From the NCBI GenBank assembly GCA_044229845.1, contig JBGASG010000001.1, positions 320,001 through 384,000 on the forward strand: 64,000 bases of DNA. Direction: 5' to 3'. The translations under genes and the position numbers were made by a program. Under the pieces are notes generated by a model. The model did no database searches. It was not told the origin of the DNA and saw only the letters and a list, made by a program, of their open reading frames with translations. Below, one piece after another: positions 1 through 64,000 of this stretch. Each line of letters opens with the position of its first letter. The first letter of the stretch is position 1. The stretch comes from Candidatus Obscuribacteraceae bacterium (GTDB lineage: Bacteria > Cyanobacteriota > Vampirovibrionia > Obscuribacterales > Obscuribacteraceae).

Positions 1-781
1 ATGCGCGCTTGTCTCGATGGCGGCGGTCACCCTCTTCGGCGTCGCAATTTTCTTTTATGCCTGGGAGGGTGCCATATGCCTTTTGATGGCGGCACCCATT
101 GGTTATGCCATCGCCATGATCGGCTGCTGGCTGGGCTGGAGCATCCAGCGGCGACCGCTGCCGGCGCGCGAGCAAAAGCTGATTATGTCGCTGATTCTGC
201 TGGTCGTGCCTGTGCTGATGGGTGCCGAGTACGCGGAAAAACCGGAGCCGCCACTATGCGCGGTGACAACCACAATTACCGTGCCGGCGCCGCCGGATAA
301 GGTCTGGCCAAACATCATTGCCTTCCCAGAGTTGAAGCCGCCCGACGAGCCGATTTTCTACTCTGGCATTGCCTATCCCGTCGGTGCCACCATCAACGGC
401 AGGGGCGCGGGCGCCGTCCGCAAGTGCCGTTTTTCCACCGGCGCTTTCATAGAACCGATCACTGTCTGGCAGGAGCCAAATCTGCTGAAGTTCTCCGTGA
501 TCGCCCAGCCGCCGCCGATGCGCGAATTCAGCTGGCGCCATGAAATCCAACCGGCCCATTTGCACGGCTATCTAAAAATACATGGCGGGCAATTCCAACT
601 AACACCGGTTGTTCAACCCGACGGATCTGTGTTCACAGAAATCCGCGGCACCACCTGGTACCAAAACCAGATGTTCCCGGCGTCTTACTGGCGGTTCTGG
701 ACAGACTACATCATGCACGAGATTCACTCGCGCGTGCTTCGACACATCAAGTCAGTGACCGTTACTGAGGGTTCTTCTTAA
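1..781 (+). CDS. Membrane protein with SRPBCC/polyketide cyclase-like C-terminal domain (5' partial)
   Basis: Frame is open to the window edge. N-terminal hydrophobic helices, then 'VTTTITVPAPPDKVWPNI', typical of the start of an SRPBCC/START fold. Confidence 0.65.
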   Translation, partial: CALVSMAAVTLFGVAIFFYAWEGAICLLMAAPIGYAIAMIGCWLGWSIQRRPLPAREQKLIMSLILLVVPVLMGAEYAEKPEPPLCAVTTTITVPAPPDKVWPNIIAFPELKPPDEPIFYSGIAYPVGATINGRGAGAVRKCRFSTGAFIEPITVWQEPNLLKFSVIAQPPPMREFSWRHEIQPAHLHGYLKIHGGQFQLTPVVQPDGSVFTEIRGTTWYQNQMFPASYWRFWTDYIMHEIHSRVLRHIKSVTVTEGSS

Positions 782-3428
782 GGAAGGAGAGATCCATCGA
801 CTGGCTGACTACCGAGTTAGCGGCTGGAACCGGCTGCGGCGGTGCGGCTTGTGGCGCGGCAGCGCCCTGAATTCCGCCTTGCAGGCTGTGAGCCGAACCG
901 GCTGCTGACGGCATGGTGGCAGCAGCGGCTGCACCGGAACCGAATTGCTGTTGTACCGGCGCCATATTTTGTGGCGTGGCGACATCGTAAGGAATGGAGC
1001 CGGTCTGTGCCGCAGGCATCGTTTGCATGCCGGCGTCTTGCATGCCCCAGTTGCCTGCAGCTTGTGGTGCCGGACCGCTCATCGGTTCGAGACCACCACC
1101 GCTGGGTTGAGCATAACCACCCTGGCTGTATCCTTGTTGCGGCGCTGCCCAATCGGCTTGCGGTGCGCCTGGTTGCATTCCTTGCTGCATGCCTTGCATC
1201 GGTTGAATACCGACGTTGTTGGAGACCGGTGCCACTTGCGACAAGGCCGGTTGCATGACGCCATTGGCGGCGGTGCCCATCGGCACTTGTGCCAGTCCGG
1301 CGTTGATGCCCGTGGTGCCGCCGGCCGATGCCACTGCTTGCACTTGCGAGCCGGGGATAGTCAGTTGTTGTCCGGGCAGGATCAAGCGCGGGTTGGCGCC
1401 GATGACGTCGCTGTTGGCGCGATAAAGTTCGCCCCAGCGCGAGCCGTCGCCCAGATGTTTTTGCGAGAGATCCCAGAGGTTGTCGCCTGGTTGAACTGTG
1501 ATTTGCTTGCCGGCATCGGCGACAGTGTTCATTGCGCCGTCGGCGCCTGGCAATTTCAGTTCGGTACCCGAGAAAATCAAATCAGGATTTTGACCGATCA
1601 CATCGGAGTTCAATTTGTAGATTTCAGTCCAGCGCGAAGGATCGCCGAGCTGTTTCTCAGCGATGTCCCACAGGCAGTCGCCATGTTGAACGACGTAGTT
1701 GCCGCCCGGCTGATCTGTGACTGCCGGAGCTTGTGTGGCATCGGTTTGCTGAGCTTGCATCGCATCTGACTGAGACGCGTCCGGCTGAGCGGGTTGCGAT
1801 TGGGCCAGTTGCTTGTGCTCGATGTTGACGTGCTTCGGTGCTGCCGCAGGCGCGTGATGTTTCACATCGAGATGCGATGTGGCTGGATGTTTGAACGACT
1901 GCAATGGATGCCCTTGACCGGCGTGCGGAATCTGTCCGATCTTCGCGGCTTGAGCCGGTTGTGCCAGGTTGGTGACAGGCGCTGCGTGGTGTCCGGGCGG
2001 TGGCATCGAAACTCCGGACGAACTGCCGATCGGTTGATGTCCACCGGGAGCCAGCTTGTTCAAGCTGCCGCCGGATTGTTTGATAGTGTCGAAAGAAAGC
2101 TGTTTGGCGCGCAACGGAGTCATGCCGGCGCCGTCGCCCATGCCCATGTTGTTGCCGCCCATGCCCGGGCTGCCGGCTGTGGATGCCGATGGGCTGAAGC
2201 CGCCCATGGGTACGCCGCCGGTGGTGTCGTAAGCAATCAGTTGTTTGCCGCCTAAGGTATCGCTGACGCCACCGGACGGTCCGAGACCGGAGGTGTCGGC
2301 AGCTTGCTGCGGTTGACCCATTGTGTAACCGACATCGGTCGCCGGCGCTTGCGCCACTTGCGAGACCTCGGTTCCGAACGGTGAGCCATTGACGTTGAGA
2401 GCGGACGCCGGAACATTGCCGGTTGCCTGCGGCACCGCATTTGATATCGTCGTCGCCGGTACGTTGGTCGCCGAAGATGCAACGGCTGTCTGCGAACGCA
2501 TCGCGCCGGTCATCTGATCGGTGAAAAGACGCTGGCTGCCTGCCAGGTGTGCAGTGACGCCATTGCTGGAAAGCCCTGGTCCCGAAAGCGTGCCGTCGAT
2601 GCCATGCACGGAGCCGCCGGCAGAGCCGACGCCTTCGAATTGCGGTTTATGCAGATCGAGGTGTCCGGAGACGTTGAGCGAATTGCTGTTTATATGATTG
2701 AAGGAAGTTGCCGTTATGCCGGTGCTGCCGCCGTGCAACATCTGAGCATCGGCTATCGTATGCAAATTGGCATGCATGCCCAAATTGCTGAAGATGGGAG
2801 CATGTCCCGGCAAGAGCGAGAGGCTGATCGGGAAATGTCCGCTGGGGATGGCATGGAACGAAGAAGTAAGTTGTCCCGGCAGAGTATGAGCCAACCCAAT
2901 TACATTGTTGGCGGCGCTGCCGAACGAATTCCATAGATTAGTTGGATTGAAGAGTTCGACCAGATTGCCCGGCATGAAGAAAGCGCCCAACACTTCAAAG
3001 AACGAATTGGCGAGACCGGTAAACCCAGGCATCCGCATTATTAATTGAATCATCGGCGAGATGGCCGCTTCGCTGGCACCAGCGGCACCGGCCAGTGAGG
3101 CGGCCAGAGTCGAACCGCCGCCGCCTGCCGCCGACAGAACCGCGGTTTCGGCGCCCGGAAGTGGACCTGCCGGCACGACTGGAGCGACCGCTGCTGCTTC
3201 GACGCCGGTGACTGCCGGCATCTGGGCGACCATAGCCTGGTTTCCTACCGGCTGGAATATCTGATGAGATGCGCCGATATCGGAGGGACCGGAAAGATGA
3301 GATTGCGCTTCGATATTAAGACCGTTGGCTTCCGCGGGCGCAGCACCGGCACTTTGGGACATTTCGGCGCCGGCTGGGGTTGGTTCTGATGGGCGGAAGA
3401 GGGACACGGTTTTTTCGATACCTTGCAA
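762..3428 (-). CDS. Low-complexity protein with two LysM peptidoglycan-binding domains
   Basis: Two LysM motifs: YVVQHGDCLWDIAEKQLGDPSRWTEIYKLN..NPDLIFSGTELKLP and ITVQPGDNLWDLSQKHLGDGSRWGELYRAN..NPRLILPGQQLTIP. Start uncertain (TTG 3428 or ATG 3362). Confidence 0.85.
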   Translation of the reverse strand: MQGIEKTVSLFRPSEPTPAGAEMSQSAGAAPAEANGLNIEAQSHLSGPSDIGASHQIFQPVGNQAMVAQMPAVTGVEAAAVAPVVPAGPLPGAETAVLSAAGGGGSTLAASLAGAAGASEAAISPMIQLIMRMPGFTGLANSFFEVLGAFFMPGNLVELFNPTNLWNSFGSAANNVIGLAHTLPGQLTSSFHAIPSGHFPISLSLLPGHAPIFSNLGMHANLHTIADAQMLHGGSTGITATSFNHINSNSLNVSGHLDLHKPQFEGVGSAGGSVHGIDGTLSGPGLSSNGVTAHLAGSQRLFTDQMTGAMRSQTAVASSATNVPATTISNAVPQATGNVPASALNVNGSPFGTEVSQVAQAPATDVGYTMGQPQQAADTSGLGPSGGVSDTLGGKQLIAYDTTGGVPMGGFSPSASTAGSPGMGGNNMGMGDGAGMTPLRAKQLSFDTIKQSGGSLNKLAPGGHQPIGSSSGVSMPPPGHHAAPVTNLAQPAQAAKIGQIPHAGQGHPLQSFKHPATSHLDVKHHAPAAAPKHVNIEHKQLAQSQPAQPDASQSDAMQAQQTDATQAPAVTDQPGGNYVVQHGDCLWDIAEKQLGDPSRWTEIYKLNSDVIGQNPDLIFSGTELKLPGADGAMNTVADAGKQITVQPGDNLWDLSQKHLGDGSRWGELYRANSDVIGANPRLILPGQQLTIPGSQVQAVASAGGTTGINAGLAQVPMGTAANGVMQPALSQVAPVSNNVGIQPMQGMQQGMQPGAPQADWAAPQQGYSQGGYAQPSGGGLEPMSGPAPQAAGNWGMQDAGMQTMPAAQTGSIPYDVATPQNMAPVQQQFGSGAAAAATMPSAAGSAHSLQGGIQGAAAPQAAPPQPVPAANSVVSQSMDLSFLKKNPQ

Positions 3429-3432
3429 AGGG

Positions 3433-3523
3433 TGGAAAGTCTCCCCAATTTAGCGGTTGGAAATGCCCGAGTCAAACGATTCATGGGAATCTTCCCACCT
3501 TGAGATCATGGGGAAATTCCCAC
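3433..3523. promoter_or_regulatory. Array of 4 quasi-palindromic TGGGAA-N2-TTCCCA-like sites, ~25-bp period, between divergent genes
   Basis: TCATGGGAATCTTCCCAC (3481-3498) and TCATGGGGAAATTCCCAC (3506-3523); degenerate copies start at 3433 and 3458. Confidence 0.5.
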
Positions 3524-3636
3524 GTTCACGTCCAAAGACATCTAAATTGTGATCGATAACGTATACCCGAGACGGTATTGCAATGAGGTCACGGCAAAAC
3601 GGTAAAATTGAGGGCTGTAAAACGCTGAGGATGCTC

Positions 3637-4875
3637 ATGAGAACACGGCCTATCTTGGTGCTCACACTGGCGGCGTTGACCGCCTCGCTCTCATCGCTGG
3701 CTCAGCCGGGCGGTGATGGGCTGAAAGCCGCAACAGTGGGCTCTCCCGGCTCTCAAATTCCCGCCTCCCCGGCGCCGTCCGTGACCGTCGAGCCGGTCGC
3801 ACCTCCCCTATTTTCGCCACCGCTGGCGCAAGCAGTGGCTGTCTACCGGGCCAACCCGCAATCACAGACGTTTGGCGAGGTATTGCGCATTCTGAAAGCG
3901 ATTCTGGTCAGCGGACCCGGTCAGCACGCCTCATCGCAGGCGATTATCAAAGCCAATCCCGCTCTGGCTGAGCTTGGTCCAAAGGTGGTCGATGCGGTTG
4001 AAGGGCGTATCTGGACCTTCAACAAGGTTACTCACGACAACGAAGCCCTGGTTCAGTGGTTCGAGGTCAAGTCGCAAACAGTGCGTGTGCGCCGCAAGAT
4101 GGTGACCACCCACTCGGTGACCACGCATTTTGAAGGGCTGCGTCTGCCTTCCGGCGTGATTCTGCGCGAAGCCCGCGTAATCGGCTCGCCTAAGCAGCTG
4201 ATTCTCTCCGGAGAGAGGCAAGGAGCGCTGTTCTTGCGCTCATACACACTGCAGGAAGGCGGCGGCTGGCGCGAAGAAGAGGGACGGTTCGCCACGATTC
4301 CATCGTTTCTCACCGACAACGTGTCCGGCAAAGTCACGTTCAAGGGCGCCGACCTGGTTTTCGTGGTTGCTCGCATGCCGCAGAAACAAACGCCAGGCGC
4401 ACCCAATCTGCCCGAAGCCGATTCCTCGACCTACAAGTTCTGGCTGCATTACGTCGATGGAAAATATGCCGTCTACGCAAGAGTGCCCAGTGAAGAGCAG
4501 TACGCAGTCGTCTACTCCTTCTTGCAGGCCATGCAAAATGGTCAGCTTGAGCTGGCCAAGAACTTTCTCGCCGATCCCAAGCTCGTCAGTCTGCCGAAGT
4601 ATGTGGGTCTGACCCGCCCGCCGAGCCAGACTTATAAGGTTGTCGAAATGGCTGTGCCACCGGCCGGACTGCACAGATACCGGCTGGTCACCTTCGGCAA
4701 GAACGACGTCATCTTCGATGTTGGCAGCGTCAGAGGGCGCACAGTTATCAAAAGCATCTTCTTCGCGCCGGCCGACTCCTATCTGCGCGAAATGAAGCAA
4801 TATCTGGCTAATTACGACAAGATTGCGCCGCCCGTGGCCCCGGCTCCCGACAAAGAAGCCGATCACGCGAAATAG
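3637..4875 (+). CDS. Hypothetical exported protein
   Basis: Long ORF (open from 3583). GAGG precedes ATG 3637; MRTRPILVLTLAALTASLSSLA looks like a Sec signal peptide. Confidence 0.75.
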   Translation: MRTRPILVLTLAALTASLSSLAQPGGDGLKAATVGSPGSQIPASPAPSVTVEPVAPPLFSPPLAQAVAVYRANPQSQTFGEVLRILKAILVSGPGQHASSQAIIKANPALAELGPKVVDAVEGRIWTFNKVTHDNEALVQWFEVKSQTVRVRRKMVTTHSVTTHFEGLRLPSGVILREARVIGSPKQLILSGERQGALFLRSYTLQEGGGWREEEGRFATIPSFLTDNVSGKVTFKGADLVFVVARMPQKQTPGAPNLPEADSSTYKFWLHYVDGKYAVYARVPSEEQYAVVYSFLQAMQNGQLELAKNFLADPKLVSLPKYVGLTRPPSQTYKVVEMAVPPAGLHRYRLVTFGKNDVIFDVGSVRGRTVIKSIFFAPADSYLREMKQYLANYDKIAPPVAPAPDKEADHAK

Positions 4876-4931
4876 GGTTAAACACGCGGATGGCAGGCGA
4901 TTGAAGGGAATATAATTCCTGTATAGAGCGT

Positions 4932-6893
4932 TTGGCGGTTTGCTCGTTGACCAACCTGTCCTCACAGCAGCCTAATTCCGACGTCGGTTCACCGATCGAC
5001 GAAAACGACGGCTTGGCCGAGAGCTCATCCAAAGAGAGCGGTACTTACTACCCGCCCAATCTGTCCTACCGGACGTACTCGTACCGCGAAAATCTCTTTG
5101 CTGAGTTCGACCGTCTGGTGGCCGAAAACAAGCGCTTCGACGGGCTGATTATCGATGTCAGCCAGACTGGCTTTACCTTGCCCATTGACGCGCTGATCAA
5201 GTTCCACGGCTACGGTAAGCGGCTTCTGAAGCCGCAGGCCGTCATGCTCTTCATCAAGGCCGATGGCGCCATCACCCTCACCAAAGACGATCCGGGCGGC
5301 GGACTGACGCTCAATGTCTACGACAGCCCGTTCGGAATATTTGCGCGTTACCCGATGCTCGCCGATTATGTCTGTGCCACCGTATCTGGTATCGACCGTC
5401 GCCGTCTGCGTGGCGGCGGCAGCACGCTCGCTAATCACATTCTTTACACATCAACTCCTGTTTTGACCGCTCGCGGCGTCGAAATGAAACTGTCTTTCGA
5501 CGTGCCCGCACCGCAAAACTGGCTGTTGCAATTGATTGATGACTACTCGACGACCGAAGCCATTATTCGCGCCATGGAAGCCAGACATCATGTGGCTTCC
5601 GATGAAACTTTGCGTATGCTGCAAGAACTGGAAGGCGATGGTGTCATCTATCCGATTTTCTCGCGCATCCAATTTTTGGCCAATTGCTATCACAATCGCA
5701 AGCCGTTTCGTCTGGGGCGCTATATGGTGGCAGCCGGACTGGTGACGCCGTCACAGCTGGAAGAGCTGCTGGAGCTGCAGCAAGATGAAGGCTGGGGAAG
5801 AAACCAGAAAACGTTCCTCGGACTTCTGGCTGTGCGCCGCGGTTATATCAACATGCGCGAGCTGGAGGTATTGCTGCACGATCAGTATCTCTACGGCGGC
5901 TATCACAAGACAGCGGAAGGCGAAAACGAAGAAACGCGCAAACAGACGATCGAATCGATGCGCGATTCGATGATCGGCAGCCTCGGTGCCATCGATAGCG
6001 CCGGTCTTCTGCAGTCTTTTGCCACCGCCAAGAAAACCGGACTGCTGACCGTCGAAAACCGCGACAAAGCGGTCGTGGTGCAGTTCGAAGACGGCAAAGC
6101 TACCAACGCCAAACTGGGCAAGTTGAGCGGCTATTTCGCGCTGGTGGAATTTCTCGTCACTTGGACGGAAGGCATTTTCGTGTTTCGTGACAAAGGCAAC
6201 ACCAAAGATTTCGATCAAAACTCCAAGCTGAACAACGTTCTGGAGAAGATCCTGCTGGACGCGGCGCTGGCTCAGGATAATACCGCCACCATTATCAATG
6301 CCCTGCCGGGCGGACGGAACGTCATATTGGAGCGCGTCTGGAATTTCGATCAACTGTTTCTGGAGGTGCGCCATGAGCCGGCCAAGTATTTCGATGACAC
6401 ACCTATCCCCGACGAAGACAAGCCGCGGGTGCTGCGCATAGCGCAAATGGTAGATGGGTTGACGACGCTGGATGAAGTGATCAAACAAGCTGACGACTGG
6501 CCGACGCACATGGTACTGAAGGCGGTGCAATGGCTGATCGACCATAAACTGATCACGGTGCAGCAAACCAGCTTGTTCCGCCCGCTGACAGTCTTTCAAC
6601 GCGTCGCCATGGAATTGCAGGAACATATTGGTGTCGAACACAATAAAGCAATTCTGGACGCCAGTTTGCAGTATGTGCACGGCGAAACTCCGGCGTTGCA
6701 GCGCTTTAACATCGACCGAGAAGGTCGGGTAAGCGTCAATCTGGCTCAGGTCAAAAGTTCGGGAACGCCCGTGTCGGTGGTACTGATCGAATTGCGTCGC
6801 TGGATGGAAGCGTATCTCGCTTACTGTCGCCGGCAGTGCGATCCGAGTCTGGTGGACAATATTGTCGCCAGTATCGTGCATACGACGATGTAA
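4932..6893 (+). CDS. DUF4388 (PATAN) domain protein with tandem MshEN-like c-di-GMP-binding motif and winged-helix segments
   Basis: RLGRYMVAAGLVTPSQLEELLELQ / FLGLLAVRRGYINMRELEVLLHDQ (MshEN); MIGSLGAIDSAGLLQSFATAKKTGLLTV...WTEGIFVF (DUF4388). TATAAT at 4911-4916 upstream. Confidence 0.75.
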   Translation: MAVCSLTNLSSQQPNSDVGSPIDENDGLAESSSKESGTYYPPNLSYRTYSYRENLFAEFDRLVAENKRFDGLIIDVSQTGFTLPIDALIKFHGYGKRLLKPQAVMLFIKADGAITLTKDDPGGGLTLNVYDSPFGIFARYPMLADYVCATVSGIDRRRLRGGGSTLANHILYTSTPVLTARGVEMKLSFDVPAPQNWLLQLIDDYSTTEAIIRAMEARHHVASDETLRMLQELEGDGVIYPIFSRIQFLANCYHNRKPFRLGRYMVAAGLVTPSQLEELLELQQDEGWGRNQKTFLGLLAVRRGYINMRELEVLLHDQYLYGGYHKTAEGENEETRKQTIESMRDSMIGSLGAIDSAGLLQSFATAKKTGLLTVENRDKAVVVQFEDGKATNAKLGKLSGYFALVEFLVTWTEGIFVFRDKGNTKDFDQNSKLNNVLEKILLDAALAQDNTATIINALPGGRNVILERVWNFDQLFLEVRHEPAKYFDDTPIPDEDKPRVLRIAQMVDGLTTLDEVIKQADDWPTHMVLKAVQWLIDHKLITVQQTSLFRPLTVFQRVAMELQEHIGVEHNKAILDASLQYVHGETPALQRFNIDREGRVSVNLAQVKSSGTPVSVVLIELRRWMEAYLAYCRRQCDPSLVDNIVASIVHTTM

Positions 6894-7006
6894 CTCATTG
6901 AAACCGAGCTGGTCGCGTCCGGCAGCCCATGGGCAACGACTGGCTGTGCTGGTCCCAGCCGGGCGCGGTAAAATTGCCCAACCGGCAACCAGTGGTTCTT
7001 CAATCT

Positions 7007-8518
7007 ATGGAATTTACAAGAGAAACCAACCCCATATCCGCTTGCACTGCAGAAGCCGTGATCATCGGTGTTTTTGCCGATGAGAAACCGGCGGATGCGC
7101 TGGCTAAAGTGGACAGCGAGATGCCCGAAGAAGTTTTGAATCAGGTGAGGGAGGCCGCCGAGTTGGACGGCTTCAAGGGCAAGGCGCGAGAACTGTTGAG
7201 CTGGAAGTCATTCGGCAAGATACCGGCGAAGTCGCTTCTCTTTATCGGTCTCGGTGATGAAAAGGAATACGACCTTTCCACGTCCAGGCGTTATGCGGCA
7301 ATTGCTGCGCGCGGTGTCAACAAAACGGCTAAGTCCGCCTGCCTGGTTCTGCGCCGTCAGGCTCTTTTAGCCGATGTGCAGGCGATGGTGGAAGGCTGGC
7401 ACCTGGCTTCTTACTCGTTCAACAAATACAAATCACAACCCGATGAGGCGAAAGAGAAAAAAGGTGTGACGGCGGTGGCAATCAAAGCCGAAGGCGTTGA
7501 GCATGCCGACTTTGCCGCCGCGATCAGAGCCGGCGATGTGATTGGTGAGGCTGTCAATTTTGCGCGCGACCTGATCGCCGAGCCGGCATCATATATGACA
7601 CCAACGCGGCTGGCCGAAAACGCTGTGGCGCTCGCCGGCGATAATCTGACCGTCGAAGTTCTGGAAGCATCGCAGGCGGAAAATCTCGGCATGGGAGCTT
7701 TCCTTGGTGTCGCCCGTGGTGCTGAGGAGCCGCCCAAGTTCATCTATATGCGTTATACCGGCGGCGCTGACGCCAAGAGAACTGTGGCTATATGCGGAAA
7801 GGGTATTACTTTCGACTCCGGCGGACTGTCGCTGAAGACGGCAGCGGGCATGGAGCATATGAAATACGACATGTCGGGCGCGGCGGTCGTGCTGGCGGTC
7901 ATGAAAGCCATCGCGCAACTCAATCCTCCTTTGAATGTGTTGGGCATTGTGGCGGCAACTGAAAACATGCCCGGGCATCGAGCCCTGCATCCAGGCGATG
8001 TGCTGGTGGCTATGAACGGCAAGACCATCGAAGTCAACAATACCGATGCCGAAGGCCGCTTGATTCTGGCTGACGCGTTGTCTTACGCCGTCCAGCAAAA
8101 CCCCGACGAAATAATTGATATCGCCACTTTGACGGGAGCCGTCGTCACGGCGCTTGGACGAGCGGCGGCGGGCATCATGGGCAGCAACCGCAAGCTCATG
8201 GAAAGTCTGGTGGAAAGCGGTAAATCCGCAGGTGAGAAACTCTGGCCGCTGCCGCTCTTCGATGAATACAAAGACAGCCTCAAGAGTGACATTGCCGACT
8301 TGAAAAACGCCGGCTCCAAGGGCGAAGCATCCACGTCATGCGCCGGTATGTTCTTAAAAGAGTTTGTCGATGGAAAGCCCTGGGCGCATTTGGATATCGC
8401 CGGCCCCGCCTGGATGGACAAAGAGAAAGACGAAATCAATAAAGGCGGCACCGCATTTGGTGTGCGCCTGCTCATGTACTACCTGCTCAACGGCGGCGAA
8501 TCAACCGGAGCGCCGTAG
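7007..8518 (+). CDS. pepA: Leucyl aminopeptidase (M17)
   Basis: GKGITFDSGGLSLK, MKYDMSGAA, NTDAEGRL and WAHLDIAG motifs. ATG 7007 preferred over 6929. Confidence 0.95.
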   Translation: MEFTRETNPISACTAEAVIIGVFADEKPADALAKVDSEMPEEVLNQVREAAELDGFKGKARELLSWKSFGKIPAKSLLFIGLGDEKEYDLSTSRRYAAIAARGVNKTAKSACLVLRRQALLADVQAMVEGWHLASYSFNKYKSQPDEAKEKKGVTAVAIKAEGVEHADFAAAIRAGDVIGEAVNFARDLIAEPASYMTPTRLAENAVALAGDNLTVEVLEASQAENLGMGAFLGVARGAEEPPKFIYMRYTGGADAKRTVAICGKGITFDSGGLSLKTAAGMEHMKYDMSGAAVVLAVMKAIAQLNPPLNVLGIVAATENMPGHRALHPGDVLVAMNGKTIEVNNTDAEGRLILADALSYAVQQNPDEIIDIATLTGAVVTALGRAAAGIMGSNRKLMESLVESGKSAGEKLWPLPLFDEYKDSLKSDIADLKNAGSKGEASTSCAGMFLKEFVDGKPWAHLDIAGPAWMDKEKDEINKGGTAFGVRLLMYYLLNGGESTGAP

Positions 8519-8806
8519 TCTAGCGAGATAACAGCGGTGTGACAGCTGCTGGTAGGTTGGATAGCCGAACTTCGGGATCTGATCTTGGTTATGGCAGAAA
8601 ATGCCGAGCGACCAGACTGCGAACGACAAGGTATGCTCGCTTTCCGGTGGCATCCGTTGGGAGACGATCGTGCCATCATGCTTTCTGAAAATCAGCGAGC
8701 CGCTTACGCCCGGCAATACAATCACGCGGCCGAGAACGTCGGCGGCGCGCTCTCGCTCTGCGGGATCGACGTAGGGTTCTTCGAAAGGGTCGAAACCTCT
8801 TTCCAT
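8501..8806 (-). CDS. Small, apparently C-terminally truncated Roadblock/LC7-like protein
   Basis: LPGVSGSLIFRKHDGTIVSQRMP...AVWSLGIF...KFGYPTYQQL aligns with QPGVVGSVIVGHDGILIASNLP...GIWSLGIY...KLGHNHLHQL of the upstream giant protein; starts 16 nt after its stop. Confidence 0.6.
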   Translation of the reverse strand: MERGFDPFEEPYVDPAERERAADVLGRVIVLPGVSGSLIFRKHDGTIVSQRMPPESEHTLSFAVWSLGIFCHNQDQIPKFGYPTYQQLSHRCYLARLRRSG

Positions 8807-8822
8807 GGCGGCCCTGCCGGAT

Positions 8823-11800
8823 TTATTGAGCGACCAGTTGGGTGATGCTGCGCATCAGCGGAATCAACTTGTCGGTTTCTTGACCGTTGCTGACGGTGAC
8901 CAGAATACCGCCGCCAAAGTCGGCGACGACCAGATAACCGAAGCGGCTGCGTGCCACCAGCTGGTGCAGATGGTTGTGTCCCAGTTTCTTCGTCGAGTTC
9001 AAAGTGTTGACGTAGATACCGAGCGACCAGATGCCCACCGATTCCGGGTCGACATCGGACGGCAGGTTGCTGGCGATCAAGATACCGTCGTGTCCGACGA
9101 TCACCGATCCGACAACTCCCGGTTGCGTGGCGATGTGGTTGAGCAGCTTGTTGATTTCATCGGCTGCTTCCAGAGTCAACACGCGCACCTTTGCATCCGG
9201 CAGGTCCGGCGTGGAAGCCAGGTTGCCGAGCTTATTGAAGTCGGAGCTGTCCAGCAAAAATTTGCCGATCTGGGCAATCTTCCCGGAGGTGGGTTCGGCA
9301 GTCTGGTCGTCTTTAGCTAGGCGACCGATGCCTTCCACTTTCGGTACGTCGGGCGCGCTCGCTTGCTCGACTGCGGCTTCGCGCACGGCTTCGACTGCAC
9401 GAGCGACGTTTAGCGGTTGTCCGTCGGCACCCAGTTGAGGAGCCTGCTGTCCACCGCCCATTTCGCCTGAGAATATGGCTTGCATGGCTGATGCTTGCGG
9501 AGCCGCTGCCGGTTGTTGCGACGGCATTCCCCAGCCACCTTGTTGCGGCTGCATTTGGTCCATGGGAGGTTGTCCGGCGGGAGCTGGATTCCAGCCTGGT
9601 TGTGGCGCCGCTTGTTGCGGAGGCAATTGCATAGCTGGTGGTGCCTTTGAGGCACCATTGGCCGGTGGTGCTACCGGAGGCGGTGCTAGTTGCGGAGGCG
9701 CCGGCGGTGCAAGTTGCGGAGGCGCCGGCGGTGCAGCCGGTTGCTGCGGCGGCACATTCCAGCCTGCCTGTTCGGGCGCAGCCAGTTGAGGCGGTGCGTT
9801 CCAGGTCGGCTGCTCGGGCGCAGGCTGCTGCGGCGGTGGCGTCCAGGCGGCGGGCGGTTCGGGCGCCGCTTGTTGTGGTGGCACATTCCAGCCGGCCTGC
9901 TCGGGAGCCGCTTGTTGCGGTATGTTCCATCCAGACTGCTGTTGTTGCTGTTGAGTTTCCGGACCAGGCACGTTCCACGCGGGTTGTTGCTGCACTGGCG
10001 CTGGAGCTGGAGCTGGCTGCTGTTGCTGTATTTGTTGTATCTGCGGCGGTATGTTCCAGCCACCGGTTTGATCGACGTTTGTCGGCATGCCGGCGAACGG
10101 TGGCGGAGCTTGGGGCGGCACCTGCGGTGGTGGCGCCAGCGGAACCGGAGCTGGTGCAGGAGCTTGCTGCGCCAGTGATGCTTGCGACTGCGGCACCATA
10201 CCTTCTAATCCCGGCGGCGGTTGCATCATCGGCGGTGGCGCTGCTGCTGCGGCGGCTGCTGCCTGTTCGGCTTCGAATTCTTCACGACGCACGGCTGAGG
10301 CCGCCAGCGAATCGCGAATGCCGAGATTTTCGGCAAATATACGATCGATGGCCTGGTCGTCGATTCTGCCCAACAGGCCGGCCGGTTCCGGCGTGGCTGC
10401 CGGCGCTGCCATCGGCGCTTGGGGCGGTGCGGCTGCTGCTTGCGGTTGAGCCATGACACCAGGTGCGGCAGTGGCTGCCGCCGGCATCGCGGGCGCAGCA
10501 AATGCGGACGGAGGAGCTGCCACCGGTTGCGCAACTACTGCCGCCGGTGCGGCGTGGATGCCGTCTTTGGTGCTCAGATTCTCGCGAAATACGGTGTTGA
10601 TCGCCTGATTGTCGATATTGCGGTACAGCCCGCCTGCCGGCGGTGCAGCCGGACCGACTGGTGCCTGTGCCACCGCTTGTGATGGCGCATTCCAACCGCC
10701 CTGCTGTATCTGCTGTTCAGCGGCCGGAGCCCAGCCTCCCTGTGCCGATGCGCTGGGAGTTTCCCAGCCGCCGTTCGGTGGTGCTGCCGCAGCGGCTGCT
10801 GCTGCCTGCGCCAGTTGCTCTTGTGAAACCGCGCCGATTTGCTGGGTTTCCCACTGTTGATTGATTGGTGGTGAGCCGGCGGCTGGTTTTGCCGGTGGCT
10901 GATCGCCGCCCCAGTTGTTGCCCTGTGGTGCTCCCCAGGCGGCTGGTTGCATGCCGTTGCCTGGTTGTGGACCAGGCTGCGGTGCCCCCCAGGCTGGTTG
11001 GGCAGATGGGTCTGGTTGCCCTTGCTGGGCAGCCATCTGCTGGCGACGCAATTTTTCTTGTATTGGTAGATCGTCTTCCGGACCGAATGAAGCCGCTCCT
11101 TGATCGGGTGCGTTCCAGCCGCCACCTTGTGGTTGTCCGGGTTGGCCTGCTGCCGGCGCACCCCAGTTGGGCGCTCCCGGTGCCGGCGGTGCTTCCGGCG
11201 GTGGAGTGGAGCCGGGCAGCGGCTGCGTGCCGGCTGCCATACCTTCCAGTCCGTCGCCGAGTATGGTGTGCAGCCGGTCCATGATATTTTCACCCATGGC
11301 GCTCAATTTGGGCTGGGGCTGCTGTCCGGTGTTGTTAGTTACCGGCTGCGGCGCTGCCGGTTGCAGTGGCGTCACATTCGAAGGCAGCGGCGTGACATTT
11401 GACGGCACCGGCGAATCGGCTGCCGACAGTGGTGTCACATTTGGTGGCAGCTGCGGTTGCGGTCGGGAGCCGGCCGCGGCCGGACCCTTGGCGCCGAGAT
11501 TGTCGTCGACGGCGAATACTTGCCACATGCCAGTCTGAATCTGGTCTTCATCGTGCGGATTCCATTCCACCGGTGTGCCCGGTGCCGGCGCGGCCGGCGC
11601 CGGCGGAGGTGGACTTTGAACAGGCATCGGCATTGGTGAATCGCCGCGCAGTATGGTCGTCGGGGCTGAATTGTCAGAGCTTTGCCAGGCCGGTGGAGCT
11701 CCCGTGGCCGGATTACCCCAACCTGCCGGAGTGGTGCCGGCGGCGCCGACATTAGCATCTGGTGCGGTCGGAGCCCAGCCACCGGTGGCCGGCTGTGGCG

Positions 11801-13724
11801 TTCCCCAGGCACCAGGAGCGGTGCCGGCGGCAGCGGCGCCACCATTATCGCCCCAACCGCCGGTCTGCGGTTGCGGCTGGTCCTGACCTGTCCATGATGT
11901 TCCTGCTTGCGGTGTGCCCCAGTTGTTTGCCGGAGCGGCGCCGTCCTGCGCAGTCACACCCCATTCATTAGATGTCGGTTGCGGTGGACCCCAACCACTT
12001 GATGCTGATGCAGGCTGTGCCGACATGTCGGGCGCAGCCGGTTGCGGTGGTTGTGGCTGTGGTGGTGCTGGCTGCTGAGGTTGCTGCTGAGCTTGCTGCG
12101 CGGCGGCCTGTTGCGCGGCCTTATCGCTGGGGTCGTCCCAGGTCGACCCCCAACCTGCCTGAGGCGGTTGTTCATTTGGTGCATCCCAGCTGGATCCCCA
12201 GCCGGCCGGCTTGGCGCCGCCCACATCGGGAGTGCTCCAGTCGCTAGCTCCAGGCCCGGGCTGATTTCCCCAGGCATTCGGTGCGCCCTGCGGTTGTCCC
12301 CAGTTGTTTGGACCGCCGGTGCCGGGAGCGGGCGGATTGTTCCAGTCGGTGGCGCCGGGTGCTGGCGGCTGTCCCCAGACCGGTGCTTGCGGCACTTCGC
12401 TGGGACCGCCGGCAAAATTAGATGTGTTGCCCCACTCCTGAGCGCTCCCAGTGCCCCATGCCGGTGGCGTTCCCGGTGCTGACGGTTGCGGCTGCTGAGC
12501 GCCGCCCCAGTCTGGTGCACCGCTGGTCTGTGGTTGCTGTGGTGCGCCGCCCCAATCCGGAGCGCCGCTGGTGGCAGGCTGCGGTGGTGGTGTCTGCTGA
12601 GCAGCGCCGCCCCAATCGGGAGCGCCGCTGGTGGCAGGTTGTGGCGGCGGTGTCTGTTGAGAGGCGCCGCCCCAATCGGGAGCGCCGCTGGTGGCAGGTT
12701 GTGGCGGAGGTGTTTGCGGAGATGCGCCGCCCCAATCAGGAGCGCCACTGGTGGCAGGTTGTCCCCAGTTCGATGGCGGTTGTGGATTGGCCCAATCCGG
12801 AGGGCTGCCTGGCTGCGGCGCAAAACCACTGGGAGCTGCCGGCTGTTGCCAGGCCGGTGGTCCGCCTGGTTGCTGACCGCCTTGCGGCCAGGCACCTGGT
12901 TGGGGTTGTTCACCCCATGGTGGTATCGTAGATGGTGGCTGTTCGAATCCGCCCGGTTGATTGCCGAATGCGGGTGGTCCGCCGGCACCAGGCATATTCA
13001 TGCCCGGCGGCATGCCGGTCTGCTGACCGGGACCGCCCGGGAAAGTCGGCGGTGGGTAGCCGCCCCCTTGTTCTGGACCGGGCTCCGACATCTGCTCGCC
13101 GATCTTTTTGCGAATCGACTCGGCGAAAGTCATTTCGCGATCAGCTTGCTGGGCATCGCGGTTAGGGATGTCCATGCCGAACTTGGACCCAAGTCCGAAG
13201 CCGGTTTGCGACTGGTCGACTCCGTCATCGGAGACCATCTTAGATATGTTGCGCAGACGCGTGCTGGTGGCACGCATGTCTTCTTCGGCGTCATCGATCT
13301 TGGCAGGACCGCTGCGGCGAACGTGAGGGAAAGCACTGTTTTTATCGGCATCTTTGCCGGTTGGTCCAGCAGCAGCTGGTGCGCCGGCCGGTGCTTTTTC
13401 TTTGCCGCGCTGCGAGGGACGCTCGCGTTTAGCACCACCGCCGGCCGTGCCGCCGAACATATTTTTGATACCATCCATGAAACCAGGCTTGTCCTGCGGC
13501 AATTCCTGCATGACGCGCCGGGCCAGAGCTTCCAAATTCCCGGGTAAGCATTCCTCGGGAAGTGGAACTTCCGGTGCCGACTGAACTACCTGGTCGATCT
13601 GATGCCGAAAACGCTCGCAACTGTCGCAAGCGTCCAGGTGGGACATCAGCATTTGTTCTTCTTGTGGTTCGAGCTGTCCGTCGAACCACTGTTGAATTAG
13701 AAATCGAAAACGACTGCAATTCAT
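8823..13724 (-). CDS. Giant zf-HC2 anti-sigma / W-G-P-Q-rich disordered region / Roadblock(MglB-like) fusion protein
   Basis: N-term MNC...WFDGQL...HLDACDSC (HxxxCxxC ZAS motif); long low-complexity middle; C-terminal ~115-aa Roadblock/LC7 signature (GVVGSVIVGHDGILIASNL). No obvious TM helix. Confidence 0.85.
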   Translation of the reverse strand: MNCSRFRFLIQQWFDGQLEPQEEQMLMSHLDACDSCERFRHQIDQVVQSAPEVPLPEECLPGNLEALARRVMQELPQDKPGFMDGIKNMFGGTAGGGAKRERPSQRGKEKAPAGAPAAAGPTGKDADKNSAFPHVRRSGPAKIDDAEEDMRATSTRLRNISKMVSDDGVDQSQTGFGLGSKFGMDIPNRDAQQADREMTFAESIRKKIGEQMSEPGPEQGGGYPPPTFPGGPGQQTGMPPGMNMPGAGGPPAFGNQPGGFEQPPSTIPPWGEQPQPGAWPQGGQQPGGPPAWQQPAAPSGFAPQPGSPPDWANPQPPSNWGQPATSGAPDWGGASPQTPPPQPATSGAPDWGGASQQTPPPQPATSGAPDWGGAAQQTPPPQPATSGAPDWGGAPQQPQTSGAPDWGGAQQPQPSAPGTPPAWGTGSAQEWGNTSNFAGGPSEVPQAPVWGQPPAPGATDWNNPPAPGTGGPNNWGQPQGAPNAWGNQPGPGASDWSTPDVGGAKPAGWGSSWDAPNEQPPQAGWGSTWDDPSDKAAQQAAAQQAQQQPQQPAPPQPQPPQPAAPDMSAQPASASSGWGPPQPTSNEWGVTAQDGAAPANNWGTPQAGTSWTGQDQPQPQTGGWGDNGGAAAAGTAPGAWGTPQPATGGWAPTAPDANVGAAGTTPAGWGNPATGAPPAWQSSDNSAPTTILRGDSPMPMPVQSPPPPAPAAPAPGTPVEWNPHDEDQIQTGMWQVFAVDDNLGAKGPAAAGSRPQPQLPPNVTPLSAADSPVPSNVTPLPSNVTPLQPAAPQPVTNNTGQQPQPKLSAMGENIMDRLHTILGDGLEGMAAGTQPLPGSTPPPEAPPAPGAPNWGAPAAGQPGQPQGGGWNAPDQGAASFGPEDDLPIQEKLRRQQMAAQQGQPDPSAQPAWGAPQPGPQPGNGMQPAAWGAPQGNNWGGDQPPAKPAAGSPPINQQWETQQIGAVSQEQLAQAAAAAAAAPPNGGWETPSASAQGGWAPAAEQQIQQGGWNAPSQAVAQAPVGPAAPPAGGLYRNIDNQAINTVFRENLSTKDGIHAAPAAVVAQPVAAPPSAFAAPAMPAAATAAPGVMAQPQAAAAPPQAPMAAPAATPEPAGLLGRIDDQAIDRIFAENLGIRDSLAASAVRREEFEAEQAAAAAAAAPPPMMQPPPGLEGMVPQSQASLAQQAPAPAPVPLAPPPQVPPQAPPPFAGMPTNVDQTGGWNIPPQIQQIQQQQPAPAPAPVQQQPAWNVPGPETQQQQQQSGWNIPQQAAPEQAGWNVPPQQAAPEPPAAWTPPPQQPAPEQPTWNAPPQLAAPEQAGWNVPPQQPAAPPAPPQLAPPAPPQLAPPPVAPPANGASKAPPAMQLPPQQAAPQPGWNPAPAGQPPMDQMQPQQGGWGMPSQQPAAAPQASAMQAIFSGEMGGGQQAPQLGADGQPLNVARAVEAVREAAVEQASAPDVPKVEGIGRLAKDDQTAEPTSGKIAQIGKFLLDSSDFNKLGNLASTPDLPDAKVRVLTLEAADEINKLLNHIATQPGVVGSVIVGHDGILIASNLPSDVDPESVGIWSLGIYVNTLNSTKKLGHNHLHQLVARSRFGYLVVADFGGGILVTVSNGQETDKLIPLMRSITQLVAQ
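12499..12761 (-). repeat. Intragenic 60-bp tandem repeat (QPATSGAPDWGGAxxQTPPP, ~3.6 copies plus one shorter copy)
   Basis: Near-identical consecutive 60-nt lines at 12541, 12601, 12661 and 12721. Confidence 0.9.
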
Positions 13725-13742
13725 GTGAGTGCCTCTATGCCT

Positions 13743-14318
13743 TTAACCCCGCCCCAGACATTTGATTACCTGCACTCGGGAACGGTGCAGCCAGGCCATC
13801 ACGTTATCTGGATTTTGATTGAGTACGTCGACAACTTGATCGAATGAGAGCCCGAGCTGGTGCCGAAGCACGAAAGCTCGTTTTTGCTCGTCACTGAGCG
13901 AGTTGATGCAACGCTTAACGCGTTGCGTGCCGAGGATTACCGTTGTTTCCCAGTCCATCTGGGCAGACCCGTCGGCAGTCGGATCTGTCTGTGGTGAGCG
14001 CGGGGGAGGCGCAGAATTATTTTGATGATATTCGACGATGGCGTCGACGATGTAATCAGAAAGCCAGTCCCAAACGGCTTTGCCGCTCAGCTGCTTGACG
14101 TTCATAGATCGCAATGCAGAGCATGCATTGCCGAAAGCTGCGATGGTAAGTTGAGAAGCCAGCTCGGTGTCGCCTGTCGAAATCAGTGCGATAGCGTAGA
14201 AGCGTTCCTGGTTTTGCCAGACGAATTCTCCCAGTGCCTGCTTGTTGCCCTTTTTGACTTCGAGCAAAATATTGGCTGCTGCTACGTCGGATATGTTTTT
14301 CGATGGTAAGAGAGGCAT
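13743..14318 (-). CDS. ECF-family sigma-70 factor (divergent)
   Basis: KKGNKQALGEFVWQNQERFYAIA (region 2); INSLSDEQKRAFVLRHQLGLSFDQVVDVLNQNPDNVMAWLHRSR (region 4). Immediately upstream of a ZAS anti-sigma. Confidence 0.8.
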   Translation of the reverse strand: MPLLPSKNISDVAAANILLEVKKGNKQALGEFVWQNQERFYAIALISTGDTELASQLTIAAFGNACSALRSMNVKQLSGKAVWDWLSDYIVDAIVEYHQNNSAPPPRSPQTDPTADGSAQMDWETTVILGTQRVKRCINSLSDEQKRAFVLRHQLGLSFDQVVDVLNQNPDNVMAWLHRSRVQVIKCLGRG

Positions 14319-14554
14319 CTTTTATCGCCGATAAAAAAGAGATTTGAAAAGGGTGGGTGTGCCCCAAACAGAAGAGCTGGCACGCCAAGCCAGCACGCAC
14401 GAGGACCTCTAAAGTTTACATAAAACCGCCAAAAACGTCACCCAGGGACAGTTGTTTTGCTCCGTCACAATCCTCCGCTCCGCGTGAGCAAAGCCGGTAC
14501 CATTTAAAACGAGTTTCCCAAAAGACAGCCGAGACGGCTCTACGCTCCATACTT

Positions 14555-15355
14555 ATGCCCAAAAAACCCAACTTTATCTTGGAAGTAACAATTCGCGTGT
14601 CGGAAGCTTATACTCTCGACACAGTCGCCCGCTCACCGCGCATGTTCAAGCCCAAAGATGTCTTGAACGCCTGTGACAACCTGTGTGTGGAGTTAAAATC
14701 CGGGCCGGCGCCGCAATTTATTCAGCCATTCGCTGAGTGGATATTGCGCGACTATTTCGCGCTGGCTCATCGCACTGGTCTATACAATCGGCAAAAGAGC
14801 CTCTGGGAGTCTATTTCCAAAATCGCACGGGTGGAGATTTCGCAAAAAACTGTTGGCATCTTCAAGCGCGAACCGGTGCCGATTTATGAGTTCATATTTC
14901 AGGACACCAAGCAAAAACCGCTGATTTTTGGACTGGTTGTGGCGGGAGATCCCCGCCCCGGCGAACCGATATCGGACAAGAGCGATTTCGTCGGCGTATT
15001 CAAGAACTTTCTGGCTGATTCGCGGCGAATGACCACAATCACCGGAATGTTTGTCTGCTTTGCAATCGAGCCGTTGCCGGAGGCCGTTCTCAAGTTTCTC
15101 AAGAAGCAGACCGATTCCGCACATCCTGTCGGGCGGTACGAGGCGCTGATCGAAGGCTACGCCGGGCCGGTCAACCTGGTGTCTTGCCGGCTGCCTGCCG
15201 GAACCCGTGATGAGCTGCCGCAATTGGATATGTCACCGCAGTCGCATCCGGAAGAGACAGATGCAGTCGAAAACGAGCCGCCGAAAGCCGAGCCCATCGA
15301 GTTCGAGCTGATTTACCCCGACCTTTCTCGCAAACCTGCCGGACTTACCTTGTAA
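14555..15355 (+). CDS. Hypothetical protein
   Basis: Long ORF (open from 14357) filling the gap, with globular composition. Start uncertain (14555 or 14642). Confidence 0.65.
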   Translation: MPKKPNFILEVTIRVSEAYTLDTVARSPRMFKPKDVLNACDNLCVELKSGPAPQFIQPFAEWILRDYFALAHRTGLYNRQKSLWESISKIARVEISQKTVGIFKREPVPIYEFIFQDTKQKPLIFGLVVAGDPRPGEPISDKSDFVGVFKNFLADSRRMTTITGMFVCFAIEPLPEAVLKFLKKQTDSAHPVGRYEALIEGYAGPVNLVSCRLPAGTRDELPQLDMSPQSHPEETDAVENEPPKAEPIEFELIYPDLSRKPAGLTL

Positions 15356-15366
15356 TAGGCAGTGCC

Positions 15367-16923
15367 TTAAAGCGGAATGTTGCCGTGCTTACGTGCCGGG
15401 CGTTCGATGCGCTTGTTTTGCTGGACGTCAAGAAAGGCTGATAAAACAGAGCGCGTTTCACTGGGCATGATGACGTCATCGATGTAGCCGCGCTCGGCTG
15501 CCACATACGGATTGGCGAAGCGTTCGCGGTATTCCTGCACCAGCTGTTTGGCGCGGTCGGCTCCGCCTTCACCGGCGATCTCTTTGCGGTACAGCAGATT
15601 GACTGCGCCATCGGCGCCCATCACCGCTACTTCAGCGGTCGGCCAGGCGAGGTTCAGGTCGCCGCCGACATTTTTCGAACCCATGACGTCGAAGGCCCCG
15701 CCGTAAGCTTTGCGGGTAATGACCGTGAGTTTCGGCACACTAGCTTCGCAATATGCGTACAGGAGTTTGGCGCCGTGCCGAATGATGCCTGCATGCTCCT
15801 GATTCTTACCGGGCAGATACCCGGGAACATCAACGAACGTGACGATCGGAATATTGAAGGCATCGCAAAAGCGAATGAACCGTGCTCCTTTGGAAGATGC
15901 ATCGATGTCCAGCACGCCGGCCAGCCACTTAGGTTGATTGGCGACAACCCCTACGGTGTGCCCTTTCAGACGCGCGAAGCCGGTGACGATGTTGCGTGCC
16001 CAATAAGGTGCAATCTCGAAAAAGTCACCGTTGTCGAAAACACGTGCCACCACATCGTGCATATCGTAAGGTTTCGCCGAATCGGCGGGCACCAGCGTGT
16101 TCAGTCCTTCGATATCAGCGGGACGGGAGCTCTCTTCGTCGCACACCACATGCGGTGGCGTCTCCAGATTGTTGGACGGCAAGTACGAGAGCAATGTTCG
16201 CACCATCCAGAAAGAATCTTCCTCATCTTCGGCCAGTAGTTGCGCGACGCCGCTCTTCTCGTTGTGGACGACTGCTCCACCAAGTTCTTCGAAAGTCACT
16301 TCTTCACCGGTTACCGTCTTGACGATCTCAGGTCCGGTAATGAACATGTAGCTGTGTCCTTTCACCATGACCGTGAAGTCGGTGACGGCCGGACTGTATA
16401 CGGCACCGCCCGCACACGGTCCATAAATGACCGAGATCTGCGGGATGACACCGGAGCACCAGACATTGCGATAGAAGATATCCGCGTAGCCGGCCAAACT
16501 GCTGACACCTTCTTGAATGCGCGCGCCGGCGCTTTCGTTGAGACCGATTACCGGGCAGCCGGCTTGTTTTGCCAGATCCATGACTTTGCAGACCTTGCGG
16601 GCGAAAACCTCACCGAGCGAGCCGCCCAGATAGGTGGCGTCGTGCGCAAAGAGGTAGACCGGCCGCCCGTCTATGAGTGCCTGTCCGGTGACGACGCCAT
16701 CGCCGTCAATCTTCTTTTCCTCCAGCCCAAAGTCGTTGCAGTTATGCAAGGCATAACGGTCCAGCTCGATAAATGAATCAGGATCGACGAGTTGCTCGAT
16801 GCGCTCGCGGGCAAGCAGCATGCCGCGCTCGGCGCGCTTGGCTCGCGTGGCTTCGTTGACGGCCAGAGCTTTCTGTCGGCGTCCAACCAGTTGCGCATTC
16901 GGATTCAATTTCGTTATCTCCAT
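15367..16923 (-). CDS. pccB: Acyl-CoA carboxylase carboxyltransferase beta subunit (PccB/MmdA family)
   Basis: GDGVVTG, ESAGARIQEG, GPCAGGAVYSPA, FVDVPGYLPG and C-terminal RKHGNIPL. Confidence 0.9.
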   Translation of the reverse strand: MEITKLNPNAQLVGRRQKALAVNEATRAKRAERGMLLARERIEQLVDPDSFIELDRYALHNCNDFGLEEKKIDGDGVVTGQALIDGRPVYLFAHDATYLGGSLGEVFARKVCKVMDLAKQAGCPVIGLNESAGARIQEGVSSLAGYADIFYRNVWCSGVIPQISVIYGPCAGGAVYSPAVTDFTVMVKGHSYMFITGPEIVKTVTGEEVTFEELGGAVVHNEKSGVAQLLAEDEEDSFWMVRTLLSYLPSNNLETPPHVVCDEESSRPADIEGLNTLVPADSAKPYDMHDVVARVFDNGDFFEIAPYWARNIVTGFARLKGHTVGVVANQPKWLAGVLDIDASSKGARFIRFCDAFNIPIVTFVDVPGYLPGKNQEHAGIIRHGAKLLYAYCEASVPKLTVITRKAYGGAFDVMGSKNVGGDLNLAWPTAEVAVMGADGAVNLLYRKEIAGEGGADRAKQLVQEYRERFANPYVAAERGYIDDVIMPSETRSVLSAFLDVQQNKRIERPARKHGNIPL

Positions 16924-16939
16924 AAAATTTGTCCGTTGG

Positions 16940-18319
16940 TTATAGAAGCATGTGCAGGCACGAGTAAACGATGCTCAAGTAGATGGTGACAGTGCACACA
17001 TCCAGCAAGCTGGTGATCAGTGGTCCGCTGGCGTGCGCCGCTTCAATGCCCATGCGTTCGAAGACCATCGGCACCAGCGTGCCGACAATCACTCCGAACG
17101 ACATTGTGACGAAGAGAGAGCCTGCCACAACCATGCCCAACTTCAGGTTGGCCGAGTTAAAAATGCAGGTGACCAGGAATGTGATCAGTCCGCAAGCTAT
17201 TCCCAGCAAAGCGCCTACGCGCAGCTCGTGAAACAGTTTGCGCGAAATGTGCTTCCAGCTCATGTGCTTCTTGCCTTCCATGATGGCGATGCAGGTGCTC
17301 TGCATGGCGACACTGCCGGTGGCACTATTCAAAAGCGGCATGAAAGCCAGAGCAATCACAGCCTGCTGCACGATGTGCTCGAAGCTGGTGATCACAGCGG
17401 CACTGCCCGACTCGATGGCCAGTGTGACGATCAGCCAGGGGACGCGCGCACGAAACGCTTGCCTGACGCTCGATCGCAGGGAGTCACCTGATTCACCGGA
17501 TGTGGTGTCAATACCGGATGCCTGCAGAATGTCTTCTTCGGCTTCTTCTTGCATGACGTCGAAGGCGTCGTCGGTGGTGATGATACCGCGCAATTTGCCG
17601 CTAGCGTCGACGACGGGCAGGGCCAGCAAGTCGTAGCGGATCATCTTCTCGACCGCTTCTTCCTGGTCTGTGTCGGTGGTCACGTAGATGACGGTGGTGT
17701 CCATCAGCGATTCCACAATGGCGTTTTGCGGTGCATTCAACAGATCTCTCACCGACACCATTCCAACCAGCATCTCATCGTCATCGACGACAAACAGGTC
17801 GTACACCTCGTCTTCCGAGTAGGTGACGGTTTGAGTAAACTCTTTAAGAGCCTCTTGAGCAGTAGCTTTGCTGTTCACCGACACCAGATCGGTGGACATG
17901 ATGCCGCCTGCCGAATCGTCCTTGAACGACATCAGTTCGTAAAGGTCGCCGGCAGCCTGGTCGTCCGTCATCTTGGTCAAGATGGCAGTCACCTTTTCTT
18001 TGGGCAGCTCAGCCAGAAGGTCGGCGGCATCGTCCGGTTCCATCTTGGCGATAATCGGCACCACGCCGATGTCGCCCAGCTCTCTCAGCAAATTTTTCTG
18101 GCTCTCGCCGTCCAGTTCGGACAGCACGGCTGAGGCATGATCGAGATCAAGCAGGCGGAAGCAGGCAAGGCGCTGAGCGATCTTCAGCTCCTGCAGCCAT
18201 TCTGCCAGGTCTGCCGGGTGCTGTTCGTTGATCACCATGCGCAACTGCTGCTTGTCCCCCGTGTCAATGAGGGAGGACAGGTAGCCAGCATCGATCGCTA
18301 CTACGTTTTCGATGTCCAT
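16940..18319 (-). CDS. mgtE: Magnesium transporter MgtE
   Basis: HPADLAE N-domain, CBS pair (SAGGIMST, LPVVD), RARVPWL, GPLITSLLD. Confidence 0.92.
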   Translation of the reverse strand: MDIENVVAIDAGYLSSLIDTGDKQQLRMVINEQHPADLAEWLQELKIAQRLACFRLLDLDHASAVLSELDGESQKNLLRELGDIGVVPIIAKMEPDDAADLLAELPKEKVTAILTKMTDDQAAGDLYELMSFKDDSAGGIMSTDLVSVNSKATAQEALKEFTQTVTYSEDEVYDLFVVDDDEMLVGMVSVRDLLNAPQNAIVESLMDTTVIYVTTDTDQEEAVEKMIRYDLLALPVVDASGKLRGIITTDDAFDVMQEEAEEDILQASGIDTTSGESGDSLRSSVRQAFRARVPWLIVTLAIESGSAAVITSFEHIVQQAVIALAFMPLLNSATGSVAMQSTCIAIMEGKKHMSWKHISRKLFHELRVGALLGIACGLITFLVTCIFNSANLKLGMVVAGSLFVTMSFGVIVGTLVPMVFERMGIEAAHASGPLITSLLDVCTVTIYLSIVYSCLHMLL

Positions 18320-18465
18320 GAGAATTGCGCGCTCGAACCAAAACCAGGGACGATTTTGAGCATCGTCCCAATCAAATTTATGATAACCGCTTCCCTGACC
18401 AACTTTCGATTAGCTGCATGTCATACAGACGCGCGCCATCGGCAGTTTTTACTGGAACCGTTGTT

Positions 18466-19428
18466 CTAGTCTTCGAGGTAGCCGGCCAGTTTTGACGACC
18501 AGGCGGGCTGCCGCAGCTTGCGGAAGGCTTTGTGTTCGATCTGGCGAACGCGTTCGCGAGTGATGTTGAAAAGGCGCCCAACTTCTTCGAGAGTGCGTTG
18601 GCGACCGTCTTCCAGACCATATCTCAGGTGCATGATATCGCGTTCGCGCGGCGTCAACTGGCTGAGCATGCGGTTAAGGTCTTGACGCATCAATTCTTCT
18701 TCGGTGTTGGCATCGGGCCGCGCCGATTCGTTGTCTTCGATCAGATCGCCCAGATACGTCTCTTCATCGCGATTGAGCGGCATCTCCATGGAGATCGGCT
18801 CGCGATCGGCAGCGATAATTTCCTGCACTTTCGCCACCGAAAGGTCCATTTCCTTAGCCAGTTCTTGCTCGGTCGGCTTGCGTCCGAGTTCTTGAGCCAT
18901 GCGGGCGCTGGTCTTCTTCATCTTGTTGATGGATTCGACCATGTGCACCGGCACGCGAATGGTTCGTGATTTATCTGCCAGACCGCGGCTGATCGCCTGG
19001 CGAATCCACCAGGTAGCGTAGGTCGAGAACTTGAAACCCTTGGTGTGATCGAACTTTTCAGCCGCTCGAATCAGTCCCAGGTTGCCTTCCTGAATCAAAT
19101 CCTGGAAGGGTAATCCGCGGTTGACATATTTCTTGGCGATCGAGATAACCAGGCGCAAGTTAGCCTGAATCAGCTTCTTCTTCGCTTCGCCGTCACCTTT
19201 TGCAATTCTGCGGGCCAGTTCGATCTCTTCATCCGGACGAATCATTTTGACGCGTCCGATTTCACGCAGATACAGTCTCACTGAGTCTTCTGTGAAGCCG
19301 TCTTCTTTCCCCGTCGGGCGTTGAGTTTCCTCATCATCCGACGACATGTTGTCTTCATCCTGATCGAAGAGTTGAACCTCTGACGACCAGTCTTCAGATA
19401 GATCTTCGCTGAGTCTCGAAGAAGCCAA
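18466..19428 (-). CDS. RpoD/SigA-family sigma-70 factor (group 1/2, short region 1.1)
   Basis: [62 protein letters not shown] 9 nt before the TTG start. Confidence 0.95.
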
Positions 19429-19748
19429 GGAAAGAAACTCCTGTGAAATGAGATTGCCCGCCGAACTTAGGCTTTCAACCTAGAACCTTTTTACCCACTC
19501 CCAAACATTCTCTAGCAGTCAAGATAAATTTTAAGTTTTGCAACATTGGTCCCGAAACCCAGATAGAAATTCACTTTGCGAGAACAATCGCAGACATTTG
19601 AGCTGGTTGTGCCCTCTGCGATCGCAGTCAGGGAGCCGGGCGAACAAATTATAGTTCTTCTTGATTTCAGGGTGAGGTGTCGCCAATGCAGCTATCCAAG
19701 CTGATCTGGTATATTCAGCCCTCACATTACCAGAGCTAAAGGACTGTC

Positions 19749-19853
19749 ATGACTGCTAAATACAACGCACGCATCAAGAAAAAGCGCAGACTGGCGAAAG
19801 TCAATCGCAAGAAAGCAAAAGTTCGCGAGCAAATCGCCAAGTCGAAGAAGTAA
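19749..19853 (+). CDS. Unannotated 34-aa highly basic peptide
   Basis: MTAKYNARIKKKRRLAKVNRKKAKVREQIAKSKK*. AAAGGA Shine-Dalgarno at 19738-19743; stop lies 3 nt before the trpS TTG. Confidence 0.7.
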   Translation: MTAKYNARIKKKRRLAKVNRKKAKVREQIAKSKK

Positions 19854-19856
19854 CGT

Positions 19857-20897
19857 TTGAGTACGCAGGCGAAGACGCCACTGAAAACCAAACGCATCAT
19901 GTCCGGGATGCGACCGACCGGTCGTTTGCATCTCGGTCACTACTTTGGTGCGCTGAAAAATTGGATCGAGTTTCAGGACAGCTATGACAGCTATTTCTCG
20001 ATCGTCGACTGGCATGCCCTGACCACCAAGTACCAGGATCCGTCCGGTATCCGCCAGGCGATCTGGGAGATTGCCCTCGACTGGCTTTCCGTCGGCATCA
20101 ATCCGGAAGTATCAACTATATATGTCCAATCGGCGATTCCCGAAATTGCTGAGCTGCATCTTTTGTTCTCCATGTTTACGCCTCAAAACTGGGTAGAAGG
20201 CGAGCCTACCCTCAAGGACATGGTGAAGATGCTGGCCAAAGACCCTGAGGAGGCTCGTGACAAAGTCACTTATGGACTGCTCGGTTATCCGGTTTTGATG
20301 ACCGCCGACATCCTGGCTTTTCGTGCCGATCTGGTGCCGGTAGGCAAGGATCAAGAGTCGCATCTGGAATTTGCTCGCGATATCGCACGCCGTTTCAATC
20401 ATCTTTATGGCGAGGAATACTTCCCGGAACCGCAGCCCAAATTTACTACCACACCGCTGTTGCGTGGCGTCGACGGGCAGAAGATGGGCAAGTCGTACAA
20501 CAACGACATCAAGCTGGCTGACACCGAAGACGATACCATCAAGAAAGTCAAGCAGATGATTACGGATCGCACCCGCATCGGGCGCAAGGATCCAGGACAT
20601 GTCGATCTGTGCGAAGTACCCTGGCCGATGTACCAGATCTTCGGATCAGATATAAAGGATCAGGTGAAGACCGAATGTGAATCGGCTGCGATCGGCTGCG
20701 TCGACTGCAAGGTGCGTCTGGGCGGACTGATAAACGAGTTTCTCAAGCCGGTGCGAGAACGGCGCGCGCATCTGGAGAAAAATCCTGATGAAGTGCGCAA
20801 AATTCTTGAATATGGGAATAAAAAAGCGCGCGCGGTGGCACGCGAGACGATCGAGAAGGTCAAGCAGCTTATGGGCCTGGACGTGTGGACGACCTAG
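19857..20897 (+). CDS. trpS: Tryptophanyl-tRNA synthetase
   Basis: SGMRPTGRLHLGH (HIGH-like), YPVLMTADIL, VPVGKDQ, KMGKS. Confidence 0.97.
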   Translation: MSTQAKTPLKTKRIMSGMRPTGRLHLGHYFGALKNWIEFQDSYDSYFSIVDWHALTTKYQDPSGIRQAIWEIALDWLSVGINPEVSTIYVQSAIPEIAELHLLFSMFTPQNWVEGEPTLKDMVKMLAKDPEEARDKVTYGLLGYPVLMTADILAFRADLVPVGKDQESHLEFARDIARRFNHLYGEEYFPEPQPKFTTTPLLRGVDGQKMGKSYNNDIKLADTEDDTIKKVKQMITDRTRIGRKDPGHVDLCEVPWPMYQIFGSDIKDQVKTECESAAIGCVDCKVRLGGLINEFLKPVRERRAHLEKNPDEVRKILEYGNKKARAVARETIEKVKQLMGLDVWTT

Positions 20898-22279
20898 GGG
20901 TTCGTTATTACTTGCGCTTCCTGGAAGGACTGCTCGTCGTTCTCTTCGCCGCCAGTCTGCCTGTTTCACTGACAGCCTCGTGGATTTTGTTTACGGCCGG
21001 TGTGATCACCAGCGTAGTGGTGTTTCTTGTGGAAAAACGCCAGGACGGCGCCACGCCCGCAAAGGCGCAACAGTTCCAGGTGCTCAGCCGTGCGCCCCTG
21101 ACTCTGCCGATGTTTTTGTTTCTTCTGGTCGTCACCGTATCCGGTGCATATAACAGCAGCGGCGGCGCCGACGTCTTTAAGCAGGGATGGCGTTCTCTGT
21201 GGGCTCTGAAGGGCCTGTTTGTCTACTTCTGGGCACGCTGGGTCTTCTCTCGGCACCCGGGCCTTTTGTTTTCAGCCTTGCAGGCGCTTTTGATTGTTGC
21301 CGGTGTGGGCGGAGTCTGGGGCACCATTCAACAAGTATTCAACTTCCATCCGTTCGGCTACCAGTATCTGCAAGGTACCGGCTTCCACGGCGGACCGATG
21401 CCGTTTGCCGGACAGATGCAGCTGTTTTCCATGTTGGCGCTGGCGCTGGTTGCTTGCCGCGGCTATGGCGCCTTCCAGCCCGGTGTGGTGATTTGCGGCA
21501 AGAAACTTTTGCCCGGCGTCCTGCACAAGGCACCGGTGATGGTGCTTGTTTGCCTCTGCAATTGTCTGGGATTGCTGTTTGCCGGCGAGCGCAGCGCCTG
21601 GGCCGGTGGTGTCGCCGGTATCCTGCTTCTGGCAGCGCTTCTGGGACGAAAAATCTTTGGCATCACCATGGCGGCACTGGCGGTGCTGGCTGCCGCAGCC
21701 TGGAACTTCGTGCCCCTGGTGCGCGTGCGCATCGAGTCTCTGTTCAACGGGCAAAGTGATATCAGCGTGCAGGCGCGCCTGATCCTCTGGGAGAAAGCAC
21801 GACTGCTCTGGCAGAAGTCGCCGCTCCTGGGTGTCGGTATTGAAAATTTCCCACCGCAAGCCATGCCGGAGGCGGTGGTGCCCGGACGCTCGTTCGTGCT
21901 CGATCATGCTCACAGCAATTACTTTCACCTGCTGGCCACCACCGGTGCCCTGGGGCTGGCAACTTACGCGGTGCTCTGGATCACGGCGCTGACCAGCGGC
22001 GTGCGCAATTATCTATCCGCTCAAACTCCCCAGTGGCGGGCTTTGTATCTGGGAGTGACGGCCGGCACACTGGCCCTTATGGTCTCCGGGGCCTTCGAAT
22101 ACAACTTCGGCACTTCGCACGTGCGCATCGCCCAGTGGTTTTTGCTTGGCATTCTGGGATTGAGCGCCTATGAAGCGGGACTGGTCGCCGAAGCTTCCTC
22201 ATCGGAGCGCCGTGCCCCTGATACCGCCCCTGGTGATAGTAGCGCCTCTAATCGGTTTTTGACTTCCGCGGCCGACTGA
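20885..22279 (+). CDS. O-antigen ligase (Wzy_C/WaaL) family protein
   Basis: Polytopic; ERSAW, S..ARLILWEKA...SPLLGVG, HAHSNYFHLLATTGALG motifs. Confidence 0.85.
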   Translation: MDDLGVRYYLRFLEGLLVVLFAASLPVSLTASWILFTAGVITSVVVFLVEKRQDGATPAKAQQFQVLSRAPLTLPMFLFLLVVTVSGAYNSSGGADVFKQGWRSLWALKGLFVYFWARWVFSRHPGLLFSALQALLIVAGVGGVWGTIQQVFNFHPFGYQYLQGTGFHGGPMPFAGQMQLFSMLALALVACRGYGAFQPGVVICGKKLLPGVLHKAPVMVLVCLCNCLGLLFAGERSAWAGGVAGILLLAALLGRKIFGITMAALAVLAAAAWNFVPLVRVRIESLFNGQSDISVQARLILWEKARLLWQKSPLLGVGIENFPPQAMPEAVVPGRSFVLDHAHSNYFHLLATTGALGLATYAVLWITALTSGVRNYLSAQTPQWRALYLGVTAGTLALMVSGAFEYNFGTSHVRIAQWFLLGILGLSAYEAGLVAEASSSERRAPDTAPGDSSASNRFLTSAAD

Positions 22280-23673
22280 GGACGACGGCTGGCTTCCAGT
22301 GCGGTGCACGCCGCTACCAGTTCGTCTAGACCGGCAGAAACTTCCGGACGCCGGGAGCGTGGATGCGAGCTCTCCAGTGCGTCAGGATCTTCACCGATCA
22401 AAAGGAAGTAGATCGTGCAGCCGAGCGCATATATGTCGCTTTGCGTGACTGACTTGCCGCGGAACTGTTCCGGTGCGATGTATGCCTGCTTGCCGACCAG
22501 GGTGCCGGTGGCGGTCCCGACAAACTCGTTGGCGGCACCGAAGTCGATTAATTTTATGCCCTCGGTTTCACTTAACACCAAATTGTCCGGCGTCAGGTCG
22601 CGGTGAATGAGCGGCGGATCCTGGTTGTGCAAATACGTGAGTATTTCGCAAATCAAGACCGCCCAGGAGATGATCTGAGCTTCGTCTTGTGCGCCATTCT
22701 GTTTCACCAGTTGGCGCAAGTCCTGACCATTGATATATTCGATCAACAAGTAGTCGCGACCGTCTTCTGTGAAGTTGTCGAACACTTTGGCGATGTGAGG
22801 GTGTCTGAGTCGGATCAGAAAGCGCGCTTCCCGTTGAAACATCTCGCGAGCCTTTGCCCGCATTGCTTCATCACAACTTGCCGGCGTCACAGCCTCTTTT
22901 ATGACGACCAGATCTTTGCCCTGATTCTGAGCCAGGTAAATTGCCGAAAGTCCGCCGAATGCCAGTTGGCGAATAATCTTTAAACGACCTTCGCGCAGAG
23001 TCTTGTTGGGCTCCAGGGGCACGAACGAGGTGGAGGAGAAACGTCGCCCCAGCTCTTCCTCCCACATGGCCGTGTAACTGAGTTGCTTGGGCGTGTTGTT
23101 TGATGCTTGCAGCGATTCATGCAAGACAATCAGGTCAGTGCCGCGCTCAATATGATTGCCCCAGACGTCGGCGGCCAGCAGCAGTTTCTCCAGATCTTCA
23201 TCGGTGAGTCCCTTCATATTGAGAGCAATCTGGCGGCCTTTGTCGAAACTGAAAACCAGTTGTCTCTGTCGCAGGGGCAGCTTCTCGGCACCGGCGATGG
23301 TGAGTGCTGTGACTTCTCCCCAGGTCTTTTGCCGTTCGAAGAAAGCCATCGGAGTGCGGAACAAAAATCGTGGATAGGCGATACCTTCTTTGGTGGCAAT
23401 CAATCTATTGTCGCCGAAGTAGAGTGTGCCTAAAGAGCCCATGAACGTCAGCGCGAAGGCTCCGAACGCTACTTCCCAAAATTCCATTTTGCCGAATGTA
23501 TAGGCAAAGTCGGGCCAGCTGCCGTGCGACAGGCTGATGACGATGCCAATAAATAAAAACACGAGCAGTGCCGGGGCTGAGACTCCCCAGATCGGCAAGC
23601 CCAGCAGCATAGTGCCGAGGGCAATGCGAGCCGCAGTGCTTTTGTAGCGAACGGTCAGCTCGAGCTCGGTCAT
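22168..23673 (-). CDS. Membrane-anchored Ser/Thr (Hanks) protein kinase
   Basis: Two N-terminal TM helices; LAFGGLSAIY, VVIKE, HRDLTPDN, DFG, YIAPEQ. Confidence 0.9.
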   Translation of the reverse strand: MTELELTVRYKSTAARIALGTMLLGLPIWGVSAPALLVFLFIGIVISLSHGSWPDFAYTFGKMEFWEVAFGAFALTFMGSLGTLYFGDNRLIATKEGIAYPRFLFRTPMAFFERQKTWGEVTALTIAGAEKLPLRQRQLVFSFDKGRQIALNMKGLTDEDLEKLLLAADVWGNHIERGTDLIVLHESLQASNNTPKQLSYTAMWEEELGRRFSSTSFVPLEPNKTLREGRLKIIRQLAFGGLSAIYLAQNQGKDLVVIKEAVTPASCDEAMRAKAREMFQREARFLIRLRHPHIAKVFDNFTEDGRDYLLIEYINGQDLRQLVKQNGAQDEAQIISWAVLICEILTYLHNQDPPLIHRDLTPDNLVLSETEGIKLIDFGAANEFVGTATGTLVGKQAYIAPEQFRGKSVTQSDIYALGCTIYFLLIGEDPDALESSHPRSRRPEVSAGLDELVAACTALEASRRPQSAAEVKNRLEALLSPGAVSGARRSDEEASATSPAS

Positions 23674-23676
23674 CGC

Positions 23677-25410
23677 TTACTCCCGCGTTTGCTTCTCTTG
23701 TGCAGCTCTCAGGCGATCGGCGATTTCTGCGACGTTCTGAAAGCGTTCTGCCTGATCGAGAGCGGTGCAGCGGGAGACGATCTCTTCCAATATGATCGGA
23801 GTGTCGTCATTGGCGAGCAGTGGATGTGAACAACTGAGCGGCTCCGGGTCTTTTCCGGTGAGCAAGAAATAAAGCGTCGCTCCCAACGCGTAGATGTCGC
23901 TGCGCGGGGTGGGCTTGCCGCGAAATTGCTCCGGCGGCAGGTATGAATGTTTTCCGACCACGGTGCCGGTGGAGGTGGAGTCGCTTTGCTGAGCGACGTT
24001 GAAATCAATCAGCTTCAGACCCTCAGTGCTGTCGGTAATCAGATTATCCGGCGTGAAATCGCGGTGCACCACGGGCGGTTTCTGCTCGTGAAGAAACTGG
24101 AGAATGTCCAGCATGTTCTCGAGCAGAGGAAAAATTTCATGCGTTGAAAGTGGTCCCTGGCGATTGACCTGGTCCCGCAGGGAAGTGCCTCGAATGTACT
24201 CCAGAACCAGGTAAGCACGGTGGTCTTCGATAAAGTAATCGAGCAGCTTCACGACTTTAGGATGATCGAGAGTCTGCAGCAGTTTGGCTTCGTTCTCGAA
24301 ACGCTCCAACGCTTGTTTGCGTACGGTGCGCTCGACATACACCGGCAAAATGAACTCTTTCAGCACCACTTGATCTGCCGAGTCCGCGTTTTTCAGTCCG
24401 GCCACGGTTGCACTGTATGCGGTGCCTTGCCCGCCGACTCCCAGCTGACGTTCTACGGTGTAGCGTCCACCGTAAAGAGCTGTGCCTTCCGCTACGGGAT
24501 TGAGCCGCTCGCGCTTGGGCGGCGCTGCCAGCGACTCCAGCCAGAGTTCTGTATAGCTGCGTTTTTGTGGAGGTTCGAATACCTGCAAGATCTCCGGATC
24601 GACAGACATCATGCCGGCGTATTTGTCCACAGCTTCCAGCAACCGCTCGCGGTCTAATTGCGCGGTGAGACCAGCCAGCTTCAATTTGAGTGGATGCCCT
24701 TTGCTGTCGAAGGAGATGAGCCAGTTGTCTGCTACCGTTGTTTTTCGAGGTTTCTCCAGCTTGAGACCAGAGAAATCGCTCCAGGGCTTTAATTTGCCGA
24801 TCATTTTCAGAGACCAGAACTGCCAGCGCAGTTTGATGCCCTTTTGTCCGATCAAAATAGCGGTCGGCTGTATTGAAAGGCGGGCGACAACACCGGCTAG
24901 AACCACCATGCTAGACGCTGAAACCATTGCAAAGACGGGGTTGATGAACAGATTATAGAGACCGTTCATGCCTGCGTTGACTGCATAGCCGGTGTTCTGG
25001 AGCAGCAATCCGCCAAAGCCGGCGGAGGCATTCTGGATCAGCTGGGCCAGCCATTTTGGTTCACCGGAGCGAGAGATATAGTCTGCCACGAAGACGCCGC
25101 CGACCAGTAAGGTAATCAGCCCGGCGAGCGGTCCGTAGATGCGCCAGTAAAACTTCTCCTGAGAGGCGAGGAACTTGGCTTGCCGTTGCAGTCCCACATA
25201 TGGGTTGTAGGGAATTTCAATGCCGTCGGCGGTTTCGACAGGCGGCAACTTAACAGCCGGGTAGGCACGTGGCTCGCTCTGCTCCGATGCCCTGACCGGC
25301 AAGGCGCTTTCATGGATGGAAGCTTCCATCTTGCAAAGGAAACGCTCGGCCATCTTGCGTTTCACCATGCCAGAGTACTGCTTGAAGGCTTTTCGGGAGA
25401 ATAATTCCAT
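23677..25410 (-). CDS. Membrane-anchored Ser/Thr (Hanks) protein kinase, paralog of neighbour
   Basis: TM segments; LGVGGQG, VVLKE, HRDFTPDN, DFN, YLPPEQFRGK. Confidence 0.9.
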   Translation of the reverse strand: MELFSRKAFKQYSGMVKRKMAERFLCKMEASIHESALPVRASEQSEPRAYPAVKLPPVETADGIEIPYNPYVGLQRQAKFLASQEKFYWRIYGPLAGLITLLVGGVFVADYISRSGEPKWLAQLIQNASAGFGGLLLQNTGYAVNAGMNGLYNLFINPVFAMVSASSMVVLAGVVARLSIQPTAILIGQKGIKLRWQFWSLKMIGKLKPWSDFSGLKLEKPRKTTVADNWLISFDSKGHPLKLKLAGLTAQLDRERLLEAVDKYAGMMSVDPEILQVFEPPQKRSYTELWLESLAAPPKRERLNPVAEGTALYGGRYTVERQLGVGGQGTAYSATVAGLKNADSADQVVLKEFILPVYVERTVRKQALERFENEAKLLQTLDHPKVVKLLDYFIEDHRAYLVLEYIRGTSLRDQVNRQGPLSTHEIFPLLENMLDILQFLHEQKPPVVHRDFTPDNLITDSTEGLKLIDFNVAQQSDSTSTGTVVGKHSYLPPEQFRGKPTPRSDIYALGATLYFLLTGKDPEPLSCSHPLLANDDTPIILEEIVSRCTALDQAERFQNVAEIADRLRAAQEKQTRE

Positions 25411-25541
25411 CGGAAATCGACAACACCGGGTGCTTCGGCCAACTCTAATCTAGTCTTACCCGATCAGAAGTAAGGCCATACTCTCCTAAAGCCTGAGTTA
25501 TGACTTCTAATTTTGATGTTGTTTAAGGGCAATCCCCGAGA

Positions 25542-27116
25542 CTAGTGCTTGAAGCAGCGCTGGCCGGTGAAGAGCATGGTTATCCCGTGCTTGTCGCAGG
25601 CGGCAATCACCTCATCATCCTTGATGCTGCCACCCGGCTGAATGATGACTTTGATGCCGGCCGCGGCCGCCGCTTCGATGTTGTCGATGTTCGGGAAAAA
25701 GGCGTCACTGGCCAGTACAGCGCCCTTGGCGTTGTCGCCGGCTTGGGTCAATGCGATCTTCACCGAACCCACCCGATTGGTTTGCCCGATGCCGATTCCT
25801 AACGACACGCCGTGGCGCGCTACGAAAATGGCGTTAGAAGTCAGGTGCTTCACCACGGACCAGGCAAACTGCACGTCCTGTTTGTACGATGCGTCAAGCG
25901 CGGCTTTTGTGACGGTTTTGAATGTTTCGACGGTGGCCGGTTCCTCGACATCGCGGGAGACGAGAAAACCGAAGTCGGACAAGTCTTTGAATTGCAGCGT
26001 GTCCAGGGGTGGTTGCTCAAGAGCCGCAGGCGAGAGCTTCAGCACGCGGACGTTTTTCTTCTTGGCGAAAACAGGCATGGCGGCTTCATCGAAGTCAGGT
26101 GCAGCGATGATCTCGACGAAATCGCGGACCAGGCGCTCGGCCAGTTTGGCATCGACCTTGCGGGTGAAGCCGTAAATGCCGCCGAAAGCGGAAACCGGAT
26201 CACAATCGTAGGCCTTTTCGAATGCTGTGGCCGTGTCCTTATCGATGGCGACGCCGCAGGGATTGTTGTGTTTGATGATGCAGGCGGCGTTCTCTTTGGA
26301 GAGCTCCCGCAATGTGCGCAGCAGCGCATAAACATCTACGATGTTGTTGAAGGAAAGCTCTTTGCCTTGCAGCTGCTCGAAGGGCGGAAACGCTTTCGCG
26401 GCTGCCGCGTTCACCGCCGGTGGTGCATACCAGGCAGCAACTTGATGGGGGTTTTCGCCGTAGCGCAGGCTCTGGTGGACGGGCAGTCCAAGCGTCAGAT
26501 GCGGCGGTAATTTTAGCTCCTCACCGTTTTCCGGCTGCGAGATGCGCTCGAGATACCCGGATATTGCCCGGTCATACTCGGAGGTGCGTTTGAACGCCGA
26601 CAGTGCCAGCGCCCGGCGCGCTTGTGGCGACACCTGTCCGCCACCGGACTCCATTTGTTCGAGCGTCGGGCCGTACTGCCCGGGCTCTGACAAAATAACC
26701 ACGCGCTCGTAGTTTTTAGCTGCTGCGCGCAGTAATGTCACACCACCGACATCAATCTGTTCGATCATTTCGCTCTCGGAGAGGTTTTCCTGCAGTTTCT
26801 TCTCAAATGGATAGAGGTTGCAGACCACGTAATCGATTTCCAGAATGTCCAGCTCCGCCAGGCAAGAACGGTCTTCTTGCGAGGGACGAGCCAGCACGCC
26901 GGCGAGCACTTTGGGGTGCAATGTCTTGACGCGTCCGCCGAGAATCTCAGGAAACTTGGTGAGTTCTTCGACTTTCATACACTGGAAGCCGTTCTCCAGG
27001 AGGTATGCGGCAGTGGAACTGGTGCCGATGATGCGCAGCGTGTCGAACTTCTCCAGTCCTTTGAGAAGCTCTTTCAGTCCGGCTTTGTCCGAAACACTGA
27101 CCAGTACCGTTCGCAT
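25542..27116 (-). CDS. purH: Bifunctional AICAR transformylase/IMP cyclohydrolase
   Basis: VSVSDKAG, GRVKTLHP, LRYGENPHQ, KHNNPCG, SDAFFP, RCFKH. Confidence 0.97.
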   Translation of the reverse strand: MRTVLVSVSDKAGLKELLKGLEKFDTLRIIGTSSTAAYLLENGFQCMKVEELTKFPEILGGRVKTLHPKVLAGVLARPSQEDRSCLAELDILEIDYVVCNLYPFEKKLQENLSESEMIEQIDVGGVTLLRAAAKNYERVVILSEPGQYGPTLEQMESGGGQVSPQARRALALSAFKRTSEYDRAISGYLERISQPENGEELKLPPHLTLGLPVHQSLRYGENPHQVAAWYAPPAVNAAAAKAFPPFEQLQGKELSFNNIVDVYALLRTLRELSKENAACIIKHNNPCGVAIDKDTATAFEKAYDCDPVSAFGGIYGFTRKVDAKLAERLVRDFVEIIAAPDFDEAAMPVFAKKKNVRVLKLSPAALEQPPLDTLQFKDLSDFGFLVSRDVEEPATVETFKTVTKAALDASYKQDVQFAWSVVKHLTSNAIFVARHGVSLGIGIGQTNRVGSVKIALTQAGDNAKGAVLASDAFFPNIDNIEAAAAAGIKVIIQPGGSIKDDEVIAACDKHGITMLFTGQRCFKH

Positions 27117-27173
27117 TGTGGGTGTCCTCCTGACTTATGGAATGGGGATTGGGATTGGCAATTGGGCTGCTAT

Positions 27174-28169
27174 CTAATTGGACAGAGAAAAGTTTTTGCC
27201 GGCGATGCGTATTCGCTTCGGCTCGTCAGTCGTGACGCCGATCAGGGCTGCTTCAAAGCCGAGGGTCTGGAAGGTGCGCAGCGTATTGGTTTCGTCGCCA
27301 TCGACGATCACCGCCAAGCCCAGCCCCATGTTGAAGGTCTTGTACATCTCTTCTTCCGGCACGTGCGCTGCGATCAAGTCGAAGACGTGCGGCACCGGCA
27401 GTGGAGTTTGTATATCGAAGCCGACATGGTTGGAGAGGCGCAACAGATTGCGCCAACCGCTGCCCGTCACATGAACGATACCGGTGATTTCGGCGCGATG
27501 TGCGTCGAGCAAATGATTGACTGCTTTCACATAAACATGTGTCGGCTCCAGAAGCAGGCGCCAGTGCGCCACGTCGAGCACTTTGCGCGCCAGTGAAAAT
27601 CCATTAGAGTGGATGCCGCTCGATGCAACTCCGATCACTTTTTGTCCGGGGCGAATGCCTGAGCCCGTGATCAAGCGTTCGCGTGACACATAACCGACTG
27701 CGAAGCCAGCCAGGTCAAAGTGCCCCGGCGCGTAGACGTCAGGCATTTCCGCCGTTTCTCCCCCGGCGAGAATCATACCCGCCAGGTCGCAACCGGCAAT
27801 GATACCGTTAATGATGCTGTCGGCAACGCCTTCTTCCAGGTGTCCGACCGCGAAGTAATCGAGGAACAGGTTGGGCAATGCGCCCACGCAAATCAGGTCA
27901 TTGGCGCACATTGCCACCAGGTCGATGCCGATGGTGTCATACACACCCAGCTCGATGGCCACCAATAGTTTGGTGCCGATACCATCTGTGGTGAGCGCCA
28001 CGCCCAGTGAATCGCTGGATGGATACACACATGCATAGCCTCCGGCAGCCGGCCAGAGCTCTTCGTGACCGCGACGCTTGGCGGCACCCTTCAAGCGGTG
28101 GACGAACGCCTCCGCCATTTCGATATTCACTCCAGCTGCTGCGTATGATTTTGGTTCCATTGATGTCAC
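27174..28169 (-). CDS. purM: AIR synthetase
   Basis: SYAAAGVNI, TDGIGTK, GGETAEMP, SSGIHSNGFSL, TFNMG. Confidence 0.96.
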   Translation of the reverse strand: MTSMEPKSYAAAGVNIEMAEAFVHRLKGAAKRRGHEELWPAAGGYACVYPSSDSLGVALTTDGIGTKLLVAIELGVYDTIGIDLVAMCANDLICVGALPNLFLDYFAVGHLEEGVADSIINGIIAGCDLAGMILAGGETAEMPDVYAPGHFDLAGFAVGYVSRERLITGSGIRPGQKVIGVASSGIHSNGFSLARKVLDVAHWRLLLEPTHVYVKAVNHLLDAHRAEITGIVHVTGSGWRNLLRLSNHVGFDIQTPLPVPHVFDLIAAHVPEEEMYKTFNMGLGLAVIVDGDETNTLRTFQTLGFEAALIGVTTDEPKRIRIAGKNFSLSN

Positions 28170-28187
28170 TCGTTCGGTAACCCTTGC

Positions 28188-29018
28188 TCAGTTGTTGGCC
28201 AGATAAGCGGCGTTTTGCAAAATCTTCAGTCCGTGCGGCACATCGTCAGTGCTGCGCGCCGTGATGCGCAGTTCGCCTGGTTGATCTTTGCGCTCCTTTG
28301 GATCCGCCGGTCGTCCGGAAGTGGGAGCCCCCGGACGCGTCCATGCAGGATGTTGCGTCCAGCGAACAAAAGCCTCCGGATGCGGCATCAATCCAAATAC
28401 GTTGCCCTGTTCGTTGATCAATCCGGCGATGCGATCGAATGATCCATTGACGTCTTCATCGTAGCGCAGCACGCCGTGTTTCTTGACGCGTTGCTTGACC
28501 GCCTCGGTGTCGCCTTCCGCGACCATCAGCCGTCCTTCGCCGTGGCGAATCGGCAAATGCACATCGTCGAGCCCGGCAAGGAACGACGAACGGCTCTCAG
28601 GAGTCGCTTCCAGTCTCACCCAGCGATTGATGAACTTGCCGCCGCTGTTGCCGCACAGCGAAACGCTCCGTTTGGCGTCAGCTGTGGAATCAGGCAAGAT
28701 GCCCAACTGTACCAGCACCTGAAAGCCGTTGCAGATGCCCAGCACCAGATTGCCTTTATCGATGTAACCATAAAGGACGTCCTTGAGTTTTTCCTTCAGT
28801 TTAATTGCCAGCACCTTGCCGCTGGCAATCTCATCACCGAAGGCAAATCCGCCGGGCAGTGCGAGCAGTCTGGTGTTGAGCAGTCGCCCCGGCGTCTCGA
28901 GCAATTCGGAGGTATGCATGCGAGTGGCTTCGAAACCGGCGAGGTTGAGAGCGAATGCGGTTTCGGCATCACAATTGATACCGTCTCCGTACAACACCAG
29001 TGCTTTGGGCTTGCTCAT
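28188..29018 (-). CDS. purQ: FGAM synthase glutaminase subunit
   Basis: GINCD, PGGFAFGD, LGICNGFQ, GLMPHPE. Confidence 0.95.
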   Translation of the reverse strand: MSKPKALVLYGDGINCDAETAFALNLAGFEATRMHTSELLETPGRLLNTRLLALPGGFAFGDEIASGKVLAIKLKEKLKDVLYGYIDKGNLVLGICNGFQVLVQLGILPDSTADAKRSVSLCGNSGGKFINRWVRLEATPESRSSFLAGLDDVHLPIRHGEGRLMVAEGDTEAVKQRVKKHGVLRYDEDVNGSFDRIAGLINEQGNVFGLMPHPEAFVRWTQHPAWTRPGAPTSGRPADPKERKDQPGELRITARSTDDVPHGLKILQNAAYLANN

Positions 29019-29035
29019 TGCTTCTCGTTTCCTCC

Positions 29036-32000
29036 CTAGTCGAAGGGCAGCATCTTCTGCCAGGCGAAAGTCAGGTAGTCCACCTTTAGATCCAGAACTT
29101 TGTGACCGTCCTTTTGAACCACGACCAGTTTGCCGTCGTCGGTGACAGTGCCCAATTTAGTGACTGAAAAGTCCTTCCACTGCGCGGTCCAGACAGCTTC
29201 GTCTTCCGGTGCAATGGTGGCGATTAAGTGCGCGGGACCTTCAGCAAACAGAGCAAAGTCGCGACGATCGTGGCTGCCGGTTGCGGCTACCAGCGCATCC
29301 ATGTCTATGTGGCAACCAAAACCGCTGCCGATCAGGCTCTCGGCGATGGCGACGGCAACCCCACCTTCCGACACGTCGTGGCATGATTTGACGCGCGACT
29401 GCATGATCAATTCGTGGAGACGGCGATACATTGAGGACGCCTTTTCTATGTCGAGGGACGGCAAACTTCTGCCGGTCCAGCCGTGCATTGCCGTGTACTG
29501 GCTGCCCGCCAGTCCCAGTTCGCCTGCCGACAATAAATAGATGAGGTCGCCGGCGGCTTTGTAATCCATTGATACTGCCAGGTCGGCATCAGCGATTTTG
29601 CCCATTGCCGAAACGAGAAGCGTCGGCGGCACGGAGAGCTGAACGACACCATCATCGAAATCGTTCTTCATGCTGTCCTTGCCCGAGATGAGCGGAGTGC
29701 CGTACGCCAGACAGATGTCGGCGAGCGCCTGGCAAGTGCGCACCAGTTGCGCCAATTTGTACTTCGCTTGCGGATTGCGCTTGCCCGTCACCGGGTCGGG
29801 CCAGCAGAAATTGTCGAGCAGTGTAATGGAAACCGGGTCGGCGCCGACGCAAACTGCGTTGCGCACTGCTTCATCGGCAGCGCACAAAGACATGAGGCGG
29901 GCATCGAATTCGCTCAAATATGGTGCCAGACCATTGGAGACCACCAGCGCCGCTTTGTCCTCGTAGAGCGGCTTGAAGACGGCAGCATCACATGGTGCGG
30001 TCTGTCTGGGACCCATGAGCGGCTTGATCACGGAACCGGCCTGCACTTCGTGGTCGTACTGCCGAATGACGTTTTCGCGCGAGCAGATATTGGGATGAGC
30101 GAGCAGATCGAGCAGCGATTGTTCTAGTTTTTCAGGCACCACTCCCACTGTGTCTTTGATGGTGGGTGGTGTCCATTCGCTGTCCAGATGCAGGCGCGGA
30201 TTGCCTTTGTGCAGAAACTTCAGGTCGAGCAGCGCCACTTGTTTGCCGGCGCGCGTGATTTCGAAATAACCTTCGGAATGAAACTTGCCGATTGCCGTTG
30301 CTTCCACATTGAAGCGGCGGGCCAGCCATGACAGCTCTTCGAAGTTTTTGGTTGAGATTGTCATGCGCTCTTGCGACTCCGAAATCACTATTTCGTAGTC
30401 GGAGAGACCCGGATACTTGAGCGGGATGTTGTCGAGTTCAAGCGTGGCACCACCTGTGATTTGCGCCATCTCGCCCACGGATGAAGAAAGACCGCCGGCA
30501 CCGTTATCGGTGATGCCGGTGATTAGTCCGGCGTCGCGGGCTTCCAGAATGAAGTCGAGCACGCGCTTCTGAGTGAATGGATCGCCGATTTGTACGGCTG
30601 AGACAGGGGAACCTTCGTGAAGCGGCTCGGAGGAGAATGTCGCGCCGTGAATGCCGTCTTTGCCGACCCGCCCGCCGACGACGACGATCGTGTCACCGAC
30701 AGTGGTGTGCTTGCCATAACCGCTCTTGCCGGCAACGGTCGTGGGCAAAAGTCCGCCGGTCCCGCAAAATACTAGCGGCTTGGCGCGGTAACCCGGATGG
30801 AAGCAAATGGCACCGTTGACTGTGGGGATGCCGCTCTTGTTGCCGCCGTCCTGCACTCCTTTGCGCACGCCGTTCATGATCGTCTCTGCCGGCAATAGTT
30901 TGGGGCGTTGCGGCAGATCGTCCGACGGGTAGGCGAAACAAAACACGTCCGTGTTGAAGATCGGCTTGGCACCAAGACCGGTGCCGAGCACATCGCGGTT
31001 GACGCCGAGAATGCCGGTGAGCGCGCCGCCATAGGGTTCGAGCGCACTCGGGGAATTGTGGGTTTCAACCTTGAAGCAAACTGCAAACTCGTCGTTCCAG
31101 CGCACTACGCCCGAGTTGTCTTCAAACACCGACAGCAAGTCATCGCGTTTTTCGCGCAGTTTGTAGGTTGGACCCTGAATATAAGTCTTGTACAGGCTGT
31201 CGATTTCTTGAGATTTGCCTGCACCGTCGACGGTGTTGTCGGTGTGGTTGATGTAGGCGCTGAAGATTTTGTGCTTGCAATGCTCCGACCAGGTTTGAGC
31301 CAGCACTTCCAATTCGACATCTGTAGGCCAGGCGGGCAGCCCCTTGCTGCGGCGCAGTTCGCGTACGTCATCGCGTTCATAGTAAGCGCGGATTGCCTTC
31401 ATCTCTTCCAGATTGAGAGCCAAGAGTCGCAGTTGACTCAGTTCCAGCAAACGCACGTCGTCCAGATCGAGCGGCACCGTGTCAGGTGGCTTCGGTGCCG
31501 GCAGGTGCACTTCCGGGTAGGTCAGAAATGCCGATTCGTCCCGGGTTTTGAACTTTTCGATCTCGTGAACGACAAACTTATCGGTGAGCGGATGATAGAA
31601 GTGGTAGAGACCAGCGGCGGCGATTTGCTCGGCGTTGTCATAGCACCCTTGAGGGAAGAGAAAGCCCTCGCCTGAGGTGACCTGCACATTTGGGAAACCT
31701 CTAAGCAATAGCGCTTCTTCGACTGTCTTGCCCAGGTTGTCGGTGACGCCGGGCAGAAATTGTTTCTCCGCCAGCCATTGAAAGCGCTCTCTTTCCCAGG
31801 TCGGTGCCCAGCCGAAGCGACTTTCCGGCGAGGCACTGTGCAGGGTCTCAAGCAAAGGATCGCGCAGCGTATCGCCGACCACCATCAACAGCTCCGAGTC
31901 GGCGAAGTCTTTGATGTCCTTGATCAATTTAGATGTGATCTTGAGCCAGTAAAGCGGGAAGCGGTTCAAGCCATCGGTGAAACCTGCCTTCGGGAAAACT

Positions 32001-32068
32001 GCGCAGCTGACGATCACCGTGAAGAATTCTTCTTCTTTGACCGGATGCTCTTGCATCGACTGGCTCAT
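29036..32068 (-). CDS. purL: FGAM synthase synthetase subunit with N-terminal extension (~1000 aa)
   Basis: QTWSEHCKHK, KVETHNSPS, DNGAGG, SESQERM, ISGKDS, HDVSEGG. Confidence 0.95.
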   Translation of the reverse strand: MSQSMQEHPVKEEEFFTVIVSCAVFPKAGFTDGLNRFPLYWLKITSKLIKDIKDFADSELLMVVGDTLRDPLLETLHSASPESRFGWAPTWERERFQWLAEKQFLPGVTDNLGKTVEEALLLRGFPNVQVTSGEGFLFPQGCYDNAEQIAAAGLYHFYHPLTDKFVVHEIEKFKTRDESAFLTYPEVHLPAPKPPDTVPLDLDDVRLLELSQLRLLALNLEEMKAIRAYYERDDVRELRRSKGLPAWPTDVELEVLAQTWSEHCKHKIFSAYINHTDNTVDGAGKSQEIDSLYKTYIQGPTYKLREKRDDLLSVFEDNSGVVRWNDEFAVCFKVETHNSPSALEPYGGALTGILGVNRDVLGTGLGAKPIFNTDVFCFAYPSDDLPQRPKLLPAETIMNGVRKGVQDGGNKSGIPTVNGAICFHPGYRAKPLVFCGTGGLLPTTVAGKSGYGKHTTVGDTIVVVGGRVGKDGIHGATFSSEPLHEGSPVSAVQIGDPFTQKRVLDFILEARDAGLITGITDNGAGGLSSSVGEMAQITGGATLELDNIPLKYPGLSDYEIVISESQERMTISTKNFEELSWLARRFNVEATAIGKFHSEGYFEITRAGKQVALLDLKFLHKGNPRLHLDSEWTPPTIKDTVGVVPEKLEQSLLDLLAHPNICSRENVIRQYDHEVQAGSVIKPLMGPRQTAPCDAAVFKPLYEDKAALVVSNGLAPYLSEFDARLMSLCAADEAVRNAVCVGADPVSITLLDNFCWPDPVTGKRNPQAKYKLAQLVRTCQALADICLAYGTPLISGKDSMKNDFDDGVVQLSVPPTLLVSAMGKIADADLAVSMDYKAAGDLIYLLSAGELGLAGSQYTAMHGWTGRSLPSLDIEKASSMYRRLHELIMQSRVKSCHDVSEGGVAVAIAESLIGSGFGCHIDMDALVAATGSHDRRDFALFAEGPAHLIATIAPEDEAVWTAQWKDFSVTKLGTVTDDGKLVVVQKDGHKVLDLKVDYLTFAWQKMLPFD

Positions 32069-32697
32069 TTGACCTTCGCCTCCGTCTTCGTTTTGTCTGG
32101 TCGGGGCAAGATCTGTACCCCGTGCGTTGCGATGTTGGCCAGCACTTGCGGGTAGAGCCGATGCTCTACTTGCAATCCGCGTTGCTTGAAGGTGTCGATG
32201 GTGTCGCCGTCCTCTCTGGCAAAGGCTTCTTGTGCCAAGATCGGCCCGTGGTCTACCTCCTCATCGACGAGGTGCACGGTGACACCGGAGATGCGCACGC
32301 CATAGTTGAAGGCGTCTTCGTATCCGGATGCACCGGGAAACGCGGGCAAAAGGGACGGGTGAATGTTGATCACTTTAAATATAGAACGCTCGCGGTCATA
32401 GAAAGCCTGCAGAAAATGCGGCGTCAAGACGCGCATATAACCAGCCAGGACTACGAAGTCTACCTTGTACTTCTCCAGGCACGCCAGAACTTCCCTCTCG
32501 TGATCGACTCGCGCTTTGCCTCGCGATGAAATGGCATGCGCCGGCACGCCGTGCTCTTCAGCTATCTTGAGCGCCAGCGCATCGGGGTTGTTCGATATGA
32601 CGCAGACGACGTTGGCTTTCAGAGAACCGTCCTGAACGGCTTCCAGAATTGCTCCCAGATTGGAGCCTCTTCCTGATACCAGTACCGCATAGTTCAT
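32065..32697 (-). CDS. purN: GAR transformylase
   Basis: SGRGSNL, LAGYMR, NIHPSLLP, GVTVHLV..VDHGPI. Confidence 0.97.
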   Translation of the reverse strand: MNYAVLVSGRGSNLGAILEAVQDGSLKANVVCVISNNPDALALKIAEEHGVPAHAISSRGKARVDHEREVLACLEKYKVDFVVLAGYMRVLTPHFLQAFYDRERSIFKVINIHPSLLPAFPGASGYEDAFNYGVRISGVTVHLVDEEVDHGPILAQEAFAREDGDTIDTFKQRGLQVEHRLYPQVLANIATHGVQILPRPDKTKTEAKVK

Positions 32698-34043
32698 ATC
32701 GTTGCGGCTGCAGCCCTCCTGCCAATGTCTTTGCGCCAGGACATGCCCTTGAATGAAACTGCTGTCAGCCCTTCGTATGCCTTTCCGACCGCGGCATCAA
32801 GATCAGATCCCAGACCGGTTACGCAAAGAACGCGACCACCGGCGGTGACGAGTCGTCCTTCGCTGCCGCCGTTTCCTTCAAGTTTCGTCCCTGCCTGAAA
32901 GACCATGGACTGCTCAGGTAAGTGCTTGACTGTGATTGCCTCGCCTTTCGAGCCTTTTTCCGGATAAGTGTCGGCGCATGCCACCACACAACAAGTCGAG
33001 TGCTTCGACCAGGTGACGGAGACCTCATCCAACTTGCCGTCCGGTGTGTGCCAGAGAACAGGCACCAGATCCGATGACATCAGAGGCAGGACAACCTGCG
33101 TTTCGGGATCGCCGAAGCGTGCATTGAATTCCAGGACGTAGGGCTGGAATGATGGTTTTTTCTGATTGTCTTCCAGGGGCGGACGACTCTCCAGCATGAG
33201 CCCGATATAGAGCACGCCTTTGAAGGGCAGCTGACCGGATGCCAGCGCTTTTCGAATCGGTTCCAGTATTTGACTTTCAATGTCGTCGCGGGCTCGATCA
33301 AATAGATCTGCCGGCGCGTAGGCTCCCATGCCGCCGGTGTTCGGACCACGGTCGCCGTCAAAACGCCGCTTGTGGTCGCGGGCCGCGGGCATCGGCAAAA
33401 GACGCTTGCCGTCACAAAAGACCATCAGCGACATCTCTTCGCCGCGCAACTTTTCTTCGATGACGACGCGCTGTCCGGCGGCGCCGAAACGATTTTCTTT
33501 GAAAATCGCTGTCAGGGCGTCGAGTGCTTCATCTGTATTGTCGTCATCGCAGACGAAAACACCTTTGCCCAGGGCCAGCCCGTCTGCCTTGATCACGCGC
33601 GCCCAGGGGTGGGAAAGGACCAGCTCTTTGGCATCATCGAAGTTATCGGCGACGAAATACCGTGCGGTCGGCAAGTGATGCGTCGACATGAATTCTTTGG
33701 CGTGTGCTTTGCTGGCTTCCATTTGCGCAGCATTCTTGTCCGGACCGAAAACGCGCAGACCGTCGCCGGACAGGTGGTCGACGATACCCATGGCCAGCGG
33801 GTCGTCCGGTCCGATCACCACGAGATCTATTTGTTGCTTGCGGGCGAATTTTGAAAGCTGGGCGAATTCCATAACGGGAATGTCGACGTTTTCGGTCTTG
33901 GCGGTGGAAGCCGTGCCACCGTTGCCGGGGGCGCAGTAAATCTTGTCGACCGCCTTGCTCTGGGCGATCTTCCAGCACAGTGCGTGTTCTCTGCCGCCGC
34001 TGCCGACCACCAGCACTTTCAAGTTATTGGGGATGGCGCTCAT
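32694..34043 (-). CDS. purD: GAR synthetase
   Basis: GSGGREHAL, APGNGG, KADGLALGKGV, GPNTGGMG, EFNARFGDPE. Confidence 0.97.
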   Translation of the reverse strand: MSAIPNNLKVLVVGSGGREHALCWKIAQSKAVDKIYCAPGNGGTASTAKTENVDIPVMEFAQLSKFARKQQIDLVVIGPDDPLAMGIVDHLSGDGLRVFGPDKNAAQMEASKAHAKEFMSTHHLPTARYFVADNFDDAKELVLSHPWARVIKADGLALGKGVFVCDDDNTDEALDALTAIFKENRFGAAGQRVVIEEKLRGEEMSLMVFCDGKRLLPMPAARDHKRRFDGDRGPNTGGMGAYAPADLFDRARDDIESQILEPIRKALASGQLPFKGVLYIGLMLESRPPLEDNQKKPSFQPYVLEFNARFGDPETQVVLPLMSSDLVPVLWHTPDGKLDEVSVTWSKHSTCCVVACADTYPEKGSKGEAITVKHLPEQSMVFQAGTKLEGNGGSEGRLVTAGGRVLCVTGLGSDLDAAVGKAYEGLTAVSFKGMSWRKDIGRRAAAATI

Positions 34044-35245
34044 TTCTGCTTACCCCCGATGAATGAATTGAGTTTGTTGCTCAGTTCGACAAGCTCGGGT
34101 TGACCGCTGAAGACTGCTTCTCCCGCTACGGTGTTGAAGAGGCTGGGGTACAGGGCATCCGCAAGCGCCTTGCTGGGGGCATCCAGAGGGTCCGGAGTTT
34201 TCCCCAACTCTTCAGTGCAGACCTGTTTCCAGTTGTCGGCACCGCGACCGGTGGCAATGGCTTGCGCTTCCTTGATAGCTTTTTCCCAGGCGGTGTCGCG
34301 GTAGATCTGGCGAATGAACTCTTTGGAAAGATGTGCGCCTGACGAGATCAACCTCAGCTCGTCGGGACCAATGCTGTCTGCCAGGAGAAGCTTGCCGTCA
34401 TGAATGATGAACTCGAATTTGCCGTCCCACAATTCGATGCCGCGTTCGGCGAAGAGAGCGAGCAGTCCGACTGCTGCTGCCAGTGCCAGTTCGGAAAGTT
34501 CTTCGAATTGTTCGACGGACAAAGTTGAAATGTTGACGGCCTCTTGCAAGGTGAGCAGGCGATCTTTAGGTTCGAGCTTGGTGAAAAATTCCAGGACGGG
34601 GCGATCGAACAACCTTCCTTCTTGAGGCACTTCATGCAGACCGAGTTGACGAGCATACTGCGGATTGTTCTCCAGACGTGCTTTCAGCGATGACCCGCTG
34701 GGCATGCCAAAGCGGAATACAACTTCCAGAGGGACGAGCCGCGTCTTTTCTCGGTGCGAGTCGAGCGGGTAGTAGTAAATCGTCTGTCCGTTAAGCGATA
34801 CGGGAGAAACTTTCGGCACATGCGCGCGTACTACTTCTAGAAACGCTCGGTCGCACGCGGGAAGCGATTTCAGCGGCAGCTTGCTGCCGGTTTCATCCAC
34901 CAGATCTACAAAGTGACTGGGCAGTCCGGTCTTTTGCAGTCCGACGAAAACCGGATGTTTCGTGCGTTGCTGCCACCAGTCATGATTAAGCTGCTGCACC
35001 GGCGTCGAAGTGAGGCTTTGCCAGAACTGCGGCTGGGACAACTGTTCGAAGAAGTATGCACCGAATGCGGTGAGAGCTTTGCCTTTGTCGGCAATCGTGT
35101 CGGGCATCTTGCCCCAGTCGAAAACTGAATAGTCATCTGTAAACTCGAACCAGAGCCTGTCGGGCCTTGCCGCCGGCTGCCACACACGTTTTACCGAGCC
35201 TTCGTAGATGCAGTTCATCTGTGTGGTGCCTGATTTGGTCGGCAT
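34040..35245 (-). CDS. purC: SAICAR synthetase, long form
   Basis: YEGSVK, FTDDYSVFDWGKMPD, PLEVVFR, TKLE, DGKFEF, ADSIGPDELR, SKEFIRQ; located in the pur operon. Confidence 0.88.
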   Translation of the reverse strand: MPTKSGTTQMNCIYEGSVKRVWQPAARPDRLWFEFTDDYSVFDWGKMPDTIADKGKALTAFGAYFFEQLSQPQFWQSLTSTPVQQLNHDWWQQRTKHPVFVGLQKTGLPSHFVDLVDETGSKLPLKSLPACDRAFLEVVRAHVPKVSPVSLNGQTIYYYPLDSHREKTRLVPLEVVFRFGMPSGSSLKARLENNPQYARQLGLHEVPQEGRLFDRPVLEFFTKLEPKDRLLTLQEAVNISTLSVEQFEELSELALAAAVGLLALFAERGIELWDGKFEFIIHDGKLLLADSIGPDELRLISSGAHLSKEFIRQIYRDTAWEKAIKEAQAIATGRGADNWKQVCTEELGKTPDPLDAPSKALADALYPSLFNTVAGEAVFSGQPELVELSNKLNSFIGGKQK

Positions 35246-35247
35246 GG

Positions 35248-36699
35248 TTATGGTTCTCTGCTCAGCTGTCTCAATCTGTCTTCGGTACGCTTGGTTTCAA
35301 AACTCTCCCCGTGGGAGATGTCGGTGGGATACTGGTTGGTCACGCAGCCGGTGCACAGATCGCGCTGCGCCAGCGCTTTCTTCAGCCCGTCGACGGTCTG
35401 GTAAATGACGCGGTCGGCGCCCAGTGCTTCTGCAATTTCTTCTTCGTTGCGACCGACCGCCACCAGCTCTTTGCGCGACGGAAAGTCGATGCCGTAATAA
35501 CAAGGATTGGCAATCGGCGGGCAGGTAGAAACCAGCGTCACTTCGCGAGCGCCGGCTTTTCTAATCAGCTTGATCAGTTGGATGGCAGTGTTGCCGCGCA
35601 CGATACTGTCATCGACTACCAGGCAACGTTTACCTTCGATTTCAGAGTCAATTGGGAAGAGCTTGCGTCTGATGGCTTCCTGACGGGTGGCCTGGTCGTC
35701 CAGGATAAATGTGCGATTGACGTAGCGGTTTTTGATCAGCAGTTCGCGGAAGGGCAGTCCCAGTGACTCGGCGATGGCGATGGCCGCTGTGCGACTGGTA
35801 TCGGGAACCGGCACCACGACATCCGCGCCGATGCCGCGCGCTTTCAGTTCTTCGGCGAGAATCATGCCCAGCTGGAAGCGCGCCTGGTAGACGGATATGT
35901 CGCCCATTTCAGATTCGACGCGGGCGAAGTAAACCCACTCGAACATGCATGGTTTGTAAGTGCGCGCCAGGAGCAGTTTTCTCTCGACGGTACCATCTTT
36001 GGTGACCAGCACAGCCTCACCAGGTTTGACTTCGCTCTTTTCGTCATAACCGAGATAGTCGAGTGCTACTGATTCACTGGACAGCGCGTACGATGTCTCG
36101 CCGTCGCGGACGCGCTTGCCGAGCAATAGCGGGCGAATGCCGTCCGGATCGCGGAAGCCGAAAATTGATCCATGCTTGGTGATGCCGGCGATGGCGTAGC
36201 TGCCGACTAACTCTTTCATGGCTTTGCCGATGGCGGCGAAAAGAAACTCCGGCGCCAGGCTGCGGTCGGTCAATTCTTCGCAGATGAGGCGCAGAATTAC
36301 TTCCGAGTCTGACTCGGTTGCAAAACGAATGCGCCTGGATTGGTTCACCAGGCGCTCTCTAAGGTCGTAGCAATTTACTATGTTGCCGTTGTGCGCGATG
36401 CCGATGCCGACGGCGTTGTCGAGGAACGGCTGCAACAGATTGGGATCGCGTCTGCCGATTGTGGCATAGCGAGTGTGTCCGAGTGCAGCCTCGCCCTTCA
36501 AGTTTCTGAACGAGCGCTCGGAGAAAACATTTTCTATAAGTCCGGACCCACGCTGGAGATTGAACTGGATTTGATCAGACCGCGAGTCAAGCGTTAGAAT
36601 GCCTGCCCCGTCCTGACCCCGGTGCTGCAGGTTCATCAGCCCTACGAAGGTCTCGTAGGCTGCATCTTGCGTTCCAACAACGCTTATCAAACCGCACAT
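35248..36699 (-). CDS. purF: Amidophosphoribosyltransferase
   Basis: MCG N-terminus, QHRGQ, GHTRYAT, HNGN, VDDSIVRG, PCYYGIDF, CTGC. Confidence 0.97.
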   Translation of the reverse strand: MCGLISVVGTQDAAYETFVGLMNLQHRGQDGAGILTLDSRSDQIQFNLQRGSGLIENVFSERSFRNLKGEAALGHTRYATIGRRDPNLLQPFLDNAVGIGIAHNGNIVNCYDLRERLVNQSRRIRFATESDSEVILRLICEELTDRSLAPEFLFAAIGKAMKELVGSYAIAGITKHGSIFGFRDPDGIRPLLLGKRVRDGETSYALSSESVALDYLGYDEKSEVKPGEAVLVTKDGTVERKLLLARTYKPCMFEWVYFARVESEMGDISVYQARFQLGMILAEELKARGIGADVVVPVPDTSRTAAIAIAESLGLPFRELLIKNRYVNRTFILDDQATRQEAIRRKLFPIDSEIEGKRCLVVDDSIVRGNTAIQLIKLIRKAGAREVTLVSTCPPIANPCYYGIDFPSRKELVAVGRNEEEIAEALGADRVIYQTVDGLKKALAQRDLCTGCVTNQYPTDISHGESFETKRTEDRLRQLSREP

Positions 36700-36877
36700 A
36701 GACTCGGATTTACTCTCCGGGCGACGTGTTCGATGAGAAGCATAGCCTGATTCGCGCTGAAAGTAAGCAATGTTGATGTTTCTTGTACATTGGTAAGCGT
36801 ATATAAACTACACAGGCAGTCGCGAAGCGGCGCATATGCAGACGACCCGGCCGCGGCGCTAGAAGTGTCGAATTTGC

Positions 36878-38380
36878 TTAGACAGTAATTTTTATCCAGC
36901 GTCCCGATTGAAAACGGACGGCGATGATGATTGCCGACAGGCAAACTGAGCCGGTCATCGCCCACCAGACTCCTGACGGTCCCCAGCCCCACACCTCAGC
37001 CAGCACATATGCAATCGGCAGTCTGACCACCCAGTTGGTGAAGAGGGAGACCCACATGGGAAATTTGGTGTCTCCGGCACCCTGCAGGGCGCCGGAGAGA
37101 ATCATATTGACTGCCAGGAGCGGTTCGCAAAATGCGTTAATGCGCAGGTAGTCGGCTGTATATGCAATCGTGTTGGGATCGTGAGTCATGACGCGGGCAA
37201 TCGGGTCGGCGCAGAGGTAGAGCGCAGTGCCCAGCAGAAGCATCATACCGACACCGATGTTGCTGACGTTCCAGCCGGCTTTGCGAGCTCGGTCAATTTC
37301 TTTGGCGCCCAGATTCTGGCCGACAATATTACCCACCGCCAGACTCAGTGCCATGAGCGGCATAAAGAGTAGCGCTTCCACGCGCATACCGATGGTCCAC
37401 GATGCCAGTGCGGCGGTGGGGTCGGACAGCCCTTTCAAGATGAAGAACACAACCAGAGTGGATGCTGCCCAACCCCAGCGATGGAAGGCAGCCGGGATGC
37501 CCAGTTTCAGCAGTCTGCTCATTGAGTTGATCGCGATTGGATAGACCTGCCCGAGCGCCGGTGCCAGAGGAGAATGTTTGATGCGATAGAGCGCAATCAC
37601 AGCACCTACGAAAGCGCCGACGATGGCCGAACCGGCGATGCCCCGCACTCCAAGACCGGGAACCGGCCAGTTTCCGAGCACGGTCAAGTAGTCGCCGGCG
37701 ATGGTAATCACCAGTTCGGTCATCACCACATATAGTGGCGTGCGCGCATCGCCGATTGCCCGGAAGGCGGCATTGCTGATGGCGATCAAGCTAAACGGAA
37801 TCAGATAAAGCGCGTAGACGCTCAGGTAGTCGGTTCCGATTTCCTGCACGGTCTTGGTCGTCGTGAAGAGCGGCAGCAAGAAGTGAGCGGTGAAATATCC
37901 TACGATGGTCAGCACCAGCCCGCCGGTGACAGACAGGGCAATCGACTGCCCGGTCATGTACGCTGCTTCCTCCGGGTTGTTTTCACCGGCGGCGCGTGAG
38001 ACGATGGCTGTTGTGCCGACGGCAATTGCCATGACGAAAACGCAGAAGATAAAAATCAGTTGCTCGGCGACACCCACGGCTGCCTGGGCCGGAGCGCCCA
38101 GATAGCCGGCCACCTGCACGTCTGCCATGCCGACGATGGATGAGGTGATGGTCGTGATCATGAGAGGCCACGACATGTCCCAGATAGCGCGCCACAAGTT
38201 GCCGCGCACCAGAACGGCACCCGGGTTGGCTGCGTTGGTTGCGGGGCGGGCCGCCAATGCTGCCGCTTCTTCCATGGCCATCGGTTCAGCGGATGCGCCG
38301 GCTACTTCAGAGGCAAAAAAATCTGCCGCGTCCGCACTTTCGGGCAGCACATCACCTGTCTCTGGGGTTTCAGTCGACAT
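36878..38380 (-). CDS. MATE family efflux transporter
   Basis: 12-TM pattern; AIGDARTP, LGVRGIA, VGQNLGA, QGAGDT, WGPSGVWWA. Confidence 0.92.
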   Translation of the reverse strand: MSTETPETGDVLPESADAADFFASEVAGASAEPMAMEEAAALAARPATNAANPGAVLVRGNLWRAIWDMSWPLMITTITSSIVGMADVQVAGYLGAPAQAAVGVAEQLIFIFCVFVMAIAVGTTAIVSRAAGENNPEEAAYMTGQSIALSVTGGLVLTIVGYFTAHFLLPLFTTTKTVQEIGTDYLSVYALYLIPFSLIAISNAAFRAIGDARTPLYVVMTELVITIAGDYLTVLGNWPVPGLGVRGIAGSAIVGAFVGAVIALYRIKHSPLAPALGQVYPIAINSMSRLLKLGIPAAFHRWGWAASTLVVFFILKGLSDPTAALASWTIGMRVEALLFMPLMALSLAVGNIVGQNLGAKEIDRARKAGWNVSNIGVGMMLLLGTALYLCADPIARVMTHDPNTIAYTADYLRINAFCEPLLAVNMILSGALQGAGDTKFPMWVSLFTNWVVRLPIAYVLAEVWGWGPSGVWWAMTGSVCLSAIIIAVRFQSGRWIKITV

Positions 38381-38469
38381 TTCAGGAAGTATATCAGCAG
38401 AAGGAAAGCGAGCGGGAGAAACCCCCGCCCGCCTTGCTTTAGTGCGCCGGTAAAAACTCTAGTAAGTGG

Positions 38470-38503
38470 AGGCAGCAAGTAGGTGTTGCTCTACTTGCTG
38501 CCT
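38470..38503. terminator. 13-bp perfect hairpin just 3' of the VIT-vWA gene (terminator-like)
   Basis: AGGCAGCAAGTAG-N8-CTACTTGCTGCCT; no clear U-tract on the minus strand. Confidence 0.5.
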
Positions 38504-38517
38504 TTGTTCTCGAGAAC

Positions 38518-41250
38518 CTAGCTGAACATCTCCCAGAAGCGCTTCTCTTTCGAGAAGTTGGTGGCTTCAGAATGTGCTGCTTCCAAAGCAGCCATGTACC
38601 GATCCCAGAGCGGGCGGATGTTGTCCGGCGTAGCGCCCTTGGCTTTCAAGGAATTGATCAACTCAACTGCTTGCGAGCGCAAGAAGGTCTGCACCTGCGG
38701 TACCTTGTCGGCTTTTGGATAAGATGCGAGCAAGGTGAGAGCGCCCTGGCGTTTCTTCTCAAGCGCATCGGCATCCACCGACTTGCCTGTCTGAAACTCG
38801 TTCCACGCATCGAGCAGAGCCTGGAAGAACTCAGCTACTTCTGCAGGCAACTTAGCGACTTTGTCCGACTTCTCGGCTTTCGCTTTATCTTGTAGTTGCT
38901 CCTCTTCCGGTGCAGCGCCGGCCTTGATGTTCATGTTGAAGTTGCGGTAGGGCGATACTTTCGGCTGCGGTGCAGGCGGCGGTGCCGCAGAGGCGGGCGC
39001 CGATCCTGGCGTAGGCGGTTCCTGATGCGCGGGGGCACTGCCTTCTGCGCATTGTTGGGAAAGCATGTTGTCCATTTCGTCGCCTTGAGCGCTGCCGCCA
39101 AATCCTCCACCAGCCATTGGTGCCGCTGCCGGTGAACCCCAGCCGCCTGTGACTGTACCCCAATCGTCCGCGGCACCACCGGCGCCACCGGCCGGCGGTG
39201 CCGACCAGCAGTTTGTTTGTTGATGCGGACTCGGTGCGGCTGCTCCGCGTTGCCGCGTCAGCTGACCCATCAGTGAACTGCCTGGACGGGCGAGTGATCT
39301 GGTCGGATCCGCCGGATCGACCCAACCTGCCGGTTCGTGCACCGGCTGGGTGACTTCCAGTCGCTTACCCGTACTGTTGGCGATTTCGGAGTGATCGATA
39401 GCCACAAACGCCGTGAAGCGTGTCAGGATTGAATGTTCGATTGAAAGTGCAATCAAGTCTTTGCGCAATTGAGCCAGGTAGTTGGGCTGCATGCGCATCT
39501 GGTCTTCGATGTCGATGATGCGTCCCTTGGCCCAGAGTTGCGAGATGGCTTTCACCTTCACCGCGACCGGTGACACCTTCTCTTCGAAGGTCTTTCCGTC
39601 GGGTAACGTGCCTTTGATCTTGACAGTGCCCTTCTTGTTCAATTTGAGGAAAACAGAGGCTCCGCGACCAGCGAAGACATCAGGTACGTTGTCGGGCGTC
39701 ACCGAATCTTTGACGACAATCTTGCCGGCATCGTCGATGGTGATGTCTGTCAAAACCGGCGGTCCGATTTCTCTTGCCACCGCACGCAGTGCTCCTTCTA
39801 TCTGCGCTCCGGGCTGCACAAACGTGGCCGTTCCCCCACCAAGCTGTGCAACCCGGCGCAGAAGCCCTGTGTTGACTGCGCTGTCCACGCCGAGAGTGAA
39901 CAGGCGAGCCCCCGCAATGCGGGACTGAATCAACTTGAAGATGCGGCTTTCGTCGCCGACATCTCCGTCGGTCAACAAGATAACAATCGGAATACGTGCT
40001 TCGGTAGCCTTGCCGTGCACCTTGAACAATTCGTCGAATGCCTGGTCGAGAGCCCAGTACATTTCGGTGCCGCCGCGGGCATTTATGGTCCGCAGATAGT
40101 CGCAGCCGAGTGCGATGCCGGCTTCGTCCGCCAGAGCGAAATTGCCGTTGCCGTTACGCACTTTGTTAGGGCTGTACCATTCAACTGTGTCATCGAATGC
40201 CGCGATGGCGAAGCGATCGGTCGGACGCAAGGTCGAGATCAAGTTGGCGCAGGAGCGCGCTGCCCAGACCATCTTTTCACCTTCCATAGAGCCGGAGCGG
40301 TCGAGGACGAAAACCACGTCTCTAGGAATTGTCAAAACAACTTCGGAAGCCGGCGGCAAAATGGAGAGCATGCCGTAAAGGTCGCCGTTTTCGGCAGTGT
40401 AAGTAATCAGGTTGCTGGTGATCTTATTCGAAGATAGACGCCAGCTGAGAACAAAGTCGCGGTCCATCAACTCGTCCGAGCGCGACAGTCCCACTTTCAG
40501 CGAGTCGGCGCTCATACCGACTTTGGTGGCGTGCTGCGAACAACTGAGATCGTCGACGATCAGACCTTCGCCGGTGGCGATATCAACTTCTATATTGAGT
40601 GCCACCTTCGGATCGAACCCCGGCGCCAACCGGGGCGGAGTGATACGCGACGCATCCGGAACAATGTCCGTGTCGCTTTCTGTGCCAGTGCCTACACCAG
40701 GTCCCTCTTCGGCTTCGCCGGGGATATATCGCGGTGCCACCACCAGGGGGAGCATAATTTCAGTGCGTCCATCTTCGAAGAAAACCAGTTTTTCCGAATA
40801 GGTAAGGACAACTGAGACTTCTTCATTCGGTGGAATATTGCCGACTTGTACGGTGAAAACGTCGTCGCGCTCTTGTTCGAGCAATGCGGCGCGTTTGCCT
40901 TCCTGTAATGCTTGCTGATAGTTGGCGCGGGCTTGACCTCGCTCTTCAACAACGCCTTTGACGACGCGAGTGCCGACGCGCATTTCGAAGTCGCTGACGG
41001 CGCAGCCGCCGGACAGAGGAAACACATAGATGCACTCGATGGCTTCAGCGTGGTCGTTGACGAACTTCTGATGCACTCTCACTGTGGCGATGCGGTCTGC
41101 TACTTGAGCCTGTATTTCGACTCCGGCAAGCGGCAGACGAATCTTCGTCAGTGCAGCGGCTGCGGATACCAACTCGCCGAGTCCGCGCTGATGTTGCCCG
41201 ACCGGCAACGTGATAAGTGGTAGTTTCTGCATACTGGCAGCGGTACTCAT
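38518..41250 (-). CDS. VIT + vWA domain protein
   Basis: VIT domain (ATVRVHQKFVN...YVFPL...GNIPP); vWA MIDAS motifs DRSGSM, GGT, LTDG. Confidence 0.9.
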   Translation of the reverse strand: MSTAASMQKLPLITLPVGQHQRGLGELVSAAAALTKIRLPLAGVEIQAQVADRIATVRVHQKFVNDHAEAIECIYVFPLSGGCAVSDFEMRVGTRVVKGVVEERGQARANYQQALQEGKRAALLEQERDDVFTVQVGNIPPNEEVSVVLTYSEKLVFFEDGRTEIMLPLVVAPRYIPGEAEEGPGVGTGTESDTDIVPDASRITPPRLAPGFDPKVALNIEVDIATGEGLIVDDLSCSQHATKVGMSADSLKVGLSRSDELMDRDFVLSWRLSSNKITSNLITYTAENGDLYGMLSILPPASEVVLTIPRDVVFVLDRSGSMEGEKMVWAARSCANLISTLRPTDRFAIAAFDDTVEWYSPNKVRNGNGNFALADEAGIALGCDYLRTINARGGTEMYWALDQAFDELFKVHGKATEARIPIVILLTDGDVGDESRIFKLIQSRIAGARLFTLGVDSAVNTGLLRRVAQLGGGTATFVQPGAQIEGALRAVAREIGPPVLTDITIDDAGKIVVKDSVTPDNVPDVFAGRGASVFLKLNKKGTVKIKGTLPDGKTFEEKVSPVAVKVKAISQLWAKGRIIDIEDQMRMQPNYLAQLRKDLIALSIEHSILTRFTAFVAIDHSEIANSTGKRLEVTQPVHEPAGWVDPADPTRSLARPGSSLMGQLTRQRGAAAPSPHQQTNCWSAPPAGGAGGAADDWGTVTGGWGSPAAAPMAGGGFGGSAQGDEMDNMLSQQCAEGSAPAHQEPPTPGSAPASAAPPPAPQPKVSPYRNFNMNIKAGAAPEEEQLQDKAKAEKSDKVAKLPAEVAEFFQALLDAWNEFQTGKSVDADALEKKRQGALTLLASYPKADKVPQVQTFLRSQAVELINSLKAKGATPDNIRPLWDRYMAALEAAHSEATNFSKEKRFWEMFS

Positions 41251-41266
41251 GTTAGTTTCCCCTCCG

Positions 41267-41809
41267 TTATTCCCGTCCCCGGGAATTTGATAGTGAATTC
41301 AAGATCGCTCGCAGCCTCTCCACGGCTGCATCCACGTCTTCGTCCGGAACCCAGGTTGCCTCCACCATCAGTTTCAGACCAGGTTCGACTTCTACTTCGC
41401 GCCAGATAACCGTTTGGATTTGGTTGCCTTGTCCCGCCCGCGAACCGACGGCGGTGATTGGTGCGCCCTGATCAGCGGCTTCGGCGAATGCGGTGAGCAT
41501 CAGCTCGAGTTCGTGATCCGTGCGGCCGTAGATGCGGGACTGGATATCAGACAAAGGTAGCAGTCGCGCTTGCAACGCCTTGATAGCAAGAACTTGCAGA
41601 ACGTGGCGTTTGGTGTAGCGCGCCTGGCGCCCTTCGATTGTTGGCCGATCGATCAATCCAAGACTTGTGTAATACCGAATAGTGCGAATGTCGGGTGCCT
41701 GCGAGACACGATGGTCCTGCTGGGCGCCGAGCAGCTGGTAAGTAGCCAGCGCTTGCTCGACCTCGATACGAAGCTCCTCCAGTGATAGCGATGGAATTTG
41801 TGTGACCAT
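41267..41809 (-). CDS. MerR-family HTH transcriptional regulator
   Basis: RTIRYYTSLGLIDRP..GRQARYTKRHV..IKALQ..LPLSDI. ATG 41809 lies directly after a sigma70 promoter. Confidence 0.85.
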   Translation of the reverse strand: MVTQIPSLSLEELRIEVEQALATYQLLGAQQDHRVSQAPDIRTIRYYTSLGLIDRPTIEGRQARYTKRHVLQVLAIKALQARLLPLSDIQSRIYGRTDHELELMLTAFAEAADQGAPITAVGSRAGQGNQIQTVIWREVEVEPGLKLMVEATWVPDEDVDAAVERLRAILNSLSNSRGRE

Positions 41810-41845
41810 GACAGTAATATAGCGCGATTGCTGTAATGCTGTCAA
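41810..41845 (-). promoter_or_regulatory. Sigma70 promoter TTGACA-N18-TATATT, 6 nt before ATG (leaderless), overlapped by a dyad
   Basis: -35 at 41845-41840, -10 at 41821-41816; ACAGTAAT-N8-ATTGCTGT inverted repeat at 41811-41834. Confidence 0.7.
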
Positions 41846-41950
41846 GGTTGCTGTAAGCAATGCCCCCAGCGCCACTGGGCGCCTGTCTCAGTGTTCACTC
41901 ATGCGGAATTACGACAGTTTTTGCATATTTACTGTCACAATCGACGCTGA

Positions 41951-42126
41951 GTGTGCCGAGGCGGTTAAATACTGGCGTTTAGCATTTGACCGCCTCGGCG
42001 GCCGCAATACCTTCGAAACGGCCGCCACTGCGGTCATTCTCATCGGTGATGGCCGCTATGGCGGTCGTTTCAACGAATCTCTGGCCGCCACGGCGGTCAC
42101 GAGTGATCTAGTCCGCCGAGCGGACA
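41951..42126. repeat. Array of six ~16-nt GC-rich palindromic units forming three long doublet hairpins (REPIN/BIME-like or ncRNA)
   Basis: Units at 41951, 41988, 42020, 42051, 42083 and 42111; consensus G(G/A)CCGCnnn(n)GCGG(T/C)C. Confidence 0.7.
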
Positions 42127-42190
42127 ATCCTCTGATGTGATGGAGATGGGGGGTGTCAGCCGGATCGGACGCTATGCGAGAATAGCCCTC

Positions 42191-42748
42191 ATGGCCGCCA
42201 AGAAAATCAAGAATAAGAAGAAAGGCGACGACTCGGCATCCGGCGGGCGCGGCGAGGGATCTGGAGGCGGACCACTTGGCGGTGGCGCCTCCGCATCGTC
42301 ACTTAATCCGCAGTCGGTGACGTACAAGAGGGCGCGCTGGAAGCACTTCATGCGGTTCGGCGCGTTCCTGATGGTGCTGCTCATGGACAGCAGTTTCGTC
42401 TACACCGCCTGGAAAGCGCATGCCATCTTGCACATGGCGTTTCGTCCGCAGGAGATGTTCGGGTACTTCCTTCTGACAGTAATGAATATGTTTCTTCTCC
42501 CCTCAATGGTGCTTGAGGTCGACAAAGTGATCGTCACTCCGGAGAAGATTGTTCTTCATAACCTGGTCTGGAAGTTTCAGGAGAAGTGGGACGAGCTTCG
42601 CAAATTCAGCCAGCCGATTTTTCTCAAGTTCGCCATCCTATATGGAAGCCACGGCGTCTACTTGATCAATAAGAAGGACCTGGGCGTCGAAGAATACCAA
42701 ACACTTGTTGAAACTATTGAGCACAAAGCGGCGCATCTCCAGAAATAG
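42191..42748 (+). CDS. Hypothetical membrane protein (2 TM + PH-like C-terminus)
   Basis: Two hydrophobic helices followed by a beta-rich segment. ORF open from 42137. Confidence 0.7.
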
Positions 42749-42840
42749 CTTATACTTCCCTTTGCGCTGAAACCCAGTTGGCAAGGCAATCAAGCAACTC
42801 CGCCGCAGCGCAGGCAGAGGGAGATTGGATTCACTCAGTC

Positions 42841-43275
42841 ATGGCTAAAGGAAAGATACGCGTTCTCATTGGCAAACCCGGTCTGGACGGACACGACCGT
42901 GGTGCCAAAATTGTCGCGCGTGCACTGCGCGATGCCGGCATGGAAGTGATTTATACCGGGCTGCATCGTTCGCCCGAGGAGATAGTCGAGACAGCCATTC
43001 AGGAAGATGTCGACGCCATTGGTCTGAGCATCCTATCCGGCGCCCACATGACGCTCTTCCCGCGCATTCTGGAATTGCTTAAGGAGCAGGACGCGTCAGA
43101 TATTCTCCTTTTCGGCGGCGGCATTATCCCCGAAGAAGACCGGCAGGCGCTGCTCGACGCTGGAGTTTCCGAGATATTCGTCCCGGGTGGTGCCACCCAG
43201 CGCACTATCGAGTTTCTGAAAGCCCATTTCGCTGCTAAGCCTGATGACGTCGAAGAACCAGTCAAGAAACGATAA
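42841..43275 (+). CDS. Methylmalonyl-CoA mutase C-terminal cobalamin-binding subunit
   Basis: [12 protein letters not shown] (DxHxxG), [25 protein letters not shown]. Confidence 0.93.
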
Positions 43276-43468
43276 GCAAAAATTGGCTTGCCAAGAGCGT
43301 ATTTACCGTGTGTCTGAAAATGCTCGGGGCGGGGTATATAAAGAGATGGGTTCTGATTCGAATGATTCGAAGCTTAATTTTGCCCGGCAAAGTTAAAAAA
43401 AGCGAAACAAGCCCATGACAGCCGTGTTATATTCTGGACACTCATCTGGTTGACAGGAGTCACCTTCG

Positions 43469-43678
43469 TTGGACCAACCTGATAACACCAAACAAGGCAA
43501 ACCATCGTGGCAAGCTTTTGCTGAAGCGTTCTTCCCCCTCGAAGCAACGTTAATCAGAGAAAGCATCAACGTCGTCAATGAGGCCCTGCCTCAAAGAAAC
43601 GAGGCAGTTGCTATGACCGCTTCCGCAAGCGCTCATGCCTTCCTCCGACATGCTGGCGACAGCGTGTACGACACCTAA
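43469..43678 (+). CDS. Putative antitoxin (69 aa)
   Basis: AGGAG 9 nt before TTG; upstream of PemK. C-terminus ASASAHAFLRHAGDSVYDT resembles the acidic/aromatic tails of PemK-associated antitoxins. Confidence 0.5.
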   Translation: MDQPDNTKQGKPSWQAFAEAFFPLEATLIRESINVVNEALPQRNEAVAMTASASAHAFLRHAGDSVYDT

Positions 43679-43795
43679 GTCCCGGTCTCACGCCTGAAAT
43701 CGACGAATTGCACCCGCCTGAGTCATCAGGGGGGCTTTCGCGTACTGGTACAATGAATTGGCGTTCCTGTACCTGAACTTCGAGCAAAACTTACT

Positions 43796-44272
43796 ATTAC
43801 TGAGCCTTCTTCGCCTGCTTCCGCCTCAAAACCGCCTTTGTACCGCAAGGGCGATGTCGTGCTGGTCGCCTTTCCTTACACAACCGACGACGGTCAGACC
43901 CAGACGAAGCGCCGACCCGCGGTGATTATTTCCAACGACTACAACAACGCCCGCCTCGATGATGTGCTGCTGGTGCCCCTGACCAGCAACGTTTCCCGCG
44001 CCACGCGCGAGCCCACCCAGGTCACCGTCGAGATGAACAGCCCCGAAGGGAAAGCAGGCGGATTGCGTCTCGATAGCGTCATCGACTGCACGGTCATCGC
44101 CACCATTCCCAAAACACTTCTGGTCAACAAGATCGGCGCCTTTCCCAACGAGGTGATGGAGCGGGTCGACATGTGCCTGATGGTGGCTCTATCGATCGGG
44201 CGCCCCGTGCAGCAGGATCGCACCTCCTACCCTGAATTCGGTCAGACCGCCAGCGGTGGCGAACGCAAGTAA
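43796..44272 (+). CDS. PemK/MazF-family endoribonuclease toxin, copy 1 (ATT 43796 or TTG 43838 start)
   Basis: RKGDVVLVAFP, KRRPAVIISN, VPLTS, GLRLDSVI, KIG. Confidence 0.92.
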   Translation: MTEPSSPASASKPPLYRKGDVVLVAFPYTTDDGQTQTKRRPAVIISNDYNNARLDDVLLVPLTSNVSRATREPTQVTVEMNSPEGKAGGLRLDSVIDCTVIATIPKTLLVNKIGAFPNEVMERVDMCLMVALSIGRPVQQDRTSYPEFGQTASGGERK

Positions 44273-44296
44273 TTCGATCGGGCAATAGCCCATCAG

Positions 44297-44467
44297 TTGA
44301 CTGTTTCGCCGATTGCGGAACAGGCGCTCTTGTCTATCGTCGAAGTAACCAGGTCCAACGAACCTGTCCACCAGATTACCAACACAGACCAATATCGAGA
44401 GTCCGGAAAACTGGAAGAGATTTCTCTGGCCGATTCACGAAGGCGCCAGATGGGCTTAGAAGAGTGA
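44297..44467 (+). CDS. Possible 56-aa antitoxin-like ORF between the two toxins
   Basis: MTVSPIAEQALLSIVEVTRSNEPVHQITNTDQYRESGKLEEISLADSRRRQMGLEE*; its TGA overlaps GTG 44464 (GTGA) of toxin 2. Confidence 0.35.
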   Translation: MTVSPIAEQALLSIVEVTRSNEPVHQITNTDQYRESGKLEEISLADSRRRQMGLEE

Positions 44468-44937
44468 GACGCACTATGCATCCGTTATCCCACAGACACC
44501 TTTTTACTACGCCTATTACCGAAACGACCACACCGCAAGCGCAAGCCGGGAAGCCGCCCTTGTACCGCAAGGGCGATGTTGTGCTGGTGTCGTTTCCTTA
44601 CACCACCGACGACGGGCAGACGCAGACCAAACGCCGCCCGGCAGTGATTATCTCCAACGACTACAACAATGCGCGCCTTGATGATGTGCTGCTGGTGCCT
44701 CTGACCAGCAATACCTCCCGCGGTGCGCGCGAACCGACGCAGGTTTTCGTCGAGATGAACTCCAGCGAAGGCAAAGCCGGCGGGTTGCGACTGGACAGCG
44801 TCATCGACTGCACGGTCATTGCCACCATTCCTAAAACGCTTTTGGTCACCAAGATCGGTGCGTTTCCGAATGAAGTGATGGAACGCGTTGATATGTGCCT
44901 GATGATCGCGCTTTCGATCGGTCGCCCGGTGCTTTAG
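44464..44937 (+). CDS. PemK/MazF-family endoribonuclease toxin, copy 2
   Basis: Same motifs as copy 1; 116/124 core residues identical (hand count). Start uncertain. Confidence 0.92.
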   Translation: MRRTMHPLSHRHLFTTPITETTTPQAQAGKPPLYRKGDVVLVSFPYTTDDGQTQTKRRPAVIISNDYNNARLDDVLLVPLTSNTSRGAREPTQVFVEMNSSEGKAGGLRLDSVIDCTVIATIPKTLLVTKIGAFPNEVMERVDMCLMIALSIGRPVL

Positions 44938-44955
44938 TCCCGCGACCTGATAGAT

Positions 44956-45741
44956 CTAGGCTTTGGTAGAAACCACTACTTTGGCGCCCACCGTCGAGGA
45001 CAGTGCTTCAGTGGCGCGCCCGCAGTTGACGGATATTTCGACGAAGCCGTGGCTTCCCACAAAGGCGTTCGGCTTGCCGCGCGCTACCGACGAATAAGTG
45101 GTGCCCAGCGTCAGCGTGGTGCCGTTGATGGTGAAGCGCACGTTGGTGGCTTCCGGATTCAGGCGAATGTTGGTGATCAGGTTGCCGAAGCGGTCGACAT
45201 AGATCACTCGTCCGGTCATGACCGGCGGTGCTTCGACGAATTCGTAATGCGACAGTTTGACGATGTCCGAGACTGCCATCTCTTTGCCGAATTCTTCCGG
45301 ACGCATCCCGCAGGCAAGAAACGCGCACACAGGTCCGAAGATATCGCGGGCATGGAAGCTGCTGGATACGTCGCGGCGCCAGAAGTTCTGGTTGGTCAGC
45401 TGGTATGCCTGCCACTGCTCGTGGTGGTCGTTGAGCAAGTACGAGCAAAGCCCGTTGTCCGGACCGACGAATGAGTGATGCTTGCCGCGCAGAAGAATGC
45501 CCTTGCGATCGGAGCCGACGCCGGGATCGACGACGCCCAGGTGAATGCTGCCGGCGGGAAACTGTTTATACGCGTTATAGATGATGAATGCGCCAGCGCC
45601 GACATCCCACGCTTCGATGTCGTGCGATATATCAACGATCGGCACCGACTGCGAAATCGTCGTCATGACACCTTTGACGATGCCTGTGTAGCCATCTTTC
45701 TGTCCAAAGTCAGTGGTAAATGTGATGACGCTGTTTGTCAT
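44956..45741 (-). CDS. SAM hydroxide adenosyltransferase (DUF62; chlorinase/fluorinase family)
   Basis: ITFTTDFG, DISHDI, VVDPGVGS, GPDNG, SSFHARDIF, VDRFGN. Confidence 0.92.
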   Translation of the reverse strand: MTNSVITFTTDFGQKDGYTGIVKGVMTTISQSVPIVDISHDIEAWDVGAGAFIIYNAYKQFPAGSIHLGVVDPGVGSDRKGILLRGKHHSFVGPDNGLCSYLLNDHHEQWQAYQLTNQNFWRRDVSSSFHARDIFGPVCAFLACGMRPEEFGKEMAVSDIVKLSHYEFVEAPPVMTGRVIYVDRFGNLITNIRLNPEATNVRFTINGTTLTLGTTYSSVARGKPNAFVGSHGFVEISVNCGRATEALSSTVGAKVVVSTKA

Positions 45742-45776
45742 TGTGGGGCACTCTCGCTCTCGTGTTTGTTGCATGT

Positions 45777-46178
45777 TCAGGGACTTTCACTTCCGGTGTG
45801 GGCTAAAACTGTGGCGCAGGCATACTCGCGCTCGTGACTGATTGACACTTCCCAATCGGTCAACTTTCTGCGCGCGGCAATTTGCACGGCGCGTCCATGC
45901 AGCTTGACCGTCGGTTCGCCGGACGGCTTGTGCACGATTTCCACTTCCTTCCAATCGAGACCGTACCAGCCGGTGCCCAGCGCTTTGGCTGCCGCTTCTT
46001 TGGCTGCGAATCTACCGGATAGACGACTGACTGTGTGTTTCGGCGCGCTCAATACGTAGCGCATTTCGTGCTCCGTCAGGATGCGACGCAAAAGCCGTTC
46101 GCCAAACTTGGCGTACGCCTGGGCAACGCGGGAGGTCGAGCAAATGTCAGTGCCGATTTTGATTGTCACGATTGCCAC
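45777..46178 (-). CDS. acpS: Holo-ACP synthase
   Basis: IGTDI, GRFAAKEAAAKALGTG, SISHE. Confidence 0.95.
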   Translation of the reverse strand: MAIVTIKIGTDICSTSRVAQAYAKFGERLLRRILTEHEMRYVLSAPKHTVSRLSGRFAAKEAAAKALGTGWYGLDWKEVEIVHKPSGEPTVKLHGRAVQIAARRKLTDWEVSISHEREYACATVLAHTGSESP

Positions 46179-46189
46179 CAGACAGATTT

Positions 46190-46762
46190 CTAGGCGCCCA
46201 GATCGTCGGCGTCGACGCGCGTTCCATACAAATAAACTTGCTCGGGGGCCGGCAACTCGGCATGTATGTCGCTGACGGTTTTGCCCTTCGTCGGATGCTG
46301 CAAGTCCGGTGCAATCTCCAGTAGTGGAACCAACGCATAAGCGCGTGTATCCAGCCCGGGGTGAGGAACTCTCAGGTAGGACGTCTCGACTTCCTCTTCG
46401 CCGTAAAACAGAATGTCCAGATCGATGATACGCGTCTTGGTCATGCCGTTCGGACCCGCATGGAAAATCTCAGGCGATTCAGAGCCGGCCAGCACGCTCA
46501 AGCGCATCTCGATTTCTTTGCAGACGTCGAGCAACTCGCGTGGACGCAGATTGGTTTCAATTGCCGCCACGGCGTTCACAAACCATTCGCTGTACTCGCG
46601 ACCGACTGGTTCGGTTTCGTACAGGCTGGAGCACTCGACAACTTCGATGTTGTCGTGGTCCTTGAGGAGCTGCATGGCTTGCTGTACAAAGCCCAGCCGG
46701 TCTCCTTCATTGGAGCCCAATCCGATGAAGCAGCGAACCCAATTGCCGTTAGCGTCGGACAT
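46190..46762 (-). CDS. folK: 6-hydroxymethyl-7,8-dihydropterin pyrophosphokinase
   Basis: IGLGSNEGDR, SSLYETEP, FVNAV, RIIDLDILFY, VPHP..RAYALVPL. Confidence 0.95.
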   Translation of the reverse strand: MSDANGNWVRCFIGLGSNEGDRLGFVQQAMQLLKDHDNIEVVECSSLYETEPVGREYSEWFVNAVAAIETNLRPRELLDVCKEIEMRLSVLAGSESPEIFHAGPNGMTKTRIIDLDILFYGEEEVETSYLRVPHPGLDTRAYALVPLLEIAPDLQHPTKGKTVSDIHAELPAPEQVYLYGTRVDADDLGA

Positions 46763-46854
46763 CGGCGGCAGCCGTTCCTTATATCAAACAGAACACTCGT
46801 TTCCCGGCAGATTATATCTACTGGGAGCACTTGTGTGGGCCCCTTGGCGTCGCA

Positions 46855-47544
46855 TCAGCTGCCGATTGCCGCCACCAATTTTGCCGTCTCGCAAAGCGTG
46901 TCGAAGAGGTGATCCGGGCTGAGCGCCTCCAGGTCTGACTTGGGCGTGCGCCCTGTCGCCACCGCGATCGAACGCGCTCCATAACCCTTGGCGCAGAGCA
47001 CGTCATTGACCGCATCGCCGATGATGACGATATCCGCGGGCGTAAAGTCCTGCTCGAAGTGGTCTATGGCGCGCTTATGAGCGATCGCCGGCAATTGCAT
47101 GCGGTCATGAGAATCGCTGCCGTAAGCGCCCATGGGGAAGAAACGGTTGAGGCTGAACGGTTGCAGCTTAATGCGCGCCCCCGGCTCAATATTGCCCGTC
47201 AATAAACCCAGATTAGCCCAGGAAGCTGTCGCCAGTTCTTCCAGCAGCTCGATGACGCCCCCGTGCACGGTCATCTCGCGCGACTTAGCTACCTCGCGCT
47301 CCAGGCGCGGTAAGTAGACCTCGAATGTCTTGAGCAGCAGCTGATCGAGATCATCGTGGTCGTGACCGTTGTGAATCAGTGCTTCGCGAATAATTTGCGG
47401 GTCAGTTTTTCCGGACAGGCTCAGTCCATCCATGTTGATATGCCGGCCGCAACTCTCGGTGAGAGCGGCTTCCAGAGCCCGTCTGCCCACTCCTGCGGAG
47501 TGCAGCATTGTTTCGTCGATATCAAACAGAATCAGACGCTTCAT
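46855..47544 (-). CDS. HAD-superfamily hydrolase
   Basis: LFDIDET, LLTGN, IIGDAVND. Confidence 0.9.
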   Translation of the reverse strand: MKRLILFDIDETMLHSAGVGRRALEAALTESCGRHINMDGLSLSGKTDPQIIREALIHNGHDHDDLDQLLLKTFEVYLPRLEREVAKSREMTVHGGVIELLEELATASWANLGLLTGNIEPGARIKLQPFSLNRFFPMGAYGSDSHDRMQLPAIAHKRAIDHFEQDFTPADIVIIGDAVNDVLCAKGYGARSIAVATGRTPKSDLEALSPDHLFDTLCETAKLVAAIGS

Positions 47545-47822
47545 TGCTATCGAAATCTCTCCTCGGGGGTGGCTAAGATTTTACCGCATCGGCTTCGGCA
47601 GAGGAAATTGGTCGCTTTCCCTCGCTGCACCAAATATGGTGGCAGCACCAGAATGCTCCCTGCCGGTGTCATTGATCATACCCAACCCGCCAATCCGACA
47701 ACTGGCGGCGCGTTTTCCCGGGACGGCAGGTAAAGTCATGCAACAGCCTGCTTTTGCCAGCTTGAGGCGGTTTGCGGACGGGCACATATGAATCAGCAGG
47801 AGCCCGATTCCGCCGCGTTTAC

Positions 47823-50213
47823 ATGGAAAATCCCGACAAACTCCAAGAGCAGGTACACACCCTAGCCGGGCAGCAAGCGTTCCACGTCTGCCCCACCTGT
47901 GGTTTGAAGCTCTCGTTATCCACCAAGACTTGCCCGAACGACGGCACCGAGACGGGCGAGTCGCCGAAGCCCGGGACCATATTCAAAGGGCATTACGAGT
48001 TCGTCGATATTGTCGGCGAGGGCGGTATGAGCGTGGTTTACAAGGCGCGGGACAAGATCCTCGGGCGGACGGTGGCGATCAAACTGATGCACGCCCACGT
48101 GGCCGCCAACAGTAAGCAGATTCTGCGCTTTCAGCAAGAGGCTAAGGCCGCCTCGCTCCTGTCTCATCCACACGTCATTTCTGTCCACGAATTCGGCACC
48201 CTCGACGACGGGCAGCCGTTCTTGATCATGGACTACGCCGAAGGCAAAAGCCTGGCCGAGATTATTACCAGTCGCGGTCGCCTGCCTGTGGCCCGAGCGC
48301 TGGCAATTTTCGTTCAGGTCGCCGATGCCCTTTCGCATGCGCACCGCAAGAACGTCATCCACCGGGATTTAAAACCCAGCAACATCATGCTCTGTCGCGG
48401 CGACCGGGGCGAAGATGTGGCGAAGGTAGTCGACTTCGGAATCGCCAAGATCGTCCAGTCTGATGCCGACAAACGCGGGCTGACACAGACCGGCGAGATA
48501 TTCGGCAGTCCGCCCTACATGAGCCCCGAGCAGTGCGCCGGCTGGCCGATGAACAATCGCTCCGACATTTATTCCATGGGTTGCCTGATGTATGAGGCGC
48601 TCTCTGGACATCCACCGTTCGCAGGCGAATCTCTGGTAGAAACGGTTTACAAACACATGCACGAGCCGCCACCGCAATTGGTGGCAGAGGGCGAAAAGTT
48701 TCCCGAGATGCTGCAGATGATTGTGACTAAGACACTGGCTAAGGAGCCGGGCGAGCGCTATGAAACGATGGAACAGCTGAGCGCCGACCTGCAGCACGTC
48801 CTCGATGATGTGGAAGGGCGCGACAATCAATCGAAGTACATCTGCAACGAAACATCCACACCGACATCGTTCAAAATACCCTGGGTGGTTGTCGGTGGAG
48901 TTATTCTCGTCATTGTCTCCGCCCTGTTTGCTACGCTGAGTTGGCCCACCGCAAAACCACCGGAAGACAACAAAGTGCAGGCTAGTCTAGAGCAGGTGGT
49001 GGCACAATCAGCACCGCAAGATTCTATGTTGAGCAACCAGTCGCCGAGCTGGTCTGGCGATGACAACGATCTGAAAGAGTTGATCAAAACCAACCCCAAC
49101 GCCACCAAGTTGCCTCGCGACGGCAAGCCGCTCACAGATGCAGGATTTATAGACGTCGGCAAGATGAAGTATCTGCACACGGTCAGCTTGTGCGACACTG
49201 AAATTACGAATGCCACGATGAAGAGGCTGGGCGCGGTTTCTTCTTTGAAGACATTGCGCGTTGCACGCACCACCGTTAACGATGATGGCGTGAAAGCGCT
49301 GGCAGGGTTGGGTCTAATAGAACTGGACGTATCCCACACTGGCGTCACCCGAGCGTCATTGCCGCTGATCGCCAACTTCAAGAATCTGCAAATCTTGAAT
49401 GTTTCGGGACTCAACCTCACCGATGCTGATCTGATGGTGCTCAGTCGGTTGCCGTCGTTAGAGAATCTGACGATTTCAGGCAATCACATTACGGGACCTG
49501 GGCTGGCCCGCTTGCGAAACCTGAAACGACTGGATGCCGCCGGCAATCCCCTGGATGACGAGGGAATTCCGTTTGTCGTTCAGTTGCCCATGCTGAAAGA
49601 GATTGATTTGAGCGACACACCAATCACAGAGAAGGGTGGCGTGTTGCTCGGCGCCAAGTCTAATCTGGTCTCAGTGACCCTGAACAAAACTTTGATTGGA
49701 GACAAAACTGCGCGTGAGCTGGTCCGGCTGCCTGAGCTCAAGGTCTTGAATCTCGATGAAACAAAGGTGACGCGCGCACTAATCCCGGCCCTGGTCAAAA
49801 GCAAATCAATAGAGAATCTCAGCCTGCACAAAGATGGGTTGGATAATGCCAGCGCTGCCTTGATCAGCACCATGGGTCAGTTGCAAGTACTCAATGTCGG
49901 TGGCAGTCAAATTGATGATGCCGGCGCCAAAAAACTTGCCAATCTGTCCAAGCTCAAAGATCTGTCGCTGGACCACACGCTGATTACCGACGCCTCGATG
50001 CCGGCGCTGGTTGGAAAACTGAAGAAGCAACTGCAAAGCCTGAATATCAGCGGCACCATCATCACCAATAAAGGAGTGCGCGCACTGTCCGAAATAGACG
50101 GACTCGTCGACCTGAAAACAGCCGATTGCCGCGGCATCGATGATGACGGACTGCAAGACGTCAAGCACGCACATCCCTATTGCCACATGGATCGCGGCGA
50201 TGCCATGTTCTAG
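47823..50213 (+). CDS. Ser/Thr kinase with N-terminal Zn-ribbon, one TM and C-terminal leucine-rich repeats
   Basis: CPTCG..CPNDG; GEGGMSVVYKA, HRDLKPSN, DFG, YMSPEQ; TM VVVGGVILVIVSALFATL; multiple LxxLxLxxTxITD repeats. Confidence 0.92.
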   Translation: MENPDKLQEQVHTLAGQQAFHVCPTCGLKLSLSTKTCPNDGTETGESPKPGTIFKGHYEFVDIVGEGGMSVVYKARDKILGRTVAIKLMHAHVAANSKQILRFQQEAKAASLLSHPHVISVHEFGTLDDGQPFLIMDYAEGKSLAEIITSRGRLPVARALAIFVQVADALSHAHRKNVIHRDLKPSNIMLCRGDRGEDVAKVVDFGIAKIVQSDADKRGLTQTGEIFGSPPYMSPEQCAGWPMNNRSDIYSMGCLMYEALSGHPPFAGESLVETVYKHMHEPPPQLVAEGEKFPEMLQMIVTKTLAKEPGERYETMEQLSADLQHVLDDVEGRDNQSKYICNETSTPTSFKIPWVVVGGVILVIVSALFATLSWPTAKPPEDNKVQASLEQVVAQSAPQDSMLSNQSPSWSGDDNDLKELIKTNPNATKLPRDGKPLTDAGFIDVGKMKYLHTVSLCDTEITNATMKRLGAVSSLKTLRVARTTVNDDGVKALAGLGLIELDVSHTGVTRASLPLIANFKNLQILNVSGLNLTDADLMVLSRLPSLENLTISGNHITGPGLARLRNLKRLDAAGNPLDDEGIPFVVQLPMLKEIDLSDTPITEKGGVLLGAKSNLVSVTLNKTLIGDKTARELVRLPELKVLNLDETKVTRALIPALVKSKSIENLSLHKDGLDNASAALISTMGQLQVLNVGGSQIDDAGAKKLANLSKLKDLSLDHTLITDASMPALVGKLKKQLQSLNISGTIITNKGVRALSEIDGLVDLKTADCRGIDDDGLQDVKHAHPYCHMDRGDAMF

Positions 50214-50215
50214 AT

Positions 50216-53038
50216 TTAAGCGTTGCGTGGCGCTTCTTCTTCGCCGGCTTTAGTGGCGCCGTTGGTCTGAGTTATAGCCGGCAGCTCACGCACCGGTGGC
50301 GGCATCGGATCATCGACGGCTACCGTGACGGGTTGCACTTCATCCCAGACGCAGACGCGATTGCGCCCGCCGCGTTTGGCGACATACAGGGCTTTGTCGG
50401 CGCGGTCGATCAGTTCTTCTCCCGAGGTGGCTTGCGACGGGAACGAAGCTACACCTATCGAGGTGGAGATGTGTCCCAGTCCAGGCACCGGATTGCGGTT
50501 GATGTTTCTGCGCAGACGGTCTGCGATCATAGTGGCCTCGGCGAGAGGCGTTTCCGGCAAGATGACGGCGAACTCTTCGCCACCATATCTGGCGGCAGTG
50601 TCGCCGCTTCGCAGCAGAGTCTTGAGCATCGTTGCCACCTGACGGATGGCAGCATCGCCGACCGGGTGACCGAAGGTGTCGTTGATCTGTTTGAGCTTGT
50701 CGAGGTCGAGCATGAGCAATGAGCAGGTCTTAGACTTACGATGGGCTCTGTTCAATTCTTCTGCCAGACGATTTTTGAAGTAGACGTGGTTGTAAAGTCC
50801 GGTCAAGCCGTCTGTGATCGCCTGGTACTTCACTTGCGAGAAGAGCTGCGCGTGGGAGATTGCCACCGCCAGCTGGTCAGCCAGAGAAGAAACCAGGTGC
50901 ACATCGACGCCGTCCCAATCGCGCACTCGATCGCACTGATGCAGGATTAAGATACCCAGGACGCGATCGTCTTGCAGCAACGGTGCCGCGACTACGGACT
51001 TGGAGCCGATAACGTTGAGAAACTCCGCAAATGGCTCGGCGCGCTTGTCTTCCGTGACGTCCGAGATGACGGCAATCGGTGCTTCCTGTGCCGTCACATC
51101 AATCTCTTTCAACGAAGCGAGATCAATTCCGAGCACGGTGCGCAGTTCGGCTTTGCCTTCATCGCTGGGGTCGAAGTCCATGCGCGGACCGTAGAGTCCC
51201 AGACCTTTGCGTGACTCCAGTCCTTCGCGTACATATTCATGCGTAATCACCAGCGGACCTTCCGGACGCGGCTGTGCGATCTGGCAGTAATCGGCGTCCA
51301 GAGCGCGACCCAGTTCGGAGGTCACCGTATTCAGTATCACGTCGGTGTCCAGCGAAGATCTGGTGGCGCGGACGATTCTATTTATCAGCAGCTCTTGCTC
51401 TGCCAGGCGCTTGGTGTGCGCGAACAAGTTGGCGTGCTCCATCGCCAGTGCTACGTGGCGGGCGACCGCTTCTACCAGTTGCAGCTCCAGGTCGAGCCAG
51501 GCTCGGCGGTTGTCGCATTGATGCACGAGGATCATGCCTACCGGCGCGTCGTTGAGAACGATCGGGCAGGCAATCAGAGTTTTGACCGAACGCCAGTCTT
51601 CCGGTGATGCTTCGTCGCGTTCGAACATGGGGGCGAACGTCGACTGGTCCATCACATCCAATGAAAGGATGGCTTTGTGTTCGAGAATAGATTTGAGAAT
51701 GCTGCGGTCGGTGACGACGATCGAGCGGTTTTGCAGAGCGGTGCCCTGGCGTTGAGGATCCCACCACACATAATTGAATTCCAGGTGCGAGCCACCATCG
51801 GTGACATCAACAATCGGTTGTTCGTCTTCGACCAGTGCCAGGCAGCAACGGCTCGCACCGAGGGCTTTTCCCAGTTCGAGCACAGCAGTATTGAGAATCT
51901 CATCCAGGTCGAGAGATTGCCGCACGGACTCAGCGATTTTTTCGATCATGAGGCTGTGCTCCTCATGCAATTGCAGATTTAACGCCATGTTGTTGAAAGC
52001 GCGTGCAAGTAGCCCGAGCTCCCCACCCTGTACTAGAGTAACACGCTTTGTCAAATCTCCACGGCCGACTGCCACCGCTTCGCGCACCAGCTCATGTATG
52101 GGTCCGGTAAAATGTCCGGTCACCGCGTAAGCCAGAAGCACGGAAGAGCCGATGGCCAGTACCGCAGCGAAGAGCATCAGATACAGGCGATCGTGCGCTG
52201 AACCATAAATGATATTGGTCGGAATTCCTGCCACCACGATCCAATCGGTTTCCGGAACGCGGTCGAAGGCATAAGTGCGCTGGATACCATCGGCGATACC
52301 AACCCCTTCCAGGGTGCCACTGCGACTGTGCGAAGCGGCGGTCACCGATTTGGCATTGGAAAAGTCTTGTCCTTGCCACTTGTCGTTATCGAGCGTGCGC
52401 GCCAGGACTTTCTTGTCTTTGTCGACCACAGCAATGACGGAGCCTTGCTCTTCGCCCAGATCGCGGAAAAGATGCAAAATCGCTCCCGGGTTCACAGACG
52501 CGATCAAAATACTTTTTACTGCTTGGGTTTTCGTGTCCCTGACCGGGTATCCGAAGAGAATTGCCGGCTCATGGGTGATCGGACATAGGACATAGCCGGA
52601 CACTCCGAAATTAGCTGTCTCGACCGTCTGTCGGAAAAACGGCAGGTCCTTCATATTGACGGGTTGGCTGAGCGGCTGGCTGGCCGCACTGACGATGCCG
52701 GTCTCCGGATCCACCAGCGCCAGCATGTTGACGTCGGGGCTGATCCGAGACTGGGTCTCGAGAATCTGGCTGGTTTCATCAGGGATAGCGGCCTGGATCT
52801 CAGGCAAGACTGCCAGGGCATGCAGTTCTCTCTGGTGAGTTGAAATCCACTGCGAGAGGCTGCGTACCGCCAGCTGATCGTGGAATGTCGTGGCCCGTTT
52901 GGCAGTCTGTGTGAGGCTCTGATATTCCTTCCAGATAATCACTCCGCACATGGCGACGAGCGGCGTTGCTACTGCTATGCACAAAAGCAGCAAGCGAGTT
53001 CGAATATCCAACTCTCGAATTAGCCTAAGTAGCCGCAC
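50216..53038 (-). CDS. Sensor diguanylate cyclase (Cache-HAMP-GAF-GAF-GGDEF)
   Basis: Two TMs; HAMP (ELGLLARAFNNM); two GAFs; DLDKLKQINDTFGH; RSGD I-site followed by GGEEF. Confidence 0.92.
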   Translation of the reverse strand: MRLLRLIRELDIRTRLLLLCIAVATPLVAMCGVIIWKEYQSLTQTAKRATTFHDQLAVRSLSQWISTHQRELHALAVLPEIQAAIPDETSQILETQSRISPDVNMLALVDPETGIVSAASQPLSQPVNMKDLPFFRQTVETANFGVSGYVLCPITHEPAILFGYPVRDTKTQAVKSILIASVNPGAILHLFRDLGEEQGSVIAVVDKDKKVLARTLDNDKWQGQDFSNAKSVTAASHSRSGTLEGVGIADGIQRTYAFDRVPETDWIVVAGIPTNIIYGSAHDRLYLMLFAAVLAIGSSVLLAYAVTGHFTGPIHELVREAVAVGRGDLTKRVTLVQGGELGLLARAFNNMALNLQLHEEHSLMIEKIAESVRQSLDLDEILNTAVLELGKALGASRCCLALVEDEQPIVDVTDGGSHLEFNYVWWDPQRQGTALQNRSIVVTDRSILKSILEHKAILSLDVMDQSTFAPMFERDEASPEDWRSVKTLIACPIVLNDAPVGMILVHQCDNRRAWLDLELQLVEAVARHVALAMEHANLFAHTKRLAEQELLINRIVRATRSSLDTDVILNTVTSELGRALDADYCQIAQPRPEGPLVITHEYVREGLESRKGLGLYGPRMDFDPSDEGKAELRTVLGIDLASLKEIDVTAQEAPIAVISDVTEDKRAEPFAEFLNVIGSKSVVAAPLLQDDRVLGILILHQCDRVRDWDGVDVHLVSSLADQLAVAISHAQLFSQVKYQAITDGLTGLYNHVYFKNRLAEELNRAHRKSKTCSLLMLDLDKLKQINDTFGHPVGDAAIRQVATMLKTLLRSGDTAARYGGEEFAVILPETPLAEATMIADRLRRNINRNPVPGLGHISTSIGVASFPSQATSGEELIDRADKALYVAKRGGRNRVCVWDEVQPVTVAVDDPMPPPVRELPAITQTNGATKAGEEEAPRNA

Positions 53039-53127
53039 TGCCGGAATTTTCTCTTCAAGGACGCTCGAGCAAATTATATGGCTTTTTCAATGCTTTCCAA
53101 GGGGATAATTACGCAGTCTTTTGCCCT

Positions 53128-53724
53128 ATGAGAAGGGTGTTATTCTTTCAACCAATGGAAGCGTCCGACACAGCCAGGACAGCCTTGACACAAAGCCGGC
53201 GGCACATTGTGTTCGCGTGGTCTGTATTCATTGCTGGGCTTGTGATTACGGCATTTTGCCTGATGCCGGTCATCTATCCGGACCGCCATCCGCGATCTTT
53301 CTTCCAGAACTCCGGACTGGAAGACATATTCTTTGATGTGTTCGCCATCAGCAGCGGGTGCTGGCTTTTTTCCTGGGCCGCCGCCGTGAACGGCTGGAAG
53401 ATTGCCACGAAAGCCGGTCAGTGGCTGGGCATTACGCTGATCTGTCTCAACCAGGCGCTGCTTTTAGGTGTCTGGTGGGACCTGTTTCAACAACCCCACG
53501 CGCTCTCATCAGGTTTGTGGGCTGTACCCTGGCTGATCCAGTCCTACATTCTCGGATGCTTCGTAGGTTTCTTCACCATGCCCGAGCTGACGCTGTCCGG
53601 CAACCGCTCGCTGACCGCGCTCGGCACGCTGGCAATTCTTCTGCCCTGGCTGGTCGGACGGAGAGAAGTTTTGATGGGCACACAAATCCTCAACGCCGAG
53701 ATCATGCGCTTCCTCGGTGGCTAG
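53128..53724 (+). CDS. Hypothetical membrane protein
   Basis: About 5 hydrophobic helices; fills the gap between convergent genes. Confidence 0.65.
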   Translation: MRRVLFFQPMEASDTARTALTQSRRHIVFAWSVFIAGLVITAFCLMPVIYPDRHPRSFFQNSGLEDIFFDVFAISSGCWLFSWAAAVNGWKIATKAGQWLGITLICLNQALLLGVWWDLFQQPHALSSGLWAVPWLIQSYILGCFVGFFTMPELTLSGNRSLTALGTLAILLPWLVGRREVLMGTQILNAEIMRFLGG

Positions 53725-54929
53725 CGCGCTGAGCTGACCGGCGACTTCTTCGCTGCCGCTGGCTGCAGTTGCTGCTCGAGAGCCTGGATGCGATTGAGTA
53801 CGCGCTCGCTGTCCAGCGGCAGTTTATTATCAAGATTCAGATCCAGTCCGCGGCGAATGGCGTTGAGTATTTCTTCGCCGGCTTGTTCTTTGCTGCCTGA
53901 GCGCAGGAAGACATCTACCTTCACCATGCGTGCCACCACGCTTGCTTCATCGAACTCCAGTGAACGCTCAGCGAGATTGAGAGCCTCGTGGTTGTCGCCT
54001 TCGGCAAAGGCACCGCAGGCCGATGCTGCCAGCAACACACCTTTTAAGGAAGCGTCCACGTAAGGAAACTCGGCTGCTTCAAGAAACGCTTTGCGCGCCG
54101 CTTTGAAGTCGTGCTTGTAATACGAAAGCATCGCTTGCACGAACGGAACATAGACACTGTCCGGCACTAAGAACCGCAGGCGGCGGAAGTGTTTGCGCGC
54201 TTCGCCGGCCATGCCGGAGCGCAGGAACAATATGGAAGCGCGGGCAACCAGGTATGGATTGTTCGGTTCGTGACGGACTTGCTGCGCGGCATCGCGTAGT
54301 TTTTCGGAGAGCGCCGGGCGCGACAGGTCGACGAACCACATGCGCACCGTGCGGTTGGAGAGCGCCGCAAAATAGAGAAGAGCGAGCACGCCGTAGATGG
54401 AGAACATCATGATGCGTTCTTCAGTGTTGGATGCCTGCATGAACAGACTCCAGCGCGAACCACCCAGTCCAACTGCAGAGATCACCGGTTCGATGATCAA
54501 GTTGAGCGCCAGGATGAACGAAATGGTGTAACCAATGATGGTGGCAAGAAACGGATGCGGGCGGAAGAACAGCGCGGGCAGAAGACACAGTGCCAGCGCA
54601 AACTGCACCGCTGCGCCGGCGAATAAAACCGGGGTGAAGAGATGCTCGGACGGCAAGCCGGCAGGCACTGCCGAATACCAGAACAGTCCGTAGGACCAGC
54701 TCTTGATGAAACCGCCCAGCCATTGCGACGCGACCATGGTGGCACGCAGATCTGTGATGGTGAGCAGAGGAAAGATCAGGAAGATCACGACGCGCCAGGC
54801 GAATGCGCGGTCTTCTTCTTGCAGATCGTCGCGCCAGAGGCGTTCGCGCTCAGACCAGAGTCTGACGATTGTGTTCAAACCGACGATAGTTACTACCGCA
54901 GTTACAAGCCACAGGTAGAGTTCGTTCAT
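53721..54929 (-). CDS. M50-like membrane protein lacking HExxH, with C-terminal TPRs (pseudo-protease)
   Basis: Aligns with 55448..56596, but HEAGH is replaced by DLRAT; TPR-like helices at the C-terminus. Confidence 0.65.
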   Translation of the reverse strand: MNELYLWLVTAVVTIVGLNTIVRLWSERERLWRDDLQEEDRAFAWRVVIFLIFPLLTITDLRATMVASQWLGGFIKSWSYGLFWYSAVPAGLPSEHLFTPVLFAGAAVQFALALCLLPALFFRPHPFLATIIGYTISFILALNLIIEPVISAVGLGGSRWSLFMQASNTEERIMMFSIYGVLALLYFAALSNRTVRMWFVDLSRPALSEKLRDAAQQVRHEPNNPYLVARASILFLRSGMAGEARKHFRRLRFLVPDSVYVPFVQAMLSYYKHDFKAARKAFLEAAEFPYVDASLKGVLLAASACGAFAEGDNHEALNLAERSLEFDEASVVARMVKVDVFLRSGSKEQAGEEILNAIRRGLDLNLDNKLPLDSERVLNRIQALEQQLQPAAAKKSPVSSAR

Positions 54930-55023
54930 AAGAGTGGGCCGAGACTTCCTAGATTTCCGAGGGATTCCGAAAGAACCGCCCGCATTCTACTGACCCGATA
55001 CATTGACAAGCCTGAAAAAGAAG

Positions 55024-55365
55024 TTATGGATGCGAGATCCGGTAGGCGCGAGTCTCGTAAACCTGCGCCTCTGCGGGACGTTTGCGGCTCTTCAGATACT
55101 CAGCGTACGTAACAAGCGCGAAAACCGTGTTCTGCCCGTTGGGCGAAACCCGCTCCGCGTTCGATATCGCTTCCTGGTAGAGGCTTTCAGCTTTTGCGTA
55201 ATCCCGTTTTGTCGCCGCCTGGCGAGCCAGGTCGATATAGCCGACAGTCGTATTATCGAAGGAAAGCTCATTCAGGAGAGGCTTTCCGAGCATGGTCAGG
55301 GCGACGACCCCGACTATGAAGAGAACGATAAAGACCGCAATGGTGACCGGCACATTGATTCGCAT
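55024..55365 (-). CDS. Small membrane-anchored TPR protein
   Basis: N-terminal TM, then DYAKAESLYQEAI..LVTYAEYL TPR pattern. Alternative TTG start at 55455. Confidence 0.7.
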   Translation of the reverse strand: MRINVPVTIAVFIVLFIVGVVALTMLGKPLLNELSFDNTTVGYIDLARQAATKRDYAKAESLYQEAISNAERVSPNGQNTVFALVTYAEYLKSRKRPAEAQVYETRAYRISHP

Positions 55366-55447
55366 GTCGCCATTTATAGGTCCGGCTGCCGGTGATGTCC
55401 ACCCGACGCCCTTAATGTAGGCGTCCGCGGTGCTGTGGCTGGACTCG

Positions 55448-56596
55448 CTAAGCAATCTGGCTGAGCGCTTTCGTCAGCAGAGACTGATATTGCATTTTAT
55501 TGCTCTCATCAATCCAGACCAGCGGCAGGGGAGCTATGGTGCGCAATTCCTGCAGCGCCTCCGGCTCTTTGCCGGCGGAGAGGAGCAAGGCAGCCTTGAA
55601 CAACCGAGCATCACCGAGGAACGGGTCTTCGATGATGGCGTGATCGTAAGCCTCCAGCGCCTTGCCGATGTCCCGCAACTCACGGTACGCATGCCCGGCG
55701 TTGATCCACGCCATGGCGCGCAGGCGCGGCGGCTGCTGCAAATCGTTGGTGATTGTTTTGCAGAAGCGGATGACGTCGTTGAACTTGCGTTCGCTATAAG
55801 CAATCGAGGCTTGCAGGCGCGCCACCTCGGATGAATTCGGTTCCATCAAGTTGGCGTTGTCGGCGGCGTCCTTAGCCATCCCGTAAAGACCGGCGCGCAC
55901 GTAGGTGTATCCGAGATTGACCCAGCCCTCCAGACTGGGAGCTACAGAAAGCTGGGACAGCCAGCGTTGATACTCCATGTCCCATCTCGGGTCGGTGCGT
56001 CGGCGAAACCACAGCTTTACCCGATTGCTGAACGTTCCATATATAAAGAAGAAAACCAGCAGTGCATGAAACGCGGCAATCTCCACATTCAGCTTGCCGG
56101 CTGGTGTGGCGTAGATCATCAACCAATCGCCCTGAAAGCCGGCCAGCGAAAGTATGGGATAGAAAATGATGGTGTTGGCCAGATTGAACCAGCCGATGTA
56201 ACCGCAGATTGCCACCACAGGTGGTGAACGCAGACAGCAGGCGGCGACGAGAAAGAGAAGAGATGCGATGATACCGGCAAGGTTGCCGGCGAAGGCAATC
56301 CAGACGTCCTGAGCATCTGTGAAGTGCCCTGCGTAGCGTACCCACGAGTGAATGACGCTGTAATGAAACTCGATGACCTTGCCGCCATATTGCAACGCTG
56401 CCACGGCGTGTCCCGCCTCGTGCACAAGCGTCAAAACGGTAAGGGTGAAAACCAGCGCCGCGCGCAGCAGCAAGGCACGGTCAGCAGCCGTCACATCATC
56501 GTCCCAAACCGACTGCCAGTTCCGCTTTAGATCACGAATGGTGATAAAGATCAGCGGAATGAAAACTAGAGTGGCGAAGTCGTTGGTTGAAAACAC
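55448..56596 (-). CDS. M50-family (site-2-like) membrane metalloprotease with C-terminal TPRs
   Basis: LVHEAGH within a TM, IAFAG, GDW third-ligand motif; TPRs (AWINAGHAYRELRDIGKALEAYDHAI). Confidence 0.8.
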   Translation of the reverse strand: MFSTNDFATLVFIPLIFITIRDLKRNWQSVWDDDVTAADRALLLRAALVFTLTVLTLVHEAGHAVAALQYGGKVIEFHYSVIHSWVRYAGHFTDAQDVWIAFAGNLAGIIASLLFLVAACCLRSPPVVAICGYIGWFNLANTIIFYPILSLAGFQGDWLMIYATPAGKLNVEIAAFHALLVFFFIYGTFSNRVKLWFRRRTDPRWDMEYQRWLSQLSVAPSLEGWVNLGYTYVRAGLYGMAKDAADNANLMEPNSSEVARLQASIAYSERKFNDVIRFCKTITNDLQQPPRLRAMAWINAGHAYRELRDIGKALEAYDHAIIEDPFLGDARLFKAALLLSAGKEPEALQELRTIAPLPLVWIDESNKMQYQSLLTKALSQIA

Positions 56597-56643
56597 AAAT
56601 GGATAATAGCAAACTCAAGGTGTGCCGATTTTCTCCTTGTAGG

Positions 56644-56741
56644 TTTCAACACTTCTGTTGAAAGTCAAGGGGTTGCACGGCGCGAAGTTATGCGCTTTTC
56701 CGGCTTCGCAGCGCGTCTCGGTTTACAACACTTCTGTTGTA
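56644..56741. promoter_or_regulatory. Two palindromic sites sharing the core CAACACTTCTGTTG
   Basis: TTTCAACA-CTTC-TGTTGAAA (56644-56663) and TACAACA-CTTC-TGTTGTA (56724-56741). Confidence 0.6.
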
Positions 56742-56794
56742 GGTGGTGCTGGAAGATCAAATCGAATCAGGGCACCCCTGAGTCGCGCGAAAAT

Positions 56795-58090
56795 CTAGTC
56801 CGCGAAGCGGCGCAGCTGGAAGACATCGTTAGTAAAGCTGCCGGATTTCTGGGCGGGATCGAATGATGCCGCGGCTCGCCGAGTGGTGTCCGCCATCCGG
56901 GCGACGGTATCAAATGCGGTGCGATCTACGGCTTGGTCGGGAGTGACGGCGAAGCCGAAGTTGCCGTTCGGATTGTCCGGCGTGGACAGTCGTTTGTCGC
57001 GCACCCAGTTCATTTGCATGCTGCCGCCCGATCCGCTCATCGAAAAATCATTCGAGTCGGTGACCACATTCATTGATTTGGCAAGCATCTCCACGGCGCC
57101 TGCTGTTCTGAGATCGGGGTTGGTGGCGCTCAATTGATCTAAGGCTTGCGTGAATTTAGCTTGCATCTCGGATGGGTCGGCAAACGCGATGCTTCTGCCG
57201 GCTTTCAATAAATCTGCGGCTAGCTGGTCTGACATATTCGGGAAAGCGGCTTTCAGTGACGCCAGTTGCGCGGTACTATCGGCGCCTTCTGGTGGCTTGC
57301 GTGCGCCGATGTCTGGTTGTCTCTCGAACAGTCCGGCGCTCTTCATTTGATCGGCGATTTCATTCAGCGACGCGTCAAACCGGGCGACCTGATCCGGAGG
57401 TATCCCGGCACGTGCCTGGTCTTCGATTTTTGCAATGCTCAGTCCGGCGTTGAATGCCGCCTGGTCGCGTTGGACTGTGTCGGCTCCGTAGCCCTGGAAA
57501 GCGGACGCAACGATGCCGTTTTGATTCTCGGGTGTCGCCGCGTTTTGGTCCGCCAGCATCAGGACTGTGCCGTTAAAAATGGTGGATAGTTTTGATCCTG
57601 GCTCGTTTTTCAGAGCATCATTGAGGACCCGACCGAAGGTGCCCGGCAGTGCTTCCGGATGATTCTTCAGAGCATTTGCCATGATCTCCTGAAACGCCTT
57701 TTCCCGTTCGGCGGCCGGTGTGTTCATGAGCCTGTCGGCGGCATTAAATGCTTCGTTGACGAACTGGTCAGGGTTGGCGACACCGCTGGCGCGAGCCAGG
57801 TCCAGATTTATCGCCCGTCGGCCCTCCAGAGCCGCATTTTGGTTTTCGGGAATCTGAGCCCCGAAGGTAAAACTGGTATCGCCCACGGTTGAGGGCGGAA
57901 AGCCTTTCCCTGTTACCGATTCCTGGGACGTGGCGCTGGAAGCTTGAGAAGGCGGGCCGTCGTTTTGCCCGACCGGCGGATTGCCTTCAAGTGTCAACGC
58001 CAGGCGCGGGTCGCCCTGTTTCTGGACGTCCGGAGCTTCGCCCACATCAGGGGTGACGGCAGGTCCATCGCTGTTTTTGGGAGGAGCCAC
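56795..58090 (-). CDS. Hypothetical protein with an internal duplication
   Basis: 431-aa ORF; two similar segments ending ATPENQNG and STPDNPNG. Confidence 0.7.
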   Translation of the reverse strand: MAPPKNSDGPAVTPDVGEAPDVQKQGDPRLALTLEGNPPVGQNDGPPSQASSATSQESVTGKGFPPSTVGDTSFTFGAQIPENQNAALEGRRAINLDLARASGVANPDQFVNEAFNAADRLMNTPAAEREKAFQEIMANALKNHPEALPGTFGRVLNDALKNEPGSKLSTIFNGTVLMLADQNAATPENQNGIVASAFQGYGADTVQRDQAAFNAGLSIAKIEDQARAGIPPDQVARFDASLNEIADQMKSAGLFERQPDIGARKPPEGADSTAQLASLKAAFPNMSDQLAADLLKAGRSIAFADPSEMQAKFTQALDQLSATNPDLRTAGAVEMLAKSMNVVTDSNDFSMSGSGGSMQMNWVRDKRLSTPDNPNGNFGFAVTPDQAVDRTAFDTVARMADTTRRAAASFDPAQKSGSFTNDVFQLRRFAD

Positions 58091-58184
58091 AAATTCACTC
58101 GCGGGTGATCAGTCTACTTTATTTATGCCCACACCCCGTGAAAACTGCGTGACGGCCGATGACGGAGGCGTGCCGCGCCGCAAT

Positions 58185-58231
58185 ATACCAATACGGTATG
58201 CCATTTCGAATTTGGCATACCGTATTGGTAT
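58185..58231. repeat. Perfect 19-bp inverted repeat
   Basis: ATACCAATACGGTATGCCA-TTTCGAATT-TGGCATACCGTATTGGTAT. Confidence 0.85.
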
Positions 58232-58285
58232 CCCAAATTTGCGCGCCTAGAATCAGGTTCCGGACCCAGGCTTGTGCTCGCGGTC

Positions 58286-59308
58286 CTACTTGCCGAACAG
58301 CCGCAGCAGCAAGACCGACCCGAAGTAGAGTGACACCAGTGCCACCATCACGATCAGCATTGAGATCACGGTCGGATCCGGTGTCACCACCGCTGCCACC
58401 ATCGAGCACACCACAATCGCGTATCGCCATACTTTCAGCAACTGGCGAGAGTTGACGATGCCGGCGAAGGAAAGGCAGAAGAGCACGATGGGCAGCTGGA
58501 AGCACAAACCCATATAAAGCATCACACTGAGCACCAGCGAGATATAGAAATCCAGCCGCTGATGAATTGGTGCAACTGCCTGACCAAAGCTATTGAAAAA
58601 GAAGAGCATCGGGGGCAGTGCCAGGTAATAAGCGAACAACGCGCCTGCCACAAACAGCAGCGGGCCACCAATGATGATTGGCATCAGCACTTGCTTTTCG
58701 CGTTTCTTCAGCCCGGGCCAGATGAAGCCAGCGAACTCACCGAGAATGAACGGCGATGCCATCACAACCGCCAGATAGAAGGCGACTTTGAAATAGACAA
58801 TCACTGGTTCTTCCAGCGACAGTGCCTGAAATTGCATGTTGCCGGCTGGTTTTTCCAACCAGACAATCACGTCTTTTCCAACCCACAAAGCCAGTGACAT
58901 GGTGACGACGAAAGAACCAAGCCCGCGCAGGATGCGCGTGCGCAGTTCATCGAGGTGTTCGATGACGGTCATTACGTTGCCGGGCTCGCCTTCGCCTTCG
59001 TCTTCGTCTTCTGCTTCCGGTTGATCGTCGATGCCGAGCCAGGGTTCCTCGGCGGCAATTACCGGCAAAGGCGCAGCAGGTGTTTCTTCAACGGAACTGG
59101 CAGTTGCTCTGGAACTGGCATCGGCGGCTGCCAGTTCCTTCGGCACGGGGTGCCCACCGCGCGGATGCACAACCGGCAATGGATCCTGAGTGATCTCCCC
59201 CTTTGGTTGCGCCGACGGATTGGCTGACGGATTGGGCATGGCAGCCGGCGTCGCCGCAGCGTCCGATGGTTCTGGAGGTGTAGGTTGCTTGTCCGAAGGC
59301 TGAGTCAT
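58286..59308 (-). CDS. tatC: Twin-arginine translocase subunit TatC with long disordered N-terminus
   Basis: MTVIEHLDELRTRI, FIWPGLKKRE, FQLP, WRYAIV..AAVVTPDP. Confidence 0.95.
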   Translation of the reverse strand: MTQPSDKQPTPPEPSDAAATPAAMPNPSANPSAQPKGEITQDPLPVVHPRGGHPVPKELAAADASSRATASSVEETPAAPLPVIAAEEPWLGIDDQPEAEDEDEGEGEPGNVMTVIEHLDELRTRILRGLGSFVVTMSLALWVGKDVIVWLEKPAGNMQFQALSLEEPVIVYFKVAFYLAVVMASPFILGEFAGFIWPGLKKREKQVLMPIIIGGPLLFVAGALFAYYLALPPMLFFFNSFGQAVAPIHQRLDFYISLVLSVMLYMGLCFQLPIVLFCLSFAGIVNSRQLLKVWRYAIVVCSMVAAVVTPDPTVISMLIVMVALVSLYFGSVLLLRLFGK

Positions 59309-59317
59309 GTTGCCATT

Positions 59318-60121
59318 TTACTTGGGTTTCTTGAGGCGCTGTTCGACAGCCGCAAACAAAACTACACCGGCGGCGATGGCGACATTCAACGATTCGCTGG
59401 CTTCATTCATCGGTATAGATATGATTTCGTCGCATGACTGCAGTGTTTCCTCTTCAAAGCCCTGTCCCTCATTCGCCACGACGATGGCGCAGCGCCCGGT
59501 AAGGTCCGCTTCGAAGTATTGTTTCTCCCCGTGCATGTCGCAGGCGAGAATGCGCACGTCATGTTCCTTTAAAAGGCTGATGGCATCGCTCATGGTGACA
59601 TCCCAGAGGATTGGCATGGCGAAAAGTGCTCCCGCAGCCGATCTAACCACTTTCGGTCCGTAGGGATCGACGGTGCCTTTAGTCAAGATAATTCCACTTG
59701 CTGATGCCGCCAGTGCGGTGCGAATCAGGGTTCCCAGATTGCCGGGGTCTTGCAGTGCCGCGCCCACGACGATCAAAGGGTTCGCCGGCTTGAACATGGA
59801 GACGGCATCGCGCCGCGGCAGCGCGGCGATGGCAGCCACTCCGCAAGGCGAGGTGGTGGTCACCAGCGTCTTGAAGAGTCGATCTTCCACGACCGCCACT
59901 TCGGCGACGTCGACGTTGCCGAGCGCGCCGGGGCCGTTTTTCCAGAACGACTCGCTGACGACGACGTCACGGATGTCGATGCCTTTTTGCTGTGCTTCAT
60001 CTAAAGCCTTGGGACCCTCGATCAAAAAAAGCCCGCTCTTCTCGCGCGCGGCGCGTTGATGCAGGCTGCGCATGCGCTTGAGGAGCGCGTTGGCTTCGCT
60101 GGTTATCGAGTTGACTTTCAT
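59318..60121 (-). CDS. TrmH/SpoU-family RNA methyltransferase
   Basis: FLIEG, LQDPGNLGTLIRTA, KVVRSAAG, NEGQG, ESLNVA. Confidence 0.93.
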   Translation of the reverse strand: MKVNSITSEANALLKRMRSLHQRAAREKSGLFLIEGPKALDEAQQKGIDIRDVVVSESFWKNGPGALGNVDVAEVAVVEDRLFKTLVTTTSPCGVAAIAALPRRDAVSMFKPANPLIVVGAALQDPGNLGTLIRTALAASASGIILTKGTVDPYGPKVVRSAAGALFAMPILWDVTMSDAISLLKEHDVRILACDMHGEKQYFEADLTGRCAIVVANEGQGFEEETLQSCDEIISIPMNEASESLNVAIAAGVVLFAAVEQRLKKPK

Positions 60122-60199
60122 GCCAAAGAAAAATCCGTGCCTTCACTGCAGTCGGGAATTTCCCGAAATGCCGAACAGCACGGATTTTATAACACCTTG

Positions 60200-60556
60200 C
60201 TACTTGATGGCGGCTTTCGCTCTTTCTACCAGACCGGAGAAGGCTGCTTCGTCATGGATAGCCATTTCGGAGAGCACCTTGCGGTTGAGGTCGATGTTGG
60301 CTTTCAACAGGCCGTTCATGAAACGGCTGTAGGTGATGCCTTGCGAACGGCAGGCGGCGTTGATGCGCGCGATCCAGAGGCGTCTGAAATCACGCTTGCG
60401 CTTGCGGCGATCGCGGTAGGCATTCCGCCACGATTGAATTACAGCCTGGTTGGCTGAGATGAATAATCTGGATTTGCTGCCACGGAAGCCCTTAGCGAAC
60501 TTGAGGATCTTCTTGTGGCGCTTCTGCAGTACGTTTCCGCGCTTGACTCTGGGCAT
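60200..60556 (-). CDS. rplT: 50S ribosomal protein L20
   Basis: [40 protein letters not shown]. Confidence 0.98.
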
Positions 60557-60707
60557 TTCGATTCTCCTTGGGATTTATTAGATCAGGTGCCGGCGCCGTC
60601 GGGGGAGAAACCCTTATGCTTCCGACTGTTGTCAAACCGGGCAAACGAGCCATTCCGCTGCGGGCGAGCCGCAAGTCTGAAAGGCGTAAACCCGGTTCAG
60701 ATAAGGC

Positions 60708-60917
60708 TTAGCGAAGATATTTCCGGTACGGAAACATCGACATGATGTGTTCTTTCAGCTCGGGGGCGAGAGCCGCCCAGCCGCGCAGGTTGCGCTTTTT
60801 GTCCGGCGACTTCCACTCGTTGATGTGGCGTCTGCCCGATTGCTTGCGCAGAATTTTGCCGGTGGCAGTGACCTTAAAGCGGCGTGCAGCGGCTTTGTTG
60901 GTCTTCATCTTAGGCAT
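60708..60917 (-). CDS. rpmI: 50S ribosomal protein L35
   Basis: [21 protein letters not shown]; lies between infC and rplT. Confidence 0.97.
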
Positions 60918-61566
60918 TGTCGTCTGTATCCTGGTTTGCGGCGCCGTTGTCTGATTGAGCTGGAGCTGGGGCTTTCGCGCCTTGTCCGGCGCTCGGGTCA
61001 GTTGGGCGCGGCCGTTGGGGGTTTGGCGAAAGGATCATGATAACACTTTTGCCTTCCAACCTTGGCTCTCTGTCAATGATTGCGTAATCTTTCAGTTCAT
61101 TGAAGAACTTGTTCATCAAAGCCAGAGCCATGCCGGAGTGCTGGACTTCGCGACCGCGCAACATGATCAGCACCTTGACTTTGTCGCCTTCGTTCAAGAA
61201 CTTCTGACTGTTGCGGAGTTTGACCTGATAGTCGTGCTCCTCAATCTTGTAGCGCATCTTGACTTCTTTGACGTCAACGATGTGATGCTTTTTCTTCTGC
61301 TCCCTGGCTTTCTTTTCCAGGTCGAACTTGTAACGCCCGTAATCCATAATTCTCGCTACAGGCGGGTTGGCGTCCGGTTGTACGAGGAAAAGGTCAAGAC
61401 CTTTCTCGCGGGCAGTATTCAGGGCTTCTCTCGTCGGGACAATGCCGAGCTGAGCACCTTCCTCATCAATGAGGCGTACCTCGCGGTCGCGAATACGTTC
61501 ATTCAGTAATGGCAGCTCCCTTTTGGGGTCGCGGGCAGGAGGTTGTCCTCTATTGTCGGTGCTCAA
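60910..61566 (-). CDS. infC: Translation initiation factor IF-3
   Basis: [46 protein letters not shown]. Probable TTG start at 61566 after GAGGA; the longer ORF would run through the tRNA. Confidence 0.95.
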
Positions 61567-61610
61567 GCTATTCGGATGTCCTCGAGGAGGGATAGACGTT
61601 TTATAAAGAT

Positions 61611-61694
61611 TGCCGAAGGTGGGACTTGAACCCACAAGCGCTAAACGCGCACTACGCCCTGAACGTAGCGTGTTTGCCATTTCACCACTTCGGC
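61611..61694 (-). tRNA. tRNA-Leu(CAG)
   Basis: GCCGAAG/CTTCGGC acceptor stem; CTACG-TTCAGGG-CGTAG anticodon arm; long variable arm; GGTTCAAGTCC T-arm; CCA not encoded. Confidence 0.96.
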
Positions 61695-61744
61695 GCGCGA
61701 GTCGCAATTTTAATACAGCTGGGACTGTATTCGCTACTTCTGGA

Positions 61745-61775
61745 ATTGTACCCGGCAATATCGCCGGATGGTCAA
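61745..61775 (-). promoter_or_regulatory. Promoter-like TTGACC-N19-TACAAT upstream of tRNA-Leu/infC
   Basis: Near-consensus hexamers with a CCGGC-N6-GCCGG dyad in the spacer. A second TAAAAT -10 lies at 61712-61707. Confidence 0.5.
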
Positions 61776-62076
61776 GCTCCCGGGAAAATGTTGCTGGTGC
61801 GATTACACGCACAGCGAAGTGCGTATTCACGTACTGACTACACCCCCCTGATTTAGTAAGTTACAGAAACACCGCCCGCACCATTCCCGCAGACCTCTAC
61901 TTTGAGGAGACTCTTTACTACGCTCCGATGGCGATACTACCCGCGGTACCGCCCGGATCCGATCGCTTTATGCACAACCCAGACGGAGAGGGGGCGACGC
62001 TTACGCGGCGCCCTTTCTCTTGCGCGCGCAACCTGCGAGCAGGCTAAAATTCCACCACCTATAAGTGGAATCAGAT

Positions 62077-62880
62077 ATGACAACAGAAGAGATAGTTGCC
62101 AAACTGAAACCGTGGCTGACGAAACATCTGCGACCCGCATGGAAACCGGTTGTAGAAGAGCGCGCCGACGGATCCAGGTGCATGTCGAAGTTTGGCGGCA
62201 TTCCGTACACCACTGCCGAGCACGACTGGCCCGCCTGCACCGAATGCGGGCAGCAAATGCAGCATTTTTTGCAACTCGACCTTCGCGACCTGCCAGCCGA
62301 GCTCGGCGATCGTCACGGCACAGGACTGGTGCAATTGTTTTACTGCACCCGCGGTGACTGCCAGGGCATGGGCGGGTGGTTTCCCTTCGAAGACACGATG
62401 AGCCGGGTACGTGTTCTTCCAATTCCGCTTGCCGAATACGTCGCGCCGGCGGAGATCGAGTCGCAGGAAGAAGAGTTTTCAGAATTTTGCATTGTCGACT
62501 GGCAGAAGTTCGAGGACTCTCCTGCCACCGCAGAGCAGGAAGAACTCGGGCTTGATTTCGATTACGACTTCGACTCGCAGCCGAATCTGGTCAAGGTGAA
62601 GTGTCCGGAACTCCAGTTCGAGAGCGACTACATTGTCGATCCGATGCTGGCGGAAAACATCTCCAGCGCTCAATTCGGCGACAAGTTGTCCGGGTGGCCT
62701 TTATGGGTTCAAAACGTCGAGTATCCCAATTGCCCGCGCTGCCAGACGCGCATGATTCTCTTGTTTCAAATCGACTCGGAAGACAATGTGCCGTTCGGGT
62801 GGGGCGATGCGGGAACGGGACACATCACGCAGTGCCCTGAGCACAAAGATGTGGTGGCATTCGGCTGGGCTTGCGGCTAG
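62077..62880 (+). CDS. DUF1963/YwqG-family protein
   Basis: SKFGGIPY, WPAC..C..M..FLQLDL, KLSGWPLWVQ, LFQIDS, WGDAG. Confidence 0.85.
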   Translation: MTTEEIVAKLKPWLTKHLRPAWKPVVEERADGSRCMSKFGGIPYTTAEHDWPACTECGQQMQHFLQLDLRDLPAELGDRHGTGLVQLFYCTRGDCQGMGGWFPFEDTMSRVRVLPIPLAEYVAPAEIESQEEEFSEFCIVDWQKFEDSPATAEQEELGLDFDYDFDSQPNLVKVKCPELQFESDYIVDPMLAENISSAQFGDKLSGWPLWVQNVEYPNCPRCQTRMILLFQIDSEDNVPFGWGDAGTGHITQCPEHKDVVAFGWACG

Positions 62881-62882
62881 AT

Positions 62883-63839
62883 CTATTTAGACTGCGCTTC
62901 GCTGCCCTTTGGCGCACCCGGTGCGGCGATTTGCAATTGACCGGCAGCACCGGAAAAACTTGCTACCGGTGTCTGCGTAGCTTGCCGTTCCGCACTGACT
63001 TCGGTGGCGACGGTGGCGGCGGCGACATCAAAAGTTTCTTTCAAACTAGCTGTCTTGCCGAGCTTGCGAGCTGCTTGCATAAACTGATAGGTGAAGGCGC
63101 TGTTGCTCTTTGTTTTGCATTCATAAGAGCGCTCGTTGGACTGGCTCGAGCACAAGATGGCGCGTCCCGCGCCGCCCCAGTCCTGCATTTTTGAATGCCC
63201 TTGTTTTGCGACGCTGCCGCCCGACGCCGCGGCACCACCGCTGTACGAAGCATCGACGATCAGCACTAGACGATGAGCATGGCACCGCGCTTGAATTGAT
63301 TGATAAAGGCTGGCAGCATCGATGCCGGTGCTGAACAACTTGTCGGGCAAGGTGTCGTAGGCGCACAAATAATTCAGGCCTGCCCCGTCGCTGCCGGAGG
63401 CTGTTCCCGCTGTTGAAATGTAAACCACCACCAGGTCGGCAGGTGACGCCACTTGCGGCAGCCAGGTGTTGCCCAACTCGGCTAAGATGCCCGCTCTGGT
63501 CGCCTGATCGTCGGTAAGCAGCTTCACGTGATCGGCTTTGAAGTCACAGTCTCTGGTGAGAAACTGAGCGAAGTCCGTCGCGTCCTTGGCGGCGCCCGGT
63601 AGACTTTCTATGCCCTGGGCGAACTTGCTGACTCCCACCACCAGTGCCCATTTGTCGCGAAAGGCATTTGGGGATGACTCAGGCGGCGCCGATGTTGCTG
63701 ATGCTGCGGGAACGGCAGGCGCGCTTGAAGAAACGGGATCGGCGAAAACATTCGCCGATCCCGAAATAATCAACAGAAACAGACTTGCCACCACATATCG
63801 CAGAATCAGACTTGATTGCAATGTCGGGCGGCGTGTCAT
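62883..63839 (-). CDS. Exported caspase-like (C14) protein with a substituted catalytic dyad
   Basis: KWALVVGVSKF, DATDF..FL, LTDDQATR; YISTAG in place of xSxHG; DASYSG in place of DAC; signal peptide. Confidence 0.85.
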   Translation of the reverse strand: MTRRPTLQSSLILRYVVASLFLLIISGSANVFADPVSSSAPAVPAASATSAPPESSPNAFRDKWALVVGVSKFAQGIESLPGAAKDATDFAQFLTRDCDFKADHVKLLTDDQATRAGILAELGNTWLPQVASPADLVVVYISTAGTASGSDGAGLNYLCAYDTLPDKLFSTGIDAASLYQSIQARCHAHRLVLIVDASYSGGAAASGGSVAKQGHSKMQDWGGAGRAILCSSQSNERSYECKTKSNSAFTYQFMQAARKLGKTASLKETFDVAAATVATEVSAERQATQTPVASFSGAAGQLQIAAPGAPKGSEAQSK

Positions 63840-63851
63840 GGTTCGCTCTTT

Positions 63852-64000
63852 TTAGCCGTCAGCGGTGTACGGCATGAGGGCTATGTCGCGGGCGCGCTTG
63901 ATGGCGACCGTGAGGAAACGCTGGTGTGATGCACAGTTGCCCGAGATGCGACGGGGCAAAATTTTGCCGCGCTCGGTGACGTACTTCTTCAGTTTGTTCG
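63852..64000 (-). CDS. rpsR: 30S ribosomal protein S18 (3' part)
   Basis: [48 protein letters not shown]. Confidence 0.96.

Follow-up and report, generated by a model that had tools for sequence, protein, structure and literature searches.

What is an anti-sigma domain doing at one end of a giant protein whose other end is a Roadblock domain, and what is the role of the sigma-like protein encoded beside it? These questions are raised by a locus in the window, i.e., the 64,000 nucleotides analysed here from a Candidatus Obscuribacteraceae bacterium. The minus strand contains three ORFs separated by gaps of 18 and 16 nt, just as the first-pass annotation had described them. According to the ORF list, the first gene encodes an ECF-sigma-like protein of 191 aa (13743..14318). 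The second gene (8823..13724) encodes a scaffold of 1633 aa that comprises a ZAS anti-sigma domain, a Trp-rich low-complexity linker, pre-Roadblock motifs, and a Roadblock domain. The third ORF (8501..8806) encodes a truncated, fast-evolving Roadblock duplicate of 101 aa and overlaps by 18 nt the end of the convergent pepA gene (6929..8518, plus strand), which encodes a leucyl aminopeptidase (M17). There is also a conserved neighbour (4932..6893, plus strand) encoding a 653-aa protein with an MshEN-like c-di-GMP motif and a DUF4388 (PATAN) domain, which adjoins the scaffold gene in 12 of the 17 loci with downstream sequence. On the other side, a conserved divergent gene (14555..15355, plus strand) encodes a protein of 266 aa without any family match. 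The nearest kinases are encoded by two Ser/Thr kinase genes located 8 kb from the sigma-like gene.

An assembly or ORF artefact, mentioned in the first-pass annotation, is hardly credible. It is true that 2 of 20 relatives' loci are split and that the gene is not contained in full in any one read contig, but 24 complete single-ORF fusions are present in other assemblies, and a metagenome library holds full-length ZAS-to-Roadblock proteins. Three DNA runs from three studies gave contig depth in 30 of 30 bins of positions 7800-14600 and list no base change or indel across this interval, although none of their contigs spans the interval in a single piece and the window DNA may itself derive from these runs. 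The junction between pepA and the truncated Roadblock ORF is bridged by contigs of the three runs. RNA contigs of one metatranscriptome lie over 23 of the 30 bins, and these show neither strand nor transcription. The two-gene core, comprised of the sigma-like and scaffold genes, is real, and for this core the artefact is already refuted.

The ZAS gene is found directly behind the sigma-like gene in all 20 loci fetched from relatives, 15 of which encode ZAS-to-Roadblock in a single ORF, whereas two are split and three are cut by contig ends. Nine further fusions are complete, the full-length proteins ranging overall from 744 to 1734 aa, and the Roadblock end of the scaffold is present in 24 of the 25 sampled Obscuribacterales genomes. 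The architecture is kept across Obscuribacterales, an order of uncultured cyanobacterial relatives, where the sigma-like and scaffold genes form an order-wide two-gene unit. One genome (G017) has MglA and pilB but not the unit, which may reflect a block deletion or an assembly gap, since the PATAN orthologue is also missing there. The searched literature contains no description of this architecture, in agreement with the earlier remark that none was known, and atlas searches yielded no further family.

The third ORF had been proposed as a second Roadblock partner, and this proposal has been rejected. The ORF has no Pfam match, matches only columns 89-156 of the Roadblock-alignment profile (hhalign 95.8%), and lacks the last strands and helix of a Roadblock. 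Its counterpart is absent from the same-genus genome G001, and, of the 27 other loci whose downstream sequence is available, only three (G007, G016, and G097) have a second Roadblock gene behind the scaffold gene. In a tree, the extra Roadblock copies, including that of the window, fall among the scaffold Roadblocks, the window's duplicate being on a very long branch with an unsure placement. Because this ORF is a truncated, lineage-specific local duplicate, mostly absent elsewhere, the locus does not constitute a three-gene system, and the ORF is probably a remnant that lies outside the conserved unit.

Both terminal domains assigned to the scaffold at first pass exceed the Pfam cut-offs. The ZAS domain (residues 1-80; 13485..13724, minus strand) contains the motif C-x25-HxxxCxxC, matches zf-HC2 at residues 3-36 (23.8 bits, cut-off 22.2), and yields a profile that matches RsiW (5wuq_C, E 7.3e-7). 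The motif C/H-x(23-26)-HxxxCxxC is complete in 17 of 20 orthologues, zinc ligands being lost in the other three. The scaffold contains no receiver domain, and ZAS is the only head given by Pfam and NCBIfam. At the opposite end, the Roadblock/LC7 domain (8826..9173, minus strand) matches Robl_LC7 at residues 1525-1611 (28.3 bits, cut-off 23) and has a Roadblock fold with two helices, as MglB does. This fold superposes on MglB 6hjm (Z 14.4, rmsd 2.2, 115 aligned) and on an Asgard Roadblock (Z 16.6, rmsd 1.6, 111 aligned), Asgard and Streptomyces Roadblocks being its best matches, about level with MglB. At the sequence level, the Roadblock profile did not match MglB or MglC, and sequence searches of solved structures had neither MglB/MglC nor SigK among their matches; these proteins were found by fold comparison alone.

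The two ends are connected by a low-complexity P/A/Q/G linker of about 1350 aa (9405..13457, minus strand) with short conserved islands and 50 evenly spaced Trp residues (35 WG/GW). Pro, Ala, Gly, and Gln account for 918 of the 1633 residues of the scaffold, which has 52 Trp overall and, as noticed at first pass, no TM helix, since its best 19-residue hydropathy is only 1.38. Only 2 of 508 Trp-Trp gaps in the linker are of 3 residues or fewer, compared with a shuffle mean of 64 and a minimum of 46. Even Trp spacing can also be produced by tandem repeats. Orthologues differ widely in the length of the linker and in its Trp content (8-50 Trp). An Argonaute-hook role of the WG/GW repeats was also considered. 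The region also contains two copies (10575..10634 and 10317..10382, both minus strand) of a conserved acidic amphipathic motif of the type GGL..IDxxAIxxxF; the acidic amphipathic/helical motif is found in 15 of 15 orthologues and also in a TM-Roadblock paralogue. The Roadblock domain is preceded by a conserved segment (GxGRL ... GxIxxIGKFLLD; 9174..9350, minus strand) that shows low pLDDT when modelled alone and whose motifs are common to pil-operon homologues across the phylum.

The sigma-like protein had been annotated as an ECF sigma, which holds for its Sigma70_r4_2 match and its sigma-2 fold, but not for the sigma-2 sequence: it does not match Sigma70_r2, and the signature residues are gone. 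In fact, Sigma70_r4_2 is its only Pfam match, and 0 of 20 family members reach the Sigma70_r2 cut-off, which all six canonical ECFs encoded in the genome pass. The model (pLDDT 81.6) shows sigma-2 and sigma-4 folds and no sigma-3, the former resembling sigmaE (Z 13.7, rmsd 2.0, 92 aligned) and the latter SigR region 4 (Z 9.2), and the protein has an invariant WETT linker. The Gln of region 2.2 contributes to core RNA polymerase binding, and none of 120 homologues has Gln59. Acidic residues appear in 5 of these homologues at position 60, in 4 at position 53, and in 52 at position 56; position 92 is Asn in one and Asp/Glu in 101, and position 88 is basic in five. Trp85, the equivalent of sigmaE W73, is present in 120 of 120 and is the sole melting residue kept of W73, R76, and N80, the last two of which have been reported to matter for promoter melting by sigmaE (PMC6648896). 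The control consists of only the six canonical ECFs encoded in the genome, four of which are close paralogues; all six have the Gln, the Asn, and an acidic residue 60, and the net charge of their region 2.3-2.4 is 0 to +2, versus -2.8 in the sigma-like protein.

The sigma-4 residues that contact the -35 are kept, with Arg179 (sigmaE R176) in 120, Arg152 (R149) in 119, F/Y/H178 (F175) in 119, and R/K/M174 (R171), mostly Met, in 109 of the 120 homologues; only the Ser is mostly changed, the sigmaE S172 equivalent being kept in 21. A loss of DNA binding by sigma-4 was first assumed and then dropped, since the functional SigR and SigH are described as also having Met at the R/K/M174 position (PMC1540707). 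With its degenerate sigma-2 and conserved sigma-4 contacts, this protein is not a canonical ECF. Most likely it would be unable to act as an ordinary ECF sigma, because the sigma-2 residues for core binding and -10 melting are lost. Nevertheless, it may still be a real sigma, since the -35 contact residues are kept and Trp85 is invariant.

This last option leads to a possible, though less likely, explanation, close to the model proposed at first pass, in which the protein would be a conditional sigma, i.e., a dormant ECF sequestered at a polarity hub, whose phosphorylation or cysteine reduction, followed by release, would make transcription depend on the state of MglA or the pole. Besides the intact sigma-4 contacts, it is favoured by position 55, the third place of the DAED equivalent, where 63 of the 120 homologues have Ser/Thr and 30 have Asp/Glu, following the phosphosite pattern of EcfP, a sigma described as intrinsically inactive owing to the loss of DAED (PMC8999054). 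The two Ser/Thr kinase genes 8 kb away also fit. However, the canonical ECFs of the genome likewise have Ser or Ala at position 55, and a single phosphate would not restore Gln59 or Asn92 nor compensate the acidic region 2.3-2.4. The cysteines also favour a conditional sigma: Cys137 and Cys187 are nearly invariant (120 and 119 of 120 homologues), and the structural alignment ends in the SigK register (model 189 = chain 185); in SigK, the disulfide Cys133/Cys183, reported in <2% of other ECF families, controls anti-sigma binding (PMC7509140).

The DNA upstream of the unit argues against a conditional sigma. A conserved promoter-like element (14413..14425, minus strand) has the consensus AT(T/C)A(T/G)GTA(A/C)ACT, and 27 of the 36 upstream regions contain GTA[AC]ACT (shuffle mean 1.3, maximum 6). 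It looks like a -10 with an upstream extension, with no conserved -35 in these regions. An ECF-type autoregulatory promoter was rejected, since the -35/-10 pair is not enriched (3 of 36; shuffle maximum 7). No regulon is seen either, because the genome has only 2 sites at which the upstream motif scores at least 14 bits, one of them inside a 689-aa gyrB-like ORF. A motility box similar to the SigJ J-box, described as the box of a motility regulon (PMC6495340), was also considered and discarded, with 0 of 21 mglA upstream regions at 12 bits and one site of at least 13 bits in 20 pilB loci.

To which machinery could the Roadblock end connect? MglA-like GTPases were to be sought in the genome, and two MglA proteins are encoded there, with a match to M. 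xanthus MglA at E 2e-80. The Roadblock module and the Myxococcus-type orphan MglA occur in the same 28 of 121 class genomes, a co-distribution that reflects few independent events and in which the genomes without a match are small (about 1.6-3.1 Mb); MglA was also found in 5 of 5 outgroup genomes tested. Outside the order, 8 of 9 loci have a homologue of the Roadblock module upstream of pilB-pilT-pilC. Among the best 150 matches, the Roadblock tail is fused to ZAS in 44 and to TM segments in 13, and the same tail carries other heads such as Clp_N, TPR-like, and zinc-ribbon domains, a reuse as expected for a targeting module. PATAN domains, moreover, have been reported to bind PilB1 (bioRxiv 2021.06.11.447907). 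The complex prediction for the Roadblock dimer with MglA and GTP/Mg scored 0.55, versus 0.01 for the best control, possibly owing to likeness to the solved MglA-MglB; its runs share at least 78% of contacts, with a partner pLDDT of 88. Of the 157 solved pairs, 116 attain the mark, as do 2 of the 215 mismatched ones; at 0.60 or under, however, it is attained by only 18 of the 157 solved pairs, yet by both mismatches. The prediction gives a slight hint that the Roadblock dimer may bind MglA-GTP.

Nevertheless, Roadblocks are general dimerisation domains, and the unit might be just a soluble ZAS anti-sigma/sigma pair whose Roadblock only dimerises, with no tie to MglA or the pole. The near-level fold matches to Asgard, Streptomyces, and MglB proteins fit this explanation, and so does the lack of linkage of the unit to mglA or pil genes within the order: the Roadblock genes are on C1, C7, and C8, a stand-alone one being at C7:22318-22689, and the mglA genes on C3 and C6, and no Roadblock gene lies beside pilB in 20 of 20 fetched loci. 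Orphans are already known (PMC4316618). Searches for pilB came up empty in G000, G001, and three f2 genomes carrying the sigma-like gene, which speaks against the polarity reading, as does G017 with its MglA and pilB but no unit. A prepilin regex found nothing in the genome. We regard mere dimerisation as unlikely, given that it leaves unexplained the pre-Roadblock motifs common to pil-operon proteins, the PATAN/MshEN neighbour, and the reuse of the tail on many heads. The coupling to cell polarity proposed at first pass keeps the polarity and pilus context of the Roadblock module, but an ordinary release-activated ECF is doubtful, since sigma-2 is degenerate.

Around the observed architecture, gene coupling, residue loss, co-distribution, and gene context, we infer a scaffold on the MglA/Roadblock network that holds a pseudo- or dormant sigma, a tentative reading to which we give slightly less than an even chance. 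The giant protein would be a soluble multivalent scaffold docking on this network, the evenly spaced WG-type stickers of its linker would let many copies cluster, and the N-terminal ZAS domain would hold the co-encoded sigma-like protein, which would serve the hub as a pseudo-sigma, in the role of a client or cap, and whose cysteine pair might make it sensitive to redox state. A bolder version, which we consider somewhat unlikely, would have the anti-sigma grafted on a pil-operon Roadblock to give a GTPase-gated polar condensate of Trp stickers, wiring polarity to transcription and holding either a sigma licensed by redox state or phosphorylation or else a pseudo-sigma that stands alone; the result would be a Ragulator-like multi-Roadblock hub, the shared tail recruiting Clp_N, TPR-like, zinc-ribbon, and membrane heads.

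Like this pair, SigW-RsiW of B. subtilis, SigR-RsrA, and RpoE-ChrR are co-encoded pairs of an ECF-fold protein and an N-terminal HxxxCxxC anti-sigma, and the cognate SigW and RsiW are the best structural and profile matches here. Unlike RsiW, the scaffold has no TM helix and is a protein of about 744-1734 aa with a Roadblock tail; unlike SigW-RsiW and the soluble ZAS pairs, its partner lacks the sigma-2 signature, and 3 of 20 orthologues have lost zinc ligands. In SigK-RskA (ECF18/19), sigma-4 likewise has two cysteines separated by 50 residues, and the structures are in register at their C-terminal end, but RskA is membrane-bound without Roadblock fusion and SigK is an active sigma. DAED is likewise lost in ECF43 (EcfP/EcfK), the third position being here Ser/Thr or Glu in 93 of 120; in contrast to ECF43, the coupling is to an anti-sigma and not to an adjacent kinase, and the sigma-2 Gln and Asn are lost too.

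PhyR-NepR-EcfG likewise involves a protein with a sigma shape that may bind an anti-sigma and yet not transcribe. Partner switching of this kind, in which the sigma-like protein would be a decoy titrating ZAS anti-sigmas, or the scaffold would capture another ECF, freeing or trapping a canonical sigma, is very unlikely here. Sigma mimicry is known (PMC4598750), the genome encodes six canonical ECFs and two other ZAS anti-sigmas, and in 3 of 3 loci of ZAS-Roadblock paralogues no sigma gene is adjacent. However, no receiver domain is present in the 191-aa ORF, none of 20 family members matches PhyR_sigma2, and the protein is stand-alone, faces a ZAS and not NepR, and keeps sigma-4 contacts. Moreover, the sigma-like gene and its ZAS gene are strictly coupled one to one, which favours a private pair.

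Returning to the preferred reading, a scaffold on the MglA/Roadblock network, the M. xanthus MglA/MglB/MglC/RomR module shares with it a group-1 type MglA and the Roadblock fold. RomR is described as combining a folded head with disordered sequence and with an acidic, helical portion by which it binds the Roadblock MglC (PMC10329633), and the scaffold likewise has a folded head, a disordered region, and the acidic helical motif of 15 of 15 orthologues, which might bind a Roadblock. In contrast to the Myxococcus module, mglA is here uncoupled from the Roadblock gene, the head is an anti-sigma and not a receiver, and acidic helices and Roadblock are in one chain; as far as described, no sigma is involved in that module.

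The polar scaffold PopZ has a binding head, an acidic/Pro-rich disordered linker, and an oligomerising tail, a layout similar by description, although the protein studied here is about ten times longer and its linker is Trp-rich. The parts are known singly, and none of the systems in the searched literature combines a Roadblock/MglA polarity module with an anti-sigma domain; the gene content suggests an undescribed link between gene-regulation parts and the cell-polarity machinery. If the proposed contacts were true, a Ras-like polarity switch of bacteria would be physically and directly connected to a protein with a sigma fold, and the system would also represent either a pseudo-sigma that stands alone or a novel mode of sigma licensing. 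The presence of a Myxococcus-type MglA and of a pil-operon Roadblock in non-photosynthetic Cyanobacteriota bears on the evolution of polarity control before cyanobacterial phototaxis. All the parts except the linker are small enough for heterologous work.

The cluster was recovered as the first-pass annotation had stated it, i.e., three minus-strand ORFs separated by gaps of 18 and 16 nt: a gene for a 191-aa sigma-like protein (13743-14318), a gene for a 1633-aa scaffold (8823-13724) and a 101-aa ORF (8501-8806). The zinc anti-sigma (ZAS) N-terminus and the C-terminal Roadblock of the scaffold were also found, as zf-HC2 (residues 3-36) and Robl_LC7 (residues 1525-1611) matches that each lie only narrowly above the cut-off. 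The scaffold has no TM-like stretch, and its low-complexity middle is P/A/Q/G-rich between about residues 90 and 1440, with 50 Trp. The region 7800-14600 is covered, with no listed change, by contigs of three DNA runs from three studies, which are possibly the source of the window's DNA and none of whose contigs spans the whole region. The named relatives are mostly Ca. Obscuribacterales or Melainabacteria.

The two-gene unit is real and order-wide. Strong orthologues of the sigma-like gene were found in 22 of 24 same-family genomes and in all 3 other same-order genomes sampled, and in none of 13 genomes outside the order; a phylum sample of 201 yielded only the window's genome (G000) and one weak match. 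When the architecture was sought in relatives, as proposed, a ZAS gene lay directly behind the sigma-like gene in 20/20 fetched loci, 15 of them with a single ORF from ZAS to Roadblock, 2 split and 3 ended by contig ends. Nine more complete fusions were found, the overall length now ranging from 744 to 1734 aa, and the Roadblock end is present in 24/25 order genomes of a second sample. In genome G017, no orthologue of the sigma-like gene, ZAS, tail or neighboring PATAN (DUF4388) gene was found. The unit is made of known modules, yet it fits no known system tested and is apparently undescribed. The claim of novelty was sustained within the searched literature, most subscription papers being outside its reach: no listed paper describes this architecture, none came up for Obscuribacterales, MglA, Melainabacteria and polarity, and the ECF reclassification (PMC7826278) uses neither "roadblock" nor "Melainabacteria" in its main text.

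The second Roadblock proposed as a system member had to be dropped. The 101-aa ORF aligns only with the first two-thirds of a Roadblock, overlaps the end of pepA, a convergent gene (6929-8518, plus strand), and has no counterpart in G001, a genome of the same genus with a sigma-like protein 100% identical to that of the window. Of 27 other loci having downstream sequence, only 3 have a second Roadblock gene behind the scaffold. In a tree of 55 Roadblocks, the extra copies were placed among the scaffold domains, the window's copy on a branch of 3.1 with unsure placement. The best reading of this ORF is a local duplicate in decay.

The ECF assignment holds for the fold of the sigma-like protein (sigma-2 plus sigma-4) but not for a canonical factor, since the Sigma70_r2 profile was passed by 0/20 family members versus 6/6 ordinary ECFs of the genome, and key residues are lost. 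Of 210 homologues, the best 120 include none with the Gln of region 2.2, a residue of core RNA polymerase binding, and 5 with its acidic neighbor; the melting Asn is kept in 1 and replaced by Asp/Glu in 101. The mean net charge of regions 2.3-2.4 is -2.8 versus 0 to +2. The melting role of this Asn is described for sigmaE (PMC6648896). We tentatively favor, as the most likely of the readings considered, that the ZAS head would hold a sigma-shaped client unable to transcribe unaided, the linker would cluster scaffold copies, and the tail would dock on the MglA/Roadblock network. Of this, the architecture, the gene coupling, the lost residues and the gene context are established, and the contacts, any localisation and any condensation are inferred.

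Other features count against loss of function. In the same best 120 of 210 homologues, the -35 contact residues of sigma-4 are retained, and position 55 is Ser/Thr in 63 and Asp/Glu in 30, an alternation as for a phosphosite and comparable to that of EcfP (PMC8999054). Trp85 is invariant, and the Met at the R171 position also occurs in the working SigR and SigH (PMC1540707). Cys137 and Cys187 are near-invariant in these 120 and missing from six control ECFs; Cys187 is in register with SigK Cys183 by structural alignment, and Cys137 matches the SigK pair (PMC7509140) by spacing. The next most likely reading, possible but less probable, takes the client for a true but dormant sigma that phosphorylation or redox would license, close to the first-pass idea; the retained residues speak for it and the region 2 losses against it. 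PhyR-like titration, for which sigma mimicry is a known precedent (PMC4598750), we consider very improbable. Conservation is highest in the WETT linker (0.82) and the C-terminal helix (0.91). An upstream motif is conserved in 27/36 loci; no -35 partner and no regulon were found for it, and a role like that of the SigJ J-box (PMC6495340) was not supported. A divergent gene (14555-15355, plus strand) flanks the sigma-like gene in most loci, its sole lead being restriction-endonuclease-like, below threshold. At 4-11 kb from the unit, the window encodes a sigma-70 factor with four regions and, in tandem, two Ser/Thr kinases (18466-19428, 22168-25410).

The ZAS profile of the scaffold matches RsiW. 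All four zinc ligands are kept in 17/20 orthologues and are gone in 3/20 with the domain otherwise intact, so the zinc looks structural and dispensable. The linker conserves its composition but hardly its sequence: Gly comes after Trp at 5.6 times the chance frequency, and Trp pairs three or fewer residues apart are avoided (2/508 versus at least 46 in shuffles). This fits evenly spaced stickers, and also growth by tandem repeats. In overall layout the protein resembles the polar scaffold PopZ. Short islands survive, including an acidic amphipathic motif present in 15/15 orthologues and in the TM-double-Roadblock paralogue of G000. That paralogue (G000:C8:416493-419144; L096:2494-5145) is a membrane protein with two acidic helix/pre-Roadblock/Roadblock copies, kept in the order and still sitting after pheST. 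Shorter ZAS-like-linker-Roadblock paralogues without a sigma neighbor, some lacking zinc ligands, occur at L100:4877-6826, L101:6020-8101 and L104:6192-7004.

The search for MglA-like GTPases yielded two proteins in G000, of which one matches M. xanthus MglA at E 2e-80; the gene of neither adjoins a Roadblock gene. The one at C6:251018-251596 is 86-96% identical throughout most of the order; the other (C3:233074-233652) lies between kinase-like and response-regulator-like genes. Module and MglA occur in an identical set of 28 of 121 class genomes, a weak argument because kin are not independent. The scaffold Roadblock resembles the MglB fold (Z 14.4, rmsd 2.2, 115 aligned), as it does Asgard Roadblocks (Z 16.6), and less so MglC (Z 10.2), a Roadblock of the Myxococcus polarity module (PMC10329633). 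Structure prediction of the Roadblock dimer together with MglA supported a complex weakly, at 0.55 versus 0.01 (contact agreement 78%, partner pLDDT 88); passes this low comprised 18/157 solved pairs and both passing mismatches, and MglA-MglB is already a solved complex. That the Roadblock does no more than dimerise the scaffold we regard as unlikely. Our best candidate for the MglB role is a Roadblock standing alone, 123 aa long and with small residues in its helix 2 (G000:C7:22318-22689; L097:2319-2690); most order genomes have similar short Roadblock ORFs. An MglA-like domain, possibly a fusion, lies in a 411-aa open frame (G179:C19:45642-46205).

Outside the order, 33 phylum genomes have strong tail matches. 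A tail homologue lies upstream of pilB-pilT-pilC in 6/7 of the fetched ones and in 2/2 from class family f3, preceded by pheST in four; MglA is present in 5/5 such genomes tested. In relatives outside Obscuribacterales, a linker-Roadblock gene heads this operon (G028:C2, L098:5959-12337; G034, L099; L125; L127-L131) and is apparently an undescribed component of it; pheST often lies ahead, and a group-3-like sigma sometimes behind. Within the order this link is broken, with a Roadblock at 0/20 fetched pilB loci. In 5 of these 20 (L175, L180, L181, L185, L187), pilB is preceded by a second, tandem PilB-like gene. PilB is full-length in 27/28 sampled family members and was not found in G000, G001 and three f2-family genomes. 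G000 keeps pilT alone near a group-3-like sigma, with no detectable pilB or pilC, and two loci labeled Tad-like by inspection (G000:C16:25059-27267; C19:379077-386095; C22:232082-239113).

In 12/17 loci, the unit has as its neighbor a PATAN protein that also carries an MshEN-like motif. PATAN genes are known close to MglA/MglB (PMC4316618), and PATAN binds PilB1 (bioRxiv 2021.06.11.447907). The window's copy (4932-6893, plus strand), whose motif is of the c-di-GMP type, has a 30% identical paralogue at G000:C1:3867-5780. Of 662 library matches, the best 150 have the tail fused to ZAS heads in 44 cases and to TM heads in 13, and also to Clp_N, TPR-like and double-zinc-ribbon heads (P0054, P0055, P0095, P0096); many of the others are fragments. 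Nearby genes encode a low-complexity protein of 888 aa that contains two LysM domains (762-3428, minus strand) and a 430-aa signal-peptide-like protein (3583-4875, plus strand) syntenic in many relatives. In other phylum families (L133-L136), genes for a small Roadblock and for an ATP_bind_1-type GTPase are tightly clustered with a DUF4388 gene, and a presumably globin-like gene adjoins the cluster in three.
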